A stretch of 64,000 bases of DNA from an uncultured Thermoleophilia bacterium (GCA_963829205.1 CAWHHT010000005.1:8082-72081), one strand, 5' to 3'. Positions 1 through 64,000 are shown, counted from the first letter of the stretch. The notes: generated by a model from the letters alone, not told the origin. Numbers and translations: made by a program.

Positions 1-980
1 CGAAGCTCGGTCGGGCAGGGGTCGCGGCGCTCCTCGCCTCGCTGCACGACCCCTACACGGTGTACTTCTCGCCGCAGCAGGCCAAGCAGTTCGGCCAGGA
101 GCTGAGCGGCTCCTACACGGGGATCGGCGTCGCCGTCGCTCCCAAGGCCGGCCGCCTGACGGTCACCAAGGTGTTCCCGGGCTCGCCGGCGGCGCGGGCG
201 CGGGTGGTACCCGGCGAGGTGATCGTGAGCGTCAACGGGGTGACGACGGCCGGCAAGTCCGTCAACGCGAACGTGGCGCGCATCGCCGGCCCGGCCGGCA
301 GCACCGTGCGCCTGCGTCTGCGGCGGCCGGCGGCGCCGCGCTCGATGGACCTCACGCTCACGCGGCGCGCCATCTCCCTGCCGCTGACGACCTCGCGGCT
401 CATTCGCGATCACGCGACCAAGGTCGGCTACGTCGCGCTCAGCAGCTTCTCCACGGGGGCCGGCGCCCACGTCCGGCAGGCCATCGCCGGCCTGCAGCGC
501 CGCGGCGCGCAGTGGATCGTCTTCGACCTGCGCGACAACGGCGGCGGCCTCGTGAGCGAAGCGGCGAGCGTGGCCGGTGACTTCCTGCCGGCCGGCAAGG
601 TGGTCGTCACGATGCAGGGCTTGCATTCGGCCAAGGACGTCGTCACGACGAGCGGCGGCCCGCCCACGAGCCTGCCGGTCGTCGTTCTCGTCAACCGCAA
701 CACCGCCAGCGCCTCGGAGATCGTCACCGGCGCGCTCCAGGACTACCGGCGCGCCACCGTCATCGGCACCCGGACCTTCGGCAAGGGCGTCGTGCAGCAG
801 GTGATGCCGCTGCCCGGCGGCGCGGAACTCAAGATCACGGTCGCGTCATACCGCACGCCGCTCGGGCGGGACATCAACCACAAGGGCCTCACGCCGTCCA
901 TCCTCGTGCCTCGCCCCGCCGGCTCAGGCAGCGACCCGGCCCTCACACGCGCGCTGCGCTACATCGTGACGGGTCACTAG
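1..980 (+). CDS. S41 family C-terminal processing peptidase with PDZ domain (5' end outside window)
   Basis: The frame is open from nt 3 (LLASLHDPYTVYFSPQQ...). It has a PDZ-like segment (GIGVAV...VFPGSPAA) and S41 motifs (DLRDNGGG, NRNTASASEI, GTRTFGKGVVQ). Confidence 0.8.
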   Translation, partial: KLGRAGVAALLASLHDPYTVYFSPQQAKQFGQELSGSYTGIGVAVAPKAGRLTVTKVFPGSPAARARVVPGEVIVSVNGVTTAGKSVNANVARIAGPAGSTVRLRLRRPAAPRSMDLTLTRRAISLPLTTSRLIRDHATKVGYVALSSFSTGAGAHVRQAIAGLQRRGAQWIVFDLRDNGGGLVSEAASVAGDFLPAGKVVVTMQGLHSAKDVVTTSGGPPTSLPVVVLVNRNTASASEIVTGALQDYRRATVIGTRTFGKGVVQQVMPLPGGAELKITVASYRTPLGRDINHKGLTPSILVPRPAGSGSDPALTRALRYIVTGH

Positions 981-1086
981 GCGAACGGCCGCGGGGCATC
1001 GTCCGCCGGCGTCGGACGCCGGCGTCCGGCCTCCGTGTGAGTCGCGGAGTCGCCCGATCTGCGAACGGCGTCCAATAAGGGGGATG

Positions 1087-1119
1087 GGCCGCGACGACTG
1101 TTGTGCAGTCGTCGCGGCC
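1087..1119 (+). terminator. Perfect 14-bp stem hairpin (GGCCGCGACGACTG-TTGTG-CAGTCGTCGCGGCC) downstream of the peptidase gene
   Basis: Inverted repeat read directly from the sequence. There is no clear U-tract. Confidence 0.4.
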
Positions 1120-1492
1120 CACATGGGGCCGGCGGCTCCCGAGCCTCGGAGGGGGATGGCTCGGGCAGGTGGGACGCGGACTCGGTGGGGGCGCACCGTA
1201 CATCAGTCGCATCCCGACGGCTGGGGGAGCCGTCGTTGCCGTCGTATGGCTTGACGGTAGTGTGCGGCGCGGATGTGAAGCCGGTGTTGCGTAGGCGTTG
1301 AGGAAGGTTGCGCCGAGAGCGGGCTCAGACTCGAACACGCGCCCCCCGACGAATCTCTCAGTCTCCTCTCAGCTACGTTCTGCGCCGCGCGGGGGATTGT
1401 CCAGGGAGCACACCGTGCTTGCAGCGAACCCTTCCAGGCGGGCGCCGCGCCGAAACGGGCGCTCGTCCGGCTACCGAGAGTCGAGAGGTACC

Positions 1493-2798
1493 ATGAACGA
1501 CTTCGAGCTCCCATCTTCGCACGCCGACCGTGAAGGCGACGCCGGCGGCGTCGTCACCGGCGGCGTCGACATCGGCCCAGGTGATCCCCGCGGCGTTGAT
1601 ACCGGTCGCGGCGATCCCGGCGGCGGCCGCCCGCGGCCGCGCCGCCGGAGACGTTTCGCGCGGACGCTCGCCGGCGCCCTACTGGCGGCTGCTCTGGCGG
1701 CCACGCTCGTCGCGATCTTCGTCGTCCACGTCGGCAGCTCGTCCACGCCCGGCGTCGCCGGGCTCACCGGGCTCCAGGACTTCCTTCAGCGTGGTCCAAG
1801 CGACCCAGCCGGCGCCACCGGCGAGCACCTCCGCCATCACCGCGCGGGTCGACCCCGGCCTCGTCAACATCAGCGTCGCCAACGGCTCCACAGGTGCGGC
1901 GGGGGAGGCGACGGGGATGGTGCTGACGCCCTCCGGAGTGGTGCTCACCAACAACCACGTCATCCAGGGAGCGACGCAGATCCGCGCCACCGACGTCGGC
2001 AACGGCAAGACCTATGACGCCACCGTCGTCGGGTACGACCGCGGCGGCGACGTGGCGGTGATCCAGCTTCAGGGGGCGAGCGGCCTGCGGACCGTCGCCC
2101 TCGGCGATTCTTCCACGGTGGCCATCGCCAACAAGGTCATCGCGCTGGGCAACGCCGGCGGCGGAGGCGGCACGCCTCGCGTGGCGCAGGGAGCAGTCAC
2201 GGCGCTCCAGCAGACGATCACGGCGAGCGACCTCGGCGGCGGCAACGCCGAGCGGCTCGACGGCCTGATCCAGACGGACGCCGCGGTGCTGCCCGGGGAT
2301 TCGGGCGGGCCGCTGGTCAACGACGGCGGGCAGGTGGTCGGGATGGACGCCGCCGCCTCCTCGGCCAACACGCCCTTCATCGCCCAGACGTCCACTCCGC
2401 AGTCGTTCGCCATCCCCATCGACTCAGCGCTCGCGATCGCGAAGCAGATCGAGGCGGGGACGAGCTCGGCCACGGTGCACGTCGGGCCGACCGGCTTCCT
2501 CGGCGTCGAGGTCGTGCCTTCCTCGCAGTTCGGTGGCGGACCCGCGAGCGGGGCCGGGACGCAGGCCCAGGGTGCCGTCGTCGGCGGCACGCTCCCCGGC
2601 TACCCTGCCGCGCGCATCGGTCTCGCGCAGGGCGACGTCATCACCGCGGTCGACGGGCAGACTGTGGCCTCGGCAACGGCGCTCACCGACCTGCTCTCCG
2701 CACATCACCCGGGGGACTCGGTCCAGCTCCAGTGGACCGACACGTCGGGGCAGACGCACGCCGCGACCGTCAAGCTCGCCAGCGGTCCCGCCGCATGA
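1493..2798 (+). CDS. HtrA/DegP-like trypsin-fold serine protease with C-terminal PDZ; reading frame broken once near 1750-1830
   Basis: The N-terminal part (ATG 1493, membrane anchor LAGALLAAALAATLVAIFVV) lies in the frame of ORF 1298..2017. The catalytic part (TNNHVI, GDSGGPL, PDZ GDVITAVDG) lies in the frame of ORF 1530..2798. Confidence 0.75.
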
Positions 2799-2916
2799 CG
2801 GCCTTGGCGGAGAGGCAACGCCGGCTGAGTTCCACGGCGCCGCGATAGGGCACATTCTCTCCGTATCGAGAACGGTGCGAGCCCGAAACCGGCGCGCACC
2901 GAGCAAGGAGGACACG

Positions 2917-3231
2917 ATGTTCGCACGGGTCATGTCGGGTGACGTGACGCCCGACAAGGTGGAGACCTTCGTCGGCATGATTCGCGACCAGGTGATCCCG
3001 AGAGCGAAGGGCCTCGACGGCTTCAAGGGTGGCTACTGGCTCGCCGACCGCAGCTCCGGCAAGGTACTAGGTGTGACGTTGTACGAGAGCGAGGAGACGC
3101 TGAAAGCGAGCGCCGAGCAGGCCGACAAGATCCGGGAGGAAGCGAGTCGCGGTGCCGGGCTGCCGATCCCGTCGTTCCAGGAGTTCGAGGTCGTAGCGAG
3201 CGCGGAAATAGCCGACCGGCTCGCCGCATAG
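2917..3231 (+). CDS. Small ABM/Dabb-fold (antibiotic biosynthesis monooxygenase-like) protein
   Basis: AAGGAGGA RBS lies 6 nt before ATG 2917. The roughly 104-aa alpha+beta protein reads MFARVMSGDVTPDKVETFVG...YESEETLKAS. The upstream part of the long ORF 2533..3231 is R/P-rich noise. Confidence 0.55.
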   Translation: MFARVMSGDVTPDKVETFVGMIRDQVIPRAKGLDGFKGGYWLADRSSGKVLGVTLYESEETLKASAEQADKIREEASRGAGLPIPSFQEFEVVASAEIADRLAA

Positions 3232-3267
3232 ACGCCGCCCTGCGCGCTCCGGCGAGCGTTCACGAGG

Positions 3268-3310
3268 AGGGACGGAGCGGTGGCTGCCGACATGGCGCCG
3301 CTCCGTCCCT
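3268..3310 (+). terminator. 13-bp stem hairpin (AGGGACGGAGCGG...CCGCTCCGTCCCT) after the ABM-like gene
   Basis: Inverted repeat read directly. It is extended by flanking TCACGA/TCGTGA. Confidence 0.45.
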
Positions 3311-3365
3311 TCGTGAGCGCTCACACCATGCCGCAGGCGGAGGCGCCTGAACAAGGAGGCACACG

Positions 3366-3779
3366 ATGACAAACGAAGCTGCAGCGGAACCGGTGCCCGA
3401 GATGAGGCTCGAGCTGGTGCCGGTGCCCGTCTCCGACGTCGACCGAGCCAAGGCGTTCTACCTGAAGGCCGGGTTCGGCAACCTGCACGACACGCAGGTG
3501 ACCGACGCCATGCGGGTGGTCCAGTTCACGCCGCCCGGTTCCTCGTGCGCGATCGTCTTCGGCACGGGCATGGGCCCGCTCACCGACATGCAGCCCGGCT
3601 CGGTCAAGGGGCTGCACCTGGTCGTGAAGGACATCGCCGAGGCTCGCGGAGCGCTCGTCAGGCGAGGCGTGGACGTCGAAGAGGTCACGGACATCGGGGG
3701 CGTCAAATACGCGTGGTTCAGCGACCCCGACGGGAACCTGTGGGCGCTGCAGGAGTGGCCGGCCAGCTACGAAGGGTAG
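3366..3779 (+). CDS. VOC/glyoxalase-bleomycin resistance family protein
   Basis: 137 aa. MRLELVPVPVSDVDRAKAFY...DPDGNLW is typical of the VOC fold. An AAGGAGG RBS lies upstream. Confidence 0.75.
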   Translation: MTNEAAAEPVPEMRLELVPVPVSDVDRAKAFYLKAGFGNLHDTQVTDAMRVVQFTPPGSSCAIVFGTGMGPLTDMQPGSVKGLHLVVKDIAEARGALVRRGVDVEEVTDIGGVKYAWFSDPDGNLWALQEWPASYEG

Positions 3780-3815
3780 CGGGGCGCGGCCAGCCGCGCG
3801 CCGTCCGCATCGCGC

Positions 3816-4364
3816 CTACGAGCGCTCTGCCGGCACGTACTCGAGGATCACGATGCCGGAGTCGAAGACCTCGTGGTGCGTCAGCGTGAGGTCGGTCTGG
3901 CCGGCGTCGTCCGCAAAGAGGCGGGCGCCCTTGCCGAGCACGATCGGGTGCACCATGAAGCGGAACAGGTCGATGCGGTCAGCGCGCCTGAGGGCGTTGA
4001 ACAGCTGTGCGCTGCCGGAGAGCAGCAAGTCCTGGCCGGGCTGTGCTCTCAACGTGTCGATCTCGGCCTCGAGCTCGCCTGAGAGGACGATGGAGCCCGT
4101 CCACGCCGCGTCTTCGAGCGTCGACGAGACGACGTACTTGGGCATGCTGTTCATCTTCACGCCGAACTCGCCGGTGCCTTCCATGGTCGGCCAGGCGGCG
4201 GCGAAACCCTCGTAGGTCCGCCGCCCGAGCAGCAGCGCGTCAGTCGCCTCCAGCTCCTGCGCCTTGAAGCGCGCGGCCTGCTCGGTGAAGAAGGGGAACG
4301 ACCAGGTGCCCGGCTCTTCGAAGACGCCGTCAAGCGAAAGGTACTCGGTGGCTACGAGTCTCAT
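3816..4364 (-). CDS. Dihydrofolate reductase-like (RibD C-terminal domain) family protein
   Basis: MRLVATEYLSLDGVFEEPG...LLLGRRTYE...DLLLSGSAQL...DRIDLFRFMVHPIVLGKG. A GGAGG RBS precedes ATG at 4364. The ORF-track start at 4457 is unlikely. Confidence 0.7.
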   Translation of the reverse strand: MRLVATEYLSLDGVFEEPGTWSFPFFTEQAARFKAQELEATDALLLGRRTYEGFAAAWPTMEGTGEFGVKMNSMPKYVVSSTLEDAAWTGSIVLSGELEAEIDTLRAQPGQDLLLSGSAQLFNALRRADRIDLFRFMVHPIVLGKGARLFADDAGQTDLTLTHHEVFDSGIVILEYVPAERS

Positions 4365-4550
4365 GTCAGTGCCTCCGTCCTCGTCTCGTGCTCGGGTGAC
4401 GCAGCCGCCTGCCGGCGCGGGCGGACCTTGTGGAGTCCGCATACCCGTGGTCGCCACGGCCGACGCCTTCGCGCGCTCATCGCTCTGGCGTTACGCCGCG
4501 CCGTGCGCCGGGGAATCCATTCTGTGCGGCCATCGCGGTCGCAGAGCGTC

Positions 4551-4580
4551 CAACAGGAAGTGAACCAACAGGAAGTGAAC
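4551..4580 (+). repeat. Perfect 15-bp tandem direct repeat (CAACAGGAAGTGAAC x2) ending 4 nt before the ku start codon
   Basis: Read directly: caacaggaagtgaac caacaggaagtgaac gatc ATG. Confidence 0.9.
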
Positions 4581-4584
4581 GATC

Positions 4585-5409
4585 ATGGCGCGGCCACTCT
4601 GGAAGGGAAGCATCAGCTTCGGGCTCGTCACCATCCCCGTGCACGTCTACTCGGCGACTCGGGCGCGCGCCTTGCGCTTTCGTCAGCTCGATCGCCACGA
4701 CAGGTCCCCGATACGCGAACAACGCATCAACGAGAACACGGGCAAGGAGGTGCTCTGGGAAGACATCGTCAAGGGCTATGAGTACGAGAAGGACTCGTTC
4801 GTGATCCTCGAGCCCGAGGATTTCGAGCGCGCCAACGTGAAGGCGACCGAGACCATCGAGATCATGCAGGCCGTTCCCCGGGACGCGCTGGCGCCCGAGT
4901 ACCTCGAGACGCCGCACTTCATCGTGCCGACCAAGGCGGGCGTGAAGGCCTACCATCTCCTGCGCGAGACGCTGCGGCGCACCGACCGGCTGGCGATCGC
5001 GACCATCGTGATGCGCGGCCGCCAGCATCTGGCGGCGCTGATCCCGCACGAGGACGTGATGATGCTCGAGCTGCTGCGCTTCGCGTACGAGCTCAAGTCG
5101 GTCTCCGACCTGGACCTCGACCACGACATCTCGGCGCCCGACCCGAGGCCTCAGGAAGTCGAGATGGCGGAGCAGCTCGTCGCGGCGCTCGACGCGCCTT
5201 GGGACCCGAAGCAGTATCGCGACGACTACCGCGACGACCTGCTGGCGTTCATCGAGCGCAAGGCCAAGAGCGGCGACAAGCCTGTGCGCAGCGCGGGGCG
5301 CAAGGAGCGCGGCGAGACTGCCGAGGTCGTGGACATCATGGAGCTGCTCAAGCAGAGCGTGGGCGAGGCGCGCAAGCCCAGCCGCTCGCGCCAGCGCCGC
5401 GCGAGCTGA
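4585..5409 (+). CDS. ku: Non-homologous end joining protein Ku
   Basis: MARPLWKGSISFGLVTIPVHVYSAT is the canonical bacterial Ku N-terminus. It has a basic C-terminal tail and lies adjacent to ligD. Confidence 0.9.
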   Translation: MARPLWKGSISFGLVTIPVHVYSATRARALRFRQLDRHDRSPIREQRINENTGKEVLWEDIVKGYEYEKDSFVILEPEDFERANVKATETIEIMQAVPRDALAPEYLETPHFIVPTKAGVKAYHLLRETLRRTDRLAIATIVMRGRQHLAALIPHEDVMMLELLRFAYELKSVSDLDLDHDISAPDPRPQEVEMAEQLVAALDAPWDPKQYRDDYRDDLLAFIERKAKSGDKPVRSAGRKERGETAEVVDIMELLKQSVGEARKPSRSRQRRAS

Positions 5410-5424
5410 CGAGCCGGCTCAGCG

Positions 5425-8094
5425 ATGAGCAAGCTCAAGACATACCGCGAGAAGCGCGACTTCGAGAAGACCGCCGAGCCTGAGGGCGGTACGCCGGCGC
5501 CGCGGCGCGCGCGCAAGAGCGAAACGGGCGGCGTGTTCGTCATCCACAAGCACGCCGCCCGCCAGCTGCACTACGACCTGCGCCTGCAGATGGACGGCGT
5601 CCTCAAGAGCTGGGCCGTGCCGAAGGGGCCCAGCATGGACCCCGCCGTGCGCCGCCTGGCTGTCCACGTCGAGGATCACCCACTCGAGTACGGGACCTTC
5701 GAGGGCGTGATCCCCAAGGGCGAGTACGGCGGCGGCACGGTGATGCTCTGGGACGCCGGGCGCTGGGAGCCCATCGGCGACGCCGCCGGAGGCTATCGAC
5801 GCGGCGAGCTCAAGTTCCGTCTCGATGGCCGCCGGCTGCGTGGCGCCTGGGTGCTCGTCCGCCTGAAGGCGAGACCGGAGGACGGCGAGGGCGCCGGCGA
5901 GGCCAAGGACTGGCTGCTGATCAAGGAAAAGGACGAGGAGGCGGAGCCCGGCGTCGCCGATCCGTGGGGCGACGACGACCGCAGCGTGACCAGCCGGCGG
6001 ACCATGGCTGAGATCGCCGGGGAGGCGAAGGCGACGTGGCGGCCGTCCGAGGCCGGCCGGCCGAGCGCCTCGCACAGCCTGTCGGCTGCTGCGGGCCGCC
6101 AAACGCCGGCGGACCGGCGCCGAGCAAGCGGCGACGCGGCGCCGGCGGCTGCGGCTCGCCGGCGAAAGGGCAGTGGCCGCGCCGCGCCACCGCCCAAGAC
6201 AGTGGCACTCACGCTGGCGACGCTCGTCGATGAGCCACCGGAGGGCGACGAGTGGCTGCACGAGATCAAGTTCGACGGCTATCGCATCCTGGCGCGAGTG
6301 GCGGGCGAGGACGTGACGCTCCTGACGCGCAACGGGCTCGACTGGACGGCGCGCTTCCCGACGCTCGCCGCGGAGCTCGCGAAGCTCGGCGTGGGCGGCG
6401 CGCTGCTGGACGGCGAAGTCGTGGCGTTCGGCCCCGACGGCGTGAGCGACTTCGGGGCTCTGCAGAAGGCCCTGAGCGAGTCCGACGACGCCAGACTGAA
6501 CTACATGGTCTTCGATCTGCTCTACGCGGATGGCGTCGACACGCGGCAGCTGCCGCTGGCCGAGCGCAAGGCGCGCCTCGACGACCTCCTCGGCGCTGGG
6601 CGCGCCGGCGGCTCCCGGCTGATCCGCGTCAGCGAGCACGTCGCCGGCCATGGCGCGGCCTTCCACGCCGAGGCCTGCCGTCTCGGGCTCGAGGGAGTGG
6701 TGTCCAAGCGCGCCGACAGCACCTACGCCGGGCGGCGCTCGCGCTCCTGGCTCAAGAGCAAGTGTGGCCGCCGACAGGAGTTCGTCGTCGGCGGCTACAC
6801 GGACCCCTCAGGCAGCAGGCCCGGCTTCGGCGCCCTGCTCCTCGGCGTGCACGACGACTCCGAGGGGCTGCGCTACGCGGGCAAGGTCGGCTCCGGTTTC
6901 GGCGACGACGTCCTCGAGCGCCTCGCGACGCGATTCCGCGCCCTGGCGCGCACGTCCTCGCCGTTCGCCGGCCCCGTCAAGGAACGCGCGGCGCACTGGG
7001 TCACGCCCAGGCTGGTCGTCGAGGTCGCGTTCTCCGGCTGGACCGCGGACGGTCGCCTGCGCCAGCCGGTGTTCAAGGGCGTGCGCGATGACAAGGCGCC
7101 GGGCAGCGTGCGCCGCGAGACCGCGGCTTCAAAGGCCGCGCCCGGCGTGCAGGCCGAGGCGTCTCGCCCCGCCGCCAAGGTGCCGTCCGGCCGGGACGGG
7201 CCGCGAAAGCCCGGCTCGCGGGTCTCCGTCGAGGGCGTCACGGTCTCCCACCCCGACCGGATCGTCTATCCCGATGTCGGGATGACCAAGCTCGAGGTGG
7301 TGACGTACTACGAGGCCGTCGCCGAACGCATGGTGCCGGAGCTGGCCGGCCGGCCCCTCACCGTCGTGCGCTGCCCCGAGGGCGCCGGTCAGGCGTGCTT
7401 CTTCCAGAAGCACGCCACGGAGTCGATCCCCGACCTCGTCCCCCGGGTGACCGTCCAAGAGGGGCGCGGCACCATGACCTACCCGGTCGTGGCGAGCGCC
7501 GTTGCGCTCATCACCATGGTCCAGCTCGGCGCTCTCGAGTTCCACATCTGGGGGTCTCGCGAAGCTCACCTCGAGACCCCGGACAGGATCGTCTTCGACC
7601 TCGATCCGGCTCCCGACGTGAGATGGGCGGACGTGCGCGCAGGCGCCCTGCGGCTGCGCGATGATCTGGCGGAGCGCGGGCTCCAGAGCCTGCTGATGAC
7701 GTCGGGCGGCAAGGGCCTGCACGTCGTCGTCCCCCTGCGGCCGGAGGCCGGCTGGGACGCCGTCAAGCAGTTCTCCCGGGACGTCGTCGAAGACCTCGTT
7801 GCGCGCTTCCCTGAGAAGTACGTGGCGACCATGTCGAAGGCCAAGCGCCCCGGCAAGGTGTTCATCGACCACTTCCGCAACGGCCGCGGCGCGACGGCCA
7901 TCGCCCCGTACTCCCTGCGGCGGCGGGACGGCGCGCCGGTTGCGACACCGCTGGACTGGGACGAACTCGGCAGGACCGCCGGCGGCGCCGTGTGGACGGC
8001 GCCGCGCGTCCTGCGCCGCCTGCGCTCCCGGCCGGACCCATGGGCAGGCACGGACCGGCTCAGCCGCCAGCGCCTCCCGGCCGCCTATCGCTGA
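5425..8094 (+). CDS. ligD: Multidomain ATP-dependent DNA ligase LigD (phosphoesterase - ligase - polymerase/primase order)
   Basis: Phosphoesterase domain: FVIHKHAARQLHYDLRL, WAVPKGPS. Ligase adenylation motif: EIKFDGYR. Pol domain: LTVVRCPEG...FDLDP...LMTSGGKGLHVVVPL. Confidence 0.9.
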   Translation: MSKLKTYREKRDFEKTAEPEGGTPAPRRARKSETGGVFVIHKHAARQLHYDLRLQMDGVLKSWAVPKGPSMDPAVRRLAVHVEDHPLEYGTFEGVIPKGEYGGGTVMLWDAGRWEPIGDAAGGYRRGELKFRLDGRRLRGAWVLVRLKARPEDGEGAGEAKDWLLIKEKDEEAEPGVADPWGDDDRSVTSRRTMAEIAGEAKATWRPSEAGRPSASHSLSAAAGRQTPADRRRASGDAAPAAAARRRKGSGRAAPPPKTVALTLATLVDEPPEGDEWLHEIKFDGYRILARVAGEDVTLLTRNGLDWTARFPTLAAELAKLGVGGALLDGEVVAFGPDGVSDFGALQKALSESDDARLNYMVFDLLYADGVDTRQLPLAERKARLDDLLGAGRAGGSRLIRVSEHVAGHGAAFHAEACRLGLEGVVSKRADSTYAGRRSRSWLKSKCGRRQEFVVGGYTDPSGSRPGFGALLLGVHDDSEGLRYAGKVGSGFGDDVLERLATRFRALARTSSPFAGPVKERAAHWVTPRLVVEVAFSGWTADGRLRQPVFKGVRDDKAPGSVRRETAASKAAPGVQAEASRPAAKVPSGRDGPRKPGSRVSVEGVTVSHPDRIVYPDVGMTKLEVVTYYEAVAERMVPELAGRPLTVVRCPEGAGQACFFQKHATESIPDLVPRVTVQEGRGTMTYPVVASAVALITMVQLGALEFHIWGSREAHLETPDRIVFDLDPAPDVRWADVRAGALRLRDDLAERGLQSLLMTSGGKGLHVVVPLRPEAGWDAVKQFSRDVVEDLVARFPEKYVATMSKAKRPGKVFIDHFRNGRGATAIAPYSLRRRDGAPVATPLDWDELGRTAGGAVWTAPRVLRRLRSRPDPWAGTDRLSRQRLPAAYR

Positions 8095-8104
8095 GCGCCG
8101 CCTG

Positions 8105-8776
8105 TCAGCCCCGCGCGATGTTGACCGCCCTCGCGACGATCACCGCCAGGGTCGCGAACGAGAGCAGGTGCTCGATCGCCATCGCGAGCTTGGCGCGCCG
8201 CGAATACGGCATCGCGTCCGTCGGCGAAAAGGCGATGGAGCTCGTGAGCGACAGGTACAGGTAGTCGGAGAAGCTCGGCTTCCAGGTGGCCTCGGCGAGC
8301 CCTTGCTGGTCGGCCTGCTGCTGCGGGAAGACGAAGTCGGGGTAGCCGTCGACGTAGCCGTCGGCGCGCGCCTCCGGCCCCCCGCCGTCCATCTCCCAAT
8401 ACAGCAGCGCGAACACAGCCACGTTGACCGCCCACAGGGCGAGGCCCGCGAAAAGGAGTGCCGGCGGTCTGAGCTGTGAGCCGAGGAAGACGCCACGCAC
8501 GAGCAAGATCAGGCTCACGGCGTTGGCGATCACCAGGACGGCGTTGAAGGTAAAGGTGAGGGCCCGCGCGGCGCGTCCCGGCTCGCTCTGGCTCTCGTAC
8601 ACGGCGATGGACGCCAGCAGCAGCACCGCGGAGATGGCCGGCAGCAGCCAGAACGGGTCGAGGCGCAGACTGTGGGCCACCCACGCCTGACCGCCGATGA
8701 CGACGACTGCAGCGGCGAAGACCGCCCGCCGAGACTCAGGGGCGGTCTTGACCTTCCACTGGGGCTCCGCGGTCAT
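8105..8776 (-). CDS. DUF1345-like integral membrane protein
   Basis: Start MTAEPQWKV at 8776 overlaps the upstream SDR stop (ATGA). It has several TM helices and an SDYLYLSLTSSIAFSPTD motif. Confidence 0.6.
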   Translation of the reverse strand: MTAEPQWKVKTAPESRRAVFAAAVVVIGGQAWVAHSLRLDPFWLLPAISAVLLLASIAVYESQSEPGRAARALTFTFNAVLVIANAVSLILLVRGVFLGSQLRPPALLFAGLALWAVNVAVFALLYWEMDGGGPEARADGYVDGYPDFVFPQQQADQQGLAEATWKPSFSDYLYLSLTSSIAFSPTDAMPYSRRAKLAMAIEHLLSFATLAVIVARAVNIARG

Positions 8777-9504
8777 GTCTCCGGGCCCCCCGGACCGCCG
8801 GGGCCGCTGATCACGCTGCCGGCGGTCTCGCCGCCGTCCATGACGATCACCGAGCCGGTGAAATAGGTCGCCTCGTCGGAGGCGAGGTAGGCGAAGAGGC
8901 CGGCGATCTCCTCGGGCGCCGCATGGCGCCCGAGGGGGATCCGGCCGTTCACCTCGGCGAGCATCTCGGGCGAGTACTCGGCTTCCTGCATGGGCGTGAG
9001 GACGTAGCCGGGGCACACGGCGTTCACGCGCACGCGCGGCGCCCACTCGAGGGCGAGCGACCTCGTCAGGGCCACGAGCCCGGCCTTGGTGGCGTTGTAG
9101 TCGGCGTAGTAGCGGTAGCCGACGAGGGCGTTGGTCGAGGCCGTGTTGAGGATCACGCCGCCCCGCGCCTTGAGCATCAGGCGGCCCGCGGCCTGGGCGG
9201 CCCAGAAGGCGCCGCTGAGGTTGGTGGCGACGACGTCGTCCCACTGCTCGGCCGGGATGTCGAGGGCGGGGTTCCGCACGCTCACCCCGGCGTTGTTGAC
9301 GAGCACGTCGAGGTCTCCGACAAGCTCGAACGCCTGCTGCACCTGATCGCGGTCGCTCACGTCACAGGCGATGCCGCCGGGCCCCGGGCGCCGGGCCAGC
9401 ACGATGACCTCGGCGCCTTCGTCGCGGAAACGCTGTGCGGTCGCGGCGCCGATGCCGCTGGAGCCGCCGGTGACCACGACCCTCTTGCCGGCCAGACCTC
9501 TCAT
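8773..9504 (-). CDS. SDR family short-chain dehydrogenase/reductase
   Basis: MRGLAGKRVVVTGGSSGIGAA (TGxxxGxG), NNAG, and the YxxxK region YADYNATKAG. A GGGAGGG RBS precedes ATG 9504. Confidence 0.85.
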   Translation of the reverse strand: MRGLAGKRVVVTGGSSGIGAATAQRFRDEGAEVIVLARRPGPGGIACDVSDRDQVQQAFELVGDLDVLVNNAGVSVRNPALDIPAEQWDDVVATNLSGAFWAAQAAGRLMLKARGGVILNTASTNALVGYRYYADYNATKAGLVALTRSLALEWAPRVRVNAVCPGYVLTPMQEAEYSPEMLAEVNGRIPLGRHAAPEEIAGLFAYLASDEATYFTGSVIVMDGGETAGSVISGPGGPGGPET

Positions 9505-9569
9505 GCCGAGCCCTCCCTCGTCGCCGCGTCCGCGCGTCAGCGCCCCGCCGGGCACGATAGTATCGCACC

Positions 9570-10043
9570 GTGAGCGCGGACCCCTTCATCGGCGTCGTGA
9601 GCGACACGCACGGCTACTACGACCCCGTGCTCGACGAGCTGTTCGCCGGCGCGGTGCACATCGTGCACGCCGGCGACGTCAACGACCCGGCGACGTTGAC
9701 GCGCCTGCGCAGGCTGGCGCCGCTGACTGCTGTGGCCGGGAACACGGACCGCCCCGACCCGCTGATCGATCTGCCGTGGGAGGTCGCCACCGAGATCGCC
9801 GGCCTGCGCGTGCTCATCTGCCACATCGGCGCCGACCTGATGAACCGTCACGACCCGGTCGCCGAGGGCTTCGACCTCGTGATCAGCGGCCACAGCCATC
9901 GCGCGGCGACGGAATGGCGCGGGCACACGCTGTTCCTCAATCCGGGTTCGGCGGGGCGGCCGCGCTTCGGGCAGGCGCGCACCTGTGCGCTGGTGGCCGT
10001 CAAGGCCGGCCGGCCCGACCCGCAGATCGTCACGCTGGGCTAG
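9570..10043 (+). CDS. YfcE-like metallophosphoesterase
   Basis: Motifs GVVSDTHG, HAGD, GNTD and SGHSH; 157 aa. Confidence 0.75.
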   Translation: MSADPFIGVVSDTHGYYDPVLDELFAGAVHIVHAGDVNDPATLTRLRRLAPLTAVAGNTDRPDPLIDLPWEVATEIAGLRVLICHIGADLMNRHDPVAEGFDLVISGHSHRAATEWRGHTLFLNPGSAGRPRFGQARTCALVAVKAGRPDPQIVTLG

Positions 10044-10133
10044 CGCGCGCCGGCACGCCACCCTCGACCTGAGCCTGATTGCGGGCGGGTATATGAGGAA
10101 GGACGAAGGATCGACGCGCGGAGGCGCACAGCG

Positions 10134-10400
10134 ATGACGACACCACCCGCTACACCACCAGTGACCATCTACTCGCTCACCACCTGCGGCTGGAGCCGCA
10201 AGGCGAAGGCATACTTCCAGGAGCGCGGTATCCCCTTCTACGCCATCGAGTACGATATGGCTGGCCCGGAGCTGCAGCAGAAGATCGGCGCGGAGATGCA
10301 GGCGCACGGCGCGGACGGCTTCCCGTACGTCAAGATCGGCAGCCAGGTCGTCCGGGGCTACGACCCCGACACTTTTGCCCAGCTGCTCAAGGGCGCCTGA
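10134..10400 (+). CDS. Glutaredoxin-like (YruB/NrdH-like) protein, CGWS active-site variant
   Basis: VTIYSLTTCGWSRKAKAYF...FPYVKIG..VRGYDPD; thioredoxin fold. Confidence 0.7.
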   Translation: MTTPPATPPVTIYSLTTCGWSRKAKAYFQERGIPFYAIEYDMAGPELQQKIGAEMQAHGADGFPYVKIGSQVVRGYDPDTFAQLLKGA

Positions 10401-10425
10401 ACCGTCGCGGATGGAGGACGAACGC

Positions 10426-10686
10426 ATGCCCGAACAGACCAAGACCGTCTCGCTGTACACCTTGAGCACCTGCCCCTGGTGCCGCAAAGCCAAGGCCTAC
10501 CTCGACGACAAGCGCGTCAAGTACAGCTACATCGACTACGACCTCGCCGAAGAGGACGTGCAGGACCGGATCCAGGAGGAGATGATGGCGCACAACGCCG
10601 CCGCGTTCCCCTTCGCCAGGATCGGTGAGGACTTCATCGTCGGCTACAACCCCGAAGCGTACGCGCGGCTGCTGGGCCTGGAGTAG
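10426..10686 (+). CDS. Glutaredoxin-like (YruB/NrdH-like) protein, CPWC active site
   Basis: GGAGGA RBS, then ATG 10426. VSLYTLSTCPWCRKAKAYL...FPFARIG..IVGYNPE. It is a paralogue of the preceding gene. Confidence 0.7.
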   Translation: MPEQTKTVSLYTLSTCPWCRKAKAYLDDKRVKYSYIDYDLAEEDVQDRIQEEMMAHNAAAFPFARIGEDFIVGYNPEAYARLLGLE

Positions 10687-10719
10687 GGGAAGAGGGGACC
10701 GGCGCCGGCGGGAGGACGA

Positions 10720-10796
<77 letters not shown>

Positions 10797-10939
10797 ACGC
10801 GGAGACGGATTCTACCGGAACGCGGCCGGTGGCGCTACCGTCCGCCGGCCGCGGTCTGAGGCTGCGAGCCGGCCTGTCGCCGGTGCCGGACGGCGGGGCA
10901 CGGCCGTGGTCGAGGGCCGCTCTGAGCGGCCGGCGCCGC

Positions 10940-12247
10940 TCAGCAGAGGTCGTCGACGGCCGCGTCCGTCGGCAGGCCGGCCGTGACCGGCTCCGCCGGC
11001 AGATGGCCGGCCCGCCGGGCCTGCGCGGCCCGCATCGCTTCAAGCGCGGCCGGGAAGGGCTGCAGCGCGCGCTCGAAGATCCCGAGGCTGAAGGCGATCA
11101 CCAGCCCGTAGTTGGTGATCGGTACGCCCGCCTGCTTGCAGCGCAGGATGCGCCCCAGCATCGCGCGCCTGTTGAAGGTGCAGGCGCCGCAGTGGACGAT
11201 CAGGTCCCAGCCGGACGGGTCGTCGGGGAAGTCGTGCCCCTGCATGTGCTCGATGTTGAGCTTGCCGCCCACGTACTGGGTGAGCCAGCGCGGGATCTTG
11301 ACGCGCCCGATGTCCTCGGCGATGGGGTGGTGGCTGCAGGCCTCGGCGATGAGCACGTTGGCGCCGCTCTTGAGGTCGTCCACCGCCAGCGTGCCCTCGA
11401 CCTGGCTCACAAGGTCGCCCTTGAAGCGGCTGAAGAGGATGCTGAAGCTCGTCATCGGCACCTCGGGCGGCGTGTCGGCCGCCACCTTGAGGAAGGCCTG
11501 CGAGTCGGTGACGACGAGCTTCGGCGGCACCGTGAGGCGCTCGAAGGCGCTGCGGAGCTCACGCTCCTTGACCACGAGCGCCAGCGCGTCGCTGTCCATG
11601 AGGTCGCGGATGCTCTGCACCTGCGGCAGGATCAGGCGCCCGCGCGGCGCCTCCTTGTCGATCGGTACCACGAGCACGGCGAGCTCGCCGCTGTTGACGA
11701 GGTCGCCGAGGATCGTCGGGTTGTCGATGAAGTCCGGGGGCGCCGCGTCGAGCAGCGCCTGGCGGAAGTCGAGCACTCCGCGGCCCTCGCTCGCGGCGGT
11801 CAGCACCGGCGCGATCTTGAGCTCCTGCAGCCGCGGCACCGGCGCCGGCTTGCCGACCAGATCGCACTTGTTGAACACCACCACGACCGGCGCCTTGCGC
11901 TCGAGCAGCTCGTCGAGGATGCCGTCCTCGTACTCGCCCCAGCTGCCGGCCTCGGTGACCAGCACGCCGAGGTCCGTGCGGTCGAAGACCTGCGTCGTGC
12001 GTCTGGCGCGCAGCTCGCCGAGGACGCCGACGTCGTCGATGCCGGCGGTGTCGATGAACAGCACGGGGCCCAGAGGCAGGAGCTCCATCGGCTTCTCGAC
12101 GGGGTCCGTGGTCGTGCCGGCGAAGTCCGAGACGATGCTGACGTCCTGTCGCGTGATGGCGTTGAGCAGGCTGCTCTTGCCGACGTTGCGGCGGCCGAAG
12201 ATGCCGATGTGCAGCCGCATGCCGCGGGGTGCGTCCATCAGGCCCAT
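10940..12247 (-). CDS. hydF: [FeFe]-hydrogenase H-cluster maturation GTPase HydF
   Basis: G1 motif GRRNVGKSS, G3 motif DTAG, NKCD, and C-terminal cluster-binding CSHH...HCGAC. Confidence 0.9.
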   Translation of the reverse strand: MGLMDAPRGMRLHIGIFGRRNVGKSSLLNAITRQDVSIVSDFAGTTTDPVEKPMELLPLGPVLFIDTAGIDDVGVLGELRARRTTQVFDRTDLGVLVTEAGSWGEYEDGILDELLERKAPVVVVFNKCDLVGKPAPVPRLQELKIAPVLTAASEGRGVLDFRQALLDAAPPDFIDNPTILGDLVNSGELAVLVVPIDKEAPRGRLILPQVQSIRDLMDSDALALVVKERELRSAFERLTVPPKLVVTDSQAFLKVAADTPPEVPMTSFSILFSRFKGDLVSQVEGTLAVDDLKSGANVLIAEACSHHPIAEDIGRVKIPRWLTQYVGGKLNIEHMQGHDFPDDPSGWDLIVHCGACTFNRRAMLGRILRCKQAGVPITNYGLVIAFSLGIFERALQPFPAALEAMRAAQARRAGHLPAEPVTAGLPTDAAVDDLC

Positions 12248-12250
12248 GAG

Positions 12251-13681
12251 CTAGTCCTCCACCGGGCGCCCGAGCGGCTGCGGGTGGCCGAGGCGGCACA
12301 CGGCCTCCGGCGTGAGCAGCTCCTCGTAGGCCTCGGCCGTCAGCAGCCCGTCGGCGACGACGACGTCGCGGATCGTCTCTCCCCGCTCGGCGGCCTTTGC
12401 GACCACGGCGCAGGCCGCCTCGTAGCCGATCTCCGGCACCAGCGCCGTGGCGGCCGCGCTCGAGGCCCGGACGTGCGCGGCGCAGCGCTCTTCGTCGGCC
12501 TCGATGCCCTCGACGCAGTTGCGGCGCAGCGTCTCGCAGGCGCGGGCAAGCAACGTGAGGCTGTCCAGCAGGCAGGTCGCGACGAGGGGCAGGAACGCGT
12601 TGAGCTCGAGGCTGCCGAGGCCGCAGGCGGCGGCGATGGTGGCGTCGTAGCCCATGACGAGCAGCGCCACCTGGCTCACGGCCTCCGGGATCACCGGGTT
12701 GACCTTGCCGGGCATGATGCTGGAGCCGGCCTGCCGCCGCGGCAGGCGGATCTCGCCGAGCCCCGCCTCCGGCCCCGAGCTCATCAGCCGCAGGTCGCCG
12801 CAGATCTTGAGGAGGTTGACCGCGTGCGCCTTGAGGATGCCCGAGACCTCCACGAACACGTCGGCGTTCTGCGTGGCCTCGGTGAGGTTCTCGGCGCGCG
12901 CGAAGCCCACGCCGGTGAGCTCACGCAGCGTGTCGACGACGCGGAAGATGTACTGGCGCGGCGCGCCGAAGCCGGTGCCGATGGCGGTGCCGCCGAGGTT
13001 GACCACGCGCAGGCGCTCCTCGCACTTGTAGATGCGCCAGCGGTCGCGGTTGAGCGCCTCGGCGTAGGCGCCCATCTCGCGCCCGAGCGTGGTGAGGACG
13101 GCGTCCTGGTACTGCGTGCGGCCGACCTTGACGACGTGCGCGAACTGCTGCTCCTTCTGCTGGAACGCCTCCTGCAGGGTGACGACCTGGTCCTCCAGGC
13201 GGTGGAGCAGGGTGATCGCCGCCAGGCGCAGTGCGGTGGGGAAGGTGTCGTTCGTGCTCTGGTGGAGGTTGACGTCGTCGAGCGGCGAGACGCGGGCATA
13301 CGTCCCCAGCGGCTCGCCGAGCAGCTCCAGGGCGCGGTTGGCCAGCACCTCGTTCACGTTCATGTTGGTGCTGGTGCCGGCGCCGCCCTGCAGACGGTCG
13401 ACGACGATCTCGGCCGCGAGCCCGCCGTCGGCCAGCTCGCGGCAGGCGCGCTCGATGGCGTCCGCCTTGGCGTCATCCGCGGCCCAGGCGCCGAGCGCCC
13501 GGTTGGTGCGCGCGCAGGCGAGCTTGACCATGCCGAAGGCGCGGGCGAGCTCCGGGTGCACCGGCTCGCCCGCGAGCGGGAAGTTGTCGAGGGCGCGCTC
13601 GGTGTGCGCGCCGTGCAGGCTCTGCGCCGGCACGGCGACCTCACCGAGCAGGTCGCGCTCGATCCTCGTCTCGTCGCTCAC
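12251..13681 (-). CDS. aspA: Aspartate ammonia-lyase (aspartase/fumarase superfamily)
   Basis: GGAGTSTNMNVNEV (aspartase-type, not the SGSGTQ of fumarase), HQSTNDTFP, and GSSIMPGKVNPVIPE signature. Confidence 0.85.
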   Translation of the reverse strand: MSDETRIERDLLGEVAVPAQSLHGAHTERALDNFPLAGEPVHPELARAFGMVKLACARTNRALGAWAADDAKADAIERACRELADGGLAAEIVVDRLQGGAGTSTNMNVNEVLANRALELLGEPLGTYARVSPLDDVNLHQSTNDTFPTALRLAAITLLHRLEDQVVTLQEAFQQKEQQFAHVVKVGRTQYQDAVLTTLGREMGAYAEALNRDRWRIYKCEERLRVVNLGGTAIGTGFGAPRQYIFRVVDTLRELTGVGFARAENLTEATQNADVFVEVSGILKAHAVNLLKICGDLRLMSSGPEAGLGEIRLPRRQAGSSIMPGKVNPVIPEAVSQVALLVMGYDATIAAACGLGSLELNAFLPLVATCLLDSLTLLARACETLRRNCVEGIEADEERCAAHVRASSAAATALVPEIGYEAACAVVAKAAERGETIRDVVVADGLLTAEAYEELLTPEAVCRLGHPQPLGRPVED

Positions 13682-13714
13682 GGACGGCTCGTGGGGTCGG
13701 GCGGCTGGTCGGAG

Positions 13715-13975
13715 TCAGTGGTGGAACACCATCTTCTGGACGCCGACGCCCTCGACGCCGTTGAGCTTGGCCATCATCGCCGAGGCTTCGTCCTCTGAGC
13801 CGAAGAACTCGATGAGCACCACGCCACTCGGCGAGCAACTGCGCTCGTCGACGTCGTGCAGGCCGATGCGCGTCTTGATGTTGCAGCCGTACTCGGTGAA
13901 GACCTTCTGCACCTCCACCGCGTTCTTGAGCCGGTCGCTGATGTGGATGCCGAGGATGATGTGGTCGTCGTTCAC
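13715..13975 (-). CDS. TM1266-like small ACT/NikR-C-like protein associated with [FeFe]-hydrogenase maturation genes
   Basis: AAGGAGGAG RBS, then GTG at 13975. The 86-aa product reads VNDDHIILGIHISDRLKNAVEVQKVFTEYGCNIKTRIGLH. It sits between hydG and aspA. Confidence 0.6.
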   Translation of the reverse strand: MNDDHIILGIHISDRLKNAVEVQKVFTEYGCNIKTRIGLHDVDERSCSPSGVVLIEFFGSEDEASAMMAKLNGVEGVGVQKMVFHH

Positions 13976-14019
13976 GGTCCTGTCTCCTCCTTGGTCGTTG
14001 GCTGCCGGCGCGAGCTCGC

Positions 14020-15423
14020 TCAGCAGAGCACGTCGCGCTCGCCGCCCCGCACCTTGTCCAGCATCTTCTGGGTGTGGGCGCGACGCACGTCGTCCATCTC
14101 GCGCACGCGCTGCTCGATGAGCTTCTCGCCGATCTCGCGCGTGCTCTCCGTGCCGTAGTCGAGGAGGTACTCCTCGAAGGTCGCCAGCGCGTTGGGGTCG
14201 CAGTGATGCTTGATGTCGCCGGGCTTGGCGAGGTCCATGAAGTCCATGCCGGTGCGGCCGAGCCGGTAGCAGGCGGTGCAGAACGAGGGCACGTACCCGA
14301 GCTCGGCGACGTCGCGGATGACCTCGTCGAGCGAACGGTGGTCGCCGAGCTGGAACTGCGCCGAGTCGAACTTCTCGTTCTCCTCGTAGCCGCCGGGGTT
14401 GGTGCGGCTGCCGGCGGAGATCTGGCTGACGCCGAGCGCGAAGGTCTCGCGGCGCAGGTTGGCCGTCTCCCGGGTGCTCATGATCATGCCGGTGTACGGC
14501 ACGGAGAGGCGCAGGATGGCGACGATCTTGCGGAAGTCGATGTCGCCGACCGGCTGTGGCGGGTGGCTCGCCATGTCGGAGCCGCTGGCCGGCTCCAGGC
14601 GCGGCATGCTGATCGTGTGCGGCCCGACGCCGAAGGCGCGCTCGAGCTCGCGCACGTGCTGCATGAGCGCGAGCAGCTCGAAGCGCCAGTCGTAGAGGCC
14701 GAAGAGCACGCCGATGCCGACGTCGTCGATGCCGGCCTCCATGGCGCGGTGCATCCCGGTCACGCGCCAGTCGTAGTCCTTCTTCCTGCCGCCCAGGTGC
14801 ACGGCCGCGTACGTGGCGCGGTGGTAGGTCTCCTGGAAGAGCTGGAAGGTCCCGATGCCGGTGGCCTTGAGGGCCTTGAAGTCCGGCACGGAGAGAGGCG
14901 CGATGTTGACGTTGACGCGGCGGATCTCGCCGTTGCCGCGTTTGACCTCGTAGATGGTGGCGATCGAGTCGAGCACGTAGCCGAAGCCCTGCTTGGGATA
15001 GGACTCCCCGGCCACGAGGAGGATGCGCTTGTGACCCTGGTCGACGAGCAGCTCGGTCTCGTGGCGGATCTCCGCCTGGGTGAGCGCGCGGCGCTTGAGC
15101 TCCTTGTTGCGCACGCGGAAGGCGCAGTACATGCAGTCGTTGCTGCACAGGTTGCTGATGTACAGCGGCGCGAAGAGGACCAGGCGCGGGCCGTAGATGG
15201 CGTCCTTGACGTCGCGCGCCGCGGCGAACAGCTCGCCGAGCAGCTCGGGGTCGCTCACCGAGCTGAGGATGGCCACGTCTTCCATGTCGAGACCCTTGAG
15301 CTCGCGCGCCTTGGCGAGGATCTCGCGCACGCGACCTGCGTCTTTGGTGGAGGCCGCCCCAAGGGCTTCGCCGATGGCGGCCTCGTCGATGAACGCTCCC
15401 GTTTCCACGACTCTGGTGCTCAT
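14020..15423 (-). CDS. hydG: [FeFe]-hydrogenase H-cluster radical SAM maturase HydG
   Basis: Radical SAM motif CSNDCMYC and C-terminal cluster region SFCTACYR. 467 aa, typical HydG length. GAGGAG RBS. Confidence 0.9.
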   Translation of the reverse strand: MSTRVVETGAFIDEAAIGEALGAASTKDAGRVREILAKARELKGLDMEDVAILSSVSDPELLGELFAAARDVKDAIYGPRLVLFAPLYISNLCSNDCMYCAFRVRNKELKRRALTQAEIRHETELLVDQGHKRILLVAGESYPKQGFGYVLDSIATIYEVKRGNGEIRRVNVNIAPLSVPDFKALKATGIGTFQLFQETYHRATYAAVHLGGRKKDYDWRVTGMHRAMEAGIDDVGIGVLFGLYDWRFELLALMQHVRELERAFGVGPHTISMPRLEPASGSDMASHPPQPVGDIDFRKIVAILRLSVPYTGMIMSTRETANLRRETFALGVSQISAGSRTNPGGYEENEKFDSAQFQLGDHRSLDEVIRDVAELGYVPSFCTACYRLGRTGMDFMDLAKPGDIKHHCDPNALATFEEYLLDYGTESTREIGEKLIEQRVREMDDVRRAHTQKMLDKVRGGERDVLC

Positions 15424-15451
15424 GTAGTACTCCTCATCCGACGCTCGCCGG

Positions 15452-16786
15452 TCACGCGCACTCTGGCGTCGCCGGTATCTCGAAACAGAACTTCGCCCAC
15501 TCGCCGTGCTTGGACTCGGCGGTGATCCGACCTTGATGCAATTGGATGATGCGCCACGCGTTGTACAACCCGACGCCGGTGCCGCGGCGGTTCTTGAGGG
15601 CCGGGTCGTCGAGGCGCGAGAAGCGCCTGAACAACTGGTTCTTCTGTGCCTGGCTGAAGCCGGGCCCCTGATTGCACACGGCGATCTTGAGCTTGGCCGA
15701 GCTGCCGCGCCGCGCCGGCGTGACCTCGGCCGTGACCTTGACCTCGCCGCCGTCGAGGCCGTACTTGACGGCGTTGTCGAGGAGATTGACGAGGACGATG
15801 CGCAGCAGCGTCGGATCGCAGCACACGAGGGCCGAGCCGGTCGCCGGCATCTCGGTGATCAACCGCATGCCGCGCGCCTCCAGCTGCGGGCGCACGAGGT
15901 CCAGCGCCTCCTCGACGACCTCCACGCTCACGTCCACCTTCGAGCAGCGCTCCAGCTGGAGCTCGCCGCCCTCGACGCGCGCCAGGTCGAGGTATTCGTT
16001 GACGAGGCTGAGGAGGTACTGGCCCTTGCGGGTGATGCCGGCGAGCTTGCCTTTCTGGACGTCGGTGAGCTCGCCCAGGTAGCCCTGTTCGAGCAACTGC
16101 GCGTCCGTCACCATCGAGGCCACCGGGCTCTTGAGCTCGTGACTGACGAAGCCGAGCATCTGCGTGTAGGCGTAATTGGCCTCCTCGAGCTGCGCGATGC
16201 GCCACGCCTTCTCCACCGCCTGGCTGAGGCGCTCCGTGATCGCCATCTGCAGCTCGATGTGCCGCGGCCGGTACGTGTGCGTGCGCCGCGAGCTGCGGAA
16301 GATGAAGCCGACCACGCGGCCCTCCACGCTCAGCGGGCAGGTGAGGTTGGAGCGCACGCCCTCCTGGACGAGGCGCTTGGTGGAGCGGCTGCGCGGGTGC
16401 GCCCCGAGGTACAGGTCGAGGTTGCCGATGATGCGCGGCTGCCCGGTCTCGAGCACCTCGTGAAGAGACGTCTGCTGCAGTGCCTCCGAGTAGTCCTTGT
16501 CTATGGCGAGCGGCGCGTAGGAGGCGCGGTTGTAGTAGCTCGTGACGCGCTCGCCGCGCTCGTCGACGAAGGCCAGCCCGATGCGGTCGCAGGGGATGAG
16601 CTCCTGGGTGTTGTCGAACAGGTAGTCCACGATGGCGCGCAGGGAGGGGCGCGCGGCGATCTTCTGGTTGACCGTACGCAGGATCTTGCGCTCGTCCGGC
16701 GTGATCGGCGTGAGCACGCGCGCGTCGTGGAACGGGTCGACGAAACGGGCGGTCGACGGCGGCGTCTGATTGACGTGTTTGCCCAT
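15452..16786 (-). CDS. GAF-domain sensor histidine kinase
   Basis: N-terminal GAF-like region, HisKA FVSHELKSPV, and HATPase NLLDNAVKY...GTGVGLY. Confidence 0.8.
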   Translation of the reverse strand: MGKHVNQTPPSTARFVDPFHDARVLTPITPDERKILRTVNQKIAARPSLRAIVDYLFDNTQELIPCDRIGLAFVDERGERVTSYYNRASYAPLAIDKDYSEALQQTSLHEVLETGQPRIIGNLDLYLGAHPRSRSTKRLVQEGVRSNLTCPLSVEGRVVGFIFRSSRRTHTYRPRHIELQMAITERLSQAVEKAWRIAQLEEANYAYTQMLGFVSHELKSPVASMVTDAQLLEQGYLGELTDVQKGKLAGITRKGQYLLSLVNEYLDLARVEGGELQLERCSKVDVSVEVVEEALDLVRPQLEARGMRLITEMPATGSALVCCDPTLLRIVLVNLLDNAVKYGLDGGEVKVTAEVTPARRGSSAKLKIAVCNQGPGFSQAQKNQLFRRFSRLDDPALKNRRGTGVGLYNAWRIIQLHQGRITAESKHGEWAKFCFEIPATPECA

Positions 16787-16830
16787 GGACCTCGCTCGGA
16801 GTGAGCCTGCTTCCCTAGTGTAAGCGAAGC

Positions 16831-16863
16831 GGCGGCGGGGCGCTCGGGGAGCGCCCCGCCGCC
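16831..16863 (-). terminator. 15-bp perfect GC stem hairpin immediately after the hydA stop
   Basis: GGCGGCGGGGCGCTC-GGG-GAGCGCCCCGCCGCC read directly. It lies 20 nt downstream of the hydA stop codon on the minus strand. Confidence 0.5.
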
Positions 16864-16882
16864 GCGGCCAGCATGACGCCTG

Positions 16883-18820
16883 TTACTTCTGCGGGATGTA
16901 CTTGCCGCGCGCCGTGTAGCTGGTGTGCAGCAGCTCGTGGCTCTTGTGCCCGCACGGACCGTCGGTGAGGAACTCCTCGTAGGTCTTGGCCACCGCCGGG
17001 TTCTCGTAGGACTTGCGCACGCTGTACGCCTTGTCCTCGGAGTAGATGGCCTTGGCGCGGGCGGCGCGGATCTCGGCGTTGGTCGGGATCGGCTGGCCAC
17101 CGCCGCCCAGGCAGCCGCCCGGGCAGGCCATGAACTCGATGAAGTGGCATTCGCTGAACTTGCCGCCGGCCTTGATGTCTTCCATGACCTTCTTGGCGTT
17201 GGCGGTGCCGTGAGCCACGGCGACCTTGACGGTGACGCCGTCGAGCCAGTTCCAGTCCGGGACGAGGTGGGCGAGGATCGCCGGCACCGGCCCGACCTTG
17301 GGGATCGTGATCTCGGCGTAGCGCACGCCCTCGAAGCCGCGCACGGGGATGATGTCGCCGTGCTCGTAGATGCTCTCGACCTTCTCGCCGGTGACCAGCT
17401 CGATGACGGTCCGCAGGGCACTCTCCATCACGCCGCCGGTGGCGCCGAAGATCACGCCGGAGCCGGTGGCCGTGCCGAACGGGTCGTCGAAGTCGCTCTT
17501 GGGCAGGCTCGGCACATGCAGGCCGGCCTCCTTGAACATCTTGCCGAGCTCGCGCGTGGTGATGCCGAAGTCGACGTCCTTGAAGCCCGAGTCGTGCATC
17601 TCGGGCCGGTTGCACTCGAACTTCTTGGCCGAGCAGGGCATGAGCGCGCAGCTCACGATGCTGGCCGGGTCCACGCCCAGCTTCTCGGCGTAGTAGGTCT
17701 TGATCAACGCGCCGAACATCTGTTGCGGGCTCTTGGCGGACGAGGCGTTGGGCAGGTACTCGGGGTAGAAGTGCTCGAGGTACTTGACCCAGCCAGGCGA
17801 GCAGCTCGTGAACTGCGGCAGGGCCACGTCCTTGTCCCCTTCGACGAGGGCGCCATAGAGCCGCTTGATGAGCTCGGTGCCCTCCTCGATGATCGTGAGG
17901 TCGGCGGTGAAGTTGGTGTCGAAGACACGGTCGAAGCCGGCGCGGCGCAGGGCCGTGTTCATCTCGAACGTCACCGGCGTGCCGGGCTCGAGGCCAAAGA
18001 GCTCGCCCATCGCGGCGCGTGGCGCCGGCGCGGTCTGGATGACGACGTGCTTCTCTGGGTCGTCAAGAGCGGCCCAGACGGCGTCGGTCTCATCCTTGGC
18101 GTACAGGGCGCCGGTGGGGCAGCGGTTGACGCACTGGCCGCAGTTGATGCACACGACGTTGCCGAGCGGCAGGTCTTCAAAGGTGGCGATCTGCGTTTCG
18201 GCGCTGCGGTTGATGGCCTCGAGCACGCCCACTTCCTGCAGGTCGATGCAGGTGCGCACGCAGCGGCGGCAGCGGATGCACTTGTCCATGTCGCGCATCA
18301 CGGAGTAGCTGGAGAAATCGGGCTCGAACTGGGACTCGTCCGGGTGCCCGAAGGTGAAGTCGGTGATGCCGTATTCCTCGGCCAGCGTCTGCAGCTCGCA
18401 GTTGCCGTTGCGCACGCAGCTGTAGCACTCGCCGTAGTGCTCGCTGAGGAGCAGCTCGAGCACGTGGCGGCGCGCCTTGCGCACCTTGCGCGTGTGCGTG
18501 TTCACGGTCAGCGTGTTGGTGACCGGGTAGACGCAGGCGGCCTGCAGCGTGCGCTGGCCCTCGAGCTCGACCACGCACATGCGGCACACGCCGGCGACCT
18601 TGAGGTCCGGGTGGTTGCAGAGCGTGGGGATGTCGACGCCCACCGCCTTGGCGGCGTCGAGGATGGTCATGCCGAACGGCACTCTGGTCTCGATCCCGTC
18701 GATGGTGACGGACACGAGCGCGCCGATGGCCTCGGGGTTGTCGGAGACCGGTACCGTGCTCCCGACCTGGCTGGGCGGGATGCGCGGGGCTTTCTCGTCG
18801 TTTCTCGGCTGGTCGCTCAT
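16883..18820 (-). CDS. hydA: [FeFe] hydrogenase catalytic subunit HydA (NuoG-like N-terminus, group A NuoEF-linked type), copy 1, intact
   Basis: Start MSDQPRN at 18820. The 2Fe-2S N-domain reads VTIDGIETRV...LCNHP...GVCRMCVVE. There are 2x 4Fe-4S motifs. H-cluster motifs are FTSCSPGW, MPCSAKKFE and FMACPGGCLGGGGQP. Confidence 0.9.
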   Translation of the reverse strand: MSDQPRNDEKAPRIPPSQVGSTVPVSDNPEAIGALVSVTIDGIETRVPFGMTILDAAKAVGVDIPTLCNHPDLKVAGVCRMCVVELEGQRTLQAACVYPVTNTLTVNTHTRKVRKARRHVLELLLSEHYGECYSCVRNGNCELQTLAEEYGITDFTFGHPDESQFEPDFSSYSVMRDMDKCIRCRRCVRTCIDLQEVGVLEAINRSAETQIATFEDLPLGNVVCINCGQCVNRCPTGALYAKDETDAVWAALDDPEKHVVIQTAPAPRAAMGELFGLEPGTPVTFEMNTALRRAGFDRVFDTNFTADLTIIEEGTELIKRLYGALVEGDKDVALPQFTSCSPGWVKYLEHFYPEYLPNASSAKSPQQMFGALIKTYYAEKLGVDPASIVSCALMPCSAKKFECNRPEMHDSGFKDVDFGITTRELGKMFKEAGLHVPSLPKSDFDDPFGTATGSGVIFGATGGVMESALRTVIELVTGEKVESIYEHGDIIPVRGFEGVRYAEITIPKVGPVPAILAHLVPDWNWLDGVTVKVAVAHGTANAKKVMEDIKAGGKFSECHFIEFMACPGGCLGGGGQPIPTNAEIRAARAKAIYSEDKAYSVRKSYENPAVAKTYEEFLTDGPCGHKSHELLHTSYTARGKYIPQK

Positions 18821-20028
18821 GCTGTGGTCCTCGCGCTCTCGGCCTGGGCGGTTCGGCTCATGACCTCGTCGCCGAAGTGCTCCAGGATGGACATGAAGGC
18901 GTTGGAGCTCGTCTGGCCGAGGCCGCACTTGGACGCGACCTGCATCGTGCCGCTGAGCTCGCGCAGCTCGGCGACGTACTCCGCGGAGCAGGTCCCCTCC
19001 TTGAGCTGCCGGGCCGCCTCGAGCATCTTGACGTTGCCGAGGCGGCACGGGGTGCACTGGCCGCACGACTCGTCGACGAAGAACTCGAGGAAGTTCTCGG
19101 CCACGTCGAGCATGTCGCGCTGCGGGCCGAACACCATGACCGAGCCGCCCGTGGGGATGTCCTCGAAGGCCATCTGGCGGGCGAACTGCTTGCGTGGCAC
19201 GCAGGTGCCCGAGGCGCCGCCGATCTGCACGGCCTTGGCGTCCTCTCCGCCGACCTCCTTGAGCAGGTCGGCGACGGTGATCCCGAACGGGAACTCGTAG
19301 ACGCCGGGCCTGGCGCAGTCGCCCGAGACGCTGAACAGCTTGAAGCCGGTCGAGCGGTCTGTACCGAAGCTCTTGAACCAGTCGACGCCCTTGGCGAAGA
19401 TGCAGGCCGCCGAGGCGAGCGTCTCGACGTTGTTGACCACCGTCGGCGCGTAGCGGTAGCCGGCCACGACGGGGAACGGCGGGCGGTTGCGCGGCTCGCC
19501 GCGGAAGCCCTCGAGGGACTCGATGAGGGCCGTCTCCTCGCCGCAGATGTAGGCGCCGGCGCCGAGGGCGACGATGATGTCGAAGTCGAAGCCCTTGACG
19601 CCGCCGACGTCCTTGCCCAGCAGGCCGGCGGCGCGCCGCTTCTTGATGACCGCGTTGAGGTGCGAGCGCAGGTACGTGTACTCGCCGCGCAGGTAGACGA
19701 TGCCCTCGCTGGCGCCGATGGCGCGGCCGCCGATCGTCATGCCGGCGAACACGAGGTCCGCGAACTCGGTGAGGATGACGCGGTCCTTGAAGGTACCGGG
19801 CTCACCCTCGTCGGCGTTGCAGATGATGTACTTCTTGTCGCCCTTCTCAGAACCGCAGAAGTTCCACTTCATCCCGGTCGGGAAGCCGGCGCCGCCGCGG
19901 CCCTTCATGCCGGAGGCGGTGACCATGTCGATGATGTCCGGGCGCGACAACGCGAGGGCGGCCTTGAGGCCGGCATCCCCGTCGATGGAGGCGAAGGTGA
20001 GGGTGTTGCCCTGAGTCTCGATGCTCAT
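18817..20028 (-). CDS. hydB: NuoF-like flavoprotein subunit HydB (minimal form, 403 aa), copy 1
   Basis: Start MSIETQG at 20028. [37 protein letters not shown]. It lacks the N-terminal thioredoxin-like domain and the C-terminal ferredoxin domains. Confidence 0.85.
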   Translation of the reverse strand: MSIETQGNTLTFASIDGDAGLKAALALSRPDIIDMVTASGMKGRGGAGFPTGMKWNFCGSEKGDKKYIICNADEGEPGTFKDRVILTEFADLVFAGMTIGGRAIGASEGIVYLRGEYTYLRSHLNAVIKKRRAAGLLGKDVGGVKGFDFDIIVALGAGAYICGEETALIESLEGFRGEPRNRPPFPVVAGYRYAPTVVNNVETLASAACIFAKGVDWFKSFGTDRSTGFKLFSVSGDCARPGVYEFPFGITVADLLKEVGGEDAKAVQIGGASGTCVPRKQFARQMAFEDIPTGGSVMVFGPQRDMLDVAENFLEFFVDESCGQCTPCRLGNVKMLEAARQLKEGTCSAEYVAELRELSGTMQVASKCGLGQTSSNAFMSILEHFGDEVMSRTAQAESARTTA

Positions 20029-20546
20029 ACGAGGTACCCCTCTTTGCGCTCGGCCGTGTGCCCGCTGTAGGCGGCACGGCACTCGGCCGCGATCTCGCGC
20101 ACCACGTCGGGCGTGACGCGCGTGTAGACCTTGTCGTTGACGAGCAGGGCCGGGCCCTGGTCGCACATGCCCATACAGGCCGCCCAGTCGAGCGAGAAGC
20201 GGCCGTCGGCCGAGGTCTCGCCGAAGCCGATGCCGAGCTCGCCCTCGAGCGCCTGGGCGACGGCGTCCTTGCCGGCCAGGTCGCAGGAGATCGTGCCGCA
20301 CAGGCGCACGACGAACTCGCCCTGGGGCTCTGGATTCAGGAAAGCGTAGAACGTGGCGACGCTGTAGACCTCTACCGGGTGGATGTCGAGCAGGTCCGCG
20401 ACGATCTGCATCGCGTCCGTGTCGACGCCGTGGTAGCGGCTCTTGACAGCTTGAAGAATCGGTATGAGCGAGCTCCGGCCGGGCCCCAGCTTGTCCACCA
20501 GGGCGGTGACGTCGGTGCGGAGCTGCTCCTGCTGCGTGACCAGCAT
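20025..20546 (-). CDS. hydC: NuoE-like [2Fe-2S] subunit HydC, copy 1
   Basis: LCGTISC...CMGMC thioredoxin-like ferredoxin motifs. ATG at 20546 lies 9 nt after AAGGAGAG. The ORF-track TTG start at 20555 is the alternative. Confidence 0.85.
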   Translation of the reverse strand: MLVTQQEQLRTDVTALVDKLGPGRSSLIPILQAVKSRYHGVDTDAMQIVADLLDIHPVEVYSVATFYAFLNPEPQGEFVVRLCGTISCDLAGKDAVAQALEGELGIGFGETSADGRFSLDWAACMGMCDQGPALLVNDKVYTRVTPDVVREIAAECRAAYSGHTAERKEGYLV

Positions 20547-20551
20547 TTGCG

Positions 20552-20965
20552 TCAACTCTCCTTCGCGAGCAGCTTCTTGACCTTGGCGACGAGCGTCTGC
20601 GGGTCGACCGGCTTGGGCTGGAACTCGTCGACCGGGACCATCTCTTCGTCCTTGTCGATGTTGAGGCCCATCGCCGCGTTGACGCTCGTGAGCATGATGA
20701 TCGGCAGGGTGTGCCCCGCCTTGCGGATCTCGCGCGCCATGCGCAGGCCGTCGTCGGGCTCTTCCATCATGACGTCGAGGATGAGCAGGTCCGGACTTGC
20801 CTCCTCGAGCTTCAGCATGCCGGCGGCGCGATTGGGCGCCCCCTCGACCTCGTAGCCCTCGCGCTCGAGGACGAGGCGTCCGGCCTCGACGATGTCCGGG
20901 TCGTCGTCAACGATCAGGATCTTGGGCACCTCAGACTCCCTCTCTCGGTTACCGTTCCCCTCCAC
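20552..20965 (-). CDS. Stand-alone CheY-like response regulator receiver (no output domain), first gene of hydrogenase operon 1
   Basis: KILIVDDDPDIV...DLLILDVMM...LTS...K motifs; 137 aa. Confidence 0.85.
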   Translation of the reverse strand: MEGNGNRERESEVPKILIVDDDPDIVEAGRLVLEREGYEVEGAPNRAAGMLKLEEASPDLLILDVMMEEPDDGLRMAREIRKAGHTLPIIMLTSVNAAMGLNIDKDEEMVPVDEFQPKPVDPQTLVAKVKKLLAKES

Positions 20966-21156
20966 ACGCCTCGGAAGAGGCGTTCTGCGACGGCCCGTGA
21001 CCGCGCTCTCATGCGCACGCCCGAGGCGCTCGCCGGCAGGCGCCAGCGAGGCTTGGAGGTGCGGTGAGATGCCGATCGGTGCGGGCCACTTACTCCACAG
21101 GATCCACGTTCAACTGGGCCACAGCTGCTGACTCGTTTCTAACGCGTTTTCGACGC

Positions 21157-21174
21157 TTGTGCAAGCCGTCACGA
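21157..21174 (-). promoter_or_regulatory. Candidate Rex operator in the 276-bp region upstream of REC-hydCBA
   Basis: TTGTGCAAGCCGTCACGA versus the Rex consensus TTGTGAA-N4-TTCACAA (11 of 14 specified positions). It shares the TGTGxA-N4-GTCACGA form with the site upstream of rex. Confidence 0.4.
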
Positions 21175-21241
21175 GCGTAGAGAGAATGTAATCACACTTC
21201 GTGCGCCGGCGCGAGCGCGAGGAGAGGGCTGGCCGCGGTCG

Positions 21242-22495
21242 TCAGGCCGGCGGCGCGGGGGTGGGGGAGGTGACCCCGGTGGCAAGGTCCGGGCGGCTCG
21301 CCGCAGGCTGGTCGCCGCCGGCCGGCGCGTCCTGCAGCGTGACCGTGAAGGTGCTGCCGACGCCGGGCTCGCTCTGCACCTCGGCCTCGCCGTCGTACAT
21401 GTTGGCGATCTTGCGGACGGTGGACAGTCCGAGGCCGCTGCCGAGGATCTTGACGGTGTGCTCGTTCTTGATGCGCGTGAACTCGTTGAAGAGCTTGGCG
21501 GCTTCTTCGGGAGCGAGGCCGATGCCCGTGTCGCTGACGACGATGCGCATGCTCGTGCCCTTGCGTGCCAGGCGCACCGTGACCTTGCCGCCGTCGCGGT
21601 TGTACTTGACCGCGTTGGAGATCAGGTTGTTGAGCACGATCTCGACTTCGCCGGCGTCCGCGAAGAGCTCCGCGTCGCCGTCGGTCACCAGCTCCATACT
21701 GATGCCGCGGCGTTCGGCGTCCACGGCGAACAGCTCCATGGACGCTTTGGCGAGCTCGCCCAGGTCGAGCCGTTTGATCGCGCGTTCGCGCTGCCCCGAC
21801 TCGATGCGCGTGAGGTCGAGGAGGTCGCCGATGAGCTTCTTCATCCCGTCGACGCGCACGATGCTGCGCTCGACCATCTGCAGGTTCTGGTCGGCCTCGG
21901 TGGTGCGCAGGATGTTGAGGTAGCCCTCGACGGCGTTGAGCGGCGCCTTGAGCTCGTGCGCCAGGACCGAGATGAAGTTGAAGCGGACCTGGCGCTTCTC
22001 CTCGGCCAGCTTGAGCGCCTGCTTGCTGAGGATCAGCTGGCTCGTCGCCTTGCGCAGCGCGTAGCGCATCTCCTCGGGGGTGAACGGCTTGGCGAGGAAG
22101 TCGTAGGCGCCGAGCTTGGTCGCCTTCACCGCCGTCTCAAAGGTCGCGTAGGCCGTGATCATGATGGTGAGGACCTCACGGCCCTGATTGCTGAGCTCGT
22201 CGAGCACGTCCATGCCGCCCAGGCCGGGGAGCTTGAGGTCGAGCAGCAGCAGGTCGACCTCGCCGCCCTCGCTGAGGAAGACCAGGAAGTCCTCGCCGCT
22301 GGTGAAGTAGCGGAACTCGTAGGTGGCGTCCACGAGGACGTCGGCCACGTGCACCTTGTAGCGCTCGATGATGCGCCGCACGCCGCGGCAGAGCGCCTCT
22401 TCGTCGTCCACCATGACGACCTTGAGCGTGGCCTGTTGCGGGTCCATGAGGCTCTCGCGGGTGACGAGGCTCTCGCGGGTGACGTCCGGCTGCAT
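21242..22495 (-). CDS. Hybrid receiver-histidine kinase (REC-HisKA-HATPase)
   Basis: REC: VVMVDDEE...LLLLDLKLPG. HisKA: ISVLAHELKAPL. HATPase: NLISNAVKY...DTGIGL...GSGLGL. The start could be 22495 or the internal ATG at 22447. Confidence 0.85.
   Translation of the reverse strand: MQPDVTRESLVTRESLMDPQQATLKVVMVDDEEALCRGVRRIIERYKVHVADVLVDATYEFRYFTSGEDFLVFLSEGGEVDLLLLDLKLPGLGGMDVLDELSNQGREVLTIMITAYATFETAVKATKLGAYDFLAKPFTPEEMRYALRKATSQLILSKQALKLAEEKRQVRFNFISVLAHELKAPLNAVEGYLNILRTTEADQNLQMVERSIVRVDGMKKLIGDLLDLTRIESGQRERAIKRLDLGELAKASMELFAVDAERRGISMELVTDGDAELFADAGEVEIVLNNLISNAVKYNRDGGKVTVRLARKGTSMRIVVSDTGIGLAPEEAAKLFNEFTRIKNEHTVKILGSGLGLSTVRKIANMYDGEAEVQSEPGVGSTFTVTLQDAPAGGDQPAASRPDLATGVTSPTPAPPA
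22448..22483 (-). repeat. Perfect 18-bp tandem duplication (GAGGCTCTCGCGGGTGAC x2) at the 5' end or leader of the REC-HK gene
   Basis: Read directly. If translated from 22495 it encodes TRESLV twice in frame. Confidence 0.9.
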
Positions 22496-22497
22496 CG

Positions 22498-24553
22498 TCA
22501 GGTCTCCGTGATCTCCTGCAGGCTCGCCGGCGTGTCGAGCTCCGCCTCGAAGCGCGGCAGGACGATGGTGAAGGTCGTCTGGGTCGGCCCCTTGGCGGGA
22601 TCGGCGTTGGACTCCACGGTGATCTGGCCGCGGTGCATCTTGACGATCCCGTGCGTCACCGCGAGGCCGAGGCCCGTGCCCTTGCCGACCTGCTTGGTCG
22701 TGAAGAACGGGCTGAACAACTTGTCGAGGTTCTCGTCGGGGATGCCCGTGCCCGAGTCCGAGACCATGACGACGACGTTCTCGGAAGTGCCGTCGAGGGT
22801 GATGAGGATCCTGCCGCCGTCCGGCATGGCGTGCTGCGCGTTCGTGAGCAGATTGGCGAGCACCTGGACGATCTGGTCGGCGTCGACTTCGGCGATGGGG
22901 TCGGTGAGGCGGTCCTCGACTTCCACGTCGACCCCTTCGTCGATGGGGACCGTGCGCAGCACGTCCTGCACGAGGGCGGCGAGGTCGGTGGGCTGCCGGA
23001 CGACGCGGCTCTGGCGCGCGAAGTTGAGCAGCCCGGAGATGATCTTCTTGCAGCGGTTCGCCTGGTCGACGATCAGTTTGACGTCCTCGGCGACGGCCGC
23101 ATCGTCCTCACAGTCCTCGAGCAGCAGGTTGGCGTGCAGCAGGAGGATGCCGAGCGGGTTGTTGACCTCGTGGGCGATGCCGGCCGCGAGCTGGCCCATG
23201 CTCGCCAGCTTCTCGCTCTTGACCAGCGCCTCCTTGGTGCTGGCCAGCGAGCGGTTGGACTCCTGCAGCTCGTCGACCGCCTTGCGCAGCTCCTCGACCG
23301 AGTACGGCAGGCACATCTCGGCCTCGGCCAGGCCCTGCCAGATCGCCACCGCGTGGTCGTGGCAGGTCTCGTAGCCGCAGGCGCCGCAGTCGAGCTCGTC
23401 CTCGGGCGTGAACTTGTTCATGCGCGCCAGGATCTCGCGCAGCTCGGCCGCCGTCGGCATGTCGTCGAAGCGCTGGTCGAACGGCGCGAAGGTGCGCGAG
23501 AGGTCGATGGCCCGGTAGCGCGCCACGTCCGCCTCCCAGGCCTCGGTGTCGAAGAGGCTCTGGCGCGCGCGCGTCTCGCGGCTCACGTCCGAGCGGCGCT
23601 TGAACACCGGCGCCTCGCAGCTGAAGCCGGCGCCCATGATGCAGCCCTCGCAGCAGAGGATGTCGAGCAGCCGCGCCTCGGTCTCGCCGTGCTCGAAGTC
23701 GGTGATGGCGTCGGCGAGGTTGGCGCGGCCGTCGGCGCTCACGATGTCGCCGTCGAGCAGGTCCTCGCTGAGGGCGGCCGCCTGCAGCATCCCGCGCGTG
23801 ATGGGGAAGAGGGCGCCGAGGCTGCCGTGCGGCGCGTCGAAGTCGTCGTGGTCGTTCTGCGGCGTGCAGGCTGATGCCTCTGGCGGCGAGCATCGTGCGC
23901 AGCTCCACGTAGGTGAGCGCCGCGTCGACCTCGCCTTCGAACTGCTCGTAGGAGGCCTCGCCCTTCTTGGCGATGCAGGGCCCGATGAACACGACCTTGA
24001 CGCCATCGGGCCCGTACCTGTCGTGCAGCACGCGCGCCGTGGCGAGCATCGGCGAGACGATCGGCGCCAGCCTGTCGAGCAGGTCGGGGTGGTACTTGCG
24101 CACGTAGCTCACGACCGCCGGGCAGGTGGTGGCCACCCAGCGGCCGGCGCCGCGCTCCAGGAGCCGCCTGTACTCGGCCGCCACGAGATCCGCTCCGAAG
24201 GCGACCTCGTGCACGTGCGCGAACCCGAGGGTGCGCAGCGCCGCGACCAGCGCGCCGGTGTCGCACTCGGCGAACTCGGCCGGGTAGCTGGGCGCGACGA
24301 TGGCGGCCACCGGCGCGGGACCCGCCAGCAACTTCTCGGTGTCCTCGATCCCGCTCAGCACCTGCTTCGCGTTCTGGCTGCAGACGGTGACGCAGTTGCC
24401 GCAGCCGATGCAGCGCGTCTGGATGACGCTCGCCTGGCCGTCGAGGATCTGGATCGCCTTGGCCGGGCATTCGCGCACGCAGGTGTAGCAGACGCGGCAC
24501 TTCTCGCCGATGGTGGTGACGAGCTGGGTATAGGCGACGTCGTCGTCGTTCAT
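22498..24553 (-). CDS. Sensory [FeFe]-hydrogenase-like domain fused to a histidine kinase (HydS-type H-domain + HisKA + HATPase); one frame break near 23860-23870
   Basis: 2x 4Fe-4S motifs (CRVCYTCVRECP, CIGCGNCVTVC). H-cluster-like motifs TTCPAV, GPCIAKKGE and CCEGCIMGAG. Also CGACGYETCHDH, HisKA AHEVNNPL, and HATPase GTGLGLAV. The N-part is in the frame of ORF 23108..24553 and the C-part in the frame of ORF 22498..24006. Confidence 0.8.
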
Positions 24554-24574
24554 CGGGCTCTCGTGCCGGCTTCC

Positions 24575-24982
24575 TCAGCCGGCGCGGCCGAGGAGCTCCC
24601 CGACCTTGGCGAGGAGCGCGTCCGCCGGGATCGGCTTGTCGAAGTACGCGTCGACGCGCATCTTGACGAGGTCCTCGTCCGACTCCGGCCGCAGATTGAG
24701 GCCGAGCTGGCTGCTGACCGACGTGGAGATGATGATCGGCACGGCCGCCGTGCGCGCGTCGTCCTTGAGCTGGGCCGAGAACGCGAAACCGGCGTCGATG
24801 CTGGTCATCATCAGGTCGGTGATGACCAGGTCCGGCACCTCCTCGTCGACGCGCTTGAGCGCCTCGGCGGGATTGGTCGCGGTCGTCACGCGGTAGCCGG
24901 CGCCCTCGAGGATGAAGCGGTTGATCTCGAGGAAGTCGTAGTCGTCGTCGACGATCAGTATGAGGGCCTGTTCAGCGGTCAT
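24575..24982 (-). CDS. Stand-alone CheY-like response regulator receiver
   Basis: LILIVDDDYDF...DLVITDLMM...K; 135 aa with no output domain. Confidence 0.85.
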   Translation of the reverse strand: MTAEQALILIVDDDYDFLEINRFILEGAGYRVTTATNPAEALKRVDEEVPDLVITDLMMTSIDAGFAFSAQLKDDARTAAVPIIISTSVSSQLGLNLRPESDEDLVKMRVDAYFDKPIPADALLAKVGELLGRAG

Positions 24983-25040
24983 CGTGTGCTCTCAAGTATA
25001 GCCTCTCCGGCCTCGGCCTCCGGCCGCCTTCGGACTCGGC

Positions 25041-25104
25041 GGCGGCCCCGGGAGGCGACCCCGGTCGCCCGGGGCCGCCTCCGCGGCGGGCCGAAAGGCC
25101 CGCC
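25041..25104 (-). terminator. Two consecutive GC-rich hairpins downstream of hydA copy 2
   Basis: GGCGGGCC-GAAA-GGCCCGCC (25085..25104) and GGCGGCCCCGGG-15 nt-CCCGGGGCCGCC (25041..25079), read directly. Confidence 0.45.
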
Positions 25105-25135
25105 TGGTCCGCCGTGTCTGCGCGGCGTCTGGGCT

Positions 25136-26912
25136 TCAGACGCGGTCGTGCTCGAAGTAGTGCGTGTGCAGCAGGTGGTGCGAGATCTCGCCGCACGGCG
25201 CCCCGAGGTACTCGTCGTACAGGGCGCAGACGGCCGCGTTCTCGTGCGACTTGCGCACCTCGCGGCCCTCGTCCTCGCGGTAGATCGCGCGCCATGCGCG
25301 CCTTGCGCACCTCGTTGGTGGTGAAGCGCGGCTGGCCGCCGCCGCCGATGCACCCGCCGGGGCAGGTCATGACCTCGACGAAGTGGCACTCGATCTCGCC
25401 GCTCTTGACCCGGTCGATGAGCTTCTGCGCGTTGCCGAGGCCGTGGGCCACGCCGACCTTGAGGTCGGCGCCTTCGAGGAACGCCCAGTCGCCCTTGGCG
25501 CCCTCGACCTTGACGGTCGCCATCTTGACGCCTTCGAGACCGACGATGGGCTCGACGTGCAGGTTGGGGAACGGGAACGGCGTCTCGGTGACGATCTCCC
25601 ACACGGTGCGCAGGGCCGCCTCCATGACGCCGCCGGTGTTGGCGAAGATGTCGGCGGCGCCGGTGCTGATGCCGAGCGGCGCGTCCATCTGCTCGTCGTG
25701 CAGGCCGCGGAAGTCGATGCCGGCCTGCTTGATCAGGGCGCCGAGCTCGCGCGTCGTGAGCACGATGTCGACGTCGCGCACGCCGCTGTCGTTCATCTCC
25801 GGCCGCGCCGCCTCGTACTTCTTGGCGGTGCAGGGCATGACCGAGACGACGACCATGTCCTCCGGCTTCACGCCGATCTTCTCGGCGTAGTAGGTCTTGG
25901 CGATCGCCCCGAACATCTGCTGCGGGCTCTTGCACGGTGCTGAGGTTGTCGAGCATGTCCGGGTTGAAGTGCTCCATGTAGTTGATCCAGCCCGGGGAGC
26001 AGCTGGAGAACTGCGGCAGACGCCACCGTCTCGCCGTCCACGAGGGCCTTCTTGAGCCGCACCAGCAGCTCGGTGCCCTCCTCCATGATGGTGAGGTCGG
26101 CGGTGAAGTCGGTGTCGAACACCGCGTCGAAGCCGAGGCGGCGGAGGGCGGCGACCATCTTGCCGGTCACCAGGGTGCCGGGCGCGTAGTCGAAGCACTC
26201 GCCGAGGGCGGCGCGGATGGCAGGAGCGGTCTGCACGATCACCGTCTTGGTGGGATCCTCGAGCGCGTCCCAGACCTCGTCGATCTGGTTGCGTTCCTGG
26301 ATCGCGCCCACGGGGCAGACGGCGGCGCACTGGCCGCACTGCACGCAGACGACGTCGCTGAGGTTCTGCCGCGAAGGCCGGGCCGATGAGCGTGGCGAAG
26401 CCGCGGCCCTGGGCGAAGAGGCCGCCCACTTGCTGGACCTCGTTGCAGACGGTGACGCAGCGGCGGCAGGAGATGCACTTGCCGGTGTCGCGCACGAGCG
26501 CCGGCGTGCTGTCGTCGATCATCTTGAACGTCTTCTCGCCCTGGTAGCGTAGCTCGCCGATGCCCAGGTCGAGAGCGAGGCTCTTGAGCTCGCAGTCGGC
26601 GGAGCGGCCGCAGACCTGGCAGTCGCCGTCGTGCTCCGAGAGGAGCAGTTCGACGACCATCTGGCGGCCGTCGCGCACCTTGCCGGTATTGGTCTTCACG
26701 ACCATGCCGTCGGTGGCCGGCTGGCTGCACGAGGCGACCAGCGTGCGGGCGCCTTCCACCTCGACGAGGCAGACGCGGCAGGCGCCGATGGACTGGACTT
26801 CGTCGAGGTAGCAGAGGGTCGGGATCTTCACGCCGGCCTGACGGGCGGCTTGAAGGACCGTAGTGCCCTCCGGGACCTCGACCTTGATGTCGTCAATGGT
26901 GAGGGTTGGCAT
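25136..26912 (-). pseudogene. hydA: [FeFe] hydrogenase catalytic subunit HydA, copy 2; conserved sequence recoverable only across 4 frame changes
   Basis: [16 protein letters not shown]...ACRVCLVEVEG, then CVQCGQCAAVCP (second frame). Then LPQFSSCSPGWINYMEHF (third frame). Then CKSPQQMF...MPCTAKKYE...VMTCPGGCIGGGGQP. Then IYREDEGREVRKSHENAAV...HTHYFEHDRV stop at 25136. Breaks lie near 26370, 26020, 25935 and 25290. Confidence 0.8.
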
Positions 26913-26930
26913 CCTTCAGCACTCCTTGCT

Positions 26931-29900
26931 TTACGAGCAGTACTTGCCGTAGTCGCAGCGCAGGCAGCGCCGTGCCTCGGCGATGGCTGTCTGTGCGGCC
27001 CAGCTGAGCTCGACCTCGTCGAAGTTGGAGACGCGCTGACCCACCGGCAGCTCCTCGACCGCATGGCGGTCGACAAGCTCCGGGTCGGCGTCGGGATCGA
27101 ATGACACGGGCGGCTCGATGTCGCGGCGCCAGAAGGCGTGGTTGGCGCCGGTCAGGTACTCGTCCATGCCCGCCGCCGCGCGCTCGCCGGCGCCGATGGC
27201 CTCGACCACCGAAGACGGGCCGGTGGTGGCGTCGCCGCCGGCGAACACCCACTCGGTCGACGTCTTGCCCGTGTCGGGGTCGGCGGAGAAGTAGCCCCAG
27301 CGGTTGAGCTCGATGGGCGTGCCGTCCACGATCGCCGGCGCGTCCAGGGACTGGCCGATGGCGGCGATCACGGTGTCGGCCTCGACCACGAAGTCGGGGT
27401 TGTGGCCGGCCACGGGGCGGCGACGACCACTCTTGTCGTAGTCGCCGAGCGCCATCTCCTTGCAGCGCACGCCGGTGACCTTGCCGCTCGCGTCGCGGAC
27501 GATCTCCTCCGGGGCCACGAGGGTGAGGATCTCGATGCCCTCGAGGTCGGCGGCGTCGATCTCCTCGCCCCACGCCGGCATCTGCGCGCGCGTGCGGCGG
27601 TAGAGGATCTTGACCGACTCGGCGCCGAGGCGCAGGGCGGTGCGGGCGGCGTCGATGGCCGCGTTGCCGCCGCCGATGACGGCGACGTTCTTGCCCACCT
27701 CGCCGGTGCCGCTGCACGTTGTACTGCTTGAGGAAGGAGAGCCCGTCGTACACGCCGGGGCCGTCCTCGCCGGGCACGCCGATCTTCATGCCCTGCGGGG
27801 CGCCGACACCGACGAACACGGTCTCGTAGCCCTCGTCCTTGAGGCTCTGCAGGGTGAAGTCGCGGCCGAGCGCCTTGCCGTACTCGAACGTGACGCCCAT
27901 GGCCTCGATCATCTTGACTTCGCGCTCGAGCTCCGGCCGCGGCAGGCGGTAGGCCGGGATGGCCTGCACGAGCATGCCGCCGGCCTTGGGCTCGGCCTCG
28001 AACACGACCGGCTTGTAGCCGAGGCGCGCCAGGAAGTAGGCGGCCGAGAGGCCGGCCGGCCCGGAGCCGACGACGGCGACCTTGCGGGCGGCGTTCTCGG
28101 CGTTCTCCTGGATCTCGGGCAGCTGCGGGTCCTGCTCCTGCTCCACCATGAAGCGCTTGACGTGGCGGATGGCGAGGGCCCCGTCGAGGCCGGCGCGCAT
28201 GCACTTGCTCTCGCAGGGATGGAAGCAGACGCGGGCGCAGATGCTGGCCAGCGGGTTGCGCTCGCGGTGCAGCTTGAGGGCCTCGTCGTACCGCTGCTCG
28301 CCGACGAGGCTCACGAAGCCGGGGATGTTGACGCTCGCCGGGCACGCGTTGGAGCAGCGCGCCTTGAACAGCGTGGCGCAGACGCCGGCCTCGCAGTACT
28401 TGTCCTTGATGTGGGCCTCGTACTCGTGACGGAAGTGGCGGATCGTCGAGAGCACGGGGTTGGGGGCCGTCTGGCCGAGGCCGCAGAGTGCGGTCTGGCT
28501 GATGGACTCGCCGAGGGCGATGAGGCGTTCGATGTCGCCTTCCTCGCCCTCGCCCTTGCAGATGCGGTCGACGATCTCGAGCATGCGCTTGGTGCCGACG
28601 CGGCAGGGCGGGCACTTGCCGCAGCTCTCTTCCTGGGTGAACTCGAGGAAGAACCTGGCGATGTCGACCATGCAGGTGTCCTCGTCCATGACGATGACGC
28701 CGCCGGAGCCCATGATGGCGCCCAGTTCCTGCAGGGTGGCGTAGTCGACCGGGACGTTGAGGTGCTGCTTGGGGATGCAGCCGCCGGACGGTCCGCCGAG
28801 CTGCGCGGCCTTGAAGGCCTTGCCGCCCGGGATGCCGCCGCCGATCTCGTAGATGAGCTCGCCGAGCTGCATGCCGATCGGCACCTCGACGAGGCCGGTG
28901 TGCTGCACGTTGCCGCCGAGCGCGAACACCTTGGTGCCCTTGCTCTTCTCGGTGCCCGTGCTGGCGTACCACTCGGCGCCCTTGAGGATGATCGGGGCGA
29001 TGTTGGCGAAGGTCTCGACGTTGTTGAGCACGCTGGGCTTGCCCCAGAGGCCCGAGACCGCCGGGAACGGCGGGCGCGGGCGCGGCTCGCCGCGGTGGCC
29101 CTCGATCGACGTCATGAGGGCCGTCTCCTCGCCGCAGACGAAGGCGCCCGAGCCCATGCGGATCTCGAGGTCGAAGTCGAAGCCGCTGCCCATGATGTCC
29201 TTGCCGAGCAGGCCGTACTCGCGCGCCTGCCCGAGCGGCGTGCTCGAGGCGCTCGACCGCGAGCGGATACTCGGCGCGCACGTAGACGTAGCCCTGGTGC
29301 GCGCCGATCGCGAAGGCGCCGATGACCATGCCCTCGATGAGCGAGTGCGGGTCGCCTTCGAGCACCGAGCGGTCCATGAACGCGCCCGGGTCGCCTTCGT
29401 CGGCGTTGCAGAGGATGTACTTGGTCTCGTTGTCCTGCTGCTGCGCGAAGCGCCACTTCATCCCGGTGGGGAAGCCGGCGCCGCCGCGGCCGCGCAGGCC
29501 GCTGGCGAGGACCTCGTCGACGACCGCTTCGGGCGTCATCGCGGTGAGCACCTTGGCGAGCGCCTGGTAGCCCTCGCGGGCGATGTACTCGTCGATCTTG
29601 AGCGGGTCGATGATGCCGGAGTTGCGCAGCACGATCTTCACCTGACGGTTGAAGAACGGGATGTCGCTCATCTCGGCCTGCGTCTTCTCGGTGCCGGGCG
29701 CGTGGCTCACGAGGCGCTCGACGATGCGCCCCTTGAGGAGGTGCTCCTCGACGATCTCGGGGACGTCGGCGAGCTGGACCTTCTGGTAGAACACGCCGTC
29801 CGGGTAGACGAGGGCGACCGGGCCCTGGACGCACGGTCCGAGGCAGCCGGTCTCGATGACCTCGACTTCGTCGGCGAGGTCGCGCGCCTTGAGCTCGGCC

Positions 29901-29986
29901 CGGACGGCCTCGCTCAGCTCGAGCGCTCCGGAGGCGATGCACCCGCCGCCGGTGCAGATCAGGAAGTGCGTTCTCACATCAGCCAT
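26931..29986 (-). pseudogene. NuoF-like flavoprotein fused to a GltD/NADPH-oxidoreductase-like module (about 1018 aa if repaired); 2 frame breaks
   Basis: Thioredoxin-like 2Fe-2S N-domain (HFLICTGGGC...GCLGPC). NuoF core ([37 protein letters not shown]). GltD part (CSNACP...[51 protein letters not shown]). Breaks lie near 29235 and 27710. Confidence 0.8.
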
Positions 29987-30003
29987 AGTCGTGTCACTCG
30001 CTC

Positions 30004-30375
30004 TCAGGTCTTGATCAGGTAGGCGTCGACGGGAGTGCCGCCCACGAGGTGATTGCGGACGATGGTGTGCACCTTCTCCCGGTCGAGCAGGCCGTACCGG
30101 TAGATGGTCCCGTCGGCGAGCGTGACGGTGGCCATGGGCTCTTCCTCGCAGAGACCGGCGCAGCCGGTCTGATGCAGGCTCACCGAGGTCACGCCGGCGT
30201 CCGACATCTCGGTCATGAACGCGGCGACCACGTCGCGCGCGCCGGCGGCGATGCCGCAGGTGCCCATGTGGACGGTGACCTGGGACTCCTTGCGTCCCTG
30301 GCGCAGGTCGATGTCGGCCTTGGCCTTCTCGGCCATCGCCAGCAGCTGATCGGGGCTGGTGATCTTGTCGGCCAT
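30004..30375 (-). CDS. Thioredoxin-like [2Fe-2S] ferredoxin (HndB-like small subunit)
   Basis: MADKITSPDQL...VTVHMGTCGIAAGA...QTGCAGLCEEEP; intact. Confidence 0.7.
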   Translation of the reverse strand: MADKITSPDQLLAMAEKAKADIDLRQGRKESQVTVHMGTCGIAAGARDVVAAFMTEMSDAGVTSVSLHQTGCAGLCEEEPMATVTLADGTIYRYGLLDREKVHTIVRNHLVGGTPVDAYLIKT

Positions 30376-30376
30376 G

Positions 30377-30977
30377 TCAGGCGCTCCTCGGGCTGCCCGC
30401 GAATTGCTCCGCAGGCTGGTCAGCCGAACGCCGCTCACTGCGTCCGCTCGTTTCCGCGAGCACGGGCTCCTCGGCGTACTGCGCCAGGATCTCGTGCACG
30501 CGCTTGGGCTTGACGCGGTGGTGGACGTCGTCGTCCACGGTGATGACGGGCGCGAGGCCGCAGGCGCCGAAGCAGCGTGCGATCTCGAGCGAGAACAGCG
30601 CGGTCCTCGGTGGTGCCGCCGATGTCGATGCCGAGCTGCTTCTTGAAGGCGTCGAGCACCTGGACGCCGCCGCGCACGTAACAGGCGGTCCCCATGCAGA
30701 TGCGGATCAGGTGCTTGCCGCGCGGGACGGTCGTGAAGAACGAGTAGAAGCCGACCACGCCGGCGACCTCGCTGTAGGGCTTGCCCAGCTCTCGGGCGAT
30801 GTGCTTGAGGGCGACCTCAGGCAGGTACCCGAAGATGCCCTGGGCGAGCTGCAGCACCGGGATGAGCGCCCCGGGCTTGCCTCTGTACTCGGCGATCACC
30901 GCGTCGAGGCGCGCGAGGAGCTCTTCCTCCGTCGGTTCCTCGTCGCAGCACGTGCACGCCTTGACCTCTTCACTCAT
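30377..30977 (-). CDS. NuoE-like [2Fe-2S] subunit, copy 2; one frame break near 30600
   Basis: IPVLQLAQ...ICMGTACYVRG...GGTTEDR, then in another frame LFSLEIARCFGACGLAPVITVDDD. The repaired reading ends at a TGA 1 nt before the ATG of the next gene. Confidence 0.8.
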
Positions 30978-31029
30978 GCGCCTCTCCTTCGCTTGGTCCC
31001 ACTGCGATCCGCTTCGCAGAGAATGTCCT

Positions 31030-31525
31030 TCATGACAGCGCCTCCTGATAGGCGACGAGCTCGGCGAGGCGGCGCGGCAGCTCGCTGCCGCGCAGCTCGA
31101 GCCGCTCTCCGTCGTCGCTCAGGTGCACGACGAACTCGACCTCCGGGTTGGTCGCGACCATCGTGAGGATGCTGGTCGCGACGTCGCCGAACGGCGGACG
31201 ATCCACGTTCCCGAGGCTCATCCAGGCGCGCACGGCGACCCCGCCGAGCTCGTCGGAGACCCCCACGTCGAGGCCGCCTCCGGCGGCCTCGGCGGCCTGG
31301 CGGAACAGGCTCAGCCCCAGGCCGGTCTTCTTGCTCCTTCTTGGTCGTGAAGAACGGGTCCAGCGCCTCGTCGGGAGTGACGGGCAGGCCGGGACCGTCG
31401 TCTTCGACGGTGATCGTGAGCCTGTCGGCGGCGCGGTCGGCGGCGATGGTCACGGCCACCGCGCCGGCGCCCGCACGCAGCGAGTTCTCGAGCACGTCGA
31501 GCAGGTACAGCGAAAGGTCATGCAT
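31030..31525 (-). CDS. Stand-alone GHKL/HATPase_c ATP-binding protein of the hydrogenase regulatory cassette; one frame break near 31330
   Basis: LLDVLENSLRAGA...ITVEDDGPGL...DPFFTTKK, then in another frame KTGLGLSLFRQAAEAAGG... Confidence 0.65.
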
Positions 31526-32259
31526 CGGCGACGCTCCTGCCGTCTGCGCCGCGCAGGGCGAGGGCGAGCTCGGCGAAGCTCGGCGCCATCACGTTCAACG
31601 GGTGCGCACGGCGCCGATGTCGTCCGAGGTAGTGGCTGTCCGAGGAGTGCAGGATGGGCAGCCCGTGCCGGCGGAACGCGCTCCTCGGCCTCGGAGCCCG
31701 GCGCCACGTGGCGGCTGAGCTCGACGGCGTCGAAGCCGGCCTCGTGCGGGAAGAGGCCGAGCTGGCCGATGACGCCGAACGAGCGGCGGTCGATGTGCGC
31801 CGCGACGGCGAGGCCGCCGTGCCGGTGGACGAGGTCGACGACTTCGGAGATGGCGAGCGGCGTTGCCATGGCGAGCGCCGCGCGCTCTTCGCCGGCGCGG
31901 GTCCCGTCGGCGGCGAGCACGAGCTGCTCGCCGAAGAAGGCCGCGTAGCCGTCGTCGGCCGGAGGCAGCGCGGCCTCGAGCTCCGCGCCGGCGGCTTCGG
32001 CGGCCGCGGCGGCGGGGAAGAGGCCGACGACGTGGCACTCCTCGGCCGAGGTGATCTCCATGCCGGCGAGGACGGCGAGGCCGTCGCCGGCCGCCTCCTG
32101 CACGGCGGCGGCGTTGCGCGCGCTGTTGTGGTCGCAGACGGCGATCATGGCCAGTCCTTCAGCGATCGCCTTCGCGACGATCGCCGGCGGCGTCATCGCG
32201 TTGTCCGCGCAGGGCGAGAGCGCCGTGTGGATGTGCAGGTCTGCGGCGCAGACGTTCAC
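31518..32259 (-). pseudogene. PHP (polymerase/histidinol phosphatase) domain protein; at least 1 and probably 3 frame breaks in the 3' third
   Basis: ADLHIHTALSPCA...IAVCDHN...AAHIDR. After SEAEER the conserved tail FRRHGLPILHSSDSHYL..DDIGAVRTR..APSFAELALALRG is split over other frames. The repaired stop at 31518 overlaps the next ATG (ATGCATGA). Confidence 0.75.
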
Positions 32260-32609
32260 GCATGGTTCCCTTTCACGCCCAGCGCGTAGAGCCGGCCGAC
32301 GATGTCGAAGGTGTCGGCGGGCGACACGTACAGCGAGATGCCCTCGGCGGCGGCCTTGGCGAGCACGTCGTCCTCGGGGCGGCGGTTGCCGGCGAAGATG
32401 ACGGCGGCGAGCTCGGCGTGGCTGGCGACGGCGATGACGTTGAGGTGCACCTGCAGCGTGACGAGCACGCCGCCCTCGGGCGCGTGCGCGAGCACGTCGC
32501 TCAGGAGGTCGGAGGCGTAGCCGCGCGCGATCTCGGCGTCGCCGTTGCCGGCGACCTCGGGTGTGAGCTCGGACAAGCCGAGCTCGCGGGCGATCTCCTC
32601 GAGCTTCAT
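32256..32609 (-). CDS. DRTGG domain protein (copy 2), intact
   Basis: MKLEEIARELGL...GYASDLLSDVLAHA..GGVLVTLQVHLNVIAVA. Confidence 0.7.
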   Translation of the reverse strand: MKLEEIARELGLSELTPEVAGNGDAEIARGYASDLLSDVLAHAPEGGVLVTLQVHLNVIAVASHAELAAVIFAGNRRPEDDVLAKAAAEGISLYVSPADTFDIVGRLYALGVKGNHA

Positions 32610-32624
32610 GACGCGGTCCCCTCC

Positions 32625-34176
32625 TCAGGCTTCACGTACGGGCAGAGCGCGCGGGCCGGCGCGCCCCATGACGATGTCTTCGGCGAGCGCCGCGCAGGTG
32701 GGCGCGCCGCACACGCCGCAGTCCTTGCCGGGCAGCGCGGCAGTCTCGGCGTCGAGCTGCGCGAGCTTGCGGATGGCGACCGCCATGTCGGCGTCCAGGC
32801 GGATGCCCGGGCGGGCGCGGAACGGGCGGCTGCGCGCGAGACTGCGCCCACCGTCGCCTCCGTCGCCGGCCGAGGCCGCCCAGCGCCAGGAGGCCACGAA
32901 CGCGTCCTCGGCGAGGAGCGGCGAGCCGAAGCAGCCGCCGTCGCAGATGTAGGGCTCGACGGCGGCGACTCCGCCGAGCCGGCCGTCCTCGATCTCCTCG
33001 AGCACGGCGAGCACGTGCGAGACGCCGGTGACGACCAGCAGGTCGTCGGCGCCGGCCGCCTGCGGCCGCGGCGCCCCGCCGTCCGCGCGTCGGCCGCCGC
33101 GCCGCGAGGCGCGGCAGGAGCGCGTCGCGGACGAGCCGGACGGTGACCGTCTGGCGCTGCGCCGTCGGCTGCTGGCTGAGCAGCGCCGTGCGCTGGCTCG
33201 GGCACGAGACCGCGAACGTGGCGTCGCGCTCGCCGAGGTCGCGCTGGAGCGCCTCCCACGGGGAGGCGAGCGGCGCGAGGTGCGTGACGAGCGCCGGGAA
33301 CTTGAGCTCGATGAGGTTGACGACCGCCGGGCAGACCGGCGAGATCACCGGCGCCGGCCCATCGCCGGTCGCGGCTCGGTCGAGCACGTCGCGGCGCAGC
33401 GCGTCCTCGTACGGGATGCACGGAGACGACCTCGCGAGTAGCCGAGCGCGCGCAGCTCGTCGAGGACCGTGGCCGGCCGGGTGCTCGCCGAAGCCGGCGA
33501 GGAGCGCCGGCGGGACGGCGAGCACGCCGCCGTCGCCGTGGAGCTCGCCGGGCGCGTCCAGCATCGTGAGCGCGCGCGGCGCGCAGGCGGCGATGCAGCA
33601 GGTGCAGTCGATGCAGACGTGGTCCATCACCGACGGCCGCGCGTCGCGCACGCGCACGGCGGCCGTGGGGCAGGCGACCAGGCAGTGGCGGCAGTCGCGG
33701 CACAGCTCGGGGACCGTGCCCAGCGACGAGGGCCGCGCGCCCTGGTCGGCCGCTTCTGGCCGCAGCATCACGGAGAAGCTCACGCGCGTGCCTTCGCCGA
33801 CCGTGGACGTGACGCGGATGCGGTCGCTGTTGCGCTCGATGTTGGGCAGGCCCATGCCGGCGCCGAAGCCGAGCGCGCGCGCCTCCGCAGGAGGCGGTGG
33901 AGAAGCCCTCGTGCATCGCCCGCGGGATGTCCGGGATGCCCGGCCCGCGGTCGACGACGTCGACGTCGAGCTGGCCGTCGCTCACGGTGGCTTCGAGGCG
34001 ACCGCCGTCGGCGTGGATGACGACGTTCATCTCGGCCTCGTAGGCGGCGATCATGGCGCGGCGCACGGCGTCCGACTCCGCGCCGATCCGCTTGAGGTGC
34101 TGCTTGAGGTCGCGGGAGGCCGCGCCCGCGCCGTTGAAGTCACCGCTGCGGATGTCGTAGTCGAGGTGCTCCAGGG
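32625..34176 (-). pseudogene. RsbW-like serine kinase (HATPase_c) fused to a 2x4Fe-4S ferredoxin, a degenerate [FeFe]-hydrogenase-like domain and a C-terminal CGxCGxxTC Fe-S motif; at least 4 frame breaks
   Basis: LEHLDYDIRSGDFNGAGAAS...VVDRGPGIPD...GFSTAS. Then EARALGFGAGMGLPNIERNSD...CRDCRHCLVACP...CIDCTCCIAACAP. Then VLDELRALGYS. Then VISPVCPAVVNLIE...AVSCPSQ. Then VEPYICDGGCFGSP...DCGVCGAPTCAALAEDIV. Breaks lie near 33890, 33465, 33420 and 33090. The start codon is unclear. Confidence 0.65.
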
Positions 34177-34564
34177 TCAGTTGCGCGCGTCTCCGCCGAG
34201 GTGGGCGTAGATGAGGCCGCAGGTCTCGAAGACGCCGGCGGGGGAGACCAGCAGGAGCGTGCCGTTGGTCTGCGCGAGCTCCACGACCTCGGGCTCCGGC
34301 TCGACGCCGTTGACGAAGCAGATGCCGGGCACGTCCATGAGCTCGGCCACGCGCAGCATCTGGACGCTGGCGAGGTTGCTCACGAGCAGCGTCTTGTCCG
34401 ACGGCCTCGTTGAGGAGGTCGCTGACGCGGTCGCCGGCGTAGATGCGGGAGACCTCAGTGCCCCCGGGCCGGCCGGGGGTGATGACGCGGGCGCCGATGT
34501 TCTCGGCCAGATCCTCGAGCTTCATGTTCGACCTCGCCAGCAGGGATTCCAGTTTCTTGACCAT
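34177..34564 (-). CDS. DRTGG domain protein (copy 1); one frame break near 34400
   Basis: MKLEDLAENIGARVI...IYAGDRVSDLLNEA, then in another frame SDKTLLVSNLASVQMLRVAELMDVPGICFVNG. The start is 34564 or 34525. Confidence 0.65.
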
Positions 34565-35252
34565 GGGCTCGATCTCGCCCTCGTCTGCGCCCGGCCGCGT
34601 CGCGCCCGCCGAGGCGGGCGAAGAACGCGGCCGACTCGAGGGCCGCCGTGATGTCCATGTACTCGACGAAGATGTCGTTGGGGAGGTGGAGGGGCACGGG
34701 CGCGAAGCTGATGATGCTCTTCACGCCCGCGCGCACGAGCGTGTCGGCGGCGTCCTGGGCGGCGCCGCCCGGGACGGTGAGCACCGCGATCTCGATGCCG
34801 AGGTCGCGCACGAGCGTCTCCATGCGCGACGCATCGAAGCAGCGGCAGCCGTGCACGCTGTGCTCGGTGAGGTCGGGATCGATGTCGAAGGCGGCGACGA
34901 TGGCGACGGCGGCGGACTCGCCCGCGAAGTGCGCGAGGACCGCGCGCCCGAGGTTGCCGACGCCGACGAGGGCCACGTCCTGGCGGTCTGCCGCACCGAG
35001 GAAGCTGCTGATGCTCTCGATGCAGGCGCCGACGTCGTAGCCCCTGTTGGGGCTGCCGGAGTAGCCGATCACCATGAGGTCGCGGCGCACCTGGGCGGCG
35101 CTGACCACGGCGTGGCGCGCGAGCTGGTGGGAGTAGATGCTCTCGACGCCCTCGTCGTGCAACGAGGCCAGCAGCCGCCGGTAGCGGCTCATCCGAGCTA
35201 CGGTCTTGCGCGATACCACGTAGGTCCCATGCTCCCCGAAGATTCGACCCAC
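34455..35252 (-). CDS. rex: Redox-sensing transcriptional repressor Rex (3' end uncertain: R-rich tail overlaps the next gene)
   Basis: VSRKTVARMSRYRRLL (winged-helix), Rossmann VALVGVGNLGRAVL, ...AVLTVP...FAPVPL. The conserved core ends near 34605. A GTG start at 35252 is proposed. Confidence 0.8.
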   Translation of the reverse strand: MGRIFGEHGTYVVSRKTVARMSRYRRLLASLHDEGVESIYSHQLARHAVVSAAQVRRDLMVIGYSGSPNRGYDVGACIESISSFLGAADRQDVALVGVGNLGRAVLAHFAGESAAVAIVAAFDIDPDLTEHSVHGCRCFDASRMETLVRDLGIEIAVLTVPGGAAQDAADTLVRAGVKSIISFAPVPLHLPNDIFVEYMDITAALESAAFFARLGGRDAAGRRRGRDRAHGQETGIPAGEVEHEARGSGREHRRPRHHPRPARGH

Positions 35253-35273
35253 TACGTTCGTTACGGAACAAAC

Positions 35274-35293
35274 GCTGTGAAATCTGTCACGAT
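35274..35293 (-). promoter_or_regulatory. Candidate Rex operator in the rex leader
   Basis: gcTGTGAAATCTGTCACGAt. Half-sites are TGTGAA and GTCACG, compared with consensus TTGTGAA-N4-TTCACAA. It lies about 22 nt upstream of the proposed rex start. Confidence 0.45.
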
Positions 35294-35502
35294 TCTCCTC
35301 CCCCTGTGCGCTTCTGTCAACTTCCGTTCGAGTGGACAAGATGGACAAACGGCGAGCTCCAGAAGTGTCCTCCGTGTGTTGTCTTGGCGCGCTCCATCTG
35401 CGTCGCGGTTTGTTAGTATCCGCTCGAGCCATGGAGGGGAATCGCGTGCCTGACGCGTCCTCCCGTCCACATCGGAAAGTCGATCTGCTCTGGAGGTAGT
35501 CC

Positions 35503-36780
35503 ATGACGGACAGGCCCGCGTACATGAAGCACATGCCCCACTTCCTGGCGCCGGTGGCGCCGATCACCATCGACCACGCCGAGGGAAGCTGGGTCTACGA
35601 CACCGACGGCGGCAAGTGGCTCGACTTCGTGGTCGGCATCGCCGTCGTCAACACCGGCCATTGCCACCCCGCGGTCATCAAGGCCGTGCAGGAGCAGGCC
35701 GGCAAGGTCTCGCACGCGCAGATGAACATCTACCGTCACCAGCCGATCCTCGAGCTCAGCGAGAAGCTCGTCGAGATCCTGCCCGAGGGCATGGACCAGG
35801 TCATGTACGCCAACTCCGGCGCGGAAGCGGTGGAGAACGCGGTCAAGCTGGCCAAGCAGGTCACCCGCCGCCCCGGCGTGATCGCCTTCCACGGCGCGTT
35901 CCACGGCCGCACGCACCTCACGATGGCGCTCAACGACTCCGCCGTGCACTACCGCGGTCATCACGAGCCGCTCGTCGGCGGCATCTACCACGCGCGGTAC
36001 TGCTATCCGTACCGCACGCCGGCCAGCGAGGATCCCACCGAGTACGCGCTCGAGGACGTGCGCCGCGTGCTGAAGGCCGAGATCTACGGCGACGACGTCG
36101 CCGCGATCATCGTCGAGCCCATCCAGGGCGAGGGCGGCTTCATCGTGCCGACCAGCGAGTTCATGCACGGCCTGCGCGCCATCGCCGACGAGATCGGCGC
36201 CTGCCTGATCATCGACGAGATCCAGGCCGGCATGGGTCGCACCGGCAAGTGGTTCGGCCACGAGCACTTCGGCGTCAAGCCGGACATCCTCACGATCGCC
36301 AAGGGCATCGCCTCCGGCTATCCGCTGGCCGCCATCGCCGCCAACCACGAGTTGTGGGACAAGTGCCTGCCGGGCTCGATGGGCGGCACCTACGGCGGCA
36401 ACGGCGTCGCCTGCGCCGCCGGCGTCGCGACCATCGACGCGATGCGCGACGAGGGCATGCTCGCCAACGCCGCGAGGCAGGGCGAGAAGCTCAGGAAGTT
36501 CTTCACCGACCTGCAGGCCAAGTACCCCGCCATCGGCGAGGTCCGCGGCCTGGGCCTCATGTCGGCCATCGAGTGCGTCGAGCCGGGCGGCAAGACCCCC
36601 AACGCTGCCGCCGCCAAGGCCTTCATGGCCGAGTGCATCAAGCGCAACCTCATCATCATGGGTACCGGCGGCGCCCTGGGCAACGGCGTGCGTTTCCTGC
36701 CGCCGCTCAACATCAGCGACGCCGACATGGACGTGGCGTTCGGCATCTTCACCGAGGCCGCCAAGGTCGCCTTCGCCTGA
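35503..36780 (+). CDS. Class III pyridoxal-phosphate aminotransferase (4-aminobutyrate/ornithine aminotransferase-like)
   Basis: GIAVVNTGHCHP, LIIDEIQAGMGRTGKWF, TIAKGIASG (PLP lysine region); 425 aa. Confidence 0.85.
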   Translation: MTDRPAYMKHMPHFLAPVAPITIDHAEGSWVYDTDGGKWLDFVVGIAVVNTGHCHPAVIKAVQEQAGKVSHAQMNIYRHQPILELSEKLVEILPEGMDQVMYANSGAEAVENAVKLAKQVTRRPGVIAFHGAFHGRTHLTMALNDSAVHYRGHHEPLVGGIYHARYCYPYRTPASEDPTEYALEDVRRVLKAEIYGDDVAAIIVEPIQGEGGFIVPTSEFMHGLRAIADEIGACLIIDEIQAGMGRTGKWFGHEHFGVKPDILTIAKGIASGYPLAAIAANHELWDKCLPGSMGGTYGGNGVACAAGVATIDAMRDEGMLANAARQGEKLRKFFTDLQAKYPAIGEVRGLGLMSAIECVEPGGKTPNAAAAKAFMAECIKRNLIIMGTGGALGNGVRFLPPLNISDADMDVAFGIFTEAAKVAFA

Positions 36781-36814
36781 TCGCACAGGCGAGACTCACG
36801 ACGCAGTCCCCGGC

Positions 36815-36840
36815 GGGCGGGGCGCCTCGGCGCCCCGCCC
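36815..36840 (+). terminator. 12-bp GC palindrome/hairpin after the aminotransferase gene
   Basis: GGGCGGGGCGCC-TC-GGCGCCCCGCCC read directly. Confidence 0.4.
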
Positions 36841-36935
36841 ACCGTCGTCTTCAGCCGGCCTGCTCGCCCGGGCGGGGCTGCCCGCGGCCGGCCGCGGGTT
36901 CGGGCCGCGCTCGTGCGCGTGCTACACTTTTTGCG

Positions 36936-37352
36936 ATGGAAGTCCCCCCCTCGCAGCCACCTCGCTTCACCACGCGCCTGCGCGTGCGCTACGCGGAGAC
37001 CGACGCGGCCGGAGTCGTCTACTACGGCAACTACCTCACGTACTTCGAGGTCGTGCGCGTCGAGCTGCTGCGCGCCCTCGGTCATCCCATCACCTCGATC
37101 GAAGAGCGCGGCGTGATGCTGCCGGTGGTCGAGGCGCGCCTCAAGTACCTGCGTCCGGCGCGCCTGGACGACCTGCTCGAGGTCTCCGTGAGCGTCGAGT
37201 CCATCGGCCCGGCCTCGTTCGCCTTCGACTACGAGGTCACGCGCGACGGGCTGCTGCTCGTCACCGGCTGGACGCGGCTCGCCGTGTGCGAGCGCGACAC
37301 CGGGCGCGCGATGCCCATGCCGGCCTGGCTGCGCGAGCTCTTCGACCGCATC
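36936..37352 (+). CDS. YbgC/4HBT-type acyl-CoA thioesterase domain (no stop codon before the downstream rhomboid sequence)
   Basis: RLRVRYAETDAAGVVYYGNYLTYFEVVR...LPVVEARLKYLRPARLDD hot-dog fold. The frame stays open through a Pro-rich linker into the rhomboid N-terminus. Confidence 0.7.
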
Positions 37353-37457
37353 CCGCGGGACGGCCGAGGCGGCCCCGTGAGCAGCGTGCCGCCACAGCCC
37401 CCGGAGCCCCCGGAGTCGCCCTTCTCCGGCGATCTGCCGCCCGATTTCGACACGCGC

Positions 37458-38380
37458 ATGCCCGACGACATCGAGGTCAAGCACTGCTACCGGCACCCGA
37501 TGCGGGAGACCGGAGTCTCGTGCTCCAACTGCGGCCGCCCGATCTGCCACGAGTGCATGATCCCGGCGCCGGTCGGCTTCCGCTGCCCCGAGTGCGTGCG
37601 CGAGCAGAACGTCGCCCGGCTCGCGCGCCCGGGTCGTCACGCGGGCCCAGACGCGCTCGCGCTGGGGCTCCGGCGGCGTCGCCGGCTCCGGCGGGCTCTC
37701 GGCGACCAAGGTGCTCGTCGCCATCAACGTGGTGATGTTCCTCATCGAGGTGGTCACCGGCGCCACCGCCATCATGGGCGGCGGCTCGTCGCAGGCGCTC
37801 GTCAATCTCGGCGCCCTGTACTCGCCCTACGTGCTCCTCCGGCACGAGTACTGGCGCATGTTCACCTGCCTGTTCCTGCACGACGGCCTCCTGCACATCG
37901 CCTTCAACATGTGGGCGCTGTGGATCATCGGCAACTTCGTGGAGGCCGCCCTCGGGCGCGCTCAAGTTCCTCGTCGTCTACTTCGTGTCCGGCTTTGCCG
38001 GTTCCGTGCTCGTGCTGGTGGCGGCCCCGGTCAACACGCTGGTGGTGGGCGCCTCGGGGGCGATCTTCGGCATCTTCGGCGCCCTGGCCGTGCACGCGTT
38101 CCTCAACCGCGGCCGCGACCTGCAGTCTCGCGCCCTGCTCGGCAACATCGTGTTCCTGCTGGTCATCAACCTCGTGTTCAGCTTCACCGCCGGGTTCGTG
38201 TCGTGGCAGGCGCACGTCGGCGGCCTCGTGGTGGGCGGCGTGACGACGTTCGTGCTGATGCGCGGCGGCCGCAGGGACCCGCGCGGGTCCTTCGATGCCG
38301 TCGACATCGTGACCGTCCTGGCGATCGTCGCGGTGCTCGTGGCGGTCACCTGGTGGCGCGTGACGACGCTCGTCGTCTGA
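37458..38380 (+). pseudogene. Rhomboid family intramembrane serine protease with N-terminal zinc ribbon; 2 frame breaks
   Basis: CYRHPMRETGVSCSNCGRPICHECM...CPEC. Then LVAINVVMFLIE...EYWRMFTCLFLHDGLLHIAFNMWAL. Then LKFLVVYFVSGFAGS...GASGAIFGIFGA...AHVGGLVVG. Breaks lie near 37625 and 37958. Confidence 0.75.
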
Positions 38381-38449
38381 GCGGCGGGGCGCACCCGTGA
38401 CGCAGCGATCCGACGACCCAGGGAACCACGCGCGCCGCGACCTCCTCTC

Positions 38450-39650
38450 GTGGCGCCGGGGGCCGTGCTCGTGCCGGCCGCCGAGGCCAGCGCCCGCCTC
38501 GCCGGCCTGCAGGCGACCCTCGCGTCGCGTGGCCTCGACGCCGCGCTGCTCGTGCAGAACGCCGACCTCTACTACTTCAGCGGCACGGTCCAGCAGTCGT
38601 ACCTGTACGTGCCGGTCGAGCGGGGAGGCCACGCTGTTCGTGCGCAAGCTCGCCGAGCGCGCCCGCCTCGAGTCGCCGCTCGACGCCGTCGTCGAGCTGG
38701 CGAGCCCGCGCGACTTGCCGCGGCTCATCGCCGAGCGCTACGGCGCCCTGCCGCGGCGCGCCGGCCTCGAGCTCGACGTGCTGCCGGTGGCGGACTTCCG
38801 CCGCCTCGAGAGGCTCTTCCCGGAGGCGGCCTTCGAGGACGTCGGCCGCGACATCGTGCGCCAGCGCGCCGTCAAGTCGCCGTGGGAGGTGGAGCGCATC
38901 CGCGCCGCGGCGGCCGTGACCCTCGGCGTCTACGAGCTCGTCCCCGGCATCCTGCGCGAGGGCCTCACCGAGGCCGAGTTCGCCGGCAGGGTGGAGGCCG
39001 AGGCTCGCCGCCTCGGCCACGAGGGCTTCATCAGGATGCGCGGCTTCAACCAGGAGATGTTCTACGGCCAGCTGCTGACCGGCGCGAGCGGCTGGGCCTC
39101 CAGCTACCTCGACACGCCGCTGGCGGGCACCGGGCTCAGCGCCGCGATCGCCCAAGGCGTCAGCTTCAAGCCGATCCGCCGCGGCGAGCAGGTCGTGTTC
39201 GACTTCGTGACGACGAGCCAGGGCTACATCGCCGACTTCACGCGCATCTTCGTGCTCGGCGAGCTGCCGCCGGAGCTCGGCCGCGCCTACGACGCGGCCG
39301 TGCGCGTCGAGGCGGCTGTGGTCGCGGCGGCGAAGCCGGGCGTGACCTGCCGGTCCCTGTACGAGACGGCGCTCGCCGCCGCGGAGGCCGAGGGTCTCGC
39401 CGAGTACTTCATGGGGCACGGCGAGGGCCGCGTGCGCTTCATCGGCCACGGCGTCGGTCTCGAGCTCGACGAGCTGCCGGTGCTCTCGGCCAGCGACCTC
39501 GAGCTGGCGGAGGGCATGGTCTTCGCGCTCGAGCCCAAGTTCGTCTTGCCCGGTCTCGGCGCGATCGGCATCGAGGACACGTGGGTGGTCACCGGCGCCG
39601 GGCTGGAGCTGCTCACCCCGGCGCCGACGCACGTCTACGAGGTCGCCTGA
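38450..39650 (+). CDS. M24 family Xaa-Pro aminopeptidase; one frame break near 38625
   Basis: The N-domain (LAGLQATLASRGLDAALLVQNADLYYFSG) is in one frame. The rest (EATLFVRKL...KSPWEVERIR...DFVTTSQGYIADFTRIF...IGHGVGLELDE...ALEP...EDTWVV) is in the frame of ORF 38397..39650. Confidence 0.8.
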
Positions 39651-39775
39651 CGGCCGCGGCTGCGGCCGAGGAGGGTCGCCGGGAGGCGGCCACAGACGCT
39701 CGCCCGGAGGCGGCCGAGCGCGCACGCGACAACCGGGACGGCGCTCGCGCCGTGCCCTACGAAGCAGGAGGAGAC

Positions 39776-40570
39776 GTGGAGCAGATCGCCGCGGACACCT
39801 GGGTCCACCGCATCGACGCCGAAGGCTTCCCCACGGTGGCCACGGTGACGTTCACTGAACGCCGTGCATTCGTCATCGACACACTCATGCGCCCGCAGGA
39901 CATGACCTCCGTGAAGGCGTTCCTGGCGGAGAACGCCGGCGATCGCCGCGTGGTGGTCGTCAACACGCATCACCACTGGGACCACGTCTACGGCAACGCC
40001 GCCTTCGAGGGCGACGACATCGTCGCCCAGCGCGCCTGCCCGCGGCTCATCAGCGCCCAGATGGCTACCGCCGACGAGTCCATCCCGCTGCCGCCGCCCG
40101 AGGGCGTGCCGCTGCCGACGATCACGTTCGGCGACCGCCTCACGTACACCGACCCCGACGAGAGCGTGCACCTGATCCACACGCCCGGGCACAGCGAGGA
40201 CTCGCTCTGCGTCTTCCGCGCCGAGTCGCGCCTCCTGTTCGGCGGCGACACGGTGGAGTGGCCGCTGCCCAACTTCCAGCAGCGCGACGGCATGGAGGAG
40301 TGGGTGCGCACACTCCGCCAGCTCAAGCAGCTCCCGGTCGACCTGATCGTGCCCACGCACGGGCCGGCGATGGGGAAGAAGATCATCGACGCGAACGAGC
40401 GCTACATCACCGGCGTCTACGCGGCGGTCGCGAAGCAGAAGCAGGAGGGCGCCGGCCGCCACGAGCTCGACGTGCCGGCGGCCGGCCTGCTCGCCGACGG
40501 GGTCGAGCTCGACGACACGTATCGCAGCGCTCACCGGGCCAATCTCATGTGGGCGTGGGACGAGGTCTGA
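39776..40570 (+). CDS. MBL-fold metallo-hydrolase
   Basis: AGGAGGAGAC precedes GTG 39776. Motifs VVNTHHHWDH, TPGHSEDS, FGGDT. Confidence 0.75.
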   Translation: MEQIAADTWVHRIDAEGFPTVATVTFTERRAFVIDTLMRPQDMTSVKAFLAENAGDRRVVVVNTHHHWDHVYGNAAFEGDDIVAQRACPRLISAQMATADESIPLPPPEGVPLPTITFGDRLTYTDPDESVHLIHTPGHSEDSLCVFRAESRLLFGGDTVEWPLPNFQQRDGMEEWVRTLRQLKQLPVDLIVPTHGPAMGKKIIDANERYITGVYAAVAKQKQEGAGRHELDVPAAGLLADGVELDDTYRSAHRANLMWAWDEV

Positions 40571-40593
40571 GGACCGCTCCGCCCTCGTCAAAC

Positions 40594-40622
40594 TGGACAT
40601 TGTTGTCCTGTTCGTGTAAAAA
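40594..40622 (+). promoter_or_regulatory. AT-richer promoter-like patch with an inverted repeat, directly upstream of the Rrf2 gene
   Basis: TGGACA-17 nt-TAAAAA, and inverted repeat GGACA-TTGT-TGTCC at 40595..40608. GTG start at 40629. Confidence 0.3.
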
Positions 40623-40628
40623 GGGAGC

Positions 40629-41075
40629 GTGAAGCTCTCCACCCAAGCCGACTACGCCGTGCGCGCCGTCTACGAACTGTCGTGCCGGCCGCCGGGCACC
40701 GTCCTCCACACCTGTGATATCGCCGAGCGCCAGCGCATCCCCAGCGCGCGCCTGGCCAAGGTCGTGCAGGACCTGGCGCGCGCCGGGCTCGTGCGCACGC
40801 AGCGCGGGCAGCAGGGAGGCGTGATGCTGGCCCATCCAGCCGGCGAGATCACGGTGCGGGACGTGTACGAGGCCGTGGAGGGACCGATCTTGCTTTGCCG
40901 CTGCCGCCAGAGGGTAGAACGGTGCGGCGAAGATGTGTGCGACACCCACGAGTTCTGGCGCGGTGTCGAGATGCTCCTCTCTGAGGAGCTGCAGTCAATG
41001 ACGTTCGCGGCCCTGGCCGGTCCACGGCGACCAGCGCCTGGCACACACGGCCGCCCGCAAGCGACGAGGAGGTGA
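40629..41075 (+). CDS. Rrf2 family transcriptional regulator (IscR/NsrR-like, three C-terminal-half cysteines)
   Basis: MKLSTQADYAVRAVYELS...RGQQGGVMLA...LLCRCRQRVERCGEDVC. Confidence 0.8.
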   Translation: MKLSTQADYAVRAVYELSCRPPGTVLHTCDIAERQRIPSARLAKVVQDLARAGLVRTQRGQQGGVMLAHPAGEITVRDVYEAVEGPILLCRCRQRVERCGEDVCDTHEFWRGVEMLLSEELQSMTFAALAGPRRPAPGTHGRPQATRR

Positions 41076-41081
41076 CAATAC

Positions 41082-41315
41082 ATGGCTGAGATCAAAGAGC
41101 AGGTCGAGCAGGCCCTCGGCGACATCCGTCCGGCCCTCCAGGCCGACGGTGGCGACATCGAGCTCATCGACGTGCAGGACGGCGTCGTGCAGGTGCGCCT
41201 CCAGGGCGCTTGCGCCGGTTGCCCGATGTCCCAGCTCACGCTGACCAACGGCGTGGAGCGGCATCTGAAGAACGTGGTACCGGGAGTAGAGCGCGTCGAG
41301 AACATGGCGATGTGA
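41082..41315 (+). CDS. NifU C-terminal-like Fe-S assembly domain protein
   Basis: IRPALQADGGDIELIDV..GVVQVRLQGACAGCPMS; 77 aa. Confidence 0.8.
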   Translation: MAEIKEQVEQALGDIRPALQADGGDIELIDVQDGVVQVRLQGACAGCPMSQLTLTNGVERHLKNVVPGVERVENMAM

Positions 41316-41535
41316 AGCACGCCTCAGGCGCTTCCGCGGCCGGCGGGGTCACCAAAGGGTGGCGCCGCCGGCCGCTCGCATGTGTGCTCCGGCCGCGAAG
41401 GCGCTGGGGCGCGACGACGCCGGCGCGACGGGATGCGACGGCGCCCTCGGGAGCTCTCTCGGAAACTGGGAATATAATCGTCGCTCCAGTGAACCACCGG
41501 CCGTGGTGTGCTCTCGGCCGTCAAGGAGGGGCCGC

Positions 41536-43767
41536 ATGCGAGGGACGACCGACAACCAGTCGCGCGCCGACGAATTCCACGGCCGCCAGACCGTGAAGCG
41601 CACGACCGAGGCGGCGCACGAGGAGTTCATCTCCGAGTCCGGCGCCGATCTCGCCGGGATGGAGCTGCGCGACCCTTCCCTGTATCAGAACCGCGAGCTC
41701 AGCATGCTGGACTTCTTCGAGCGTGTGGTCGCCGAGGCTCGCGACATCAACAACCCGCTGCTCGAGCGCGTCAAGTTCGTCGGCATCGTCGGGTCCATCC
41801 TCGGCGAGTTCTTCATGGTGCGCATCGCCGGCCTGCGCCAGCAGGTCGAGGCCGGCGTGACCGAGGTGTCGGCCGACGGGTACACGCCGCAGAAGCTGCT
41901 GCCGCTCGTGCAGGAGCGCGCCTGGGGCCTCATGAAGGACGCCCGGGAGTGCTTCGCCGACCTGCTGCCGGAGCTCGAAGCGGCCGGCATCCATATCGTC
42001 GACTTCGCGAAGCTCGACGGCGGCCAGCGGGCGAAGCTGGACGAGTACTTCGAGAGCCAGGTGTTCCCCGTCCTCACGCCGCTGGCCTTCGATCCGGGCA
42101 GGCCGTTCCCGCACATCTCCAACATGAGCCACAACCTCGCCGTGCTCGTGCGCGACCAGAGCGGCGAGGAGCGTTTTGCGCGCGTCAAGGTCCCGGGCTC
42201 GCCGTTGCCGCGGCTCGTCCCGGTGCCGGCGCCGGCGGACTACGTCGCGCCGCAAGACGGCGAGGGCCCGCCCGACCAGTGGTTCACCTGGCTCGAGCAG
42301 GTCATCGCCGCCAACCTCGGCTCGCTGTTCCCGGGCATGGAAGTGCTCGAGTCGCACGCCTTCCGGGTCACGCGCGACGCCGAGCTCGCCATCCAGGAAC
42401 TGGAGGCGGACGATCTGCTGGAGACGATCGAGCGCTTCGTCCGCCGCCGCCGCTTCGGCTCGGTGATCCGCGTCACCATCGACGAGAACATGCCGGAGCG
42501 TATCCGCGGCATCCTCAAGGAGAACCTCGAGCTCGGCGAGGAGGACATCTACACCGTCAAGTCTCCGCTCGGCCTCAGCAGCCTCTGGGACCTCCAGCGC
42601 ATCGACCGGCCGGAGCTGTCGTTCCAGCCGCTCGTCCAGTCGACGCCGCCGCTCCTCGCCGACCCGGACGCGCCGGACATCTTCGCCGCCATCCGCCAGA
42701 AGGACATCCTGCTGCATCATCCCTACGACTCGTTCGACCCGGTCGTCGACTTCGTCGGCTCGGCCGCCGACGACCCCGACGTGCTCGCCATCAAGACGAC
42801 GCTGTACCGCGTCGGGCGCAACGCTCCGGTGGTGGACGCGCTCATGGAGGCGGCCGCAAACGGCAAGCAGGTGGCGGTGCTACTCGAGCTCAAGGCGCGC
42901 TTCGACGAGGAGAGCAACATCGGCTGGGCCAAGGCACTCGAGCGCGAGGGCGTCCACGTGGTCTACGGCCTCGTCGGCCTCAAGACGCACTCCAAGATCA
43001 TGCTCATCGTGCGTCGCGAGGGCGAGCGCATCCGCCGCTACGTCCACCTCGGCACCGGCAACTACAACAGCGTGACGACCAAGCAGTACACCGACCTCGG
43101 GTATCTCACCTGCGACGACGACCTCGGTGCCGACGCCTCGGTGGTCTTCAACTCGCTCACCGGCTACGCCACCTCCGGCGACTACCGCAAGTTCCTCGTG
43201 GCGCCGACGACGATGCGTCGCGGCATCGAGGAGCGCATCGATCGCGAGATCGCGCACGCGGAGCGCGGCGAAGAGGCGCATCTCATCTTCAAGATGAACT
43301 CGCTGGTGGACAAGCCGATGATCCGCCGGCTCTACCGGGCCTCTCAGGCCGGCGTCAAGGTCGAGCTCAACGTGCGCGGCATGTGCTGCCTGCGGACGGG
43401 CGTGCCCGGCGTGAGCGACAACATCACCGAGCGCAGCATCGTCGGCCGCTTCCTCGAGCACAGCCGCATCTACTGGTTCCGTAACGGCGGCGAGGAAGAG
43501 ATCCTGCTGGGCAGCGCCGACCTCATGCCGCGCAACCTCAACCGGCGCGTGGAGATCCTCTTCCCGGTGCGGGACAAGGCGATCCTGCGGCGCCTCCGCG
43601 ATGAGATCCTCGCGACGTACCTCTCGGACAACCTCAAGACGCGCGTGCTCCAGCCGGACGGCTCCTGGGAGCACGTCTGGCCGGCCGAGGGCGAGATGCC
43701 GCTCAACGCGCAGGAGTACTTCGTGGCGCAGGCGCGCGAGGCCGTGCTGCGGCAAGGCGACGAATGA
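41536..43767 (+). CDS. ppk: Polyphosphate kinase 1
   Basis: AAGGAGGG RBS, then ATG 41536. YQNRELSMLDFFERV, KTHSKIMLIVRRE, VHLGTGNYN, and the PLD-like C-domains. Confidence 0.9.
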   Translation: MRGTTDNQSRADEFHGRQTVKRTTEAAHEEFISESGADLAGMELRDPSLYQNRELSMLDFFERVVAEARDINNPLLERVKFVGIVGSILGEFFMVRIAGLRQQVEAGVTEVSADGYTPQKLLPLVQERAWGLMKDARECFADLLPELEAAGIHIVDFAKLDGGQRAKLDEYFESQVFPVLTPLAFDPGRPFPHISNMSHNLAVLVRDQSGEERFARVKVPGSPLPRLVPVPAPADYVAPQDGEGPPDQWFTWLEQVIAANLGSLFPGMEVLESHAFRVTRDAELAIQELEADDLLETIERFVRRRRFGSVIRVTIDENMPERIRGILKENLELGEEDIYTVKSPLGLSSLWDLQRIDRPELSFQPLVQSTPPLLADPDAPDIFAAIRQKDILLHHPYDSFDPVVDFVGSAADDPDVLAIKTTLYRVGRNAPVVDALMEAAANGKQVAVLLELKARFDEESNIGWAKALEREGVHVVYGLVGLKTHSKIMLIVRREGERIRRYVHLGTGNYNSVTTKQYTDLGYLTCDDDLGADASVVFNSLTGYATSGDYRKFLVAPTTMRRGIEERIDREIAHAERGEEAHLIFKMNSLVDKPMIRRLYRASQAGVKVELNVRGMCCLRTGVPGVSDNITERSIVGRFLEHSRIYWFRNGGEEEILLGSADLMPRNLNRRVEILFPVRDKAILRRLRDEILATYLSDNLKTRVLQPDGSWEHVWPAEGEMPLNAQEYFVAQAREAVLRQGDE

Positions 43768-44252
43768 CGCGCAGGATCTACTTCCTGCGGCACGGCAAGG
43801 CCGCGTCGCGCGCGACGTGGGAGGGCGACGACGGCCTGCGGCCGCTCACGCCCGACGGCGAGGCGCTGATGCGGCGCGAGGCCGCGGGGATCCGGCGCCT
43901 CGGGCTGGCTCCCGACGTCATCCTCACGAGCCCGCTGGTGCGCGCACGCCAGACCGCGGAGATCGCGGCCGAGGCGCTCGGCGCGCGGGACCGGCTGGTC
44001 GAGGACCCGCGCCTCGCGCATGGGTTCGACGGGCGCTGCCTCGAGCGGATGGCCGCGGAGCGCCCGGAGGCGACGGAGCTCATGGTCGTGGGCCACGAGC
44101 CGGAGTTCTCCGCGACCATCGCGGAGCTCATCGGCGGAGGCTACGTGGACATGAAGAAAGGGGGCCTCGCGCGCGTCGACGTGGGAGGCCCGGGACTCGA
44201 GGACGGCGTGCTCGCGTGGCTGCTCACGCCGTCCCAGCTGGCGGGGGAGTGA
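43764..44252 (+). CDS. sixA: SixA-type phosphohistidine phosphatase (histidine phosphatase superfamily)
   Basis: RIYFLRHGKA (RHG motif), ..VVGHEP; 162 aa. Its start overlaps the ppk stop (ATGA). Confidence 0.75.
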   Translation: MTRRIYFLRHGKAASRATWEGDDGLRPLTPDGEALMRREAAGIRRLGLAPDVILTSPLVRARQTAEIAAEALGARDRLVEDPRLAHGFDGRCLERMAAERPEATELMVVGHEPEFSATIAELIGGGYVDMKKGGLARVDVGGPGLEDGVLAWLLTPSQLAGE

Positions 44253-44256
44253 GGGC

Positions 44257-46191
44257 GTGGAGGTCGAGCTCAAGTTCACGGTGACCGATCCGGCGACTGT
44301 CGCTCGCCTCTCTCAAGCGACCGACCTCGCCGGGTACGGCGTGGAAGCCGGCGAACGCCGCCGCGATCGCGACACGTTCCTCGAGACGCCGGACCGGCGG
44401 TTTCTGGCCGCCGGCTACTACCTGCGCCGCCGCGAGACCGATGGCGGCGTGCGGCTGACGCTCAAGCAGCTCGCTCACGGCGCCGGCGGCGTGATGCGCC
44501 GCGAGGAGCTCGAGGCGCTCGTGGCCGCCGACGTCCCCTTGAGCGAGTGGCCCGAGGGCGAGCTGCGCGAGCGCATCCAGGCGATCGCCGGCGACGAGAC
44601 CCTGGAGCCGTTCCTCTTTCTCGAGCAGGAACGGCTGGCCCGCATCGTCACCGACGGGCGGCGCGAGGTCGCAGAGCTGAGTATCGACGACGTCATCGTC
44701 GCCGTGGAGGGACGCGCGAAGCGCTGGTCCGAGGTCGAGCTCGAGCTGCGCGAGGCCGGCACCGAGGACGACCTCGAGAAGCTGTCCGCGGCGCTGCGCG
44801 GCGAGCCCGGCATGGAGCCCGAGCCGCGCGCCAAGTTCGTGCGCGCCCTCGAGCTTGCCGAGCCGGCCGGGGATGGCGGCACGCTGCTGCCGCCGGCCGA
44901 ACGGGCCACTCACGAGGCCCACGCCGCCGGCGAGGGCGCCAACGCGCGTCGCGCCCTCGTGCTGCTGGCGATCGACGAGGGCATGTCCGCCGCCGAGGCC
45001 GGCGCTCGCGCCGGCCTCTCGAGCCGGCGCGCCCGCTATTGGGTGGCACGGTATCGCGTGGACGGGCTCGGCATCTACGTCGCCCCTCGCGACGGCGCGG
45101 TCGACATGAGCGCCGCGATCGCCACGGCCCGCGGCACGGAGGCCCCGGCCGGCGGGAGTCCGAGAGGTGGCACGGAGCGGCCGGAGGCGCCCGGAGAACC
45201 GCCGGAGGCCGACGCCGAGAAGAAGAAGCGCCCCGGCATCCTGCCGGCCGACACGATGGTGCAGGCGGCGGGGAAGACCTTCCGCTTCCACCTCGCACGC
45301 ATGCTCGAACACGAGGCCGGCACCCGGCTCGGAGAAGATCCTGAGGAACTGCACGTGATGCGCGTCTCGACGCGCCGCATGCGCATGGCCCTGCGCGTGT
45401 TCGACGAGTACCTCGATCCAGACGTGATGCGCCCGGTACTCAAAGGGCTGCGGCGGACCGGCCGCATGCTCGGCGCGGTGCGCGATCTCGACGTCTTCGG
45501 CGAGAAGACGCAGCACCACCTCGACGGCCTCCCGGAGGCGCGGCGCGGCGAGCTGGACGGCCTCCTCGAGGCCTGCCACGGCGAGCGCGAACGGCAGCGC
45601 GCGAAGATGGCCGCGTATCTCGACGGCGACCGGTACAGGGCGTTCATCGAGCGCTTCTCCGATCTGCTCGAGGGACCGGTGGAGCGCCTCGCCTCGCGCC
45701 CGCCCGCGGACCCGCGGCCCCAGCGCGTCGCGCAGGTACTGCCCGGGGTGCTGTACAAGGATATGGCCGTCGTGTGGGCCTTCGAGGGCCAGCTCGGCGG
45801 GCTGGAGACGCCGCTCCCCCGGTTCCATGCGCTGCGGAAAGCCTGCAAAGGGCTGCGCTATACGCTCGAGTTCTTCGAGGATGTGCTCGGCCCGGGTGCA
45901 CGGCCGCTCATCAAGAAGGTCAAAGGCATGCAGGACCACCTCGGCGACCTGCAGGACGCGGTCGTCACCAGCGGCGTCCTGCGCGACTACATCACCTGGG
46001 GCACCTGGCGGCACGGCGGCCACCAGCTGCCGGGGCCGATCGAGGTCACCATCGCCCCCGGCGCCGCGCGCTACTTGGCCGTCCGCCAGGAGGAGATGGA
46101 GCGCCTCGTCCTCACCTTCCCGGAGGTGTGGCCCACCGTCGCGGGCAGCGGCTTCAGCCGCGAGCTGGCGACGGTGATCGCCGAGATCTAG
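44257..46191 (+). CDS. CYTH (triphosphate tunnel metalloenzyme) - helix-turn-helix insert - CHAD domain protein
   Basis: CYTH ExExK motif: VEVELKF. HTH-like insert: GMSAAEAGARAGLSSRRARYWVARYRVDGL. CHAD: LHVMRVSTRRMRMALRVF...LRKACKGLRYTLEFF. Confidence 0.8.
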   Translation: MEVELKFTVTDPATVARLSQATDLAGYGVEAGERRRDRDTFLETPDRRFLAAGYYLRRRETDGGVRLTLKQLAHGAGGVMRREELEALVAADVPLSEWPEGELRERIQAIAGDETLEPFLFLEQERLARIVTDGRREVAELSIDDVIVAVEGRAKRWSEVELELREAGTEDDLEKLSAALRGEPGMEPEPRAKFVRALELAEPAGDGGTLLPPAERATHEAHAAGEGANARRALVLLAIDEGMSAAEAGARAGLSSRRARYWVARYRVDGLGIYVAPRDGAVDMSAAIATARGTEAPAGGSPRGGTERPEAPGEPPEADAEKKKRPGILPADTMVQAAGKTFRFHLARMLEHEAGTRLGEDPEELHVMRVSTRRMRMALRVFDEYLDPDVMRPVLKGLRRTGRMLGAVRDLDVFGEKTQHHLDGLPEARRGELDGLLEACHGERERQRAKMAAYLDGDRYRAFIERFSDLLEGPVERLASRPPADPRPQRVAQVLPGVLYKDMAVVWAFEGQLGGLETPLPRFHALRKACKGLRYTLEFFEDVLGPGARPLIKKVKGMQDHLGDLQDAVVTSGVLRDYITWGTWRHGGHQLPGPIEVTIAPGAARYLAVRQEEMERLVLTFPEVWPTVAGSGFSRELATVIAEI

Positions 46192-46237
46192 CGGGTCGCG
46201 GCGATGGCCGCGGTGCGGTCGACCCCAAGGGCCGGGT

Positions 46238-47758
46238 CTAGCCGGCCGCAGGCGCCGCGAGCTCGCTCACGGTCAGCTCGCGGCCGAGCGCCTTCTCGAG
46301 CGTGTCGCGGCGGTCCTCGAGTCGCCAGCGCTCGAGATGCCAGTCACGCACCGGCTGCACTTCGAGTACGAGCGCCCGTTTGCCATAGCGGCGGAGCACG
46401 ACGTGCGCCACGGCCTGGGTGTGGCTGCGGTCGAGGTATTCCGCCATGCGCAGCAGCGCCGCGAGCAACCGCACGGTCCTTCGCGCCTCCCGGTCGAGCG
46501 CCGCATAGGCCGCGTGGCGCGAGCCGGGGCGGCTCTTGCGGTGGAACAGGGCCGTCGCGGCCATGATCTCCACCTCCTCCTGGTCGAACCCGAGAAGGTC
46601 CGCGTTGCGGATCAGGTAGTAGGTGTGGATGTGGTGGTCCGGGTAGCTGAGGAAGGCGCCGATGTCGTGCAGCAGAGCGGCGTACTCGAAGAGCTCGCGC
46701 TCGCCGGCGCCGAAGTCGTGAAGCCCGGCGTCGCCGGCGCTGTCGAAGAGCTCGAGCGCGAGCGCGGTCACGTGGCGCGCGTGCTCCTCGTCGAAGGCGG
46801 TGGCGCGCGCCAGTGCCAGCACGCTCCGCTCGCGCACCGTCGGAGCTTCCCCGGGAGCGGCGCGCGACGTGCGCGCGAGATGGTCCATGACGAGGCCTTC
46901 CCGCAGGCCGCACTCGCCGATCGCCGAGATCTCCTCGAGGCCGAAGTCCTCCATGACGGCGTCGAGGATGGCGGCCCCGGCGAGGACGATGTCGGCGCGG
47001 GCCGGGTTGAGCCCCGGCACCTTGCGCCGCGCCTCGAGACCGTTCGTCCGCAGGAGCTTGACCACCTTGCGCAGCTCGGCGCGCGTGAAGGTGTCGATGC
47101 GCTGCGGTGTCTCTCCGCGGAGGGCGCGGACGATGACGCTGGCCAGGTTGCGGATACTGCCCGACGTCCCGTAGGCGATGTCGATCCGCTCGCCCGCGAG
47201 CTTGTGTTTCACGCGCGCCGATTCCACCTGCACTCGCCGGCGCATCGCCTCATAGGTCGCGGCCGGGACCGGGTCCGGACCGCCGGCCTCGGGAAACTCG
47301 CTCGTGAGCCGGATCGCTCCGAGCCTGAGCGAGTCGGTCGAGTCGGCGCCGCCGGCGCCGCCCAGGGCGATCTCGGTGCTGCCGCCGCCGATGTCGACGA
47401 CCAGCGCGCGCTCGTCCTCGAGGTGGACCGTGGCGAGCACCCCGAGGAACACGAGGCGGGCCTCCTCGGGCCCGGAGACCACGTGCACCTCGATCCCCGC
47501 CTCGTCGCGCAGGCGGTGCACGAACGTGCCTTGGTTCTGTGCCTCCCGCGTGGCGGACGTCGCGACCGCGACGATCTCAGTGGCGCCTTGTGACCGGGCG
47601 AGGTCCGCCAGCGTCCGGCACACGAGGACGGCTCGGTCCATGGCGGCGGGCTGCAGCACGCTCTGCCCGCCGAACTCCCCCTCGCCCAGGCGCACGGGTT
47701 CCTTCTGCTGCGCCAGCGTGGTCCACGTGTGGGGATCCTCGATGCGCGTCACGAGCAA
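46238..47758 (-). CDS. ppx: Ppx/GppA family exopolyphosphatase with C-terminal HD domain
   Basis: VVDIGGGSTE, AYGTSGSIRN, and HD-region LLHDIGAFLSYPDHHIHTYY. Confidence 0.85.
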   Translation of the reverse strand: MLVTRIEDPHTWTTLAQQKEPVRLGEGEFGGQSVLQPAAMDRAVLVCRTLADLARSQGATEIVAVATSATREAQNQGTFVHRLRDEAGIEVHVVSGPEEARLVFLGVLATVHLEDERALVVDIGGGSTEIALGGAGGADSTDSLRLGAIRLTSEFPEAGGPDPVPAATYEAMRRRVQVESARVKHKLAGERIDIAYGTSGSIRNLASVIVRALRGETPQRIDTFTRAELRKVVKLLRTNGLEARRKVPGLNPARADIVLAGAAILDAVMEDFGLEEISAIGECGLREGLVMDHLARTSRAAPGEAPTVRERSVLALARATAFDEEHARHVTALALELFDSAGDAGLHDFGAGERELFEYAALLHDIGAFLSYPDHHIHTYYLIRNADLLGFDQEEVEIMAATALFHRKSRPGSRHAAYAALDREARRTVRLLAALLRMAEYLDRSHTQAVAHVVLRRYGKRALVLEVQPVRDWHLERWRLEDRRDTLEKALGRELTVSELAAPAAG

Positions 47759-47808
47759 GCGGACCGAGTTCGTGCCTATGTCGAGGAACCCGATAGTCTC
47801 GGGGGCGC

Positions 47809-48027
47809 TCAGGACTTGCCCTTCTTGGCGCCCTTCTTCTTGCCGCCGCCGCCCTTGCCGCTCTTCTTACCGGCCAGCACGAGCTTGCGGTCGGCAGCGA
47901 GCTTCTCCAGACCTTCCTTGCGCCCGAACGCGCCGATGTACGCCTGCGCGATCTCGCACTTCTTGCAGCCCTTGCCGCAGCAGTCCTTCCACTTCTTGCG
48001 CTTGAAGCTGGTCTCGAGCTCGGGCAT
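47809..48027 (-). CDS. Small (72 aa) cysteine-knuckle, lysine-rich protein upstream of ppx
   Basis: KKWKDCCGKGCKKCEIAQAY resembles the CCxxGCxxC[VI] motif of the Oxidored-like (PF09791) family. C-terminal tail: KKSGKGGGGKKKGAKKGKS. Confidence 0.5.
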   Translation of the reverse strand: MPELETSFKRKKWKDCCGKGCKKCEIAQAYIGAFGRKEGLEKLAADRKLVLAGKKSGKGGGGKKKGAKKGKS

Positions 48028-48103
48028 GACGCGTCCTTCTGCGGGCAGGGGTATGACGTCGCTAGAGATACCGCAGGGCGCCGGTGGGGAAACGCGGCGC
48101 CGG

Positions 48104-48769
48104 TCAGCCGCCGAACGCCTCCAGCCGCACGTCGCCGGCGACCTCGTAGGCCATGTCGGTACAGGCCGCGATGTCGTCCAGCGAGTATCCGGCGGCGACC
48201 TCCTCCAGCACCCAGCCTTTCTCGGGGTAGCGGCGGAAGAGGGCGCGCTCGGTGATGATCACGTCGGCCTCCTCGGCGCCGGTCAGCGGGAAGGTGCACT
48301 GCTTCATCAGCTTCGAGGCGCCGTCCTTGGAGCAGTGCTCGCTGACGATGTAGACGACCTTCGCGCCGGCGACCAGGTCCATCGCCCCGCCCATGCCGGC
48401 GAGCATCTTGCCGGGCACGATCCAGTTGGCGATATTGCCCTTCTCGTCGACCTGCAGCGTGCCCAGGAAGGTGGCGTCGATGTGGCCGCCGCGGATCATC
48501 GCGAACGACGTGGCGGAGTCGAAGTAGCTGCCGCCGGGGACCAGCGTGATCGGCTGGTTGCCGGCGTTGGCGCGGTCGCGGTCCTCGCAGCCCGGTGCCG
48601 GGGCGGGGCCGACCCCGATGCCGCCGTTCTCGGTCTGGATGACGACGTCGACGCCCTCGGGCACGTAGTTGGCGATCAGCGTCGGCAGCCCGATGCCGAG
48701 GTTGATGATCTGCCCGTCGCGGAGCTCGCGACCCGCGCGGGCGGCGATGACCTGCTTTGCGTCAGCCAT
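48104..48769 (-). CDS. 3-oxoacid/acetate CoA-transferase subunit B
   Basis: RAGRELRDGQIINLGIGLPTL...ENG...GGAMDL family I CoA-transferase beta motifs. Confidence 0.8.
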   Translation of the reverse strand: MADAKQVIAARAGRELRDGQIINLGIGLPTLIANYVPEGVDVVIQTENGGIGVGPAPAPGCEDRDRANAGNQPITLVPGGSYFDSATSFAMIRGGHIDATFLGTLQVDEKGNIANWIVPGKMLAGMGGAMDLVAGAKVVYIVSEHCSKDGASKLMKQCTFPLTGAEEADVIITERALFRRYPEKGWVLEEVAAGYSLDDIAACTDMAYEVAGDVRLEAFGG

Positions 48770-49457
48770 TGAACTTCTCCTCACGCAGCGTGCAGTACTC
48801 GACGTTGGCGCGCACGACCGCGTCCACGAAGATGCCGGGGGTGTGGATGGCGTTGGGGTCGAGCTCCCCCATGGTGTAGAGGTTCTCGACCTCGGCGATG
48901 ACGTACTCGGCGCACATCGCGGCCGGTACGTTGAAGTTGCGCGACGTGCCGCGGTAGATGAGGTTGCCCCAGGTGTCGCCGGCGTGGGCGCGGATGATGG
49001 CGATGTCGCATTTGAGCGAGGGCACGAGGATGTACTTGCGCCCGCCCAGCTCGATGACCTGCTTGCCCTCCTCGGCGACCGTGCCGACGCCGGTCGGCGT
49101 GAGGAAGCCGCCGAGCCCGGCGCCGCCGCAGCGCATCATCTCGGCGAGCGTGCCTTGTGGCGTCGGCTCGACCTCGAGGCGACCCTCGTTCATGGCCTTG
49201 CCGATCTCGGGCGTGGTGCCGATGTGGCTGGCGACGACCTTCTTGATCTTGCCCTGCTTGACCAGTTCCACGACGCCGCGTTCGCGGTAGCCCGCGTCGT
49301 TCTCGTAGACCGTGAGGCCGCTCACGTCCATGGTCTTGAGGTAGTCGATCAGGGTGAGCGGATCGCCCTGACCGATGAAGCCGCCGACGGCGATGCTCAT
49401 CCCGCTCTTCACGTGGGACATCGCCTCGTCGATGGGGATGACTTTGTTCTTGGGCAC
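48762..49457 (-). CDS. 3-oxoacid/acetate CoA-transferase subunit A
   Basis: AAGGAG RBS, then GTG 49457. KVIPIDEAMSHVKSGMSIAVGGF...TPQGTLAE...GGFLTPTG. Confidence 0.8.
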   Translation of the reverse strand: MPKNKVIPIDEAMSHVKSGMSIAVGGFIGQGDPLTLIDYLKTMDVSGLTVYENDAGYRERGVVELVKQGKIKKVVASHIGTTPEIGKAMNEGRLEVEPTPQGTLAEMMRCGGAGLGGFLTPTGVGTVAEEGKQVIELGGRKYILVPSLKCDIAIIRAHAGDTWGNLIYRGTSRNFNVPAAMCAEYVIAEVENLYTMGELDPNAIHTPGIFVDAVVRANVEYCTLREEKFNG

Positions 49458-49727
49458 CGTTCGCTCCTTTGCGCGGAAGAGACCCGGGCGGCAGGCTGCG
49501 GCGACGGGTGTGCATCCGTCCGGGGATACTCGCTGGTGCATGGAATCTATCACTCCGCGGCGGTCGCTGACGACGCCGCGATGGCCCCCTGCGAGCGTCT
49601 CCGGTGGCCCTCGTGGCACGCCCTTCCGGCGAGGCTGCGTCCTCACGCGCGCGCGGGCTTGTACGCGCTCTGCATCCCTGTATACTTCCGGCGGCGCACG
49701 TCAGAACGGAGGGAAAGGGTGCCCGGC

Positions 49728-50588
49728 ATGCAGGATTCGGCAAGCGTCGGCGTGATCGGCGGATCAGGTTTCTACGAGCTCCTCGAGAACGCCCGCGAGG
49801 TCCGCATCGACACCCCGTTCGGGGCTCCGAGCGACTCCTACTTCCTTGGTGACATCGACGGCGTCCCGGTGGCCTTCCTGCCGCGCCACGCGCGTGGCCA
49901 TCGCATCCTGCCCGGCGAGGTCAACTACCGCGCCAACATCTGGGGCATGAAGTCGCTGGGCGTGAAGTACGTGCTCTCCGCCAGCGCCGTGGGCAGCCTT
50001 CGCGAGGAGCTCAAGCCGCTCGACGTGGTCGTCCCGGATCAGCTCTTCGACCGCACGAAGGCGCGCCCGAGCACGTTCTTCGGCGACGGTGTGGTCGTGC
50101 ACATGGGCTTCGCCGACCCGTTCTGCCCGTATTGCTCGCAGCTCATCATCGAGCACGGACGGGCTGCGGGCGCGACCGTGCATGAGGGCGGGACCTACGT
50201 CTGCATCGAGGGGCCGCAATTCTCCACGCGCGCCGAGAGCAACGTCTACCGGCAGCTGGGCTTCGACGTCATCGGCATGACCAACCTGCAGGAGGCCAAA
50301 CTGGCGCGCGAGGCCGAGCTCTGCTACGCCACCATGGCCATGGTCACCGACTATGACGTGTGGTACGAAGGGGAAGAGGACGTCACGCTGGAGCAGGTGC
50401 TGGGCAACGTCCAGCGCAACGTCCAGACCGCGCAAGCTATCGTTCGTCGCGTGGTTGGCGCTCTCGACCAGGAGCGCGACTGCGCCTGCCGCCACGCCGT
50501 GGAGTTCGCCATCAACACGCCGGCCGAACTCATCCCGGCGGCGACCAAGAAGAAGCTCGACCTTCTGATCGGCAAGTACCTGGGCTGA
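49728..50588 (+). CDS. mtnP: S-methyl-5'-thioadenosine phosphorylase
   Basis: VGVIGGSGFYEL...DTPFG.PSD...FLPRHARGH...NYRANIWGMK...IGMTNLQEAKLAREAE. The start is ATG 49728 or GTG 49719. Confidence 0.85.
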   Translation: MQDSASVGVIGGSGFYELLENAREVRIDTPFGAPSDSYFLGDIDGVPVAFLPRHARGHRILPGEVNYRANIWGMKSLGVKYVLSASAVGSLREELKPLDVVVPDQLFDRTKARPSTFFGDGVVVHMGFADPFCPYCSQLIIEHGRAAGATVHEGGTYVCIEGPQFSTRAESNVYRQLGFDVIGMTNLQEAKLAREAELCYATMAMVTDYDVWYEGEEDVTLEQVLGNVQRNVQTAQAIVRRVVGALDQERDCACRHAVEFAINTPAELIPAATKKKLDLLIGKYLG

Positions 50589-50729
50589 GACGTCTGCCGC
50601 GCGCAAGAGCGCGGCCGGTGGGGCAAGAGGGACGGACGGGCGTCTGCGTCCGCGATGTGAGGGGTGGACGCGGCTGGGTCTGCGAAGATCAGGCCGCGTA
50701 CCACGTGGAGCCAGGAAAGGAGCTACGCA

Positions 50730-52886
50730 GTGTCTTCGTTCGTATCCAACAACGCCATACTCGTGGCGGTCATCTGTGGGCTTATCGCCGTTGTCTACGG
50801 CGTTCTGCTCATCAGGTGGCTGCTCGCGCTGCCAGCCGGAGACGAGCTCATGCAGAGCGTCGCCGGCGCCGTGCAGGAGGGCGCCAAGGCCTATCTGGCC
50901 CGCCAGTACCGCACCATCGCCATGGTCGGCGTGGTCGTGTTCGCCGTGCTGCTGGTGGCCCTGGGCCTCGGCAAGGACTGGACCTACGGCTGGCACGCCG
51001 CCGTGGGCTTCGTGATCGGCGCCTGCCTCTCGGCCTCCGCCGGCTACATCGGCATGATGGTCAGCGTGCGCGTCAACGTGCGCACCGCGGAGGCCGCCCG
51101 CCAGGGCCTCGGCAGAGCGCTCACCGTCGCCTTCCGCGGCGGCGCCGTCACCGGCCTGCTCGTCGTCGGCCTCGCGCTCCTCGGCGTGGCCGGCTACTAC
51201 TGGGCTACCGGCGACGTTGCGGCACTCGTCGGCCTCGGCTTCGGAGGCAGCCTCATCAGCGTGTTCGCGCGCGTCGGCGGCGGCATCTTCACCAAGGCCG
51301 CCGATGTGGGCGCCGATCTCGTCGGCAAGGTCGAGGCGGGCATCCCCGAGGACGACCCGCGCAACCCGGCCGTCATCGCCGACAACGTGGGCGACAACGT
51401 CGGCGACTGCGCCGGCATGGCCGCCGACCTGTTCGAGACCTACGCCGTGACCGCCGTGGCCGCGATGCTGCTCGCGTTCCTCACGTTCCGCGTGGGCGTC
51501 GGCGCCACCACCGCCGCCAAGGGTCTGCTCATCCACGTCAGCACCCAGGTCGCCTACAAGCCCGCCGTGCTGTACCCGCTCGTCATCGGCGGCGTCTCCA
51601 TCATCGCCAGCATCATCGGCACGTTCTTCGTCCGCCTCGGCAAGACCAACAACATCATGAACGCCCTCTACAAGGGGCTGTCGGTCTCGGCCGTCATCGC
51701 GATCATCCTCTTCTATCCCATCACCAAGTGGATGCTCGGCAGCCCGACCGCGCGTCTCTTCGGCGTGCCGTCGGTGAACCGGCTCTTCCTGGCGGCCGTC
51801 ACCGGCGTCGTCGTCACCGCGCTCATCGTGGTGATCACCGAGTACTACACCGCCGCGCGCTACAACCCGGTCAAGAGCATCGCCAAGGCGAGCCTCACCG
51901 GTCACGCCACCAACATCATCCAGGGCCTCGCCGTGTCGATGCAGTCCACGGCGCTGCCCGTCCTCGTCATCGCCGCGGGCATCCTCACGAGCTACACCGC
52001 TGCCGGCGGCGGCCGCGCCGGCCTCTACGGCATCGCCGTCGCGGTCATGGCCATGCTCTCCATGACCGGCATCATCGTGGCCATCGACGCCTACGGACCG
52101 ATCACCGACAACGCCGGCGGCATCGCCGAGATGGCGAACATGCCGGAGTCCGTGCGCCAGACGACCGACCCGCTGGACGCGGTCGGCAACACGACCAAGG
52201 CCATCACCAAGGGATACGCGATCGGGTCGGCCGGGTTCGCGGCCCTCATCCTGTTCGTGTCGTACACGCTCGACCTGCAGGAGCACTTCCTCACCAAGTA
52301 CAACTTCCACCAGGCGATCTCGTTCATGATCGACAACCCGTGGGTGCTCGCCGGCCTGTTCATCGGCGGCATGCTGCCGTACCTCTTCGCCTCGCTCTGC
52401 ATGAAAGCCGTCGGCAAGGCCGGCGGCCAGGTGGTCGAGGAGGTCCGGCGCCAGTTCCGCGAGCTCCCGGGCATCATGGACGGCACCGACAAGCCGGACT
52501 ACGCCACGGCCGTGGACATCGTCACCAAGTCGGCGATCCGCGAGATGCTGCTGCCGGCAGCCATCCCGGTGCTCACGCCGATCATCATCGGCTTGGCCTT
52601 CCGCCAGCACGGCTACGAGGTGCTCGGCGGCGTGCTCATGGGCTGCATCATCACGGGCATCTTCCTGGCCATCAGCATGACCTCGGGCGGCGGCGCCTGG
52701 GACAACGCCAAGAAGCTCATCGAGGACGGCGAGTACGGCGGCAAGGGCTCCGACGCCCATGCGGCCGCCGTCACCGGCGACACCGTCGGCGACCCCTACA
52801 AGGACACCGCCGGTCCTGCCATCAACCCGATGATCAAGGTCATCAACATCGTCGCTCTGCTCGTTATCCCGTTCCTCATCAAGTAG
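50730..52886 (+). CDS. hppA: Membrane-bound H+-translocating pyrophosphatase, K+-independent type
   Basis: GGAAAGGAG RBS, then GTG 50730. Motifs [45 protein letters not shown] (Lys in GNTTKA marks the K+-independent clade), [15 protein letters not shown]. Confidence 0.9.
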
Positions 52887-52915
52887 GACGGTTCAGCAGA
52901 GCACGCGCTCTCCCG

Positions 52916-52959
52916 GAGGGGGCGCGGCGGAGGCCCTTCGGCCGCCGCCGCGCCCCCTC
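52916..52959 (+). terminator. Strong hairpin after hppA
   Basis: GAGGGGGCGCGGCGG-A-GGCC-CTTC-GGCC-G-CCGCCGCGCCCCCTC read directly. Confidence 0.5.
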
Positions 52960-53100
52960 TCTCTGGTGCCTCCTCCGCTGCCCGTTTGGCCCGCCCTACA
53001 CGCCATCTTTATTGACGTCTTGTCCACGCTGGCGGCGGGTGCTAGGCTGCCGCGAATGGCCGGTCCGCAGCCCGGACCGGCTTTTTGCGGATTGTGGAGC

Positions 53101-53262
53101 ATGTGGACGGCACGCCGGATCATCACCATCATCATGGGGGTCGTCGGAGTCCTGCTGATCGTGCGCGGTGTCTGGGGCGGCGTGTACCCGCTCTCGATAC
53201 AGCTGATCGCCGGCGTGCTCCTCGTGATCCTCGCGGCACTGCGCTGGCGCTACATCAAGTGA
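53101..53262 (+). CDS. Hypothetical 53-aa two-helix membrane protein
   Basis: GGAG, then ATG 53101. MWTARRIITIIMGVVGVLLIVRG...LIAGVLLVILAALRW. No family recognised. Confidence 0.35.
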   Translation: MWTARRIITIIMGVVGVLLIVRGVWGGVYPLSIQLIAGVLLVILAALRWRYIK

Positions 53263-53280
53263 GAATGGGGCTGAACGACC

Positions 53281-55578
53281 GTGGCACGACGTAAGAAACG
53301 AGAAGGTCAGAGCCTGCACAAGGTCCTCGGCGTTCCCGCCCTCTTCAGCACCGCCTACGGCAACGTCGGCTCTTCGATCTACTACGCGCTAGGCGTCGTG
53401 GCCGCGTACGCGCTCGGGCTCACGCCGGTCGTGTTCATGCTCACCGGCCTTCTCTTCGTGACCACAGCCTTCTCGTACGCCGAGGGCACGACGATGTTCC
53501 CGGAGGCGGGCGGCTCGTCGAGCTTCGCCCGCCACACCTTCAACGAGTTCGTGAGTTTCATCGCCGGCTGGGCGCTGATGCTCGACTACATCATCACCAT
53601 CGCCATCTCGGCGTTCTTCGTGCCCAACTATCTGGCCGCCTTCTGGCCGGTTCTGAAGACCTGGCCGTACAACTCCATCGGCGGCATTCTGACCATCGGC
53701 TTCCTCGTGGCCATCAACATCGTCGGCATCAAGGAAGCCGCACGCATCAACATCATCCTCGCCATCCTCGACCTGGGCACACAGGTGCTCCTGGCGCTCG
53801 TGGGCTTGTTCGTCTTCCTCTCACCGAAGATCCTGATCAACCAGATCCACCTGGGCACGGTGCCTACGTGGCATCAACTCATTTACGGCATCTCCATCGG
53901 TACCGTCGCCTACACAGGCATCGAGACAGTCTCCAACATGTCTGAGGAAGCGTCGGACCCCGGCCGCGACGTGCCACGCTCCGTGAAGTTCGTTCTCGTG
54001 GCCGTCCTTGGCGTGTACTTCGCCATTTCCATGGTCGGACTCTCCGCGATGACGGTGCAGCCCAACGTCCTCCCGGTGAACCCCACAACGAAGATGACCA
54101 TCCCTCAGGCCGTACAGCCTGAGCCGGGCAAGCCTGCAGAGATAGGCCCGTGGGTGTTCAAGGACAATCCGGCTCAGAAGGTCTACGTTGCTGTGGACGC
54201 GGCCACACTGCAGACGCAGTCCCTCAAGGCCAGTGGGCCGATCTACCAGTTGAACGGCCATTGGGTGACCAAGATCTACGCGACTCAGCTGGCGACGGTG
54301 TACGAGGCGGACCCGCTTCAGGGCATCGTGCAGAACTTGCCCGGCAGTCTCAGCTGGATGAAGGTCGTCCTCTCGCCCTGGATCGCTCTCCTCGCCGCGA
54401 CCATCCTCGTCATCGGGACCAACGCCGGTATCATCGGCTCGTCGCGCCTCGCGTACTCCATGTCTTTGCACAAGCAGTTGCCACCGATCCTCGGCCGGGT
54501 CCACCGGACTCGCCTGACTCCATACGTGTCCATCGCCGTGTTCGGGGGTGTCGCGGCGCTGCTCATCACGCCCGGCAGCATCTCGTTCCTTGCCGACCTC
54601 TACGCGTTTGGCGCCATGATCTCGTTCACGGTCGCGCACATCTGCGTCGTCGCGTTGCGCTTCAAGATGCCTGACTACGAGCGTCCCTGGCGAACTCCCA
54701 TCAACATCCCGTTCCGCGGCAAGAGCATCCCGGTCCTCGCGGTCATCGGAGCGCTGGGCACGGGGACCGTATGGGTGGTCGTCGTTCTCACGCACGCGGA
54801 GGGTCGCGCAGTCGGCTTCGCCTGGATGGGCATCGGCATTGTGGTCTACGTGCTGTATCGGCGCGCCAAGGGATACTCGCTCACCAAGACCGTGGTGGAC
54901 GTGCCGCTGCCCGCTTCGGTCAAGGAGGACATCGACTACGACCAGATCCTTGTGCCGATCGTCGGCTCGCGCATCAGCGACGAGATGATGGTGCTCGCCT
55001 GCCAGCTCGCGACCGAGAAGAAGTCGGCCGTCGACGGCCTCTACGTGATCGAGGTGCCGCTCAATCTGCCGCTCGACGCGCGCCTCACCGCCGAGCGCGA
55101 GAGGGCCGACAAGGTGCTTGAAACGGCGGCGCGCGTCGCCGACTCCTTCAAGGTCGGGTTCACGCCGCTCGTGCTGACGGCGCGGCAGGCCGGCCGCGCC
55201 ATCGTGGAGGAAGCCGTGCGGCGACGCTCAGAAGTGATCATCGTCGGCACGGCGCGCAAGAGGCGCGTCGCCGACCGCGCCTTCGGGCGCACGGTGGACT
55301 ACGTGCTCGACCATGCGCCGTGCGAAGTGCTGCTGAACCTGGTGCCGAAGGAGTACCCGACCGGCGGGACTGCGGACTACGGCGAAGGAATGGCCGACAC
55401 GCCCCCCACGGCGGGGCGTGCTGCCGGTCGGCCATATAGTCCGCCGACACAGCCGACGGACCTGAGCGCCGCACCGGGCGGGGCGTCGGCCGCGGATATG
55501 GTGCCGGTCGTGAGCGCGCCGTCGGCGGCGCCGACGCCGGAGCCCCCCGAGGCGCCGCGCGCCGCCGGATGCTCCTGA
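53281..55578 (+). CDS. APC superfamily amino acid permease fused to a C-terminal universal stress protein (USP) domain
   Basis: The roughly 12-TM permease reads LFSTAYGNVGSSIYYALG...FSYAEG. The USP tail reads ILVPIVGSRISDEMM...IIVGTARKRR...TVDYVLDHAPCEVLL. It ends in an A/P-rich extreme C-terminus. Confidence 0.8.
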   Translation: MARRKKREGQSLHKVLGVPALFSTAYGNVGSSIYYALGVVAAYALGLTPVVFMLTGLLFVTTAFSYAEGTTMFPEAGGSSSFARHTFNEFVSFIAGWALMLDYIITIAISAFFVPNYLAAFWPVLKTWPYNSIGGILTIGFLVAINIVGIKEAARINIILAILDLGTQVLLALVGLFVFLSPKILINQIHLGTVPTWHQLIYGISIGTVAYTGIETVSNMSEEASDPGRDVPRSVKFVLVAVLGVYFAISMVGLSAMTVQPNVLPVNPTTKMTIPQAVQPEPGKPAEIGPWVFKDNPAQKVYVAVDAATLQTQSLKASGPIYQLNGHWVTKIYATQLATVYEADPLQGIVQNLPGSLSWMKVVLSPWIALLAATILVIGTNAGIIGSSRLAYSMSLHKQLPPILGRVHRTRLTPYVSIAVFGGVAALLITPGSISFLADLYAFGAMISFTVAHICVVALRFKMPDYERPWRTPINIPFRGKSIPVLAVIGALGTGTVWVVVVLTHAEGRAVGFAWMGIGIVVYVLYRRAKGYSLTKTVVDVPLPASVKEDIDYDQILVPIVGSRISDEMMVLACQLATEKKSAVDGLYVIEVPLNLPLDARLTAERERADKVLETAARVADSFKVGFTPLVLTARQAGRAIVEEAVRRRSEVIIVGTARKRRVADRAFGRTVDYVLDHAPCEVLLNLVPKEYPTGGTADYGEGMADTPPTAGRAAGRPYSPPTQPTDLSAAPGGASAADMVPVVSAPSAAPTPEPPEAPRAAGCS

Positions 55579-55646
55579 CGGCGCTCCCGGTGGCGCGAGC
55601 GGCGGCCGGGAGTAGTCTTGACTGTGTCGGACACGAGAGGTGAAGC

Positions 55647-56076
55647 ATGCATGTAGTCATAGTCGGCTGCGGCCGCGTTGGATCCGGGCCTCGCCCGTGA
55701 CCTCGTGACCCAGGGCTTCGACGTCGCCATCATCGACGAGAGTCCGGACGCCTTCCACCTGCTCGGCGACGACTTCCCAGGGGAGTTCGTCGTCGGCAGG
55801 GCGCTGGACTGGGATTCGCTCCGCCGTGCGGGCATCAAGGACGCCGTCGCGTTCGTGGCCTGCACCGACGGCGACAACACCAACATCGTGATCGCGCAGA
55901 TCGCGCAGAAGAAGTACGGGATCCGCTGCGTGGTCGCCAGGGTCTACGACCCGCTGCGCGCCGAGCTCTTCCAGCAGGTCGGCATCCGCACCGTGTGCCC
56001 CACGCGCGACGTGCGGATCTCGCTCTTCGACGCCGTCCGCTCGTGCCAGGTGCCGACGCCGTCGCAGGAGGTCTGA
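55647..56076 (+). CDS. TrkA-N (RCK N-terminal, NAD-binding) K+ transport regulatory protein; frame break near 55685
   Basis: MHVVIVGCGRVGS runs into a stop. GLARDLVTQGFDVAIID... continues in the frame of ORF 55678..56076. The junction is at a CCGGGCC run. Confidence 0.7.
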
Positions 56077-56079
56077 GCC

Positions 56080-56790
56080 ATGTTCGTGCTCATCGTCGGA
56101 GGCGGGAAGGTCGGCCTCAACACTGCTCGTCAGCTGCTCCAGCTCGGTCACGAGATCGCCCTTGTCGAGCAGCGCAAGACGCGTTTCGATCTCATCTACC
56201 CGGAGCTCGAGGACTCCCTCGTGTTCGGCGACGGCACCGAGATCTGGGTGCTGGAGAAGGCCGGGATCGGCCGCGCCGACATGGTCGTGGCGGTGACCGG
56301 CGACGACGAGGACAACATCATCATCTCGCAGGTCTCAAAGCTGAAGTTCGGCGTGCCCAAGGTGGTCGCGCGCGTGAACAACCCCTTCAACCAGCCGACG
56401 TTCGACCTGCTGGGCGTGGAGGCCACGGTCTGCGCCGCGACCTCGATGCTGCGCATGATCCTGCACGAGCTGCCGGTCCACAAGTTCGTCCACCTGCTCT
56501 CGCTCAGGCGCGAGAACGTGGAGCTCGTCGAGCTCGAAGTCGGCGACTCCTCGCCGTTCGCCAACACCTACGTGCAGGACATCGACCTGCCCGAGGGCGT
56601 GCTCCTGGCGGCGATCGTGCGCGCCGGCCACGCCCTCATGGCGCGCGGCTCCACCGAGATCCTGCCCGGCGACTACGTGCTCTGCCTCCTGCCGCCGGGC
56701 CGCGAGAAGGACCTCATCAGGGTCTTCCTGCCGGACGAGGAAGCGGATCGCGTGCAGGAGCTCTCCGAGCTGGACACGTCGGGGGGCTGA
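56080..56790 (+). CDS. trkA: TrkA family K+ uptake regulatory protein (RCK N + C domains)
   Basis: MFVLIVGGGKVGLNTARQL...VAVTGDDEDN. C-domain: VELEVGDSSP...GDYVLCLL. Confidence 0.8.
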   Translation: MFVLIVGGGKVGLNTARQLLQLGHEIALVEQRKTRFDLIYPELEDSLVFGDGTEIWVLEKAGIGRADMVVAVTGDDEDNIIISQVSKLKFGVPKVVARVNNPFNQPTFDLLGVEATVCAATSMLRMILHELPVHKFVHLLSLRRENVELVELEVGDSSPFANTYVQDIDLPEGVLLAAIVRAGHALMARGSTEILPGDYVLCLLPPGREKDLIRVFLPDEEADRVQELSELDTSGG

Positions 56791-56929
56791 CGCCTGTCGC
56801 GGCGGCTCGTCGCGGCGTTCACGTCCGCGTCGCCGCTGACGGCTTTCGGCCGCGACGCGATCGGTTGACCGTCCGCAGGCTCCACCGATAGCATGGACCG
56901 GCTCTTCCGGGAGCCTGCGTCTTCCCGGT

Positions 56930-57005
56930 GGCGAGGTAGCTCAGTTGGTAGAGCACACGACTGAAAATCGTGGTGTCGTCAGTTCAATTCTGACCCTCGC
57001 CACCA
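56930..57005 (+). tRNA. tRNA-Phe (anticodon GAA), CCA encoded
   Basis: Hand-folded: acceptor GGCGAGG/CCTCGCC, D stem GCTC/GAGC, anticodon stem CACGA/TCGTG with loop CTGAAAA, T arm GTCAG-TTCAATT-CTGAC. Confidence 0.95.
56987..57005 (+). repeat. attL-like copy of a 19-bp direct repeat (ATTCTGACCCTCGCCACCA), forming the 3' end of tRNA-Phe
   Basis: It is identical to 61441..61459. Similarity extends to 25 nt with one mismatch. Confidence 0.9.
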
Positions 57006-57092
57006 ACCAACCCCTCCGCTCTGTAGGGGACTGACTCGGCTAGAACGGCCTGCGAATGACGACGGTGGAGTCTGCGCTGCTCAGGAGGCCTG

Positions 57093-57557
57093 ATGCACCT
57101 CTTTGGTGACGCCAGCGGCCCGCACCTCGCCCACTTCCAAGCGCGCCGCGAAGACGACCACGTCGATCTCCTTTGGGAGGTGCGGAACGCCAGCGGCCTG
57201 CGCTGGCGCGTGCTGCGCTCCGAGCACGAGTTTGCCGAGGCCGCCGACCCGTTGCCCGTCGGCCAGACGCTGGTCTCCGAGAGCAGCGAGGGTCACGTCT
57301 GCGACCGTCGCGTCGTCGCGGGCACGCCCTACTTCTACACGGTCTTCGTCAAGGACGAGCATGAGCTTTGGCAGCGCCAGGTCACGGTCAGGCTGGCGCA
57401 GCGCGAGCACTTGCGCTGGCTGCATCCCGCGCACGAGGACCAGCCGACGGAGACTGACTCTTCGCCGATCGGCTACCTGACGGGCGAGGTCTGGCACAGT
57501 GCAGGGGACCTCGCGGTCCTCTGGATGTATGCAGCCAACGAAGGACGCCACCGGTGA
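57093..57557 (+). CDS. Hypothetical protein (beta-sandwich/FN3-like sequence pattern)
   Basis: DLLWEVRNASGLRWRVLRS...GTPYFYTVFV. Its composition is more protein-like than that of the overlapping minus-strand ORF. Confidence 0.4.
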   Translation: MHLFGDASGPHLAHFQARREDDHVDLLWEVRNASGLRWRVLRSEHEFAEAADPLPVGQTLVSESSEGHVCDRRVVAGTPYFYTVFVKDEHELWQRQVTVRLAQREHLRWLHPAHEDQPTETDSSPIGYLTGEVWHSAGDLAVLWMYAANEGRHR

Positions 57558-57652
57558 TCGATGATCACAACGAGCGGTTGTGAGTGCCCAAGCGGCACGC
57601 TCTCGGCGTCTGATGCCGCCAGCCTGGCCCGCCCTCGCCCTCCTCGCCGCCA

Positions 57653-57913
57653 GTGTTGAAGACCAAGGAGCATATGGCCATGCTTGGCGTTGACTCTCGG
57701 CTACTCGACACGAAGTTCCTGCGCGTCGCCCTCTGGAGTGCGTGTATCTTCGTCGCACTCCTCCTCGCCGTCACGATAGGGCTGCCCTCCTGGCTCGCTA
57801 TCTTGGCCGGAGTTGGCCTCGTCATCAGCGGACTCGTTGCGGGCGTGGCTGCGTACGTCTGGGCCTGGACGCTCGCGCACAGCGCCGGGAAGTCACGGGG
57901 TGGGCGACGGTGA
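57653..57913 (+). CDS. Hypothetical two-TM membrane protein
   Basis: Two hydrophobic helices (ALWSACIFVALLLAV..., LAILAGVGLVISGLVAGVAAYVWAW). Confidence 0.35.
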   Translation: MLKTKEHMAMLGVDSRLLDTKFLRVALWSACIFVALLLAVTIGLPSWLAILAGVGLVISGLVAGVAAYVWAWTLAHSAGKSRGGRR

Positions 57914-57926
57914 CTCGGCCACCGGT

Positions 57927-58514
57927 ATGAAGTTCGCCGTCGTCGTCCTCGCCGCCGCCGCGCTGCTGATCGCGGGCTGCGGCTCGGCGCAGCCGGGCGT
58001 CACGGCGACGGCGGCGGGCGGCACGCTGGCTACGTTCCGCAGCACAGCCGGATGCTTCTCCATCAGCTACGATCCTCGTCTCTTCTACGCGGACGCTCAG
58101 CTGAGCTATGACACGCCCGGAGTACCGCCGTCAGTGGTCTGGAACACTTGGCCAGCGACCCTGGGGAACAAGGAGCCGACGGATGCACCTGCTGCTGAGA
58201 TCAGTGTCTCGGCGACAGACTGGTTTGCCAACGGCATGACGAGCGGCAACGTGCTGTTCGATGCGTCGTGGTACCGATCGCAGGCGCAGCAGGGTCATGG
58301 TCGCTTCGAGACCGTTCGGCGCGGCGGTCTGCACGGCTTTCGCGCCGAGTGGGTCGAGGCCAACGACAACAACCAGCGGCAAGTCCTCATCATGCTCGGT
58401 CTCGTGCAGAAACACCTCCTGTACCACATCTCGGCTGTCTGCCTACTCAGCCACTGGCCTCGTCTGCGTACTCCAATGACCGCCGTCCTCGGCTCCTTCC
58501 GAGTGCTGCCGTGA
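57927..58514 (+). CDS. Hypothetical lipoprotein
   Basis: Signal peptide with lipobox: MKFAVVVLAAAALLIAGCGS. Confidence 0.5.
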   Translation: MKFAVVVLAAAALLIAGCGSAQPGVTATAAGGTLATFRSTAGCFSISYDPRLFYADAQLSYDTPGVPPSVVWNTWPATLGNKEPTDAPAAEISVSATDWFANGMTSGNVLFDASWYRSQAQQGHGRFETVRRGGLHGFRAEWVEANDNNQRQVLIMLGLVQKHLLYHISAVCLLSHWPRLRTPMTAVLGSFRVLP

Positions 58515-58562
58515 CCATCACTCGCCAGGGCGAGGGTGACGACGAAGCCGGCGATGTGGAGG

Positions 58563-58874
58563 TCAGGACCTGGACTGGATGAGCAACAGCCCGACGATCG
58601 CAAGGGAGAGTGCTACCGCTGCCCCATCGATGCCGAGGTCGGCTACGGCCGACCAGGTATCCGCGTTGTAGGCAACGTAGTAGCAGGCAACAGCGCCGAG
58701 AGACCCGAGGCCAACCAAGACCCAGCCGACTTTCCGCACAAGTCCCCCCACTTCGCCTGTCTGCGGCCACGCTATGTCCCGGCTATTGCGGTGCTGTGAA
58801 GTCATTGTGAAGAACCACGAAGAGCGGACAACAGAAACGGCCCGCCAGATGCCCAGTCGCGATGCCTCGTCCAA
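58563..58874 (-). CDS. Hypothetical membrane protein
   Basis: Two hydrophobic segments; no family recognised; the start is uncertain. Confidence 0.3.
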   Translation of the reverse strand: MDEASRLGIWRAVSVVRSSWFFTMTSQHRNSRDIAWPQTGEVGGLVRKVGWVLVGLGSLGAVACYYVAYNADTWSAVADLGIDGAAVALSLAIVGLLLIQSRS

Positions 58875-58981
58875 TGTGGGATACGGGTCAATGCGATGGC
58901 CGGGCCAGTGGGAGCGGCGACGTCGTCAGGCAGCGTCGGGTGAGGTCGAGCGTCTGTTCGAACGGGAGGCCGCGTCGTGGG

Positions 58982-59170
58982 TCAGAGCCACACTTTTCGG
59001 TTCATCCAGAAGCCGATGACACCGATGGCCGCGAGCGTGACCCCCCCGACCAGAGCCGGTGATTGCGATCCCGCGGCCAGCCGGTCGGCCGCCGCCATGT
59101 ATGCGGCGACGACCCCGACCGCGACGAGGAAGACAGAGGCGACAGTGGTGACGATTGGGTCCATTCTCAT
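58982..59170 (-). CDS. Hypothetical 62-aa two-TM membrane protein
   Basis: VASVFLVAVGVVAAYMAA...VTLAAIGVIGFWM. Confidence 0.35.
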   Translation of the reverse strand: MRMDPIVTTVASVFLVAVGVVAAYMAAADRLAAGSQSPALVGGVTLAAIGVIGFWMNRKVWL

Positions 59171-59216
59171 GCGAAGCCTCTCGTCGGTTCAGTGCAGCCG
59201 GGCACGGTGCATCACC

Positions 59217-59444
59217 TCAGCCGTCCAGCGCCTTCCTCTTCATCTCCTTGCGGTCCAGTAAGAGATGTCGACCGATCTTCGTGCTCCACACGTCTCCCTT
59301 CACTACCATGCGCCGAACCTCGAACGCACTCACGCCCAGCATCTCGGCCGCCTCTTTGGTCGTCATCACTGGACGCTCAGTCTGCGACAGTTGCTCCAGG
59401 GCCACGTCCGTACCTCCTCGCCATCCAACCTCAGCCATGACCAC
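59217..59444 (-). CDS. Excisionase-family/MerR-like helix-turn-helix DNA-binding protein
   Basis: MTTKEAAEMLGVSAFEVRRMVVKGDVWSTKIGRHLLL. The start is probably the internal Met. Confidence 0.55.
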   Translation of the reverse strand: MVMAEVGWRGGTDVALEQLSQTERPVMTTKEAAEMLGVSAFEVRRMVVKGDVWSTKIGRHLLLDRKEMKRKALDG

Positions 59445-59650
59445 GCATTCAACTCGCGCCTGGGTTCACCTTCTGCGTAGCTTGCGGGGCGCGGAATGGC
59501 GTGCGACGCGCAGGATGACGAACGGGGTGCGACGTGATGCGGGCGAGAGTCTGCGGATGGCCGGACGGGAGGGCGACGTTGTCAGGCAGAGTCGCCCTCG
59601 CCAGCGCCCGAGCGGCCCTGCTGCTGACACTCCCTCGCCAGGCGATGCTT

Positions 59651-59902
59651 CTACTCGCGGCTGAGGGCGTAGTGGTCACGCGTGACCTCCCTCAGACGTG
59701 CGGCCCTGGCGTGTCTGGCGGCGTAGCCCAGCGTCCGGGCATCATGCGGGTCGCAGTGGTAGCGCGCGGGAGCGGCCGCCGTGTGGCACTCCTCGCACCA
59801 TGTATTGGCTTCGCCGGGCAGCGCACACCACATCTCGCGTGCGGCCGGCTTCGTTTGGCCGCACTTGGCGCAGGTCTTTGTTTCCTTCATGCGGCCTAGC
59901 AT
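59651..59902 (-). CDS. Hypothetical zinc-finger protein (CxxC...CxxCH), phage-like
   Basis: KTCAKCGQTKP...WCEECH. Confidence 0.4.
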   Translation of the reverse strand: MLGRMKETKTCAKCGQTKPAAREMWCALPGEANTWCEECHTAAAPARYHCDPHDARTLGYAARHARAARLREVTRDHYALSRE

Positions 59903-60219
59903 CCGCCGCGAAGGGTGAGGGCATCAACGACCCGAGAGCCATCGCCTTGTCGCAGATGCGGTCGCCTATCGTCCCAAAAGGTACAACGAGGAACTGGCGT
60001 TCGGTCGCGCACTGGATCACGTCGAAACCCTTGGGCGCCGGCTGAGCCGCCGGCGCCATGATCGCGTCAGGAGAGTCGGGTGAAACGCCGACCTTGGTGC
60101 CCGAGGCCCATGAGGCCACTCTGCCGAAGTAGAAGCGCATCTCTCGGGCTTCCCCCGCGATGGGGCTACTGCTCGTCACGCCTCAGGACGATAATGTCGA
60201 TGGGTGACCAAGGAGAGCC

Positions 60220-60678
60220 ATGACCGTGCAACCGCCGCCGCCGGTACCGGCACGACCGCCGGGATCACCGAAGCGCCTCGTCGTCGGCCTTACGGCCAAG
60301 AGCTGGGCTGTCATCGGCGGCATCTTCCTGCTGCTCTTCGTCGGCGTCATCGGCTGCGCGCATCTCCACGCCAGCAGCAACCCCGCCCCGAAACTCAGCC
60401 CGCAGGCCATCGCCTTCCTCGACACGGCCATGCCGGCGCTCGCCAAGGTGATGGACGAGTACAACGCCGGCAACGAGGAGCAGGCCGCGGCCGACTGGCA
60501 GGCCATCGGCGAGATGCCTGTGTCGACGACCACGGACTTCGTCGTCGACAAGGACTACAGCGCCTACGCGAACAACGTTCAGTTCTACATGCTGGGCAAC
60601 GGAAGCAGCACGCTCAAGCAAGTTGAGGACTCACGCTCCAAGACGGAGAAGGCCATCGAGGCGGCAAAGCAGCCGTAG
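60220..60678 (+). CDS. Hypothetical membrane-anchored protein
   Basis: Pro-rich N-terminus, single TM (WAVIGGIFLLLFVGVIGCA), and a soluble C-domain. Confidence 0.4.
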   Translation: MTVQPPPPVPARPPGSPKRLVVGLTAKSWAVIGGIFLLLFVGVIGCAHLHASSNPAPKLSPQAIAFLDTAMPALAKVMDEYNAGNEEQAAADWQAIGEMPVSTTTDFVVDKDYSAYANNVQFYMLGNGSSTLKQVEDSRSKTEKAIEAAKQP

Positions 60679-60771
60679 GTACTACCCGCTCAACCCGCAA
60701 GGGTGGCTATCGGGCGCGGGCTACCCACGGCGGTTGGAACCAGGCGCGGGGTCGTGAAAGACGCCGCGCGG

Positions 60772-61140
60772 CTACCGAGAAGTGAAACCCTTGGGTGACT
60801 CGGGCGCGGTGGGAGGGCTGACCGTGTCCGGCGGCTCAGGCGGCGGGTAGGGCGCTTCGGAAGCGGTCTCCGCTGCCGTCGCTGCCGCGTCAGCGGCCGC
60901 ATCTGGAATGGCCTCAGGGGCATGACGGGGGACCGCTGGTCTCCGCTTCACCATGACGTAGCCCTTGCCGTGGCACTTGACGCAGTGTGCATAGCCCTGC
61001 CGGTCGACGTAGGGCATGTGGCTCCACGAGAACCGGGGATTGCGACGCGGAAGGCCGGTGCCATCGCAGGCGTCGCAGCGCACGCGCTCGCAATCCGCCG
61101 GATCGTCCTTCTCGTCTGAGGCGCTCCGCCGCCAGTCCAT
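60772..61140 (-). CDS. Hypothetical protein with DnaJ-type CxxCxGxG zinc-finger repeats
   Basis: CDACDGTG and CVKCHGKG, followed by an A/P-rich tail. Start taken at MDWRR. Confidence 0.4.
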   Translation of the reverse strand: MDWRRSASDEKDDPADCERVRCDACDGTGLPRRNPRFSWSHMPYVDRQGYAHCVKCHGKGYVMVKRRPAVPRHAPEAIPDAAADAAATAAETASEAPYPPPEPPDTVSPPTAPESPKGFTSR

Positions 61141-61440
61141 GCCGCGATTGTACCCACGGCGGCGCCGCGACCGCCGGGCCAGAGGGGCGGCCATGTTGTC
61201 AGGCGCCGTCGTCCATGGGCCTTCCGCGAAGCTGCGCCGACGACCATCATCGGCACCGCGCGGACGGAAGTGCAATGGAGCGATGGACGCAGGGCGGCCC
61301 GTCGCACAAGCGCCCCCTAGGGCTGCGCGACGGGCCGCGAGGGTCATGCCGTCGCATCACCCGTGCCTAGGCTTTGACGTTGGTGGCTCATCTCCTCCGG
61401 CCTCAGATGCGAAACGGCTCGCAGTTGGCGATGGGGTTCG

Positions 61441-61459
61441 ATTCTGACCCTCGCCACCA
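61441..61459 (+). repeat. attR-like copy of the 19-bp direct repeat (tRNA-Phe 3' end fragment)
   Basis: ATTCTGACCCTCGCCACCA, preceded by GTTCG (versus GTTCA in the tRNA). No 5' half of a tRNA is present. Confidence 0.9.
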
Positions 61460-61625
61460 CTTCCGTCCCCAGCCGATCAACGGACTCCGCAGGCACGCAA
61501 AAGGCCCGGCGCGCCGGTAGTCTTCGCGGCAAGCGTCGGGCCTGTGATCTGACCATACATCGGTCGTTGACGCGGAGCGACCCGCTGTCGCCGATCACGC
61601 GAGGAGTGCGGCCAGGCGACAGCGG

Positions 61626-62000
61626 TCAGGCGTTCACCATGAGCTTCGCCTGCGCCACGTTGAGTACCTGCCACACCGCCAGCTTCCGAAAAGCGAACCT
61701 CATCTCCACCAGCAGTCCTGGGTCGCATGTGACCGGGTCGAGGGCGTCGACCACTGCGTCGGCGACCGGACGCTCATGGACCTGCACCAGGCGTGTTCTG
61801 CCGCTCGGCAGCACCTGAGGACGCCGGTGTTCGCGAACGCTGATGGCCATGGTCGAGTCAGGGCGAATGAGGCAGGTGAGCCGGTACTCGCTCTCGCCTA
61901 GGAGCAGCGTCGTCGCGGCGCCCGTGTCGAGGGCGTGGCATACGGCCTCATCCACGTTCTCGAAGCCGTGCGGATCCCAGAGTACGTCGAGCTCGGCCAT
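61626..62000 (-). CDS. Hypothetical protein
   Basis: ORF from MAELDVLWDPHGFENVDEAV...; no family recognised. Confidence 0.35.
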   Translation of the reverse strand: MAELDVLWDPHGFENVDEAVCHALDTGAATTLLLGESEYRLTCLIRPDSTMAISVREHRRPQVLPSGRTRLVQVHERPVADAVVDALDPVTCDPGLLVEMRFAFRKLAVWQVLNVAQAKLMVNA

Positions 62001-62285
62001 GTGACCTCCGTGGAGTGTGGCGACCCATGCGGTCGTGGTCGGTGACAGCCTACGACCGCATACGGACGTCGACAATGGGGCGAAAGACGCGAAGTAGCCC
62101 GCCGCCGATCGATCCGCGTGTGTGCACGGCGGTGCACCGTCTCACCCGACGCGGACGCCGCTACCCGGTTCGTCCGTCTGAGCTCCGCGCCCAAGGGCAG
62201 AGTGGGAGAAGGGCGCGCAGCAGCCGGGGAACGGGGCGGATCACAGCGCGTGGAGCACTGGCGACGACGACGGCGGGGCTACGGC

Positions 62286-62582
62286 ATGGTGACCAGACGG
62301 CTGCTCCAGCTCAAGCTCGACCGGCGTGAGCTGGGTTTCTACAGCGCGCGAGTAGTGCGCGAAGACGGGGGCAAGGCGGGTTGGTCGCTGCGCGTCGAGT
62401 CGCCCTCCGATGTCGACCAGTTCCGCGATCGCCTGGCGGCCGGCTCCTCTCTGAGCTTGAACATGCTGACCATCGACGGCGACCGGCTGGCCGGCGAGGC
62501 GTGTGTGGCCAGCCTCAGCGACTCGCTCGAGGAGGCGACGATCGTCGTGCTCTCGGGCATGGGACCCTTGCGCCGGGCGTAG
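62286..62582 (+). CDS. Hypothetical protein
   Basis: ORF from MVTRRLLQLKLDRRELGFY...; no family recognised. Confidence 0.3.
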   Translation: MVTRRLLQLKLDRRELGFYSARVVREDGGKAGWSLRVESPSDVDQFRDRLAAGSSLSLNMLTIDGDRLAGEACVASLSDSLEEATIVVLSGMGPLRRA

Positions 62583-62604
62583 CGAGAGAGGCGTCTCCCG
62601 GCCG

Positions 62605-62916
62605 TCAGCTCTGGAAGACGTCCTCGCCGACGAGCTCCGGGACGCGCAGCATCTCGAACACGCCGCGCACTGCGGGGGAGAGGTTGCGCGCCAGCAACGG
62701 GGTGCCCTGGCTCTTCATGTCGAGGCATAGTCTCACGAAGATGCCGGTGCCCGACGAATCGATGAACTCCACTCCCGCGAAGTCCAGAACGACCATCTTG
62801 GCGCCGCGCGCGGCCTCAGCCACGGCGTCGCGGAGGGTGTCGGCGCAGTCGAGGTCCATCTCACCGGCGAGGAACACGGTGGGCGCCGGGCCCTGAGCGA
62901 TCGTTGTCCGCAGCAT
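62605..62916 (-). CDS. STAS-domain anti-sigma factor antagonist (RsbV/SpoIIAA-like)
   Basis: VVLDFAGVEFIDSSGTGIFV (phosphorylatable Ser in DSSG). 103 aa. GGAG RBS. Confidence 0.75.
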   Translation of the reverse strand: MLRTTIAQGPAPTVFLAGEMDLDCADTLRDAVAEAARGAKMVVLDFAGVEFIDSSGTGIFVRLCLDMKSQGTPLLARNLSPAVRGVFEMLRVPELVGEDVFQS

Positions 62917-62927
62917 GGTCTCCTGCC

Positions 62928-63710
62928 TCAGTCGGTGGTCATGCGGTCGAGAAGCAACGTGGTGCCGTCTGGGCCCGTGGAAAGCCCGACCGCGTCGAGA
63001 TAGTCGAGGATGATCTTGAATCCGTATCCCATCGACGCCTGCCCTTTGGCCTTGGGCGGCTCGATCCAGTTCAGGAAGTTGAGGCCTGGGCCGTGGTCGG
63101 CGACCACGACGCGCAGCCGGTCGTCGAGGCGGCGCAGCGTCATGCCGCCGTGGCCGCCCCCGTGCAGCAGCATGTTGGTGACGGCCTCGGAGATGCACAA
63201 CGTGGTGCGCTTTCGCGTGGTGTCGTCGATGTCCGCCTCGCGCAGGACGTCGTCGACCGCCTCGCGCGCCTCCGTGAGCTCGGCGGACCTGCTGATGTCG
63301 AAGTGCAGGACCTGTTCGCCGGCTGTGACCTCGGCGGTCACCTGATCGGCGTCGAGGACACGGAGCTTGCCGCAGGCGATGGCCGCCGCGAGGTTGTTGA
63401 GGATCTCCACGAGGCTGCGACGGTGGTCGCCGTGGTGCCGTTGCCAGCCGTTGGTGCGGATGCTGAGGATGTCGCAGTGGTCGCCCTGCGGGACGAAGCA
63501 GAGCTCATCGGCGACGAAGTCGTCGGCCTGGGAGACCGCGTAGCACATGAAGGTGCCGCTCGATAGGGCCTCGGCCGCGTGTGCGACGAGGTCATCCTGC
63601 GGAAGCTCGGGCTCGAGTTCACCGATCACCGGGCACACTTCGCTGTCGCCTTGCGTGTACCGGTAGACCTGCAGCGAGACCGGCGGTTCGGCCGCGGCGT
63701 CAACCATCAC
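62928..63710 (-). CDS. RsbW/SpoIIAB-like serine kinase (HATPase_c) with a roughly 140-aa unrecognised N-terminal domain
   Basis: The C-terminal half reads LCISEAVTNMLLHGGG...VVADHGPGL...GYGFKII. The N-terminal half has no recognised family. Confidence 0.7.
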   Translation of the reverse strand: MMVDAAAEPPVSLQVYRYTQGDSEVCPVIGELEPELPQDDLVAHAAEALSSGTFMCYAVSQADDFVADELCFVPQGDHCDILSIRTNGWQRHHGDHRRSLVEILNNLAAAIACGKLRVLDADQVTAEVTAGEQVLHFDISRSAELTEAREAVDDVLREADIDDTTRKRTTLCISEAVTNMLLHGGGHGGMTLRRLDDRLRVVVADHGPGLNFLNWIEPPKAKGQASMGYGFKIILDYLDAVGLSTGPDGTTLLLDRMTTD

Positions 63711-63758
63711 TGCCCCCGTTTGCTGTCATCCATCCCGCGGTCAGTCGCCGGCGCGGCC

Positions 63759-64000
63759 TCAGGCTATGCGCGCGAGCAACAGTGTCGCGTCGTCGCTCGG
63801 CGAGGCCTCGGCGCGAAACGCTTCGATCCGGCTCCAGACCGTGTCAAGTGTCTCATCAAGCGAGCGCAGATGACAGTCCTGAAGCGTCTCCTCGAGCCGC
63901 TCGAGCCCGAAGAGGGCGCCGCCGGGAGCGCGCGCCTCGGTCAAGCCATCGGTGTACAGCGCGACCGCGTCGCCCGGCGACAGGTCGATTCGGTCCTCGG
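63759..64000 (-). CDS. PP2C/SpoIIE-family phosphatase (C-terminal part; 5' end outside window)
   Basis: LSPGDAVALYTDGLTEAR...SDDATLLLARI. The frame is open to the window edge. Confidence 0.7.
   Translation of the reverse strand, partial: EDRIDLSPGDAVALYTDGLTEARAPGGALFGLERLEETLQDCHLRSLDETLDTVWSRIEAFRAEASPSDDATLLLARIA

Follow-up and report, generated by a model that had tools for sequence, protein, structure and literature searches.

A Rex-linked regulatory cassette with a kinase–HydS fusion heads a HydABC-type [FeFe]-hydrogenase operon in an uncultured Thermoleophilia bacterium

The genes at 35293-31030 on the minus strand of the window (the whole 64,000-nucleotide stretch of DNA analyzed here) form a regulatory cassette at the head of an [FeFe]-hydrogenase operon of the HydABC (electron-bifurcating) type. 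After frame correction, the operon head is predicted from the sequence to consist of rex–DRTGG_A, kinase–HydS, DRTGG_B, PHP and then an orphan ATPase, GHKL2, with start and stop codons overlapping at three cassette junctions (ATGA, GTGA and ATGCATGA). We tentatively propose, with somewhat less than even confidence, that the cassette adds a second, Fe-S-sensed input to NADH sensing by Rex, relayed from the sensor via the kinase and DRTGG to Rex. The domains and motifs named in a preliminary description of this region were all found there on the minus strand using Pfam: Put_DNA-bind_N and CoA_binding (Rex), two DRTGG-like domains, PHP and PHP_C, and HATPase_c, with HATPase_c_2, 4Fe-4S dicluster, Fe_hyd_lg_C and FeS (PF04060) in the kinase/sensor gene. 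Of the five separate genes in that description, the domains stood but the intact genes did not, as the raw window is frame-broken; its proteins had been joined across reading frames and the frameshifts overlooked.

The rex–DRTGG_A gene (~340 aa, 34177..35219, minus strand) was delimited using reading frames, indels, intact ORFs and NCBIfam. It starts at GTG 35219 or ATG 35192, stops at TGA 34179-34177 and encodes Rex (to ~34600), a linker (~34600-34530) and DRTGG_A (~34528-34180), interrupted in the window by +1 insertions at ~34589, in the linker, and at 34404. The first DRTGG domain, previously given a gene of its own, is instead the C-terminal domain of Rex, encoded in a single intact ORF of 337 and 347 aa in the relatives L001 and L002, respectively. 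The fusion likewise forms a single ORF in 10 actinomycetotal loci and at least 120 protein clusters (335-348 aa, 96-100% query coverage). The NCBIfam Rex model (3.8e-55) covers residues 2-201 only. Public annotation misses the DRTGG domain: source-named clusters among those listed are all simply "Rex," and the DRTGG Pfam domain is annotated in none of the listed Rex–DRTGG clusters. Like known Rex proteins, the cassette protein has a winged-helix N-terminal domain and a Rossmann domain with GxGxxG (GVGNLG), a TGTGA-N6-TCACA-type operator over its own promoter, and a link to fermentation/hydrogenase gene control; unlike them, it has an additional C-terminal DRTGG domain of ~130 aa. Comparison with L001 gave dN/dS = 0.09.

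The promoter and putative Rex operator (35275..35320, minus strand) were located by pattern search and by conservation in L001-L003. A −35 box (TTGACA, 35320-35315) and a −10 box (GAGAAT, 35297-35292) are separated by a 17-nt spacer, and the Rex box TCGTGACAGATTTCACAG at 35292-35275 overlaps the −10 box; its putative operator role is suggested by its match to the known operator consensus. A search of the window with the Rex-box pattern returned two matches against 0.21 expected. The block AGAGAATCGTGACAGATTTCACAGCGTTTGTTC.GTAACGAACGTAGTG is unchanged across L001-L003, whereas the remaining intergenic sequence diverges. Canonical Rex boxes also lie 46-87 nt 5′ of rex in four further loci (L006, L007, L046 and L047), and Rex sites are enriched 17-fold upstream of cassettes.

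The kinase–HydS gene (~521 aa, 32606..34174, minus strand) was characterized using Pfam, homologues, indels, invariant residues and a structural model. Its start reads CTG (34174) in the window, the ATG having been altered through a 2-3-nt deletion, and its stop is TGA 32608-32606. Six +1 insertions (33888, 33472, 33434, 33412, 33082 and 32659) break the frame, and the corrected sequence is one ORF rather than two or three. It encodes a SpoIIAB-type GHKL domain (~34174-33760), two CxxCxxCxxxC [4Fe-4S] motifs (~33700-33580), an [FeFe]-hydrogenase H-domain-like body with four cluster cysteines (~33560-32850) and a C-terminal Cx2Cx4Cx16C motif (~32740-32640). The best of 1426 homologues is 90% identical, intact and 525 aa long, and dN/dS is 0.17. 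Foldseek with the AlphaFold2 model (pLDDT 85.6, pTM 0.83) returned TmHydA, CbA5H, CpI and DdH together with SpoIIAB. An anti-sigma-type serine kinase domain had been claimed, and the SpoIIAB/RsbW type was recovered both by PDB profile search (SpoIIAB, E=1.8e-11; RsbW, 1.7e-5) and by Foldseek (TM 0.85 to SpoIIAB). The ATP-binding N (YEAEMN), G1 (DxGPG) and G2 (GFGAGxGLPN) boxes are intact and do not vary, and the ATP lid is present on alignment.

The Fe-S body of this protein is, as judged from its sequence, a divergent relative of the group D/M2e putative sensory hydrogenases (TamHydS). It had been described as a degenerate hydrogenase-like domain; what was missed is that the class is named and partly characterized. 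As in TamHydS of Thermoanaerobacter mathranii, two N-terminal [4Fe-4S] motifs precede an H-domain that has the four cluster cysteines and is followed by a C-terminal Cx2Cx4Cx16C cluster, a PAS domain is lacking and the proton-relay Cys299 is substituted; clostridial orthologues occur in the same five-gene cassette (PMC8163306, PMC11803613, PMC13104023). Unlike TamHydS, the cassette sensor carries a SpoIIAB-like ATPase fused at its N terminus. The fused proteins also depart from the group D signature, with Gln/Glu in the Lys358 column and no Pro354 in 16 of 16 fused loci, and Val/Ala rather than Ser/Thr in the Met353 column in 14 of 16; the split clostridial genes have Lys in 59/63, Pro in 63/63 and Ser/Thr in 60/63 at the same columns. 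Gln326 is invariant in 64 fused proteins. Matches to hydrogenase models are also far weaker for the fusion: the NCBIfam model FeFe_hydrog_B1 scored the window protein at 2e-13 versus 5e-49 for the Thermoanaerobacteraceae orthologue.

DRTGG_B (117 aa, 32256..32609, minus strand; identified by ORF and profile search) is a free-standing DRTGG-like protein and the sole cassette gene whose frame is unbroken in the window, with its ATG overlapping the kinase–HydS stop (ATGA). Its Pfam DRTGG match is sub-threshold (E=1.6e-4). A profile of 35 A- and B-type sequences matched the solved DRTGG proteins 2ioj (2.9e-6) and 3l2b (5.5e-5), as well as the N-domain of HprK/P (1ko7). Across these 35 sequences, from five phyla, D44 and S47 do not vary and T61 is kept in at least 90%; in the AlphaFold2 model of a natural DRTGG_A-kinase fusion, the conserved serine is predicted to lie at the N terminus of the helix that follows a strand. 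The next gene encodes a PHP-family metal-dependent phosphoesterase (~246 aa, 31518..32259, minus strand; Pfam PHP + PHP_C), whose GTG start (32259) overlaps the DRTGG_B stop (GTGA) and whose stop is TGA 31520-31518; two +1 insertions (31682 and 31627) and one 1-nt deletion (31601/2) break its frame in the window. Its metal ligands (HxH, DH, E, H, H, DxH) are invariant across phyla. Its nearest solved relatives are RNase AM (7ug9, 4.4e-11), EndoQ and the 3′,5′-bisphosphate nucleotidase-type enzymes 2yb1 and 3e0f, and the same search returned no CpsB/YwqE-type protein phosphatase at E<=0.1. GHKL2 (164 aa, 31030..31525, minus strand; Pfam HATPase_c, 1.3e-14) is an orphan histidine-kinase-type catalytic ATPase domain lacking HisKA/DHp, and its NCBIfam matches are sensor-kinase C-terminal CA domains only. 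Its ATG (31525) lies within an 8-nt overlap with the PHP stop, it ends at TGA 31032-31030, and it has a +1 insertion at 31333. GHKL2 adjoins nuoE in 57 of 83 loci.

The structural genes that follow (25142..30977, minus strand) were assigned from the L001/L002 genes and Pfam, blastn collinearity and reading frames. They comprise a nuoE-like gene starting at 30977, a thioredoxin-like [2Fe-2S] ferredoxin gene, a nuoF–gltD fusion (~1017 aa) and hydA (~590 aa), and are also frameshifted. A second putative sensor, found 3′ of hydA by Pfam and motif search (22501..24991, minus strand), pairs a receiver-only response regulator (24991-24578) with a histidine kinase (~24565-22501) that has Fe_hyd_lg_C, FeS, HisKA and HATPase domains; the L002 version of this kinase retains P-C-x-x-K, in VGPCIAKK. 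As previously noted, this kinase and the fusion have a CGxCGxxTC motif in common, and the window contains exactly two CGxCGxx[TS]C matches, at 32720 (kinase–HydS) and 23388 (sensor kinase).

Synteny of the cassette is very strong, with the DRTGG-kinase-HydS-DRTGG-PHP core conserved in at least 575 species genomes, DRTGG_B and PHP found in 66 of the 68 loci with enough flanking sequence, and a hydABC-type set no more than 10 kb away in ~70% of loci. A single ORF encodes kinase–HydS in Actinomycetota, Spirochaetota, Brocadiia and Deltaproteobacteria. In Clostridia, Thermoanaerobacteraceae included, kinase and HydS are separate adjacent genes, in line with the earlier remark that such genes are separate in Thermoanaerobacterales-type genomes; in the window they are fused. 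A third arrangement joins DRTGG_A to the kinase: a ~269-aa ORF lies right behind a separate rex in L024 and L047, and DRTGG-kinase fusions form at least 120 clusters from Thermosediminibacter, Caldanaerovirga, Thermovenabulum and relatives. The AlphaFold2 model of a natural DRTGG_A-kinase fusion reached pLDDT 90 and pTM 0.75 despite a disordered linker. As the preliminary description had it, neither a STAS partner nor a sigma factor is present: STAS, PP2C and sigma genes were found neither in the operon nor within ~10 kb in intact relatives. Its suggestion of the DRTGG proteins as kinase targets is reasonable in light of the natural DRTGG-kinase fusions. Together, the three alternative fusions (kinase–HydS, Rex–DRTGG and DRTGG-kinase) suggest a signaling chain that leads from the sensor through the kinase and DRTGG to Rex.

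We infer every binding, phosphorylation and DNA-release step of this chain, and the direction of its effect. Rex would occupy the operator over the −10 box and repress its own operon until NADH rises. The hydrogenase-like body, with its two [4Fe-4S] clusters, a cubane at the H-cluster site and one more cluster at the C terminus, would report H2 or the ferredoxin pool's redox poise, and its state would pass within one polypeptide to the fused SpoIIAB-type GHKL domain. By analogy with the binding of SpoIIAA by SpoIIAB, this domain may bind a small alpha/beta partner, with DRTGG in place of STAS, and probably phosphorylates DRTGG on the invariant serine of D-x-x-S. DRTGG_A is predicted to be tethered to the Rex C terminus, directly behind its C-terminal helix, so that its binding or phosphorylation would alter Rex occupancy of the operator. 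Free DRTGG_B may compete or serve as a decoy, and the PHP phosphoesterase would reset the system; the likeness of PHP to nucleotide/nucleic-acid phosphoesterases (RNase AM, EndoQ, pAp phosphatases) counts against such a role. Rex belongs to the cassette in just 12 of 83 loci. A Rex box with no more than one mismatch was found at 8 loci in total and is lacking at most clostridial ones, and no recurrent transcription factor was found near most of the latter. The general output of the cassette may therefore not be Rex.

Alternatively, the cassette could control the hydrogenase enzyme rather than transcription, with the kinase(s), DRTGG and PHP modifying or binding HydABC subunits or electron carriers to gate activity or bifurcation, and the Rex fusion a lineage-specific add-on in Actinomycetota. 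Such control is less likely. In its favor, a DNA-binding protein in or beside the cassette is missing from most of the 83 loci, the cassette is tightly linked to hydABC, on the same strand or divergently, and in Clostridia GHKL2 sits within the structural operon, flanked by nuoE and the ferredoxin gene. Against it, Rex–DRTGG, and rex directly 5′ of DRTGG-kinase, occur in two unrelated lineages and thus tie the module to a transcription factor, and no hydABC lies nearby in ~30% of the loci for which one flank spans 9 kb or more. To our knowledge, cassette proteins have not been reported in purified HydABC complexes, which also counts against enzyme control.

Small-nucleotide signaling in place of protein phosphorylation appears improbable. 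GHKL domains would then be ATP-binding or -hydrolyzing switches, DRTGG a ligand-binding or dimerization domain as in CBS-pyrophosphatases and Pta, and PHP a hydrolase of pAp, an oligoribonucleotide or a cyclic/linear dinucleotide. The nearest solved relatives of PHP fit this scheme, as do its NCBIfam matches (RNase RNM and nucleoside bisphosphate phosphatase, neither reaching the cut-off) and the matches of DRTGG to the CBS-pyrophosphatase regulatory region and the transcription factor SpxR. However, the kinase domain specifically resembles SpoIIAB/RsbW, which are protein serine kinases, the DRTGG-kinase fusion and invariant D-x-x-S suit a substrate/partner relation, and the cassette has no nucleotide cyclase or synthetase.

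In the window, the cassette carries 12 frame-breaking indels, 11 of them single-base insertions: the frame changes twice in rex–DRTGG_A, three times in PHP, once in GHKL2 and six times in kinase–HydS, which falls into seven segments over three frames. The 11 insertions, at the positions given above, are private to the window, as placed by alignment with the two intact relatives L001 and L002; intact relatives of the cassette share 92.5% and 82% nucleotide identity with it. Across the 22 kb compared there are 24 private +1 insertions. The frameshifts most plausibly stem from long-read assembly errors rather than gene decay, because +1 insertions also disrupt the rhomboid, M24-peptidase, nuoE, nuoF and hydA genes of the window and abound in the sister assembly L003, which is 97.8% identical to the clean L002 yet has 73 additional one-base insertions. 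The intact relatives and the dN/dS of 0.07-0.24 for cassette genes against L001 indicate the same. A decaying pseudogene cluster, in which the indels and lost start are real and a hydrogenase regulon is being lost, is very improbable: private +1 insertions are ~3-fold denser in the cassette (10 in 3.3 kb versus 14 in the remaining 18.7 kb) and the fusion gene lacks its ATG, but housekeeping genes throughout the window are broken by the same insertion type, insertions make up 24 of 33 private 1-nt indels and mostly extend no homopolymer run, L003 belongs to the same assembly series as L002, GC at the third codon position is 0.87-0.97 in every shifted segment, and dN/dS is low.

The cassette can be set beside several known systems. 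The group C HydS systems of Ruminococcus albus (HydS), Thermoanaerobacterium saccharolyticum (hfs) and C. thermocellum (Cthe_0422-0431), regulatory by genetics, likewise link a serine kinase and a phosphatase to a hydrogenase-like sensor whose C terminus carries an Fe-S cluster, and lie beside rex and a bifurcating hydrogenase (PMC5707799, PMC3848806, PMC3561251). In contrast to the cassette, with its two DRTGG domains, PHP phosphoesterase and second ATPase, the group C sensor has PAS and its phosphatase is PP2C (SpoIIE-type). The hfs operon, offered earlier as a similar example, thus belongs to a different, PAS/PP2C-linked system (PMC5707799). With the partner-switching modules SpoIIAB-SpoIIAA-SpoIIE and RsbW-RsbV-RsbU the cassette shares a kinase family, by sequence and fold, and a predicted logic of a small alpha/beta partner with a conserved serine and a dedicated resetting phosphoesterase; unlike in these modules, DRTGG, PHP and Rex would substitute for STAS, PP2C and sigma factor, and the kinase bears its own Fe-S sensor. 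HoxBC-HoxJ-HoxA of Cupriavidus necator, as summarized in PMC5707799, also couples a low-activity hydrogenase and a kinase to hydrogenase gene transcription, but with unrelated proteins, a [NiFe] enzyme with a PAS histidine kinase and response regulator. Group D sensory hydrogenases lie upstream of bifurcating hydrogenases, and their signaling route is an open question (PMC8163306, PMC13104023). The natural fusions described here point to a possible signaling route from a little-understood "sensory" hydrogenase to Rex, the repressor that senses NADH.

The cassette occupies the minus strand of the window, and its genes, after frame correction, are rex-DRTGG_A (starting at 35219 with GTG or at 35192 with ATG and ending at 34177), a kinase-sensor fusion (34174-32606), DRTGG_B (32609-32256), PHP (32259-31518), and GHKL2 (31525-31030). 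A promoter (-35 TTGACA, 35320-35315; -10 GAGAAT, 35297-35292) and a Rex box, TCGTGACAGATTTCACAG, as predicted operator (35292-35275) precede the first gene on the same strand. The genes of a bifurcating-type (group A) hydrogenase follow on the strand of the sensor, namely nuoE (from 30977), a thioredoxin-like ferredoxin gene, nuoF-gltD, and hydA. Stop and start codons overlap at three junctions (ATGA, GTGA, and ATGCATGA), an arrangement that points to a single translationally coupled operon.

Pfam searches with the hand-stitched proteins agreed with the domain calls of the preliminary description. Put_DNA-bind_N and CoA_binding (Rex), two DRTGG domains just below cut-off, PHP with PHP_C, and HATPase_c were recovered, and the stitched kinase-sensor protein gave HATPase_c_2/HATPase_c, Fer4, Fe_hyd_lg_C, and FeS (PF04060). 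One gene boundary had to be moved; the first DRTGG, read earlier as a separate gene, is the C-terminal domain of Rex in L001 and L002 (intact related loci), in L003 (a sister assembly of L002), and in seven more actinomycetotal loci.

Conservation of the unit was assessed with one genome per species. At least 575 genomes carried a relative, and the best 80 loci were analyzed together with L001-L003. Among these, the order DRTGG_A, kinase, sensor, DRTGG_B, PHP is nearly invariant, and DRTGG_B and PHP are present in 66 of the 68 loci with enough flanking sequence; the check for conserved synteny in other genomes thus did not go against the preliminary description. The unit was found in Actinomycetota/Thermoleophilia, Spirochaetota, Brocadiia, Deltaproteobacteria/Myxococcota, Anaerolineaceae, and many Clostridia, including Enterocloster citroniae DSM 19261 and Thermoanaerobacteraceae. 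Where one side has at least 9 kb of flank, about 70% of loci have nuoE-GHKL2-ferredoxin-nuoF-hydA next to the unit, downstream or divergent. In the other phyla (18 loci) the kinase and sensor share a single ORF, and Clostridia (65 loci) encode them separately, which bears out the earlier statement that they are separate genes in Thermoanaerobacterales-type genomes. Rex and DRTGG_A are fused in ten actinomycetotal loci. In two Thermosediminibacteraceae loci (L024 and L047), a separate rex overlaps by 4 nt a gene for a DRTGG_A-kinase fusion of ~269 aa, an architecture seen in at least 120 protein clusters and modeled with a pLDDT of 90 and a pTM of 0.75 despite a disordered linker. Three independent fusions therefore link sensor to kinase, kinase to DRTGG_A, and DRTGG_A to Rex.

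The kinase domain matched SpoIIAB (1.8e-11) and RsbW (1.7e-5) in a profile search of the PDB, and two AlphaFold2 models matched SpoIIAB in Foldseek (TM 0.79-0.85). Because its N box (YEAEMN), G1 (DxGPG), and G2 (GFGAGxGLPN) are invariant from Actinomycetota through Clostridia, inspection for missing ATP-lid residues did not go against the original RsbW-type assignment. The domain is thus a GHKL serine kinase of the anti-sigma type with intact boxes, as in the SpoIIAB/RsbW partner-switching module, but its surroundings differ. That module has a STAS antagonist with a phosphorylatable serine; in the intact relatives, no STAS gene was called in the operon or at up to ~10 kb from it, and DRTGG domains hold the flanking positions. 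Neither a PP2C phosphatase nor a target sigma factor was found in the cassette neighborhood, where a PHP phosphoesterase and Rex stand instead. The earlier remark that no STAS partner or sigma factor lies nearby was therefore correct.

Single DRTGG sequences scored 20-22 bits against Pfam PF07085, below its cut-off of 25.2. A profile built from 35 of them matched AF1212 (2ioj; 2.9e-6), the regulatory region of a CBS-pyrophosphatase (3l2b; 5.5e-5), and, more weakly, the HPr kinase N-domain; a DRTGG model also matched 2ioj in a fold search (TM 0.77), and many DRTGG-kinase fusions carry PF07085 in the Pfam listing. The upstream (A-type) and downstream (B-type) domains are distinct paralogues that have in common an invariant D-x-x-S and one nearly invariant Thr. 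The Rex part of the fusion has the DNA-binding N-domain and NAD(H)-binding Rossmann domain of Rex (PF06971 and PF02629, with GVGNLG present), and its L002 orthologue scored 186.7 bits against NCBIfam NF003995 (cut-off 126). The Rex-DRTGG_A fusion is matched over 96-100% of its length by at least 120 protein clusters (335-348 aa); among those listed, every source-named cluster is called plain "Rex", and none is annotated with a DRTGG Pfam domain.

The hydrogenase-like sensor body was compared with group D (M2e), the putative sensory [FeFe]-hydrogenases. It comprises two [4Fe-4S] motifs, an H-domain, and a C-terminal Cx2Cx4Cx16C cluster, and no PAS domain was matched in Pfam or homologue searches. 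Cysteines 158/161/164/168 and 187/190/193/197 are invariant in 18 and in 64 homologues (Pfam Fer4_10 falls slightly below cut-off), as are those of the C-terminal motif, CGVCGAPTC followed after 16 residues by C (PF04060, 5e-10). The pattern CGxCGxx[TS]C occurs just twice in the window, in the fusion and in the histidine kinase at 23388, the two proteins for which a common motif had been proposed. For the pocket columns, 79 cassette sensors (16 fused, 63 split) were aligned with HydA. The H-cluster cubane cysteines (CpI C300, C355, C499, and C503) are retained in 16/16 fused and 63/63 split sequences. Cys299 is lacking in all 79, its column holding Val, Ala, or Ile in the fused proteins and Ala in 59/63 split ones; this proton-relay residue is Ala in TamHydS of Thermoanaerobacter mathranii (PMC8163306). 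These features, together with a position upstream of multimeric group A hydrogenase genes, are those of group D.

The fused and split sensors part company in the remaining pocket columns. Met353, replaced by a hydroxyl residue (Ser/Thr) that is well conserved in M2e (PMC8163306), is S/T in 60/63 split sequences and V8, A6, I1, T1 in the fused ones; Pro354 is present in 63/63 split sequences and absent from the fused; and Lys358, which touches the distal CN ligand of the [2Fe] subcluster (PMC10147833), is K in 59/63 split sequences and Q15, E1 in the fused. The split clostridial genes thus carry the group D signature. In a set of 64 fused proteins, Q326 and R327 do not vary. With Val/Ala, no Pro, and Gln/Glu in these columns, the fused lineage appears from the alignment to be a divergent branch, and it is doubtful that its sensor could hold a canonical H-cluster; "degenerate", the word first used for this domain, is fair for the fused lineage. 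The kinase-sensor model (pLDDT 85.6, pTM 0.83) had TmHydA, CbA5H, CpI, and DdH as top Foldseek matches (E ~1e-9), so at the level of the predicted fold the sensor body is still a hydrogenase. The cell itself can build the H-cluster cofactor, since the window holds hydF (10943-12250) and a HydE/HydG-type radical SAM gene with a BATS domain (14023-15858). An aspartase/fumarase-type lyase gene (12254-13714) lies between these two, and a GAF-HisKA-HATPase kinase gene spans 15455-16882.

The structural genes beside the cassette have features of their own. A GltD/NfnB-like domain (Fer4_20 and Pyr_redox_2) extends the NuoF-like subunit, making a fusion of ~1017 aa (window 26914-29990, L002:14121-17174). 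The long form (1016-1149 aa) accompanies every intact fused kinase-sensor locus, and the clostridial form is ~596 aa, which suggests a different, possibly NADPH-linked, enzyme type co-varying with the fused sensor. A 63-nt insertion private to the window (30389-30451), absent from L001-L003, is located at the nuoE 3' end and in the spacer that precedes the ferredoxin gene. HydA beside the cassette (window hydA ~25142-26914) reads TSCSPGW and not the textbook TSCCPxW; this was considered as an anomaly and proved to be the usual form of cassette-linked HydA, found in 38 of 43 loci (e.g. L001:12267-14039). Iterated HMMs for GHKL2, HydA, and ferredoxin drifted to related domains, and "HydA+HydA" labels on split group D genes were discarded as profile cross-hits, not canonical HydA. 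Downstream of hydA, at 22501-24991 on the minus strand (L002:19113-21566), are a receiver-only response regulator and a histidine kinase with a hydrogenase-like sensor domain that shares the C-terminal Fe-S motif of the fusion. The Pro-Cys-x-x-Lys pocket motif, missing from the kinase-fused sensor, is retained in this one (VGPCIAKK in L002), so the operon may carry two different sensors.

The operator-like inverted repeat overlaps the -10 box and lies within a 47-nt block that is identical in L001-L003, in intergenic DNA that diverges on its flanks. A direct repeat, TTTGTCCATCTTGTCCA, upstream of the -35 box (35349-35333), and a palindrome, CGTTTGTTCCGTAACGAACG, directly downstream of the Rex box (35274-35255), are likewise identical in L001-L003; the TTTGTCCATCTTGTCCA repeat and CGTTTGTTCCGTAACGAACG palindrome may be sites for another regulator or for a second Rex dimer. 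A second Rex-like box, TCGTGACGGCTTGCACA (21174-21158, minus strand), is intergenic and upstream of a response-regulator gene (20555-21109), which suggests another Rex-controlled operon in the window, led by the response regulator. Elsewhere, canonical Rex boxes stand 46-87 nt upstream of rex at L006, L007, L046, and L047. Upstream of cassettes, Rex-type sites show a 17-fold enrichment; only 8 loci, however, have one with no more than a single mismatch, and most of these carry rex in the cassette, so general Rex control of the cassettes is not supported. Rex is a demonstrated genomic partner in some lineages only.

Among 73 ORFs, each the nearest unassigned one on a side of a split-type cassette, comparison with Pfam gave no recurrent DNA-binding family (the commonest neighbor was C_GCAxxG_C_C, in 5 of 73), and these neighbors do not support a cassette-encoded transcription factor in Clostridia. 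GHKL2 is a catalytic domain of the histidine-kinase type that lacks a phospho-acceptor domain. Its position within the structural operon, and the lack of any DNA-binding protein at most loci, would also suit a cassette that controls HydABC post-translationally and leaves transcription alone. We regard such control as rather unlikely. None of the metal ligands of PHP (H9, H11, D43, H44, E68, H76, H155, D207, and H209) varies across 16 sequences from five phyla. Its closest solved relatives are RNase AM, EndoQ, and pAp-phosphatase-type enzymes, and no CpsB/YwqE protein-phosphatase chain appeared among its PDB matches at E≤0.1. This kinship of PHP with nucleotide phosphoesterases, and the regulatory or ligand-linked roles of DRTGG domains elsewhere, speak for nucleotide-based signaling, which we nevertheless hold to be improbable.

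From the observed parts list, motifs, fusions, synteny, and operator we infer all of the interactions in the transcriptional mechanism that we propose for the cassette. Rex would repress the operon until NADH rises. The Fe-S/hydrogenase-like body would report H2 or the redox state of the ferredoxin pool to the fused SpoIIAB-like domain, which would bind a DRTGG domain and probably phosphorylate the serine of its D-x-x-S. In established Rex structures, a domain-swapped C-terminal helix links NADH binding to the release of DNA; DRTGG_A directly follows this helix, so binding or phosphorylation there would change operator occupancy by Rex. DRTGG_B would compete, and PHP would reset the system. 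A single promoter would in this way integrate NADH with ferredoxin/H2, the substrates of the bifurcating hydrogenase. Taken as a whole, this mechanism is a tentative proposal, plausible but somewhat short of an even chance. The fuller claim is that it constitutes a new partner-switching circuit, with DRTGG in place of STAS, PHP in place of PP2C, and Rex in place of the sigma factor, a kinase-fused Fe-S sensor of hydrogenase descent as the driver of the circuit, one promoter answering to the two or three substrates of the bifurcating hydrogenase (NADH through Rex, ferredoxin/H2 through the sensor), and a fused-lineage sensor that, its canonical [2Fe] site lost, would be a pure redox sensor. We consider that claim possible but unlikely in its entirety.

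The reading frames behind this gene map were established by three-frame translation and third-codon-position GC frame plots of the window (GC ~70%). All peptides quoted in the preliminary description were recovered by three-frame translation, but the continuous frames implied for them are absent. The raw window has 2 frame changes in the Rex/first-DRTGG region, 6 inside the 1.57 kb of the kinase/ferredoxin/hydrogenase-like fusion, 3 in PHP, and 1 in GHKL2; the sole intact cassette ORF is DRTGG_B (117 aa). The stitched kinase-sensor protein had 1426 homologues, the best an intact protein of 525 aa with 90% identity. Its source, L001 (92.5% nucleotide identity), and L002 (82%) are collinear with the window from ppk through the sensor kinase, and a four-way alignment was used to assign indels private to the window. 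In the cassette, these are single-base insertions at 34589, 34404, 33888, 33472, 33434, 33412, 33082, 32659, 31682, 31627, and 31333, a 1-nt deletion at 31601/2, and a 2-3-nt deletion that turns the kinase-sensor ATG into CTG at 34174. Across the 22 kb compared there are 24 private +1 insertions, which also break the rhomboid and M24-peptidase genes (e.g. 38616, 38432, and 37962) and nuoE, nuoF, and hydA (e.g. 30598, 29235, 27712, 26934, 26370, 26021, 25935, 25289, and 25136). Most cassette insertions do not extend a homopolymer run; the cassette is the most GC-rich part of the window (75%), and insertion density there is ~3 times that elsewhere. L003, from the same ENA series as L002, is 97.8% identical to it and encodes the same fusion protein, yet has 73 one-base and 9 two-base insertions absent from L002 and correspondingly fragmented genes. 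The related genome records are "MFD" MAGs, which we take to be long-read assemblies.

Gene decay, by which the cassette would be a cluster of pseudogenes, was rejected as extremely improbable, given the private insertions outside the cassette, the additional insertions of L003 relative to L002, and a dN/dS of 0.07-0.24 against L001 for all five cassette genes once private insertions had been taken out. Since relatives are intact and housekeeping genes are hit as well, we conclude that the frameshifts are assembly errors. So many broken genes mean that an ORF-based reading of the window needs frameshift-aware comparison, and the practical lesson is that its coding sequences are not to be taken at face value. 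In another public genome (611-kb contig, NCBI and ENA), a frameshifted fusion ORF (P0116, 638 aa) continues into the DRTGG_B gene by way of an Arg-rich stretch read out of frame, so deposited proteins of the clade are affected by assembly indels too. Long N-terminal extensions of spirochaete and deltaproteobacterial fusion ORFs (580-680 aa) were not taken for added domains, being ORF-calling artefacts in high-GC DNA.

The sensor class, its link to Rex, and the neighboring kinase were already known. Carere et al. listed Athe_1292, TTE0887, Cthe_0335, and Teth39_1463 as genes of this kind, located close to kinases and ahead of bifurcating hydrogenases (PMC3561251). TamHydS, the sole characterized group D member, is an H-cluster-binding protein of low activity and high affinity for H2; its authors noted only a flanking "histidine kinase-like ATPase" and posed signal transduction as a question (PMC8163306). 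In work from 2026, H2 did not reduce the C-terminal cluster, and the mechanism was again described as open (PMC13104023), so that the group D signal route is a stated open question in papers on this protein from 2020 to 2026. A review (PMC8924675) makes no mention of group D, kinases, or Rex. In the literature searched, which covered few subscription journals, we found no description of the complete cassette with two DRTGG proteins and PHP, nor of the three fusions, the pocket changes in the fused sensors, or the unannotated DRTGG on "Rex".

What is added here is that the sensor is one member of a conserved cassette of five genes, present in at least 575 species genomes from at least six phyla, that its parts are naturally fused in three ways (kinase-sensor, Rex-DRTGG, and DRTGG-kinase), and that the fused lineage has an altered H-cluster pocket. 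Together, these make the question of group D signal transduction directly testable. The finding bears on the annotation of hundreds of "Rex" proteins with an unrecognized extra domain and on how fermenters control flux to H2 versus ethanol and acetate.
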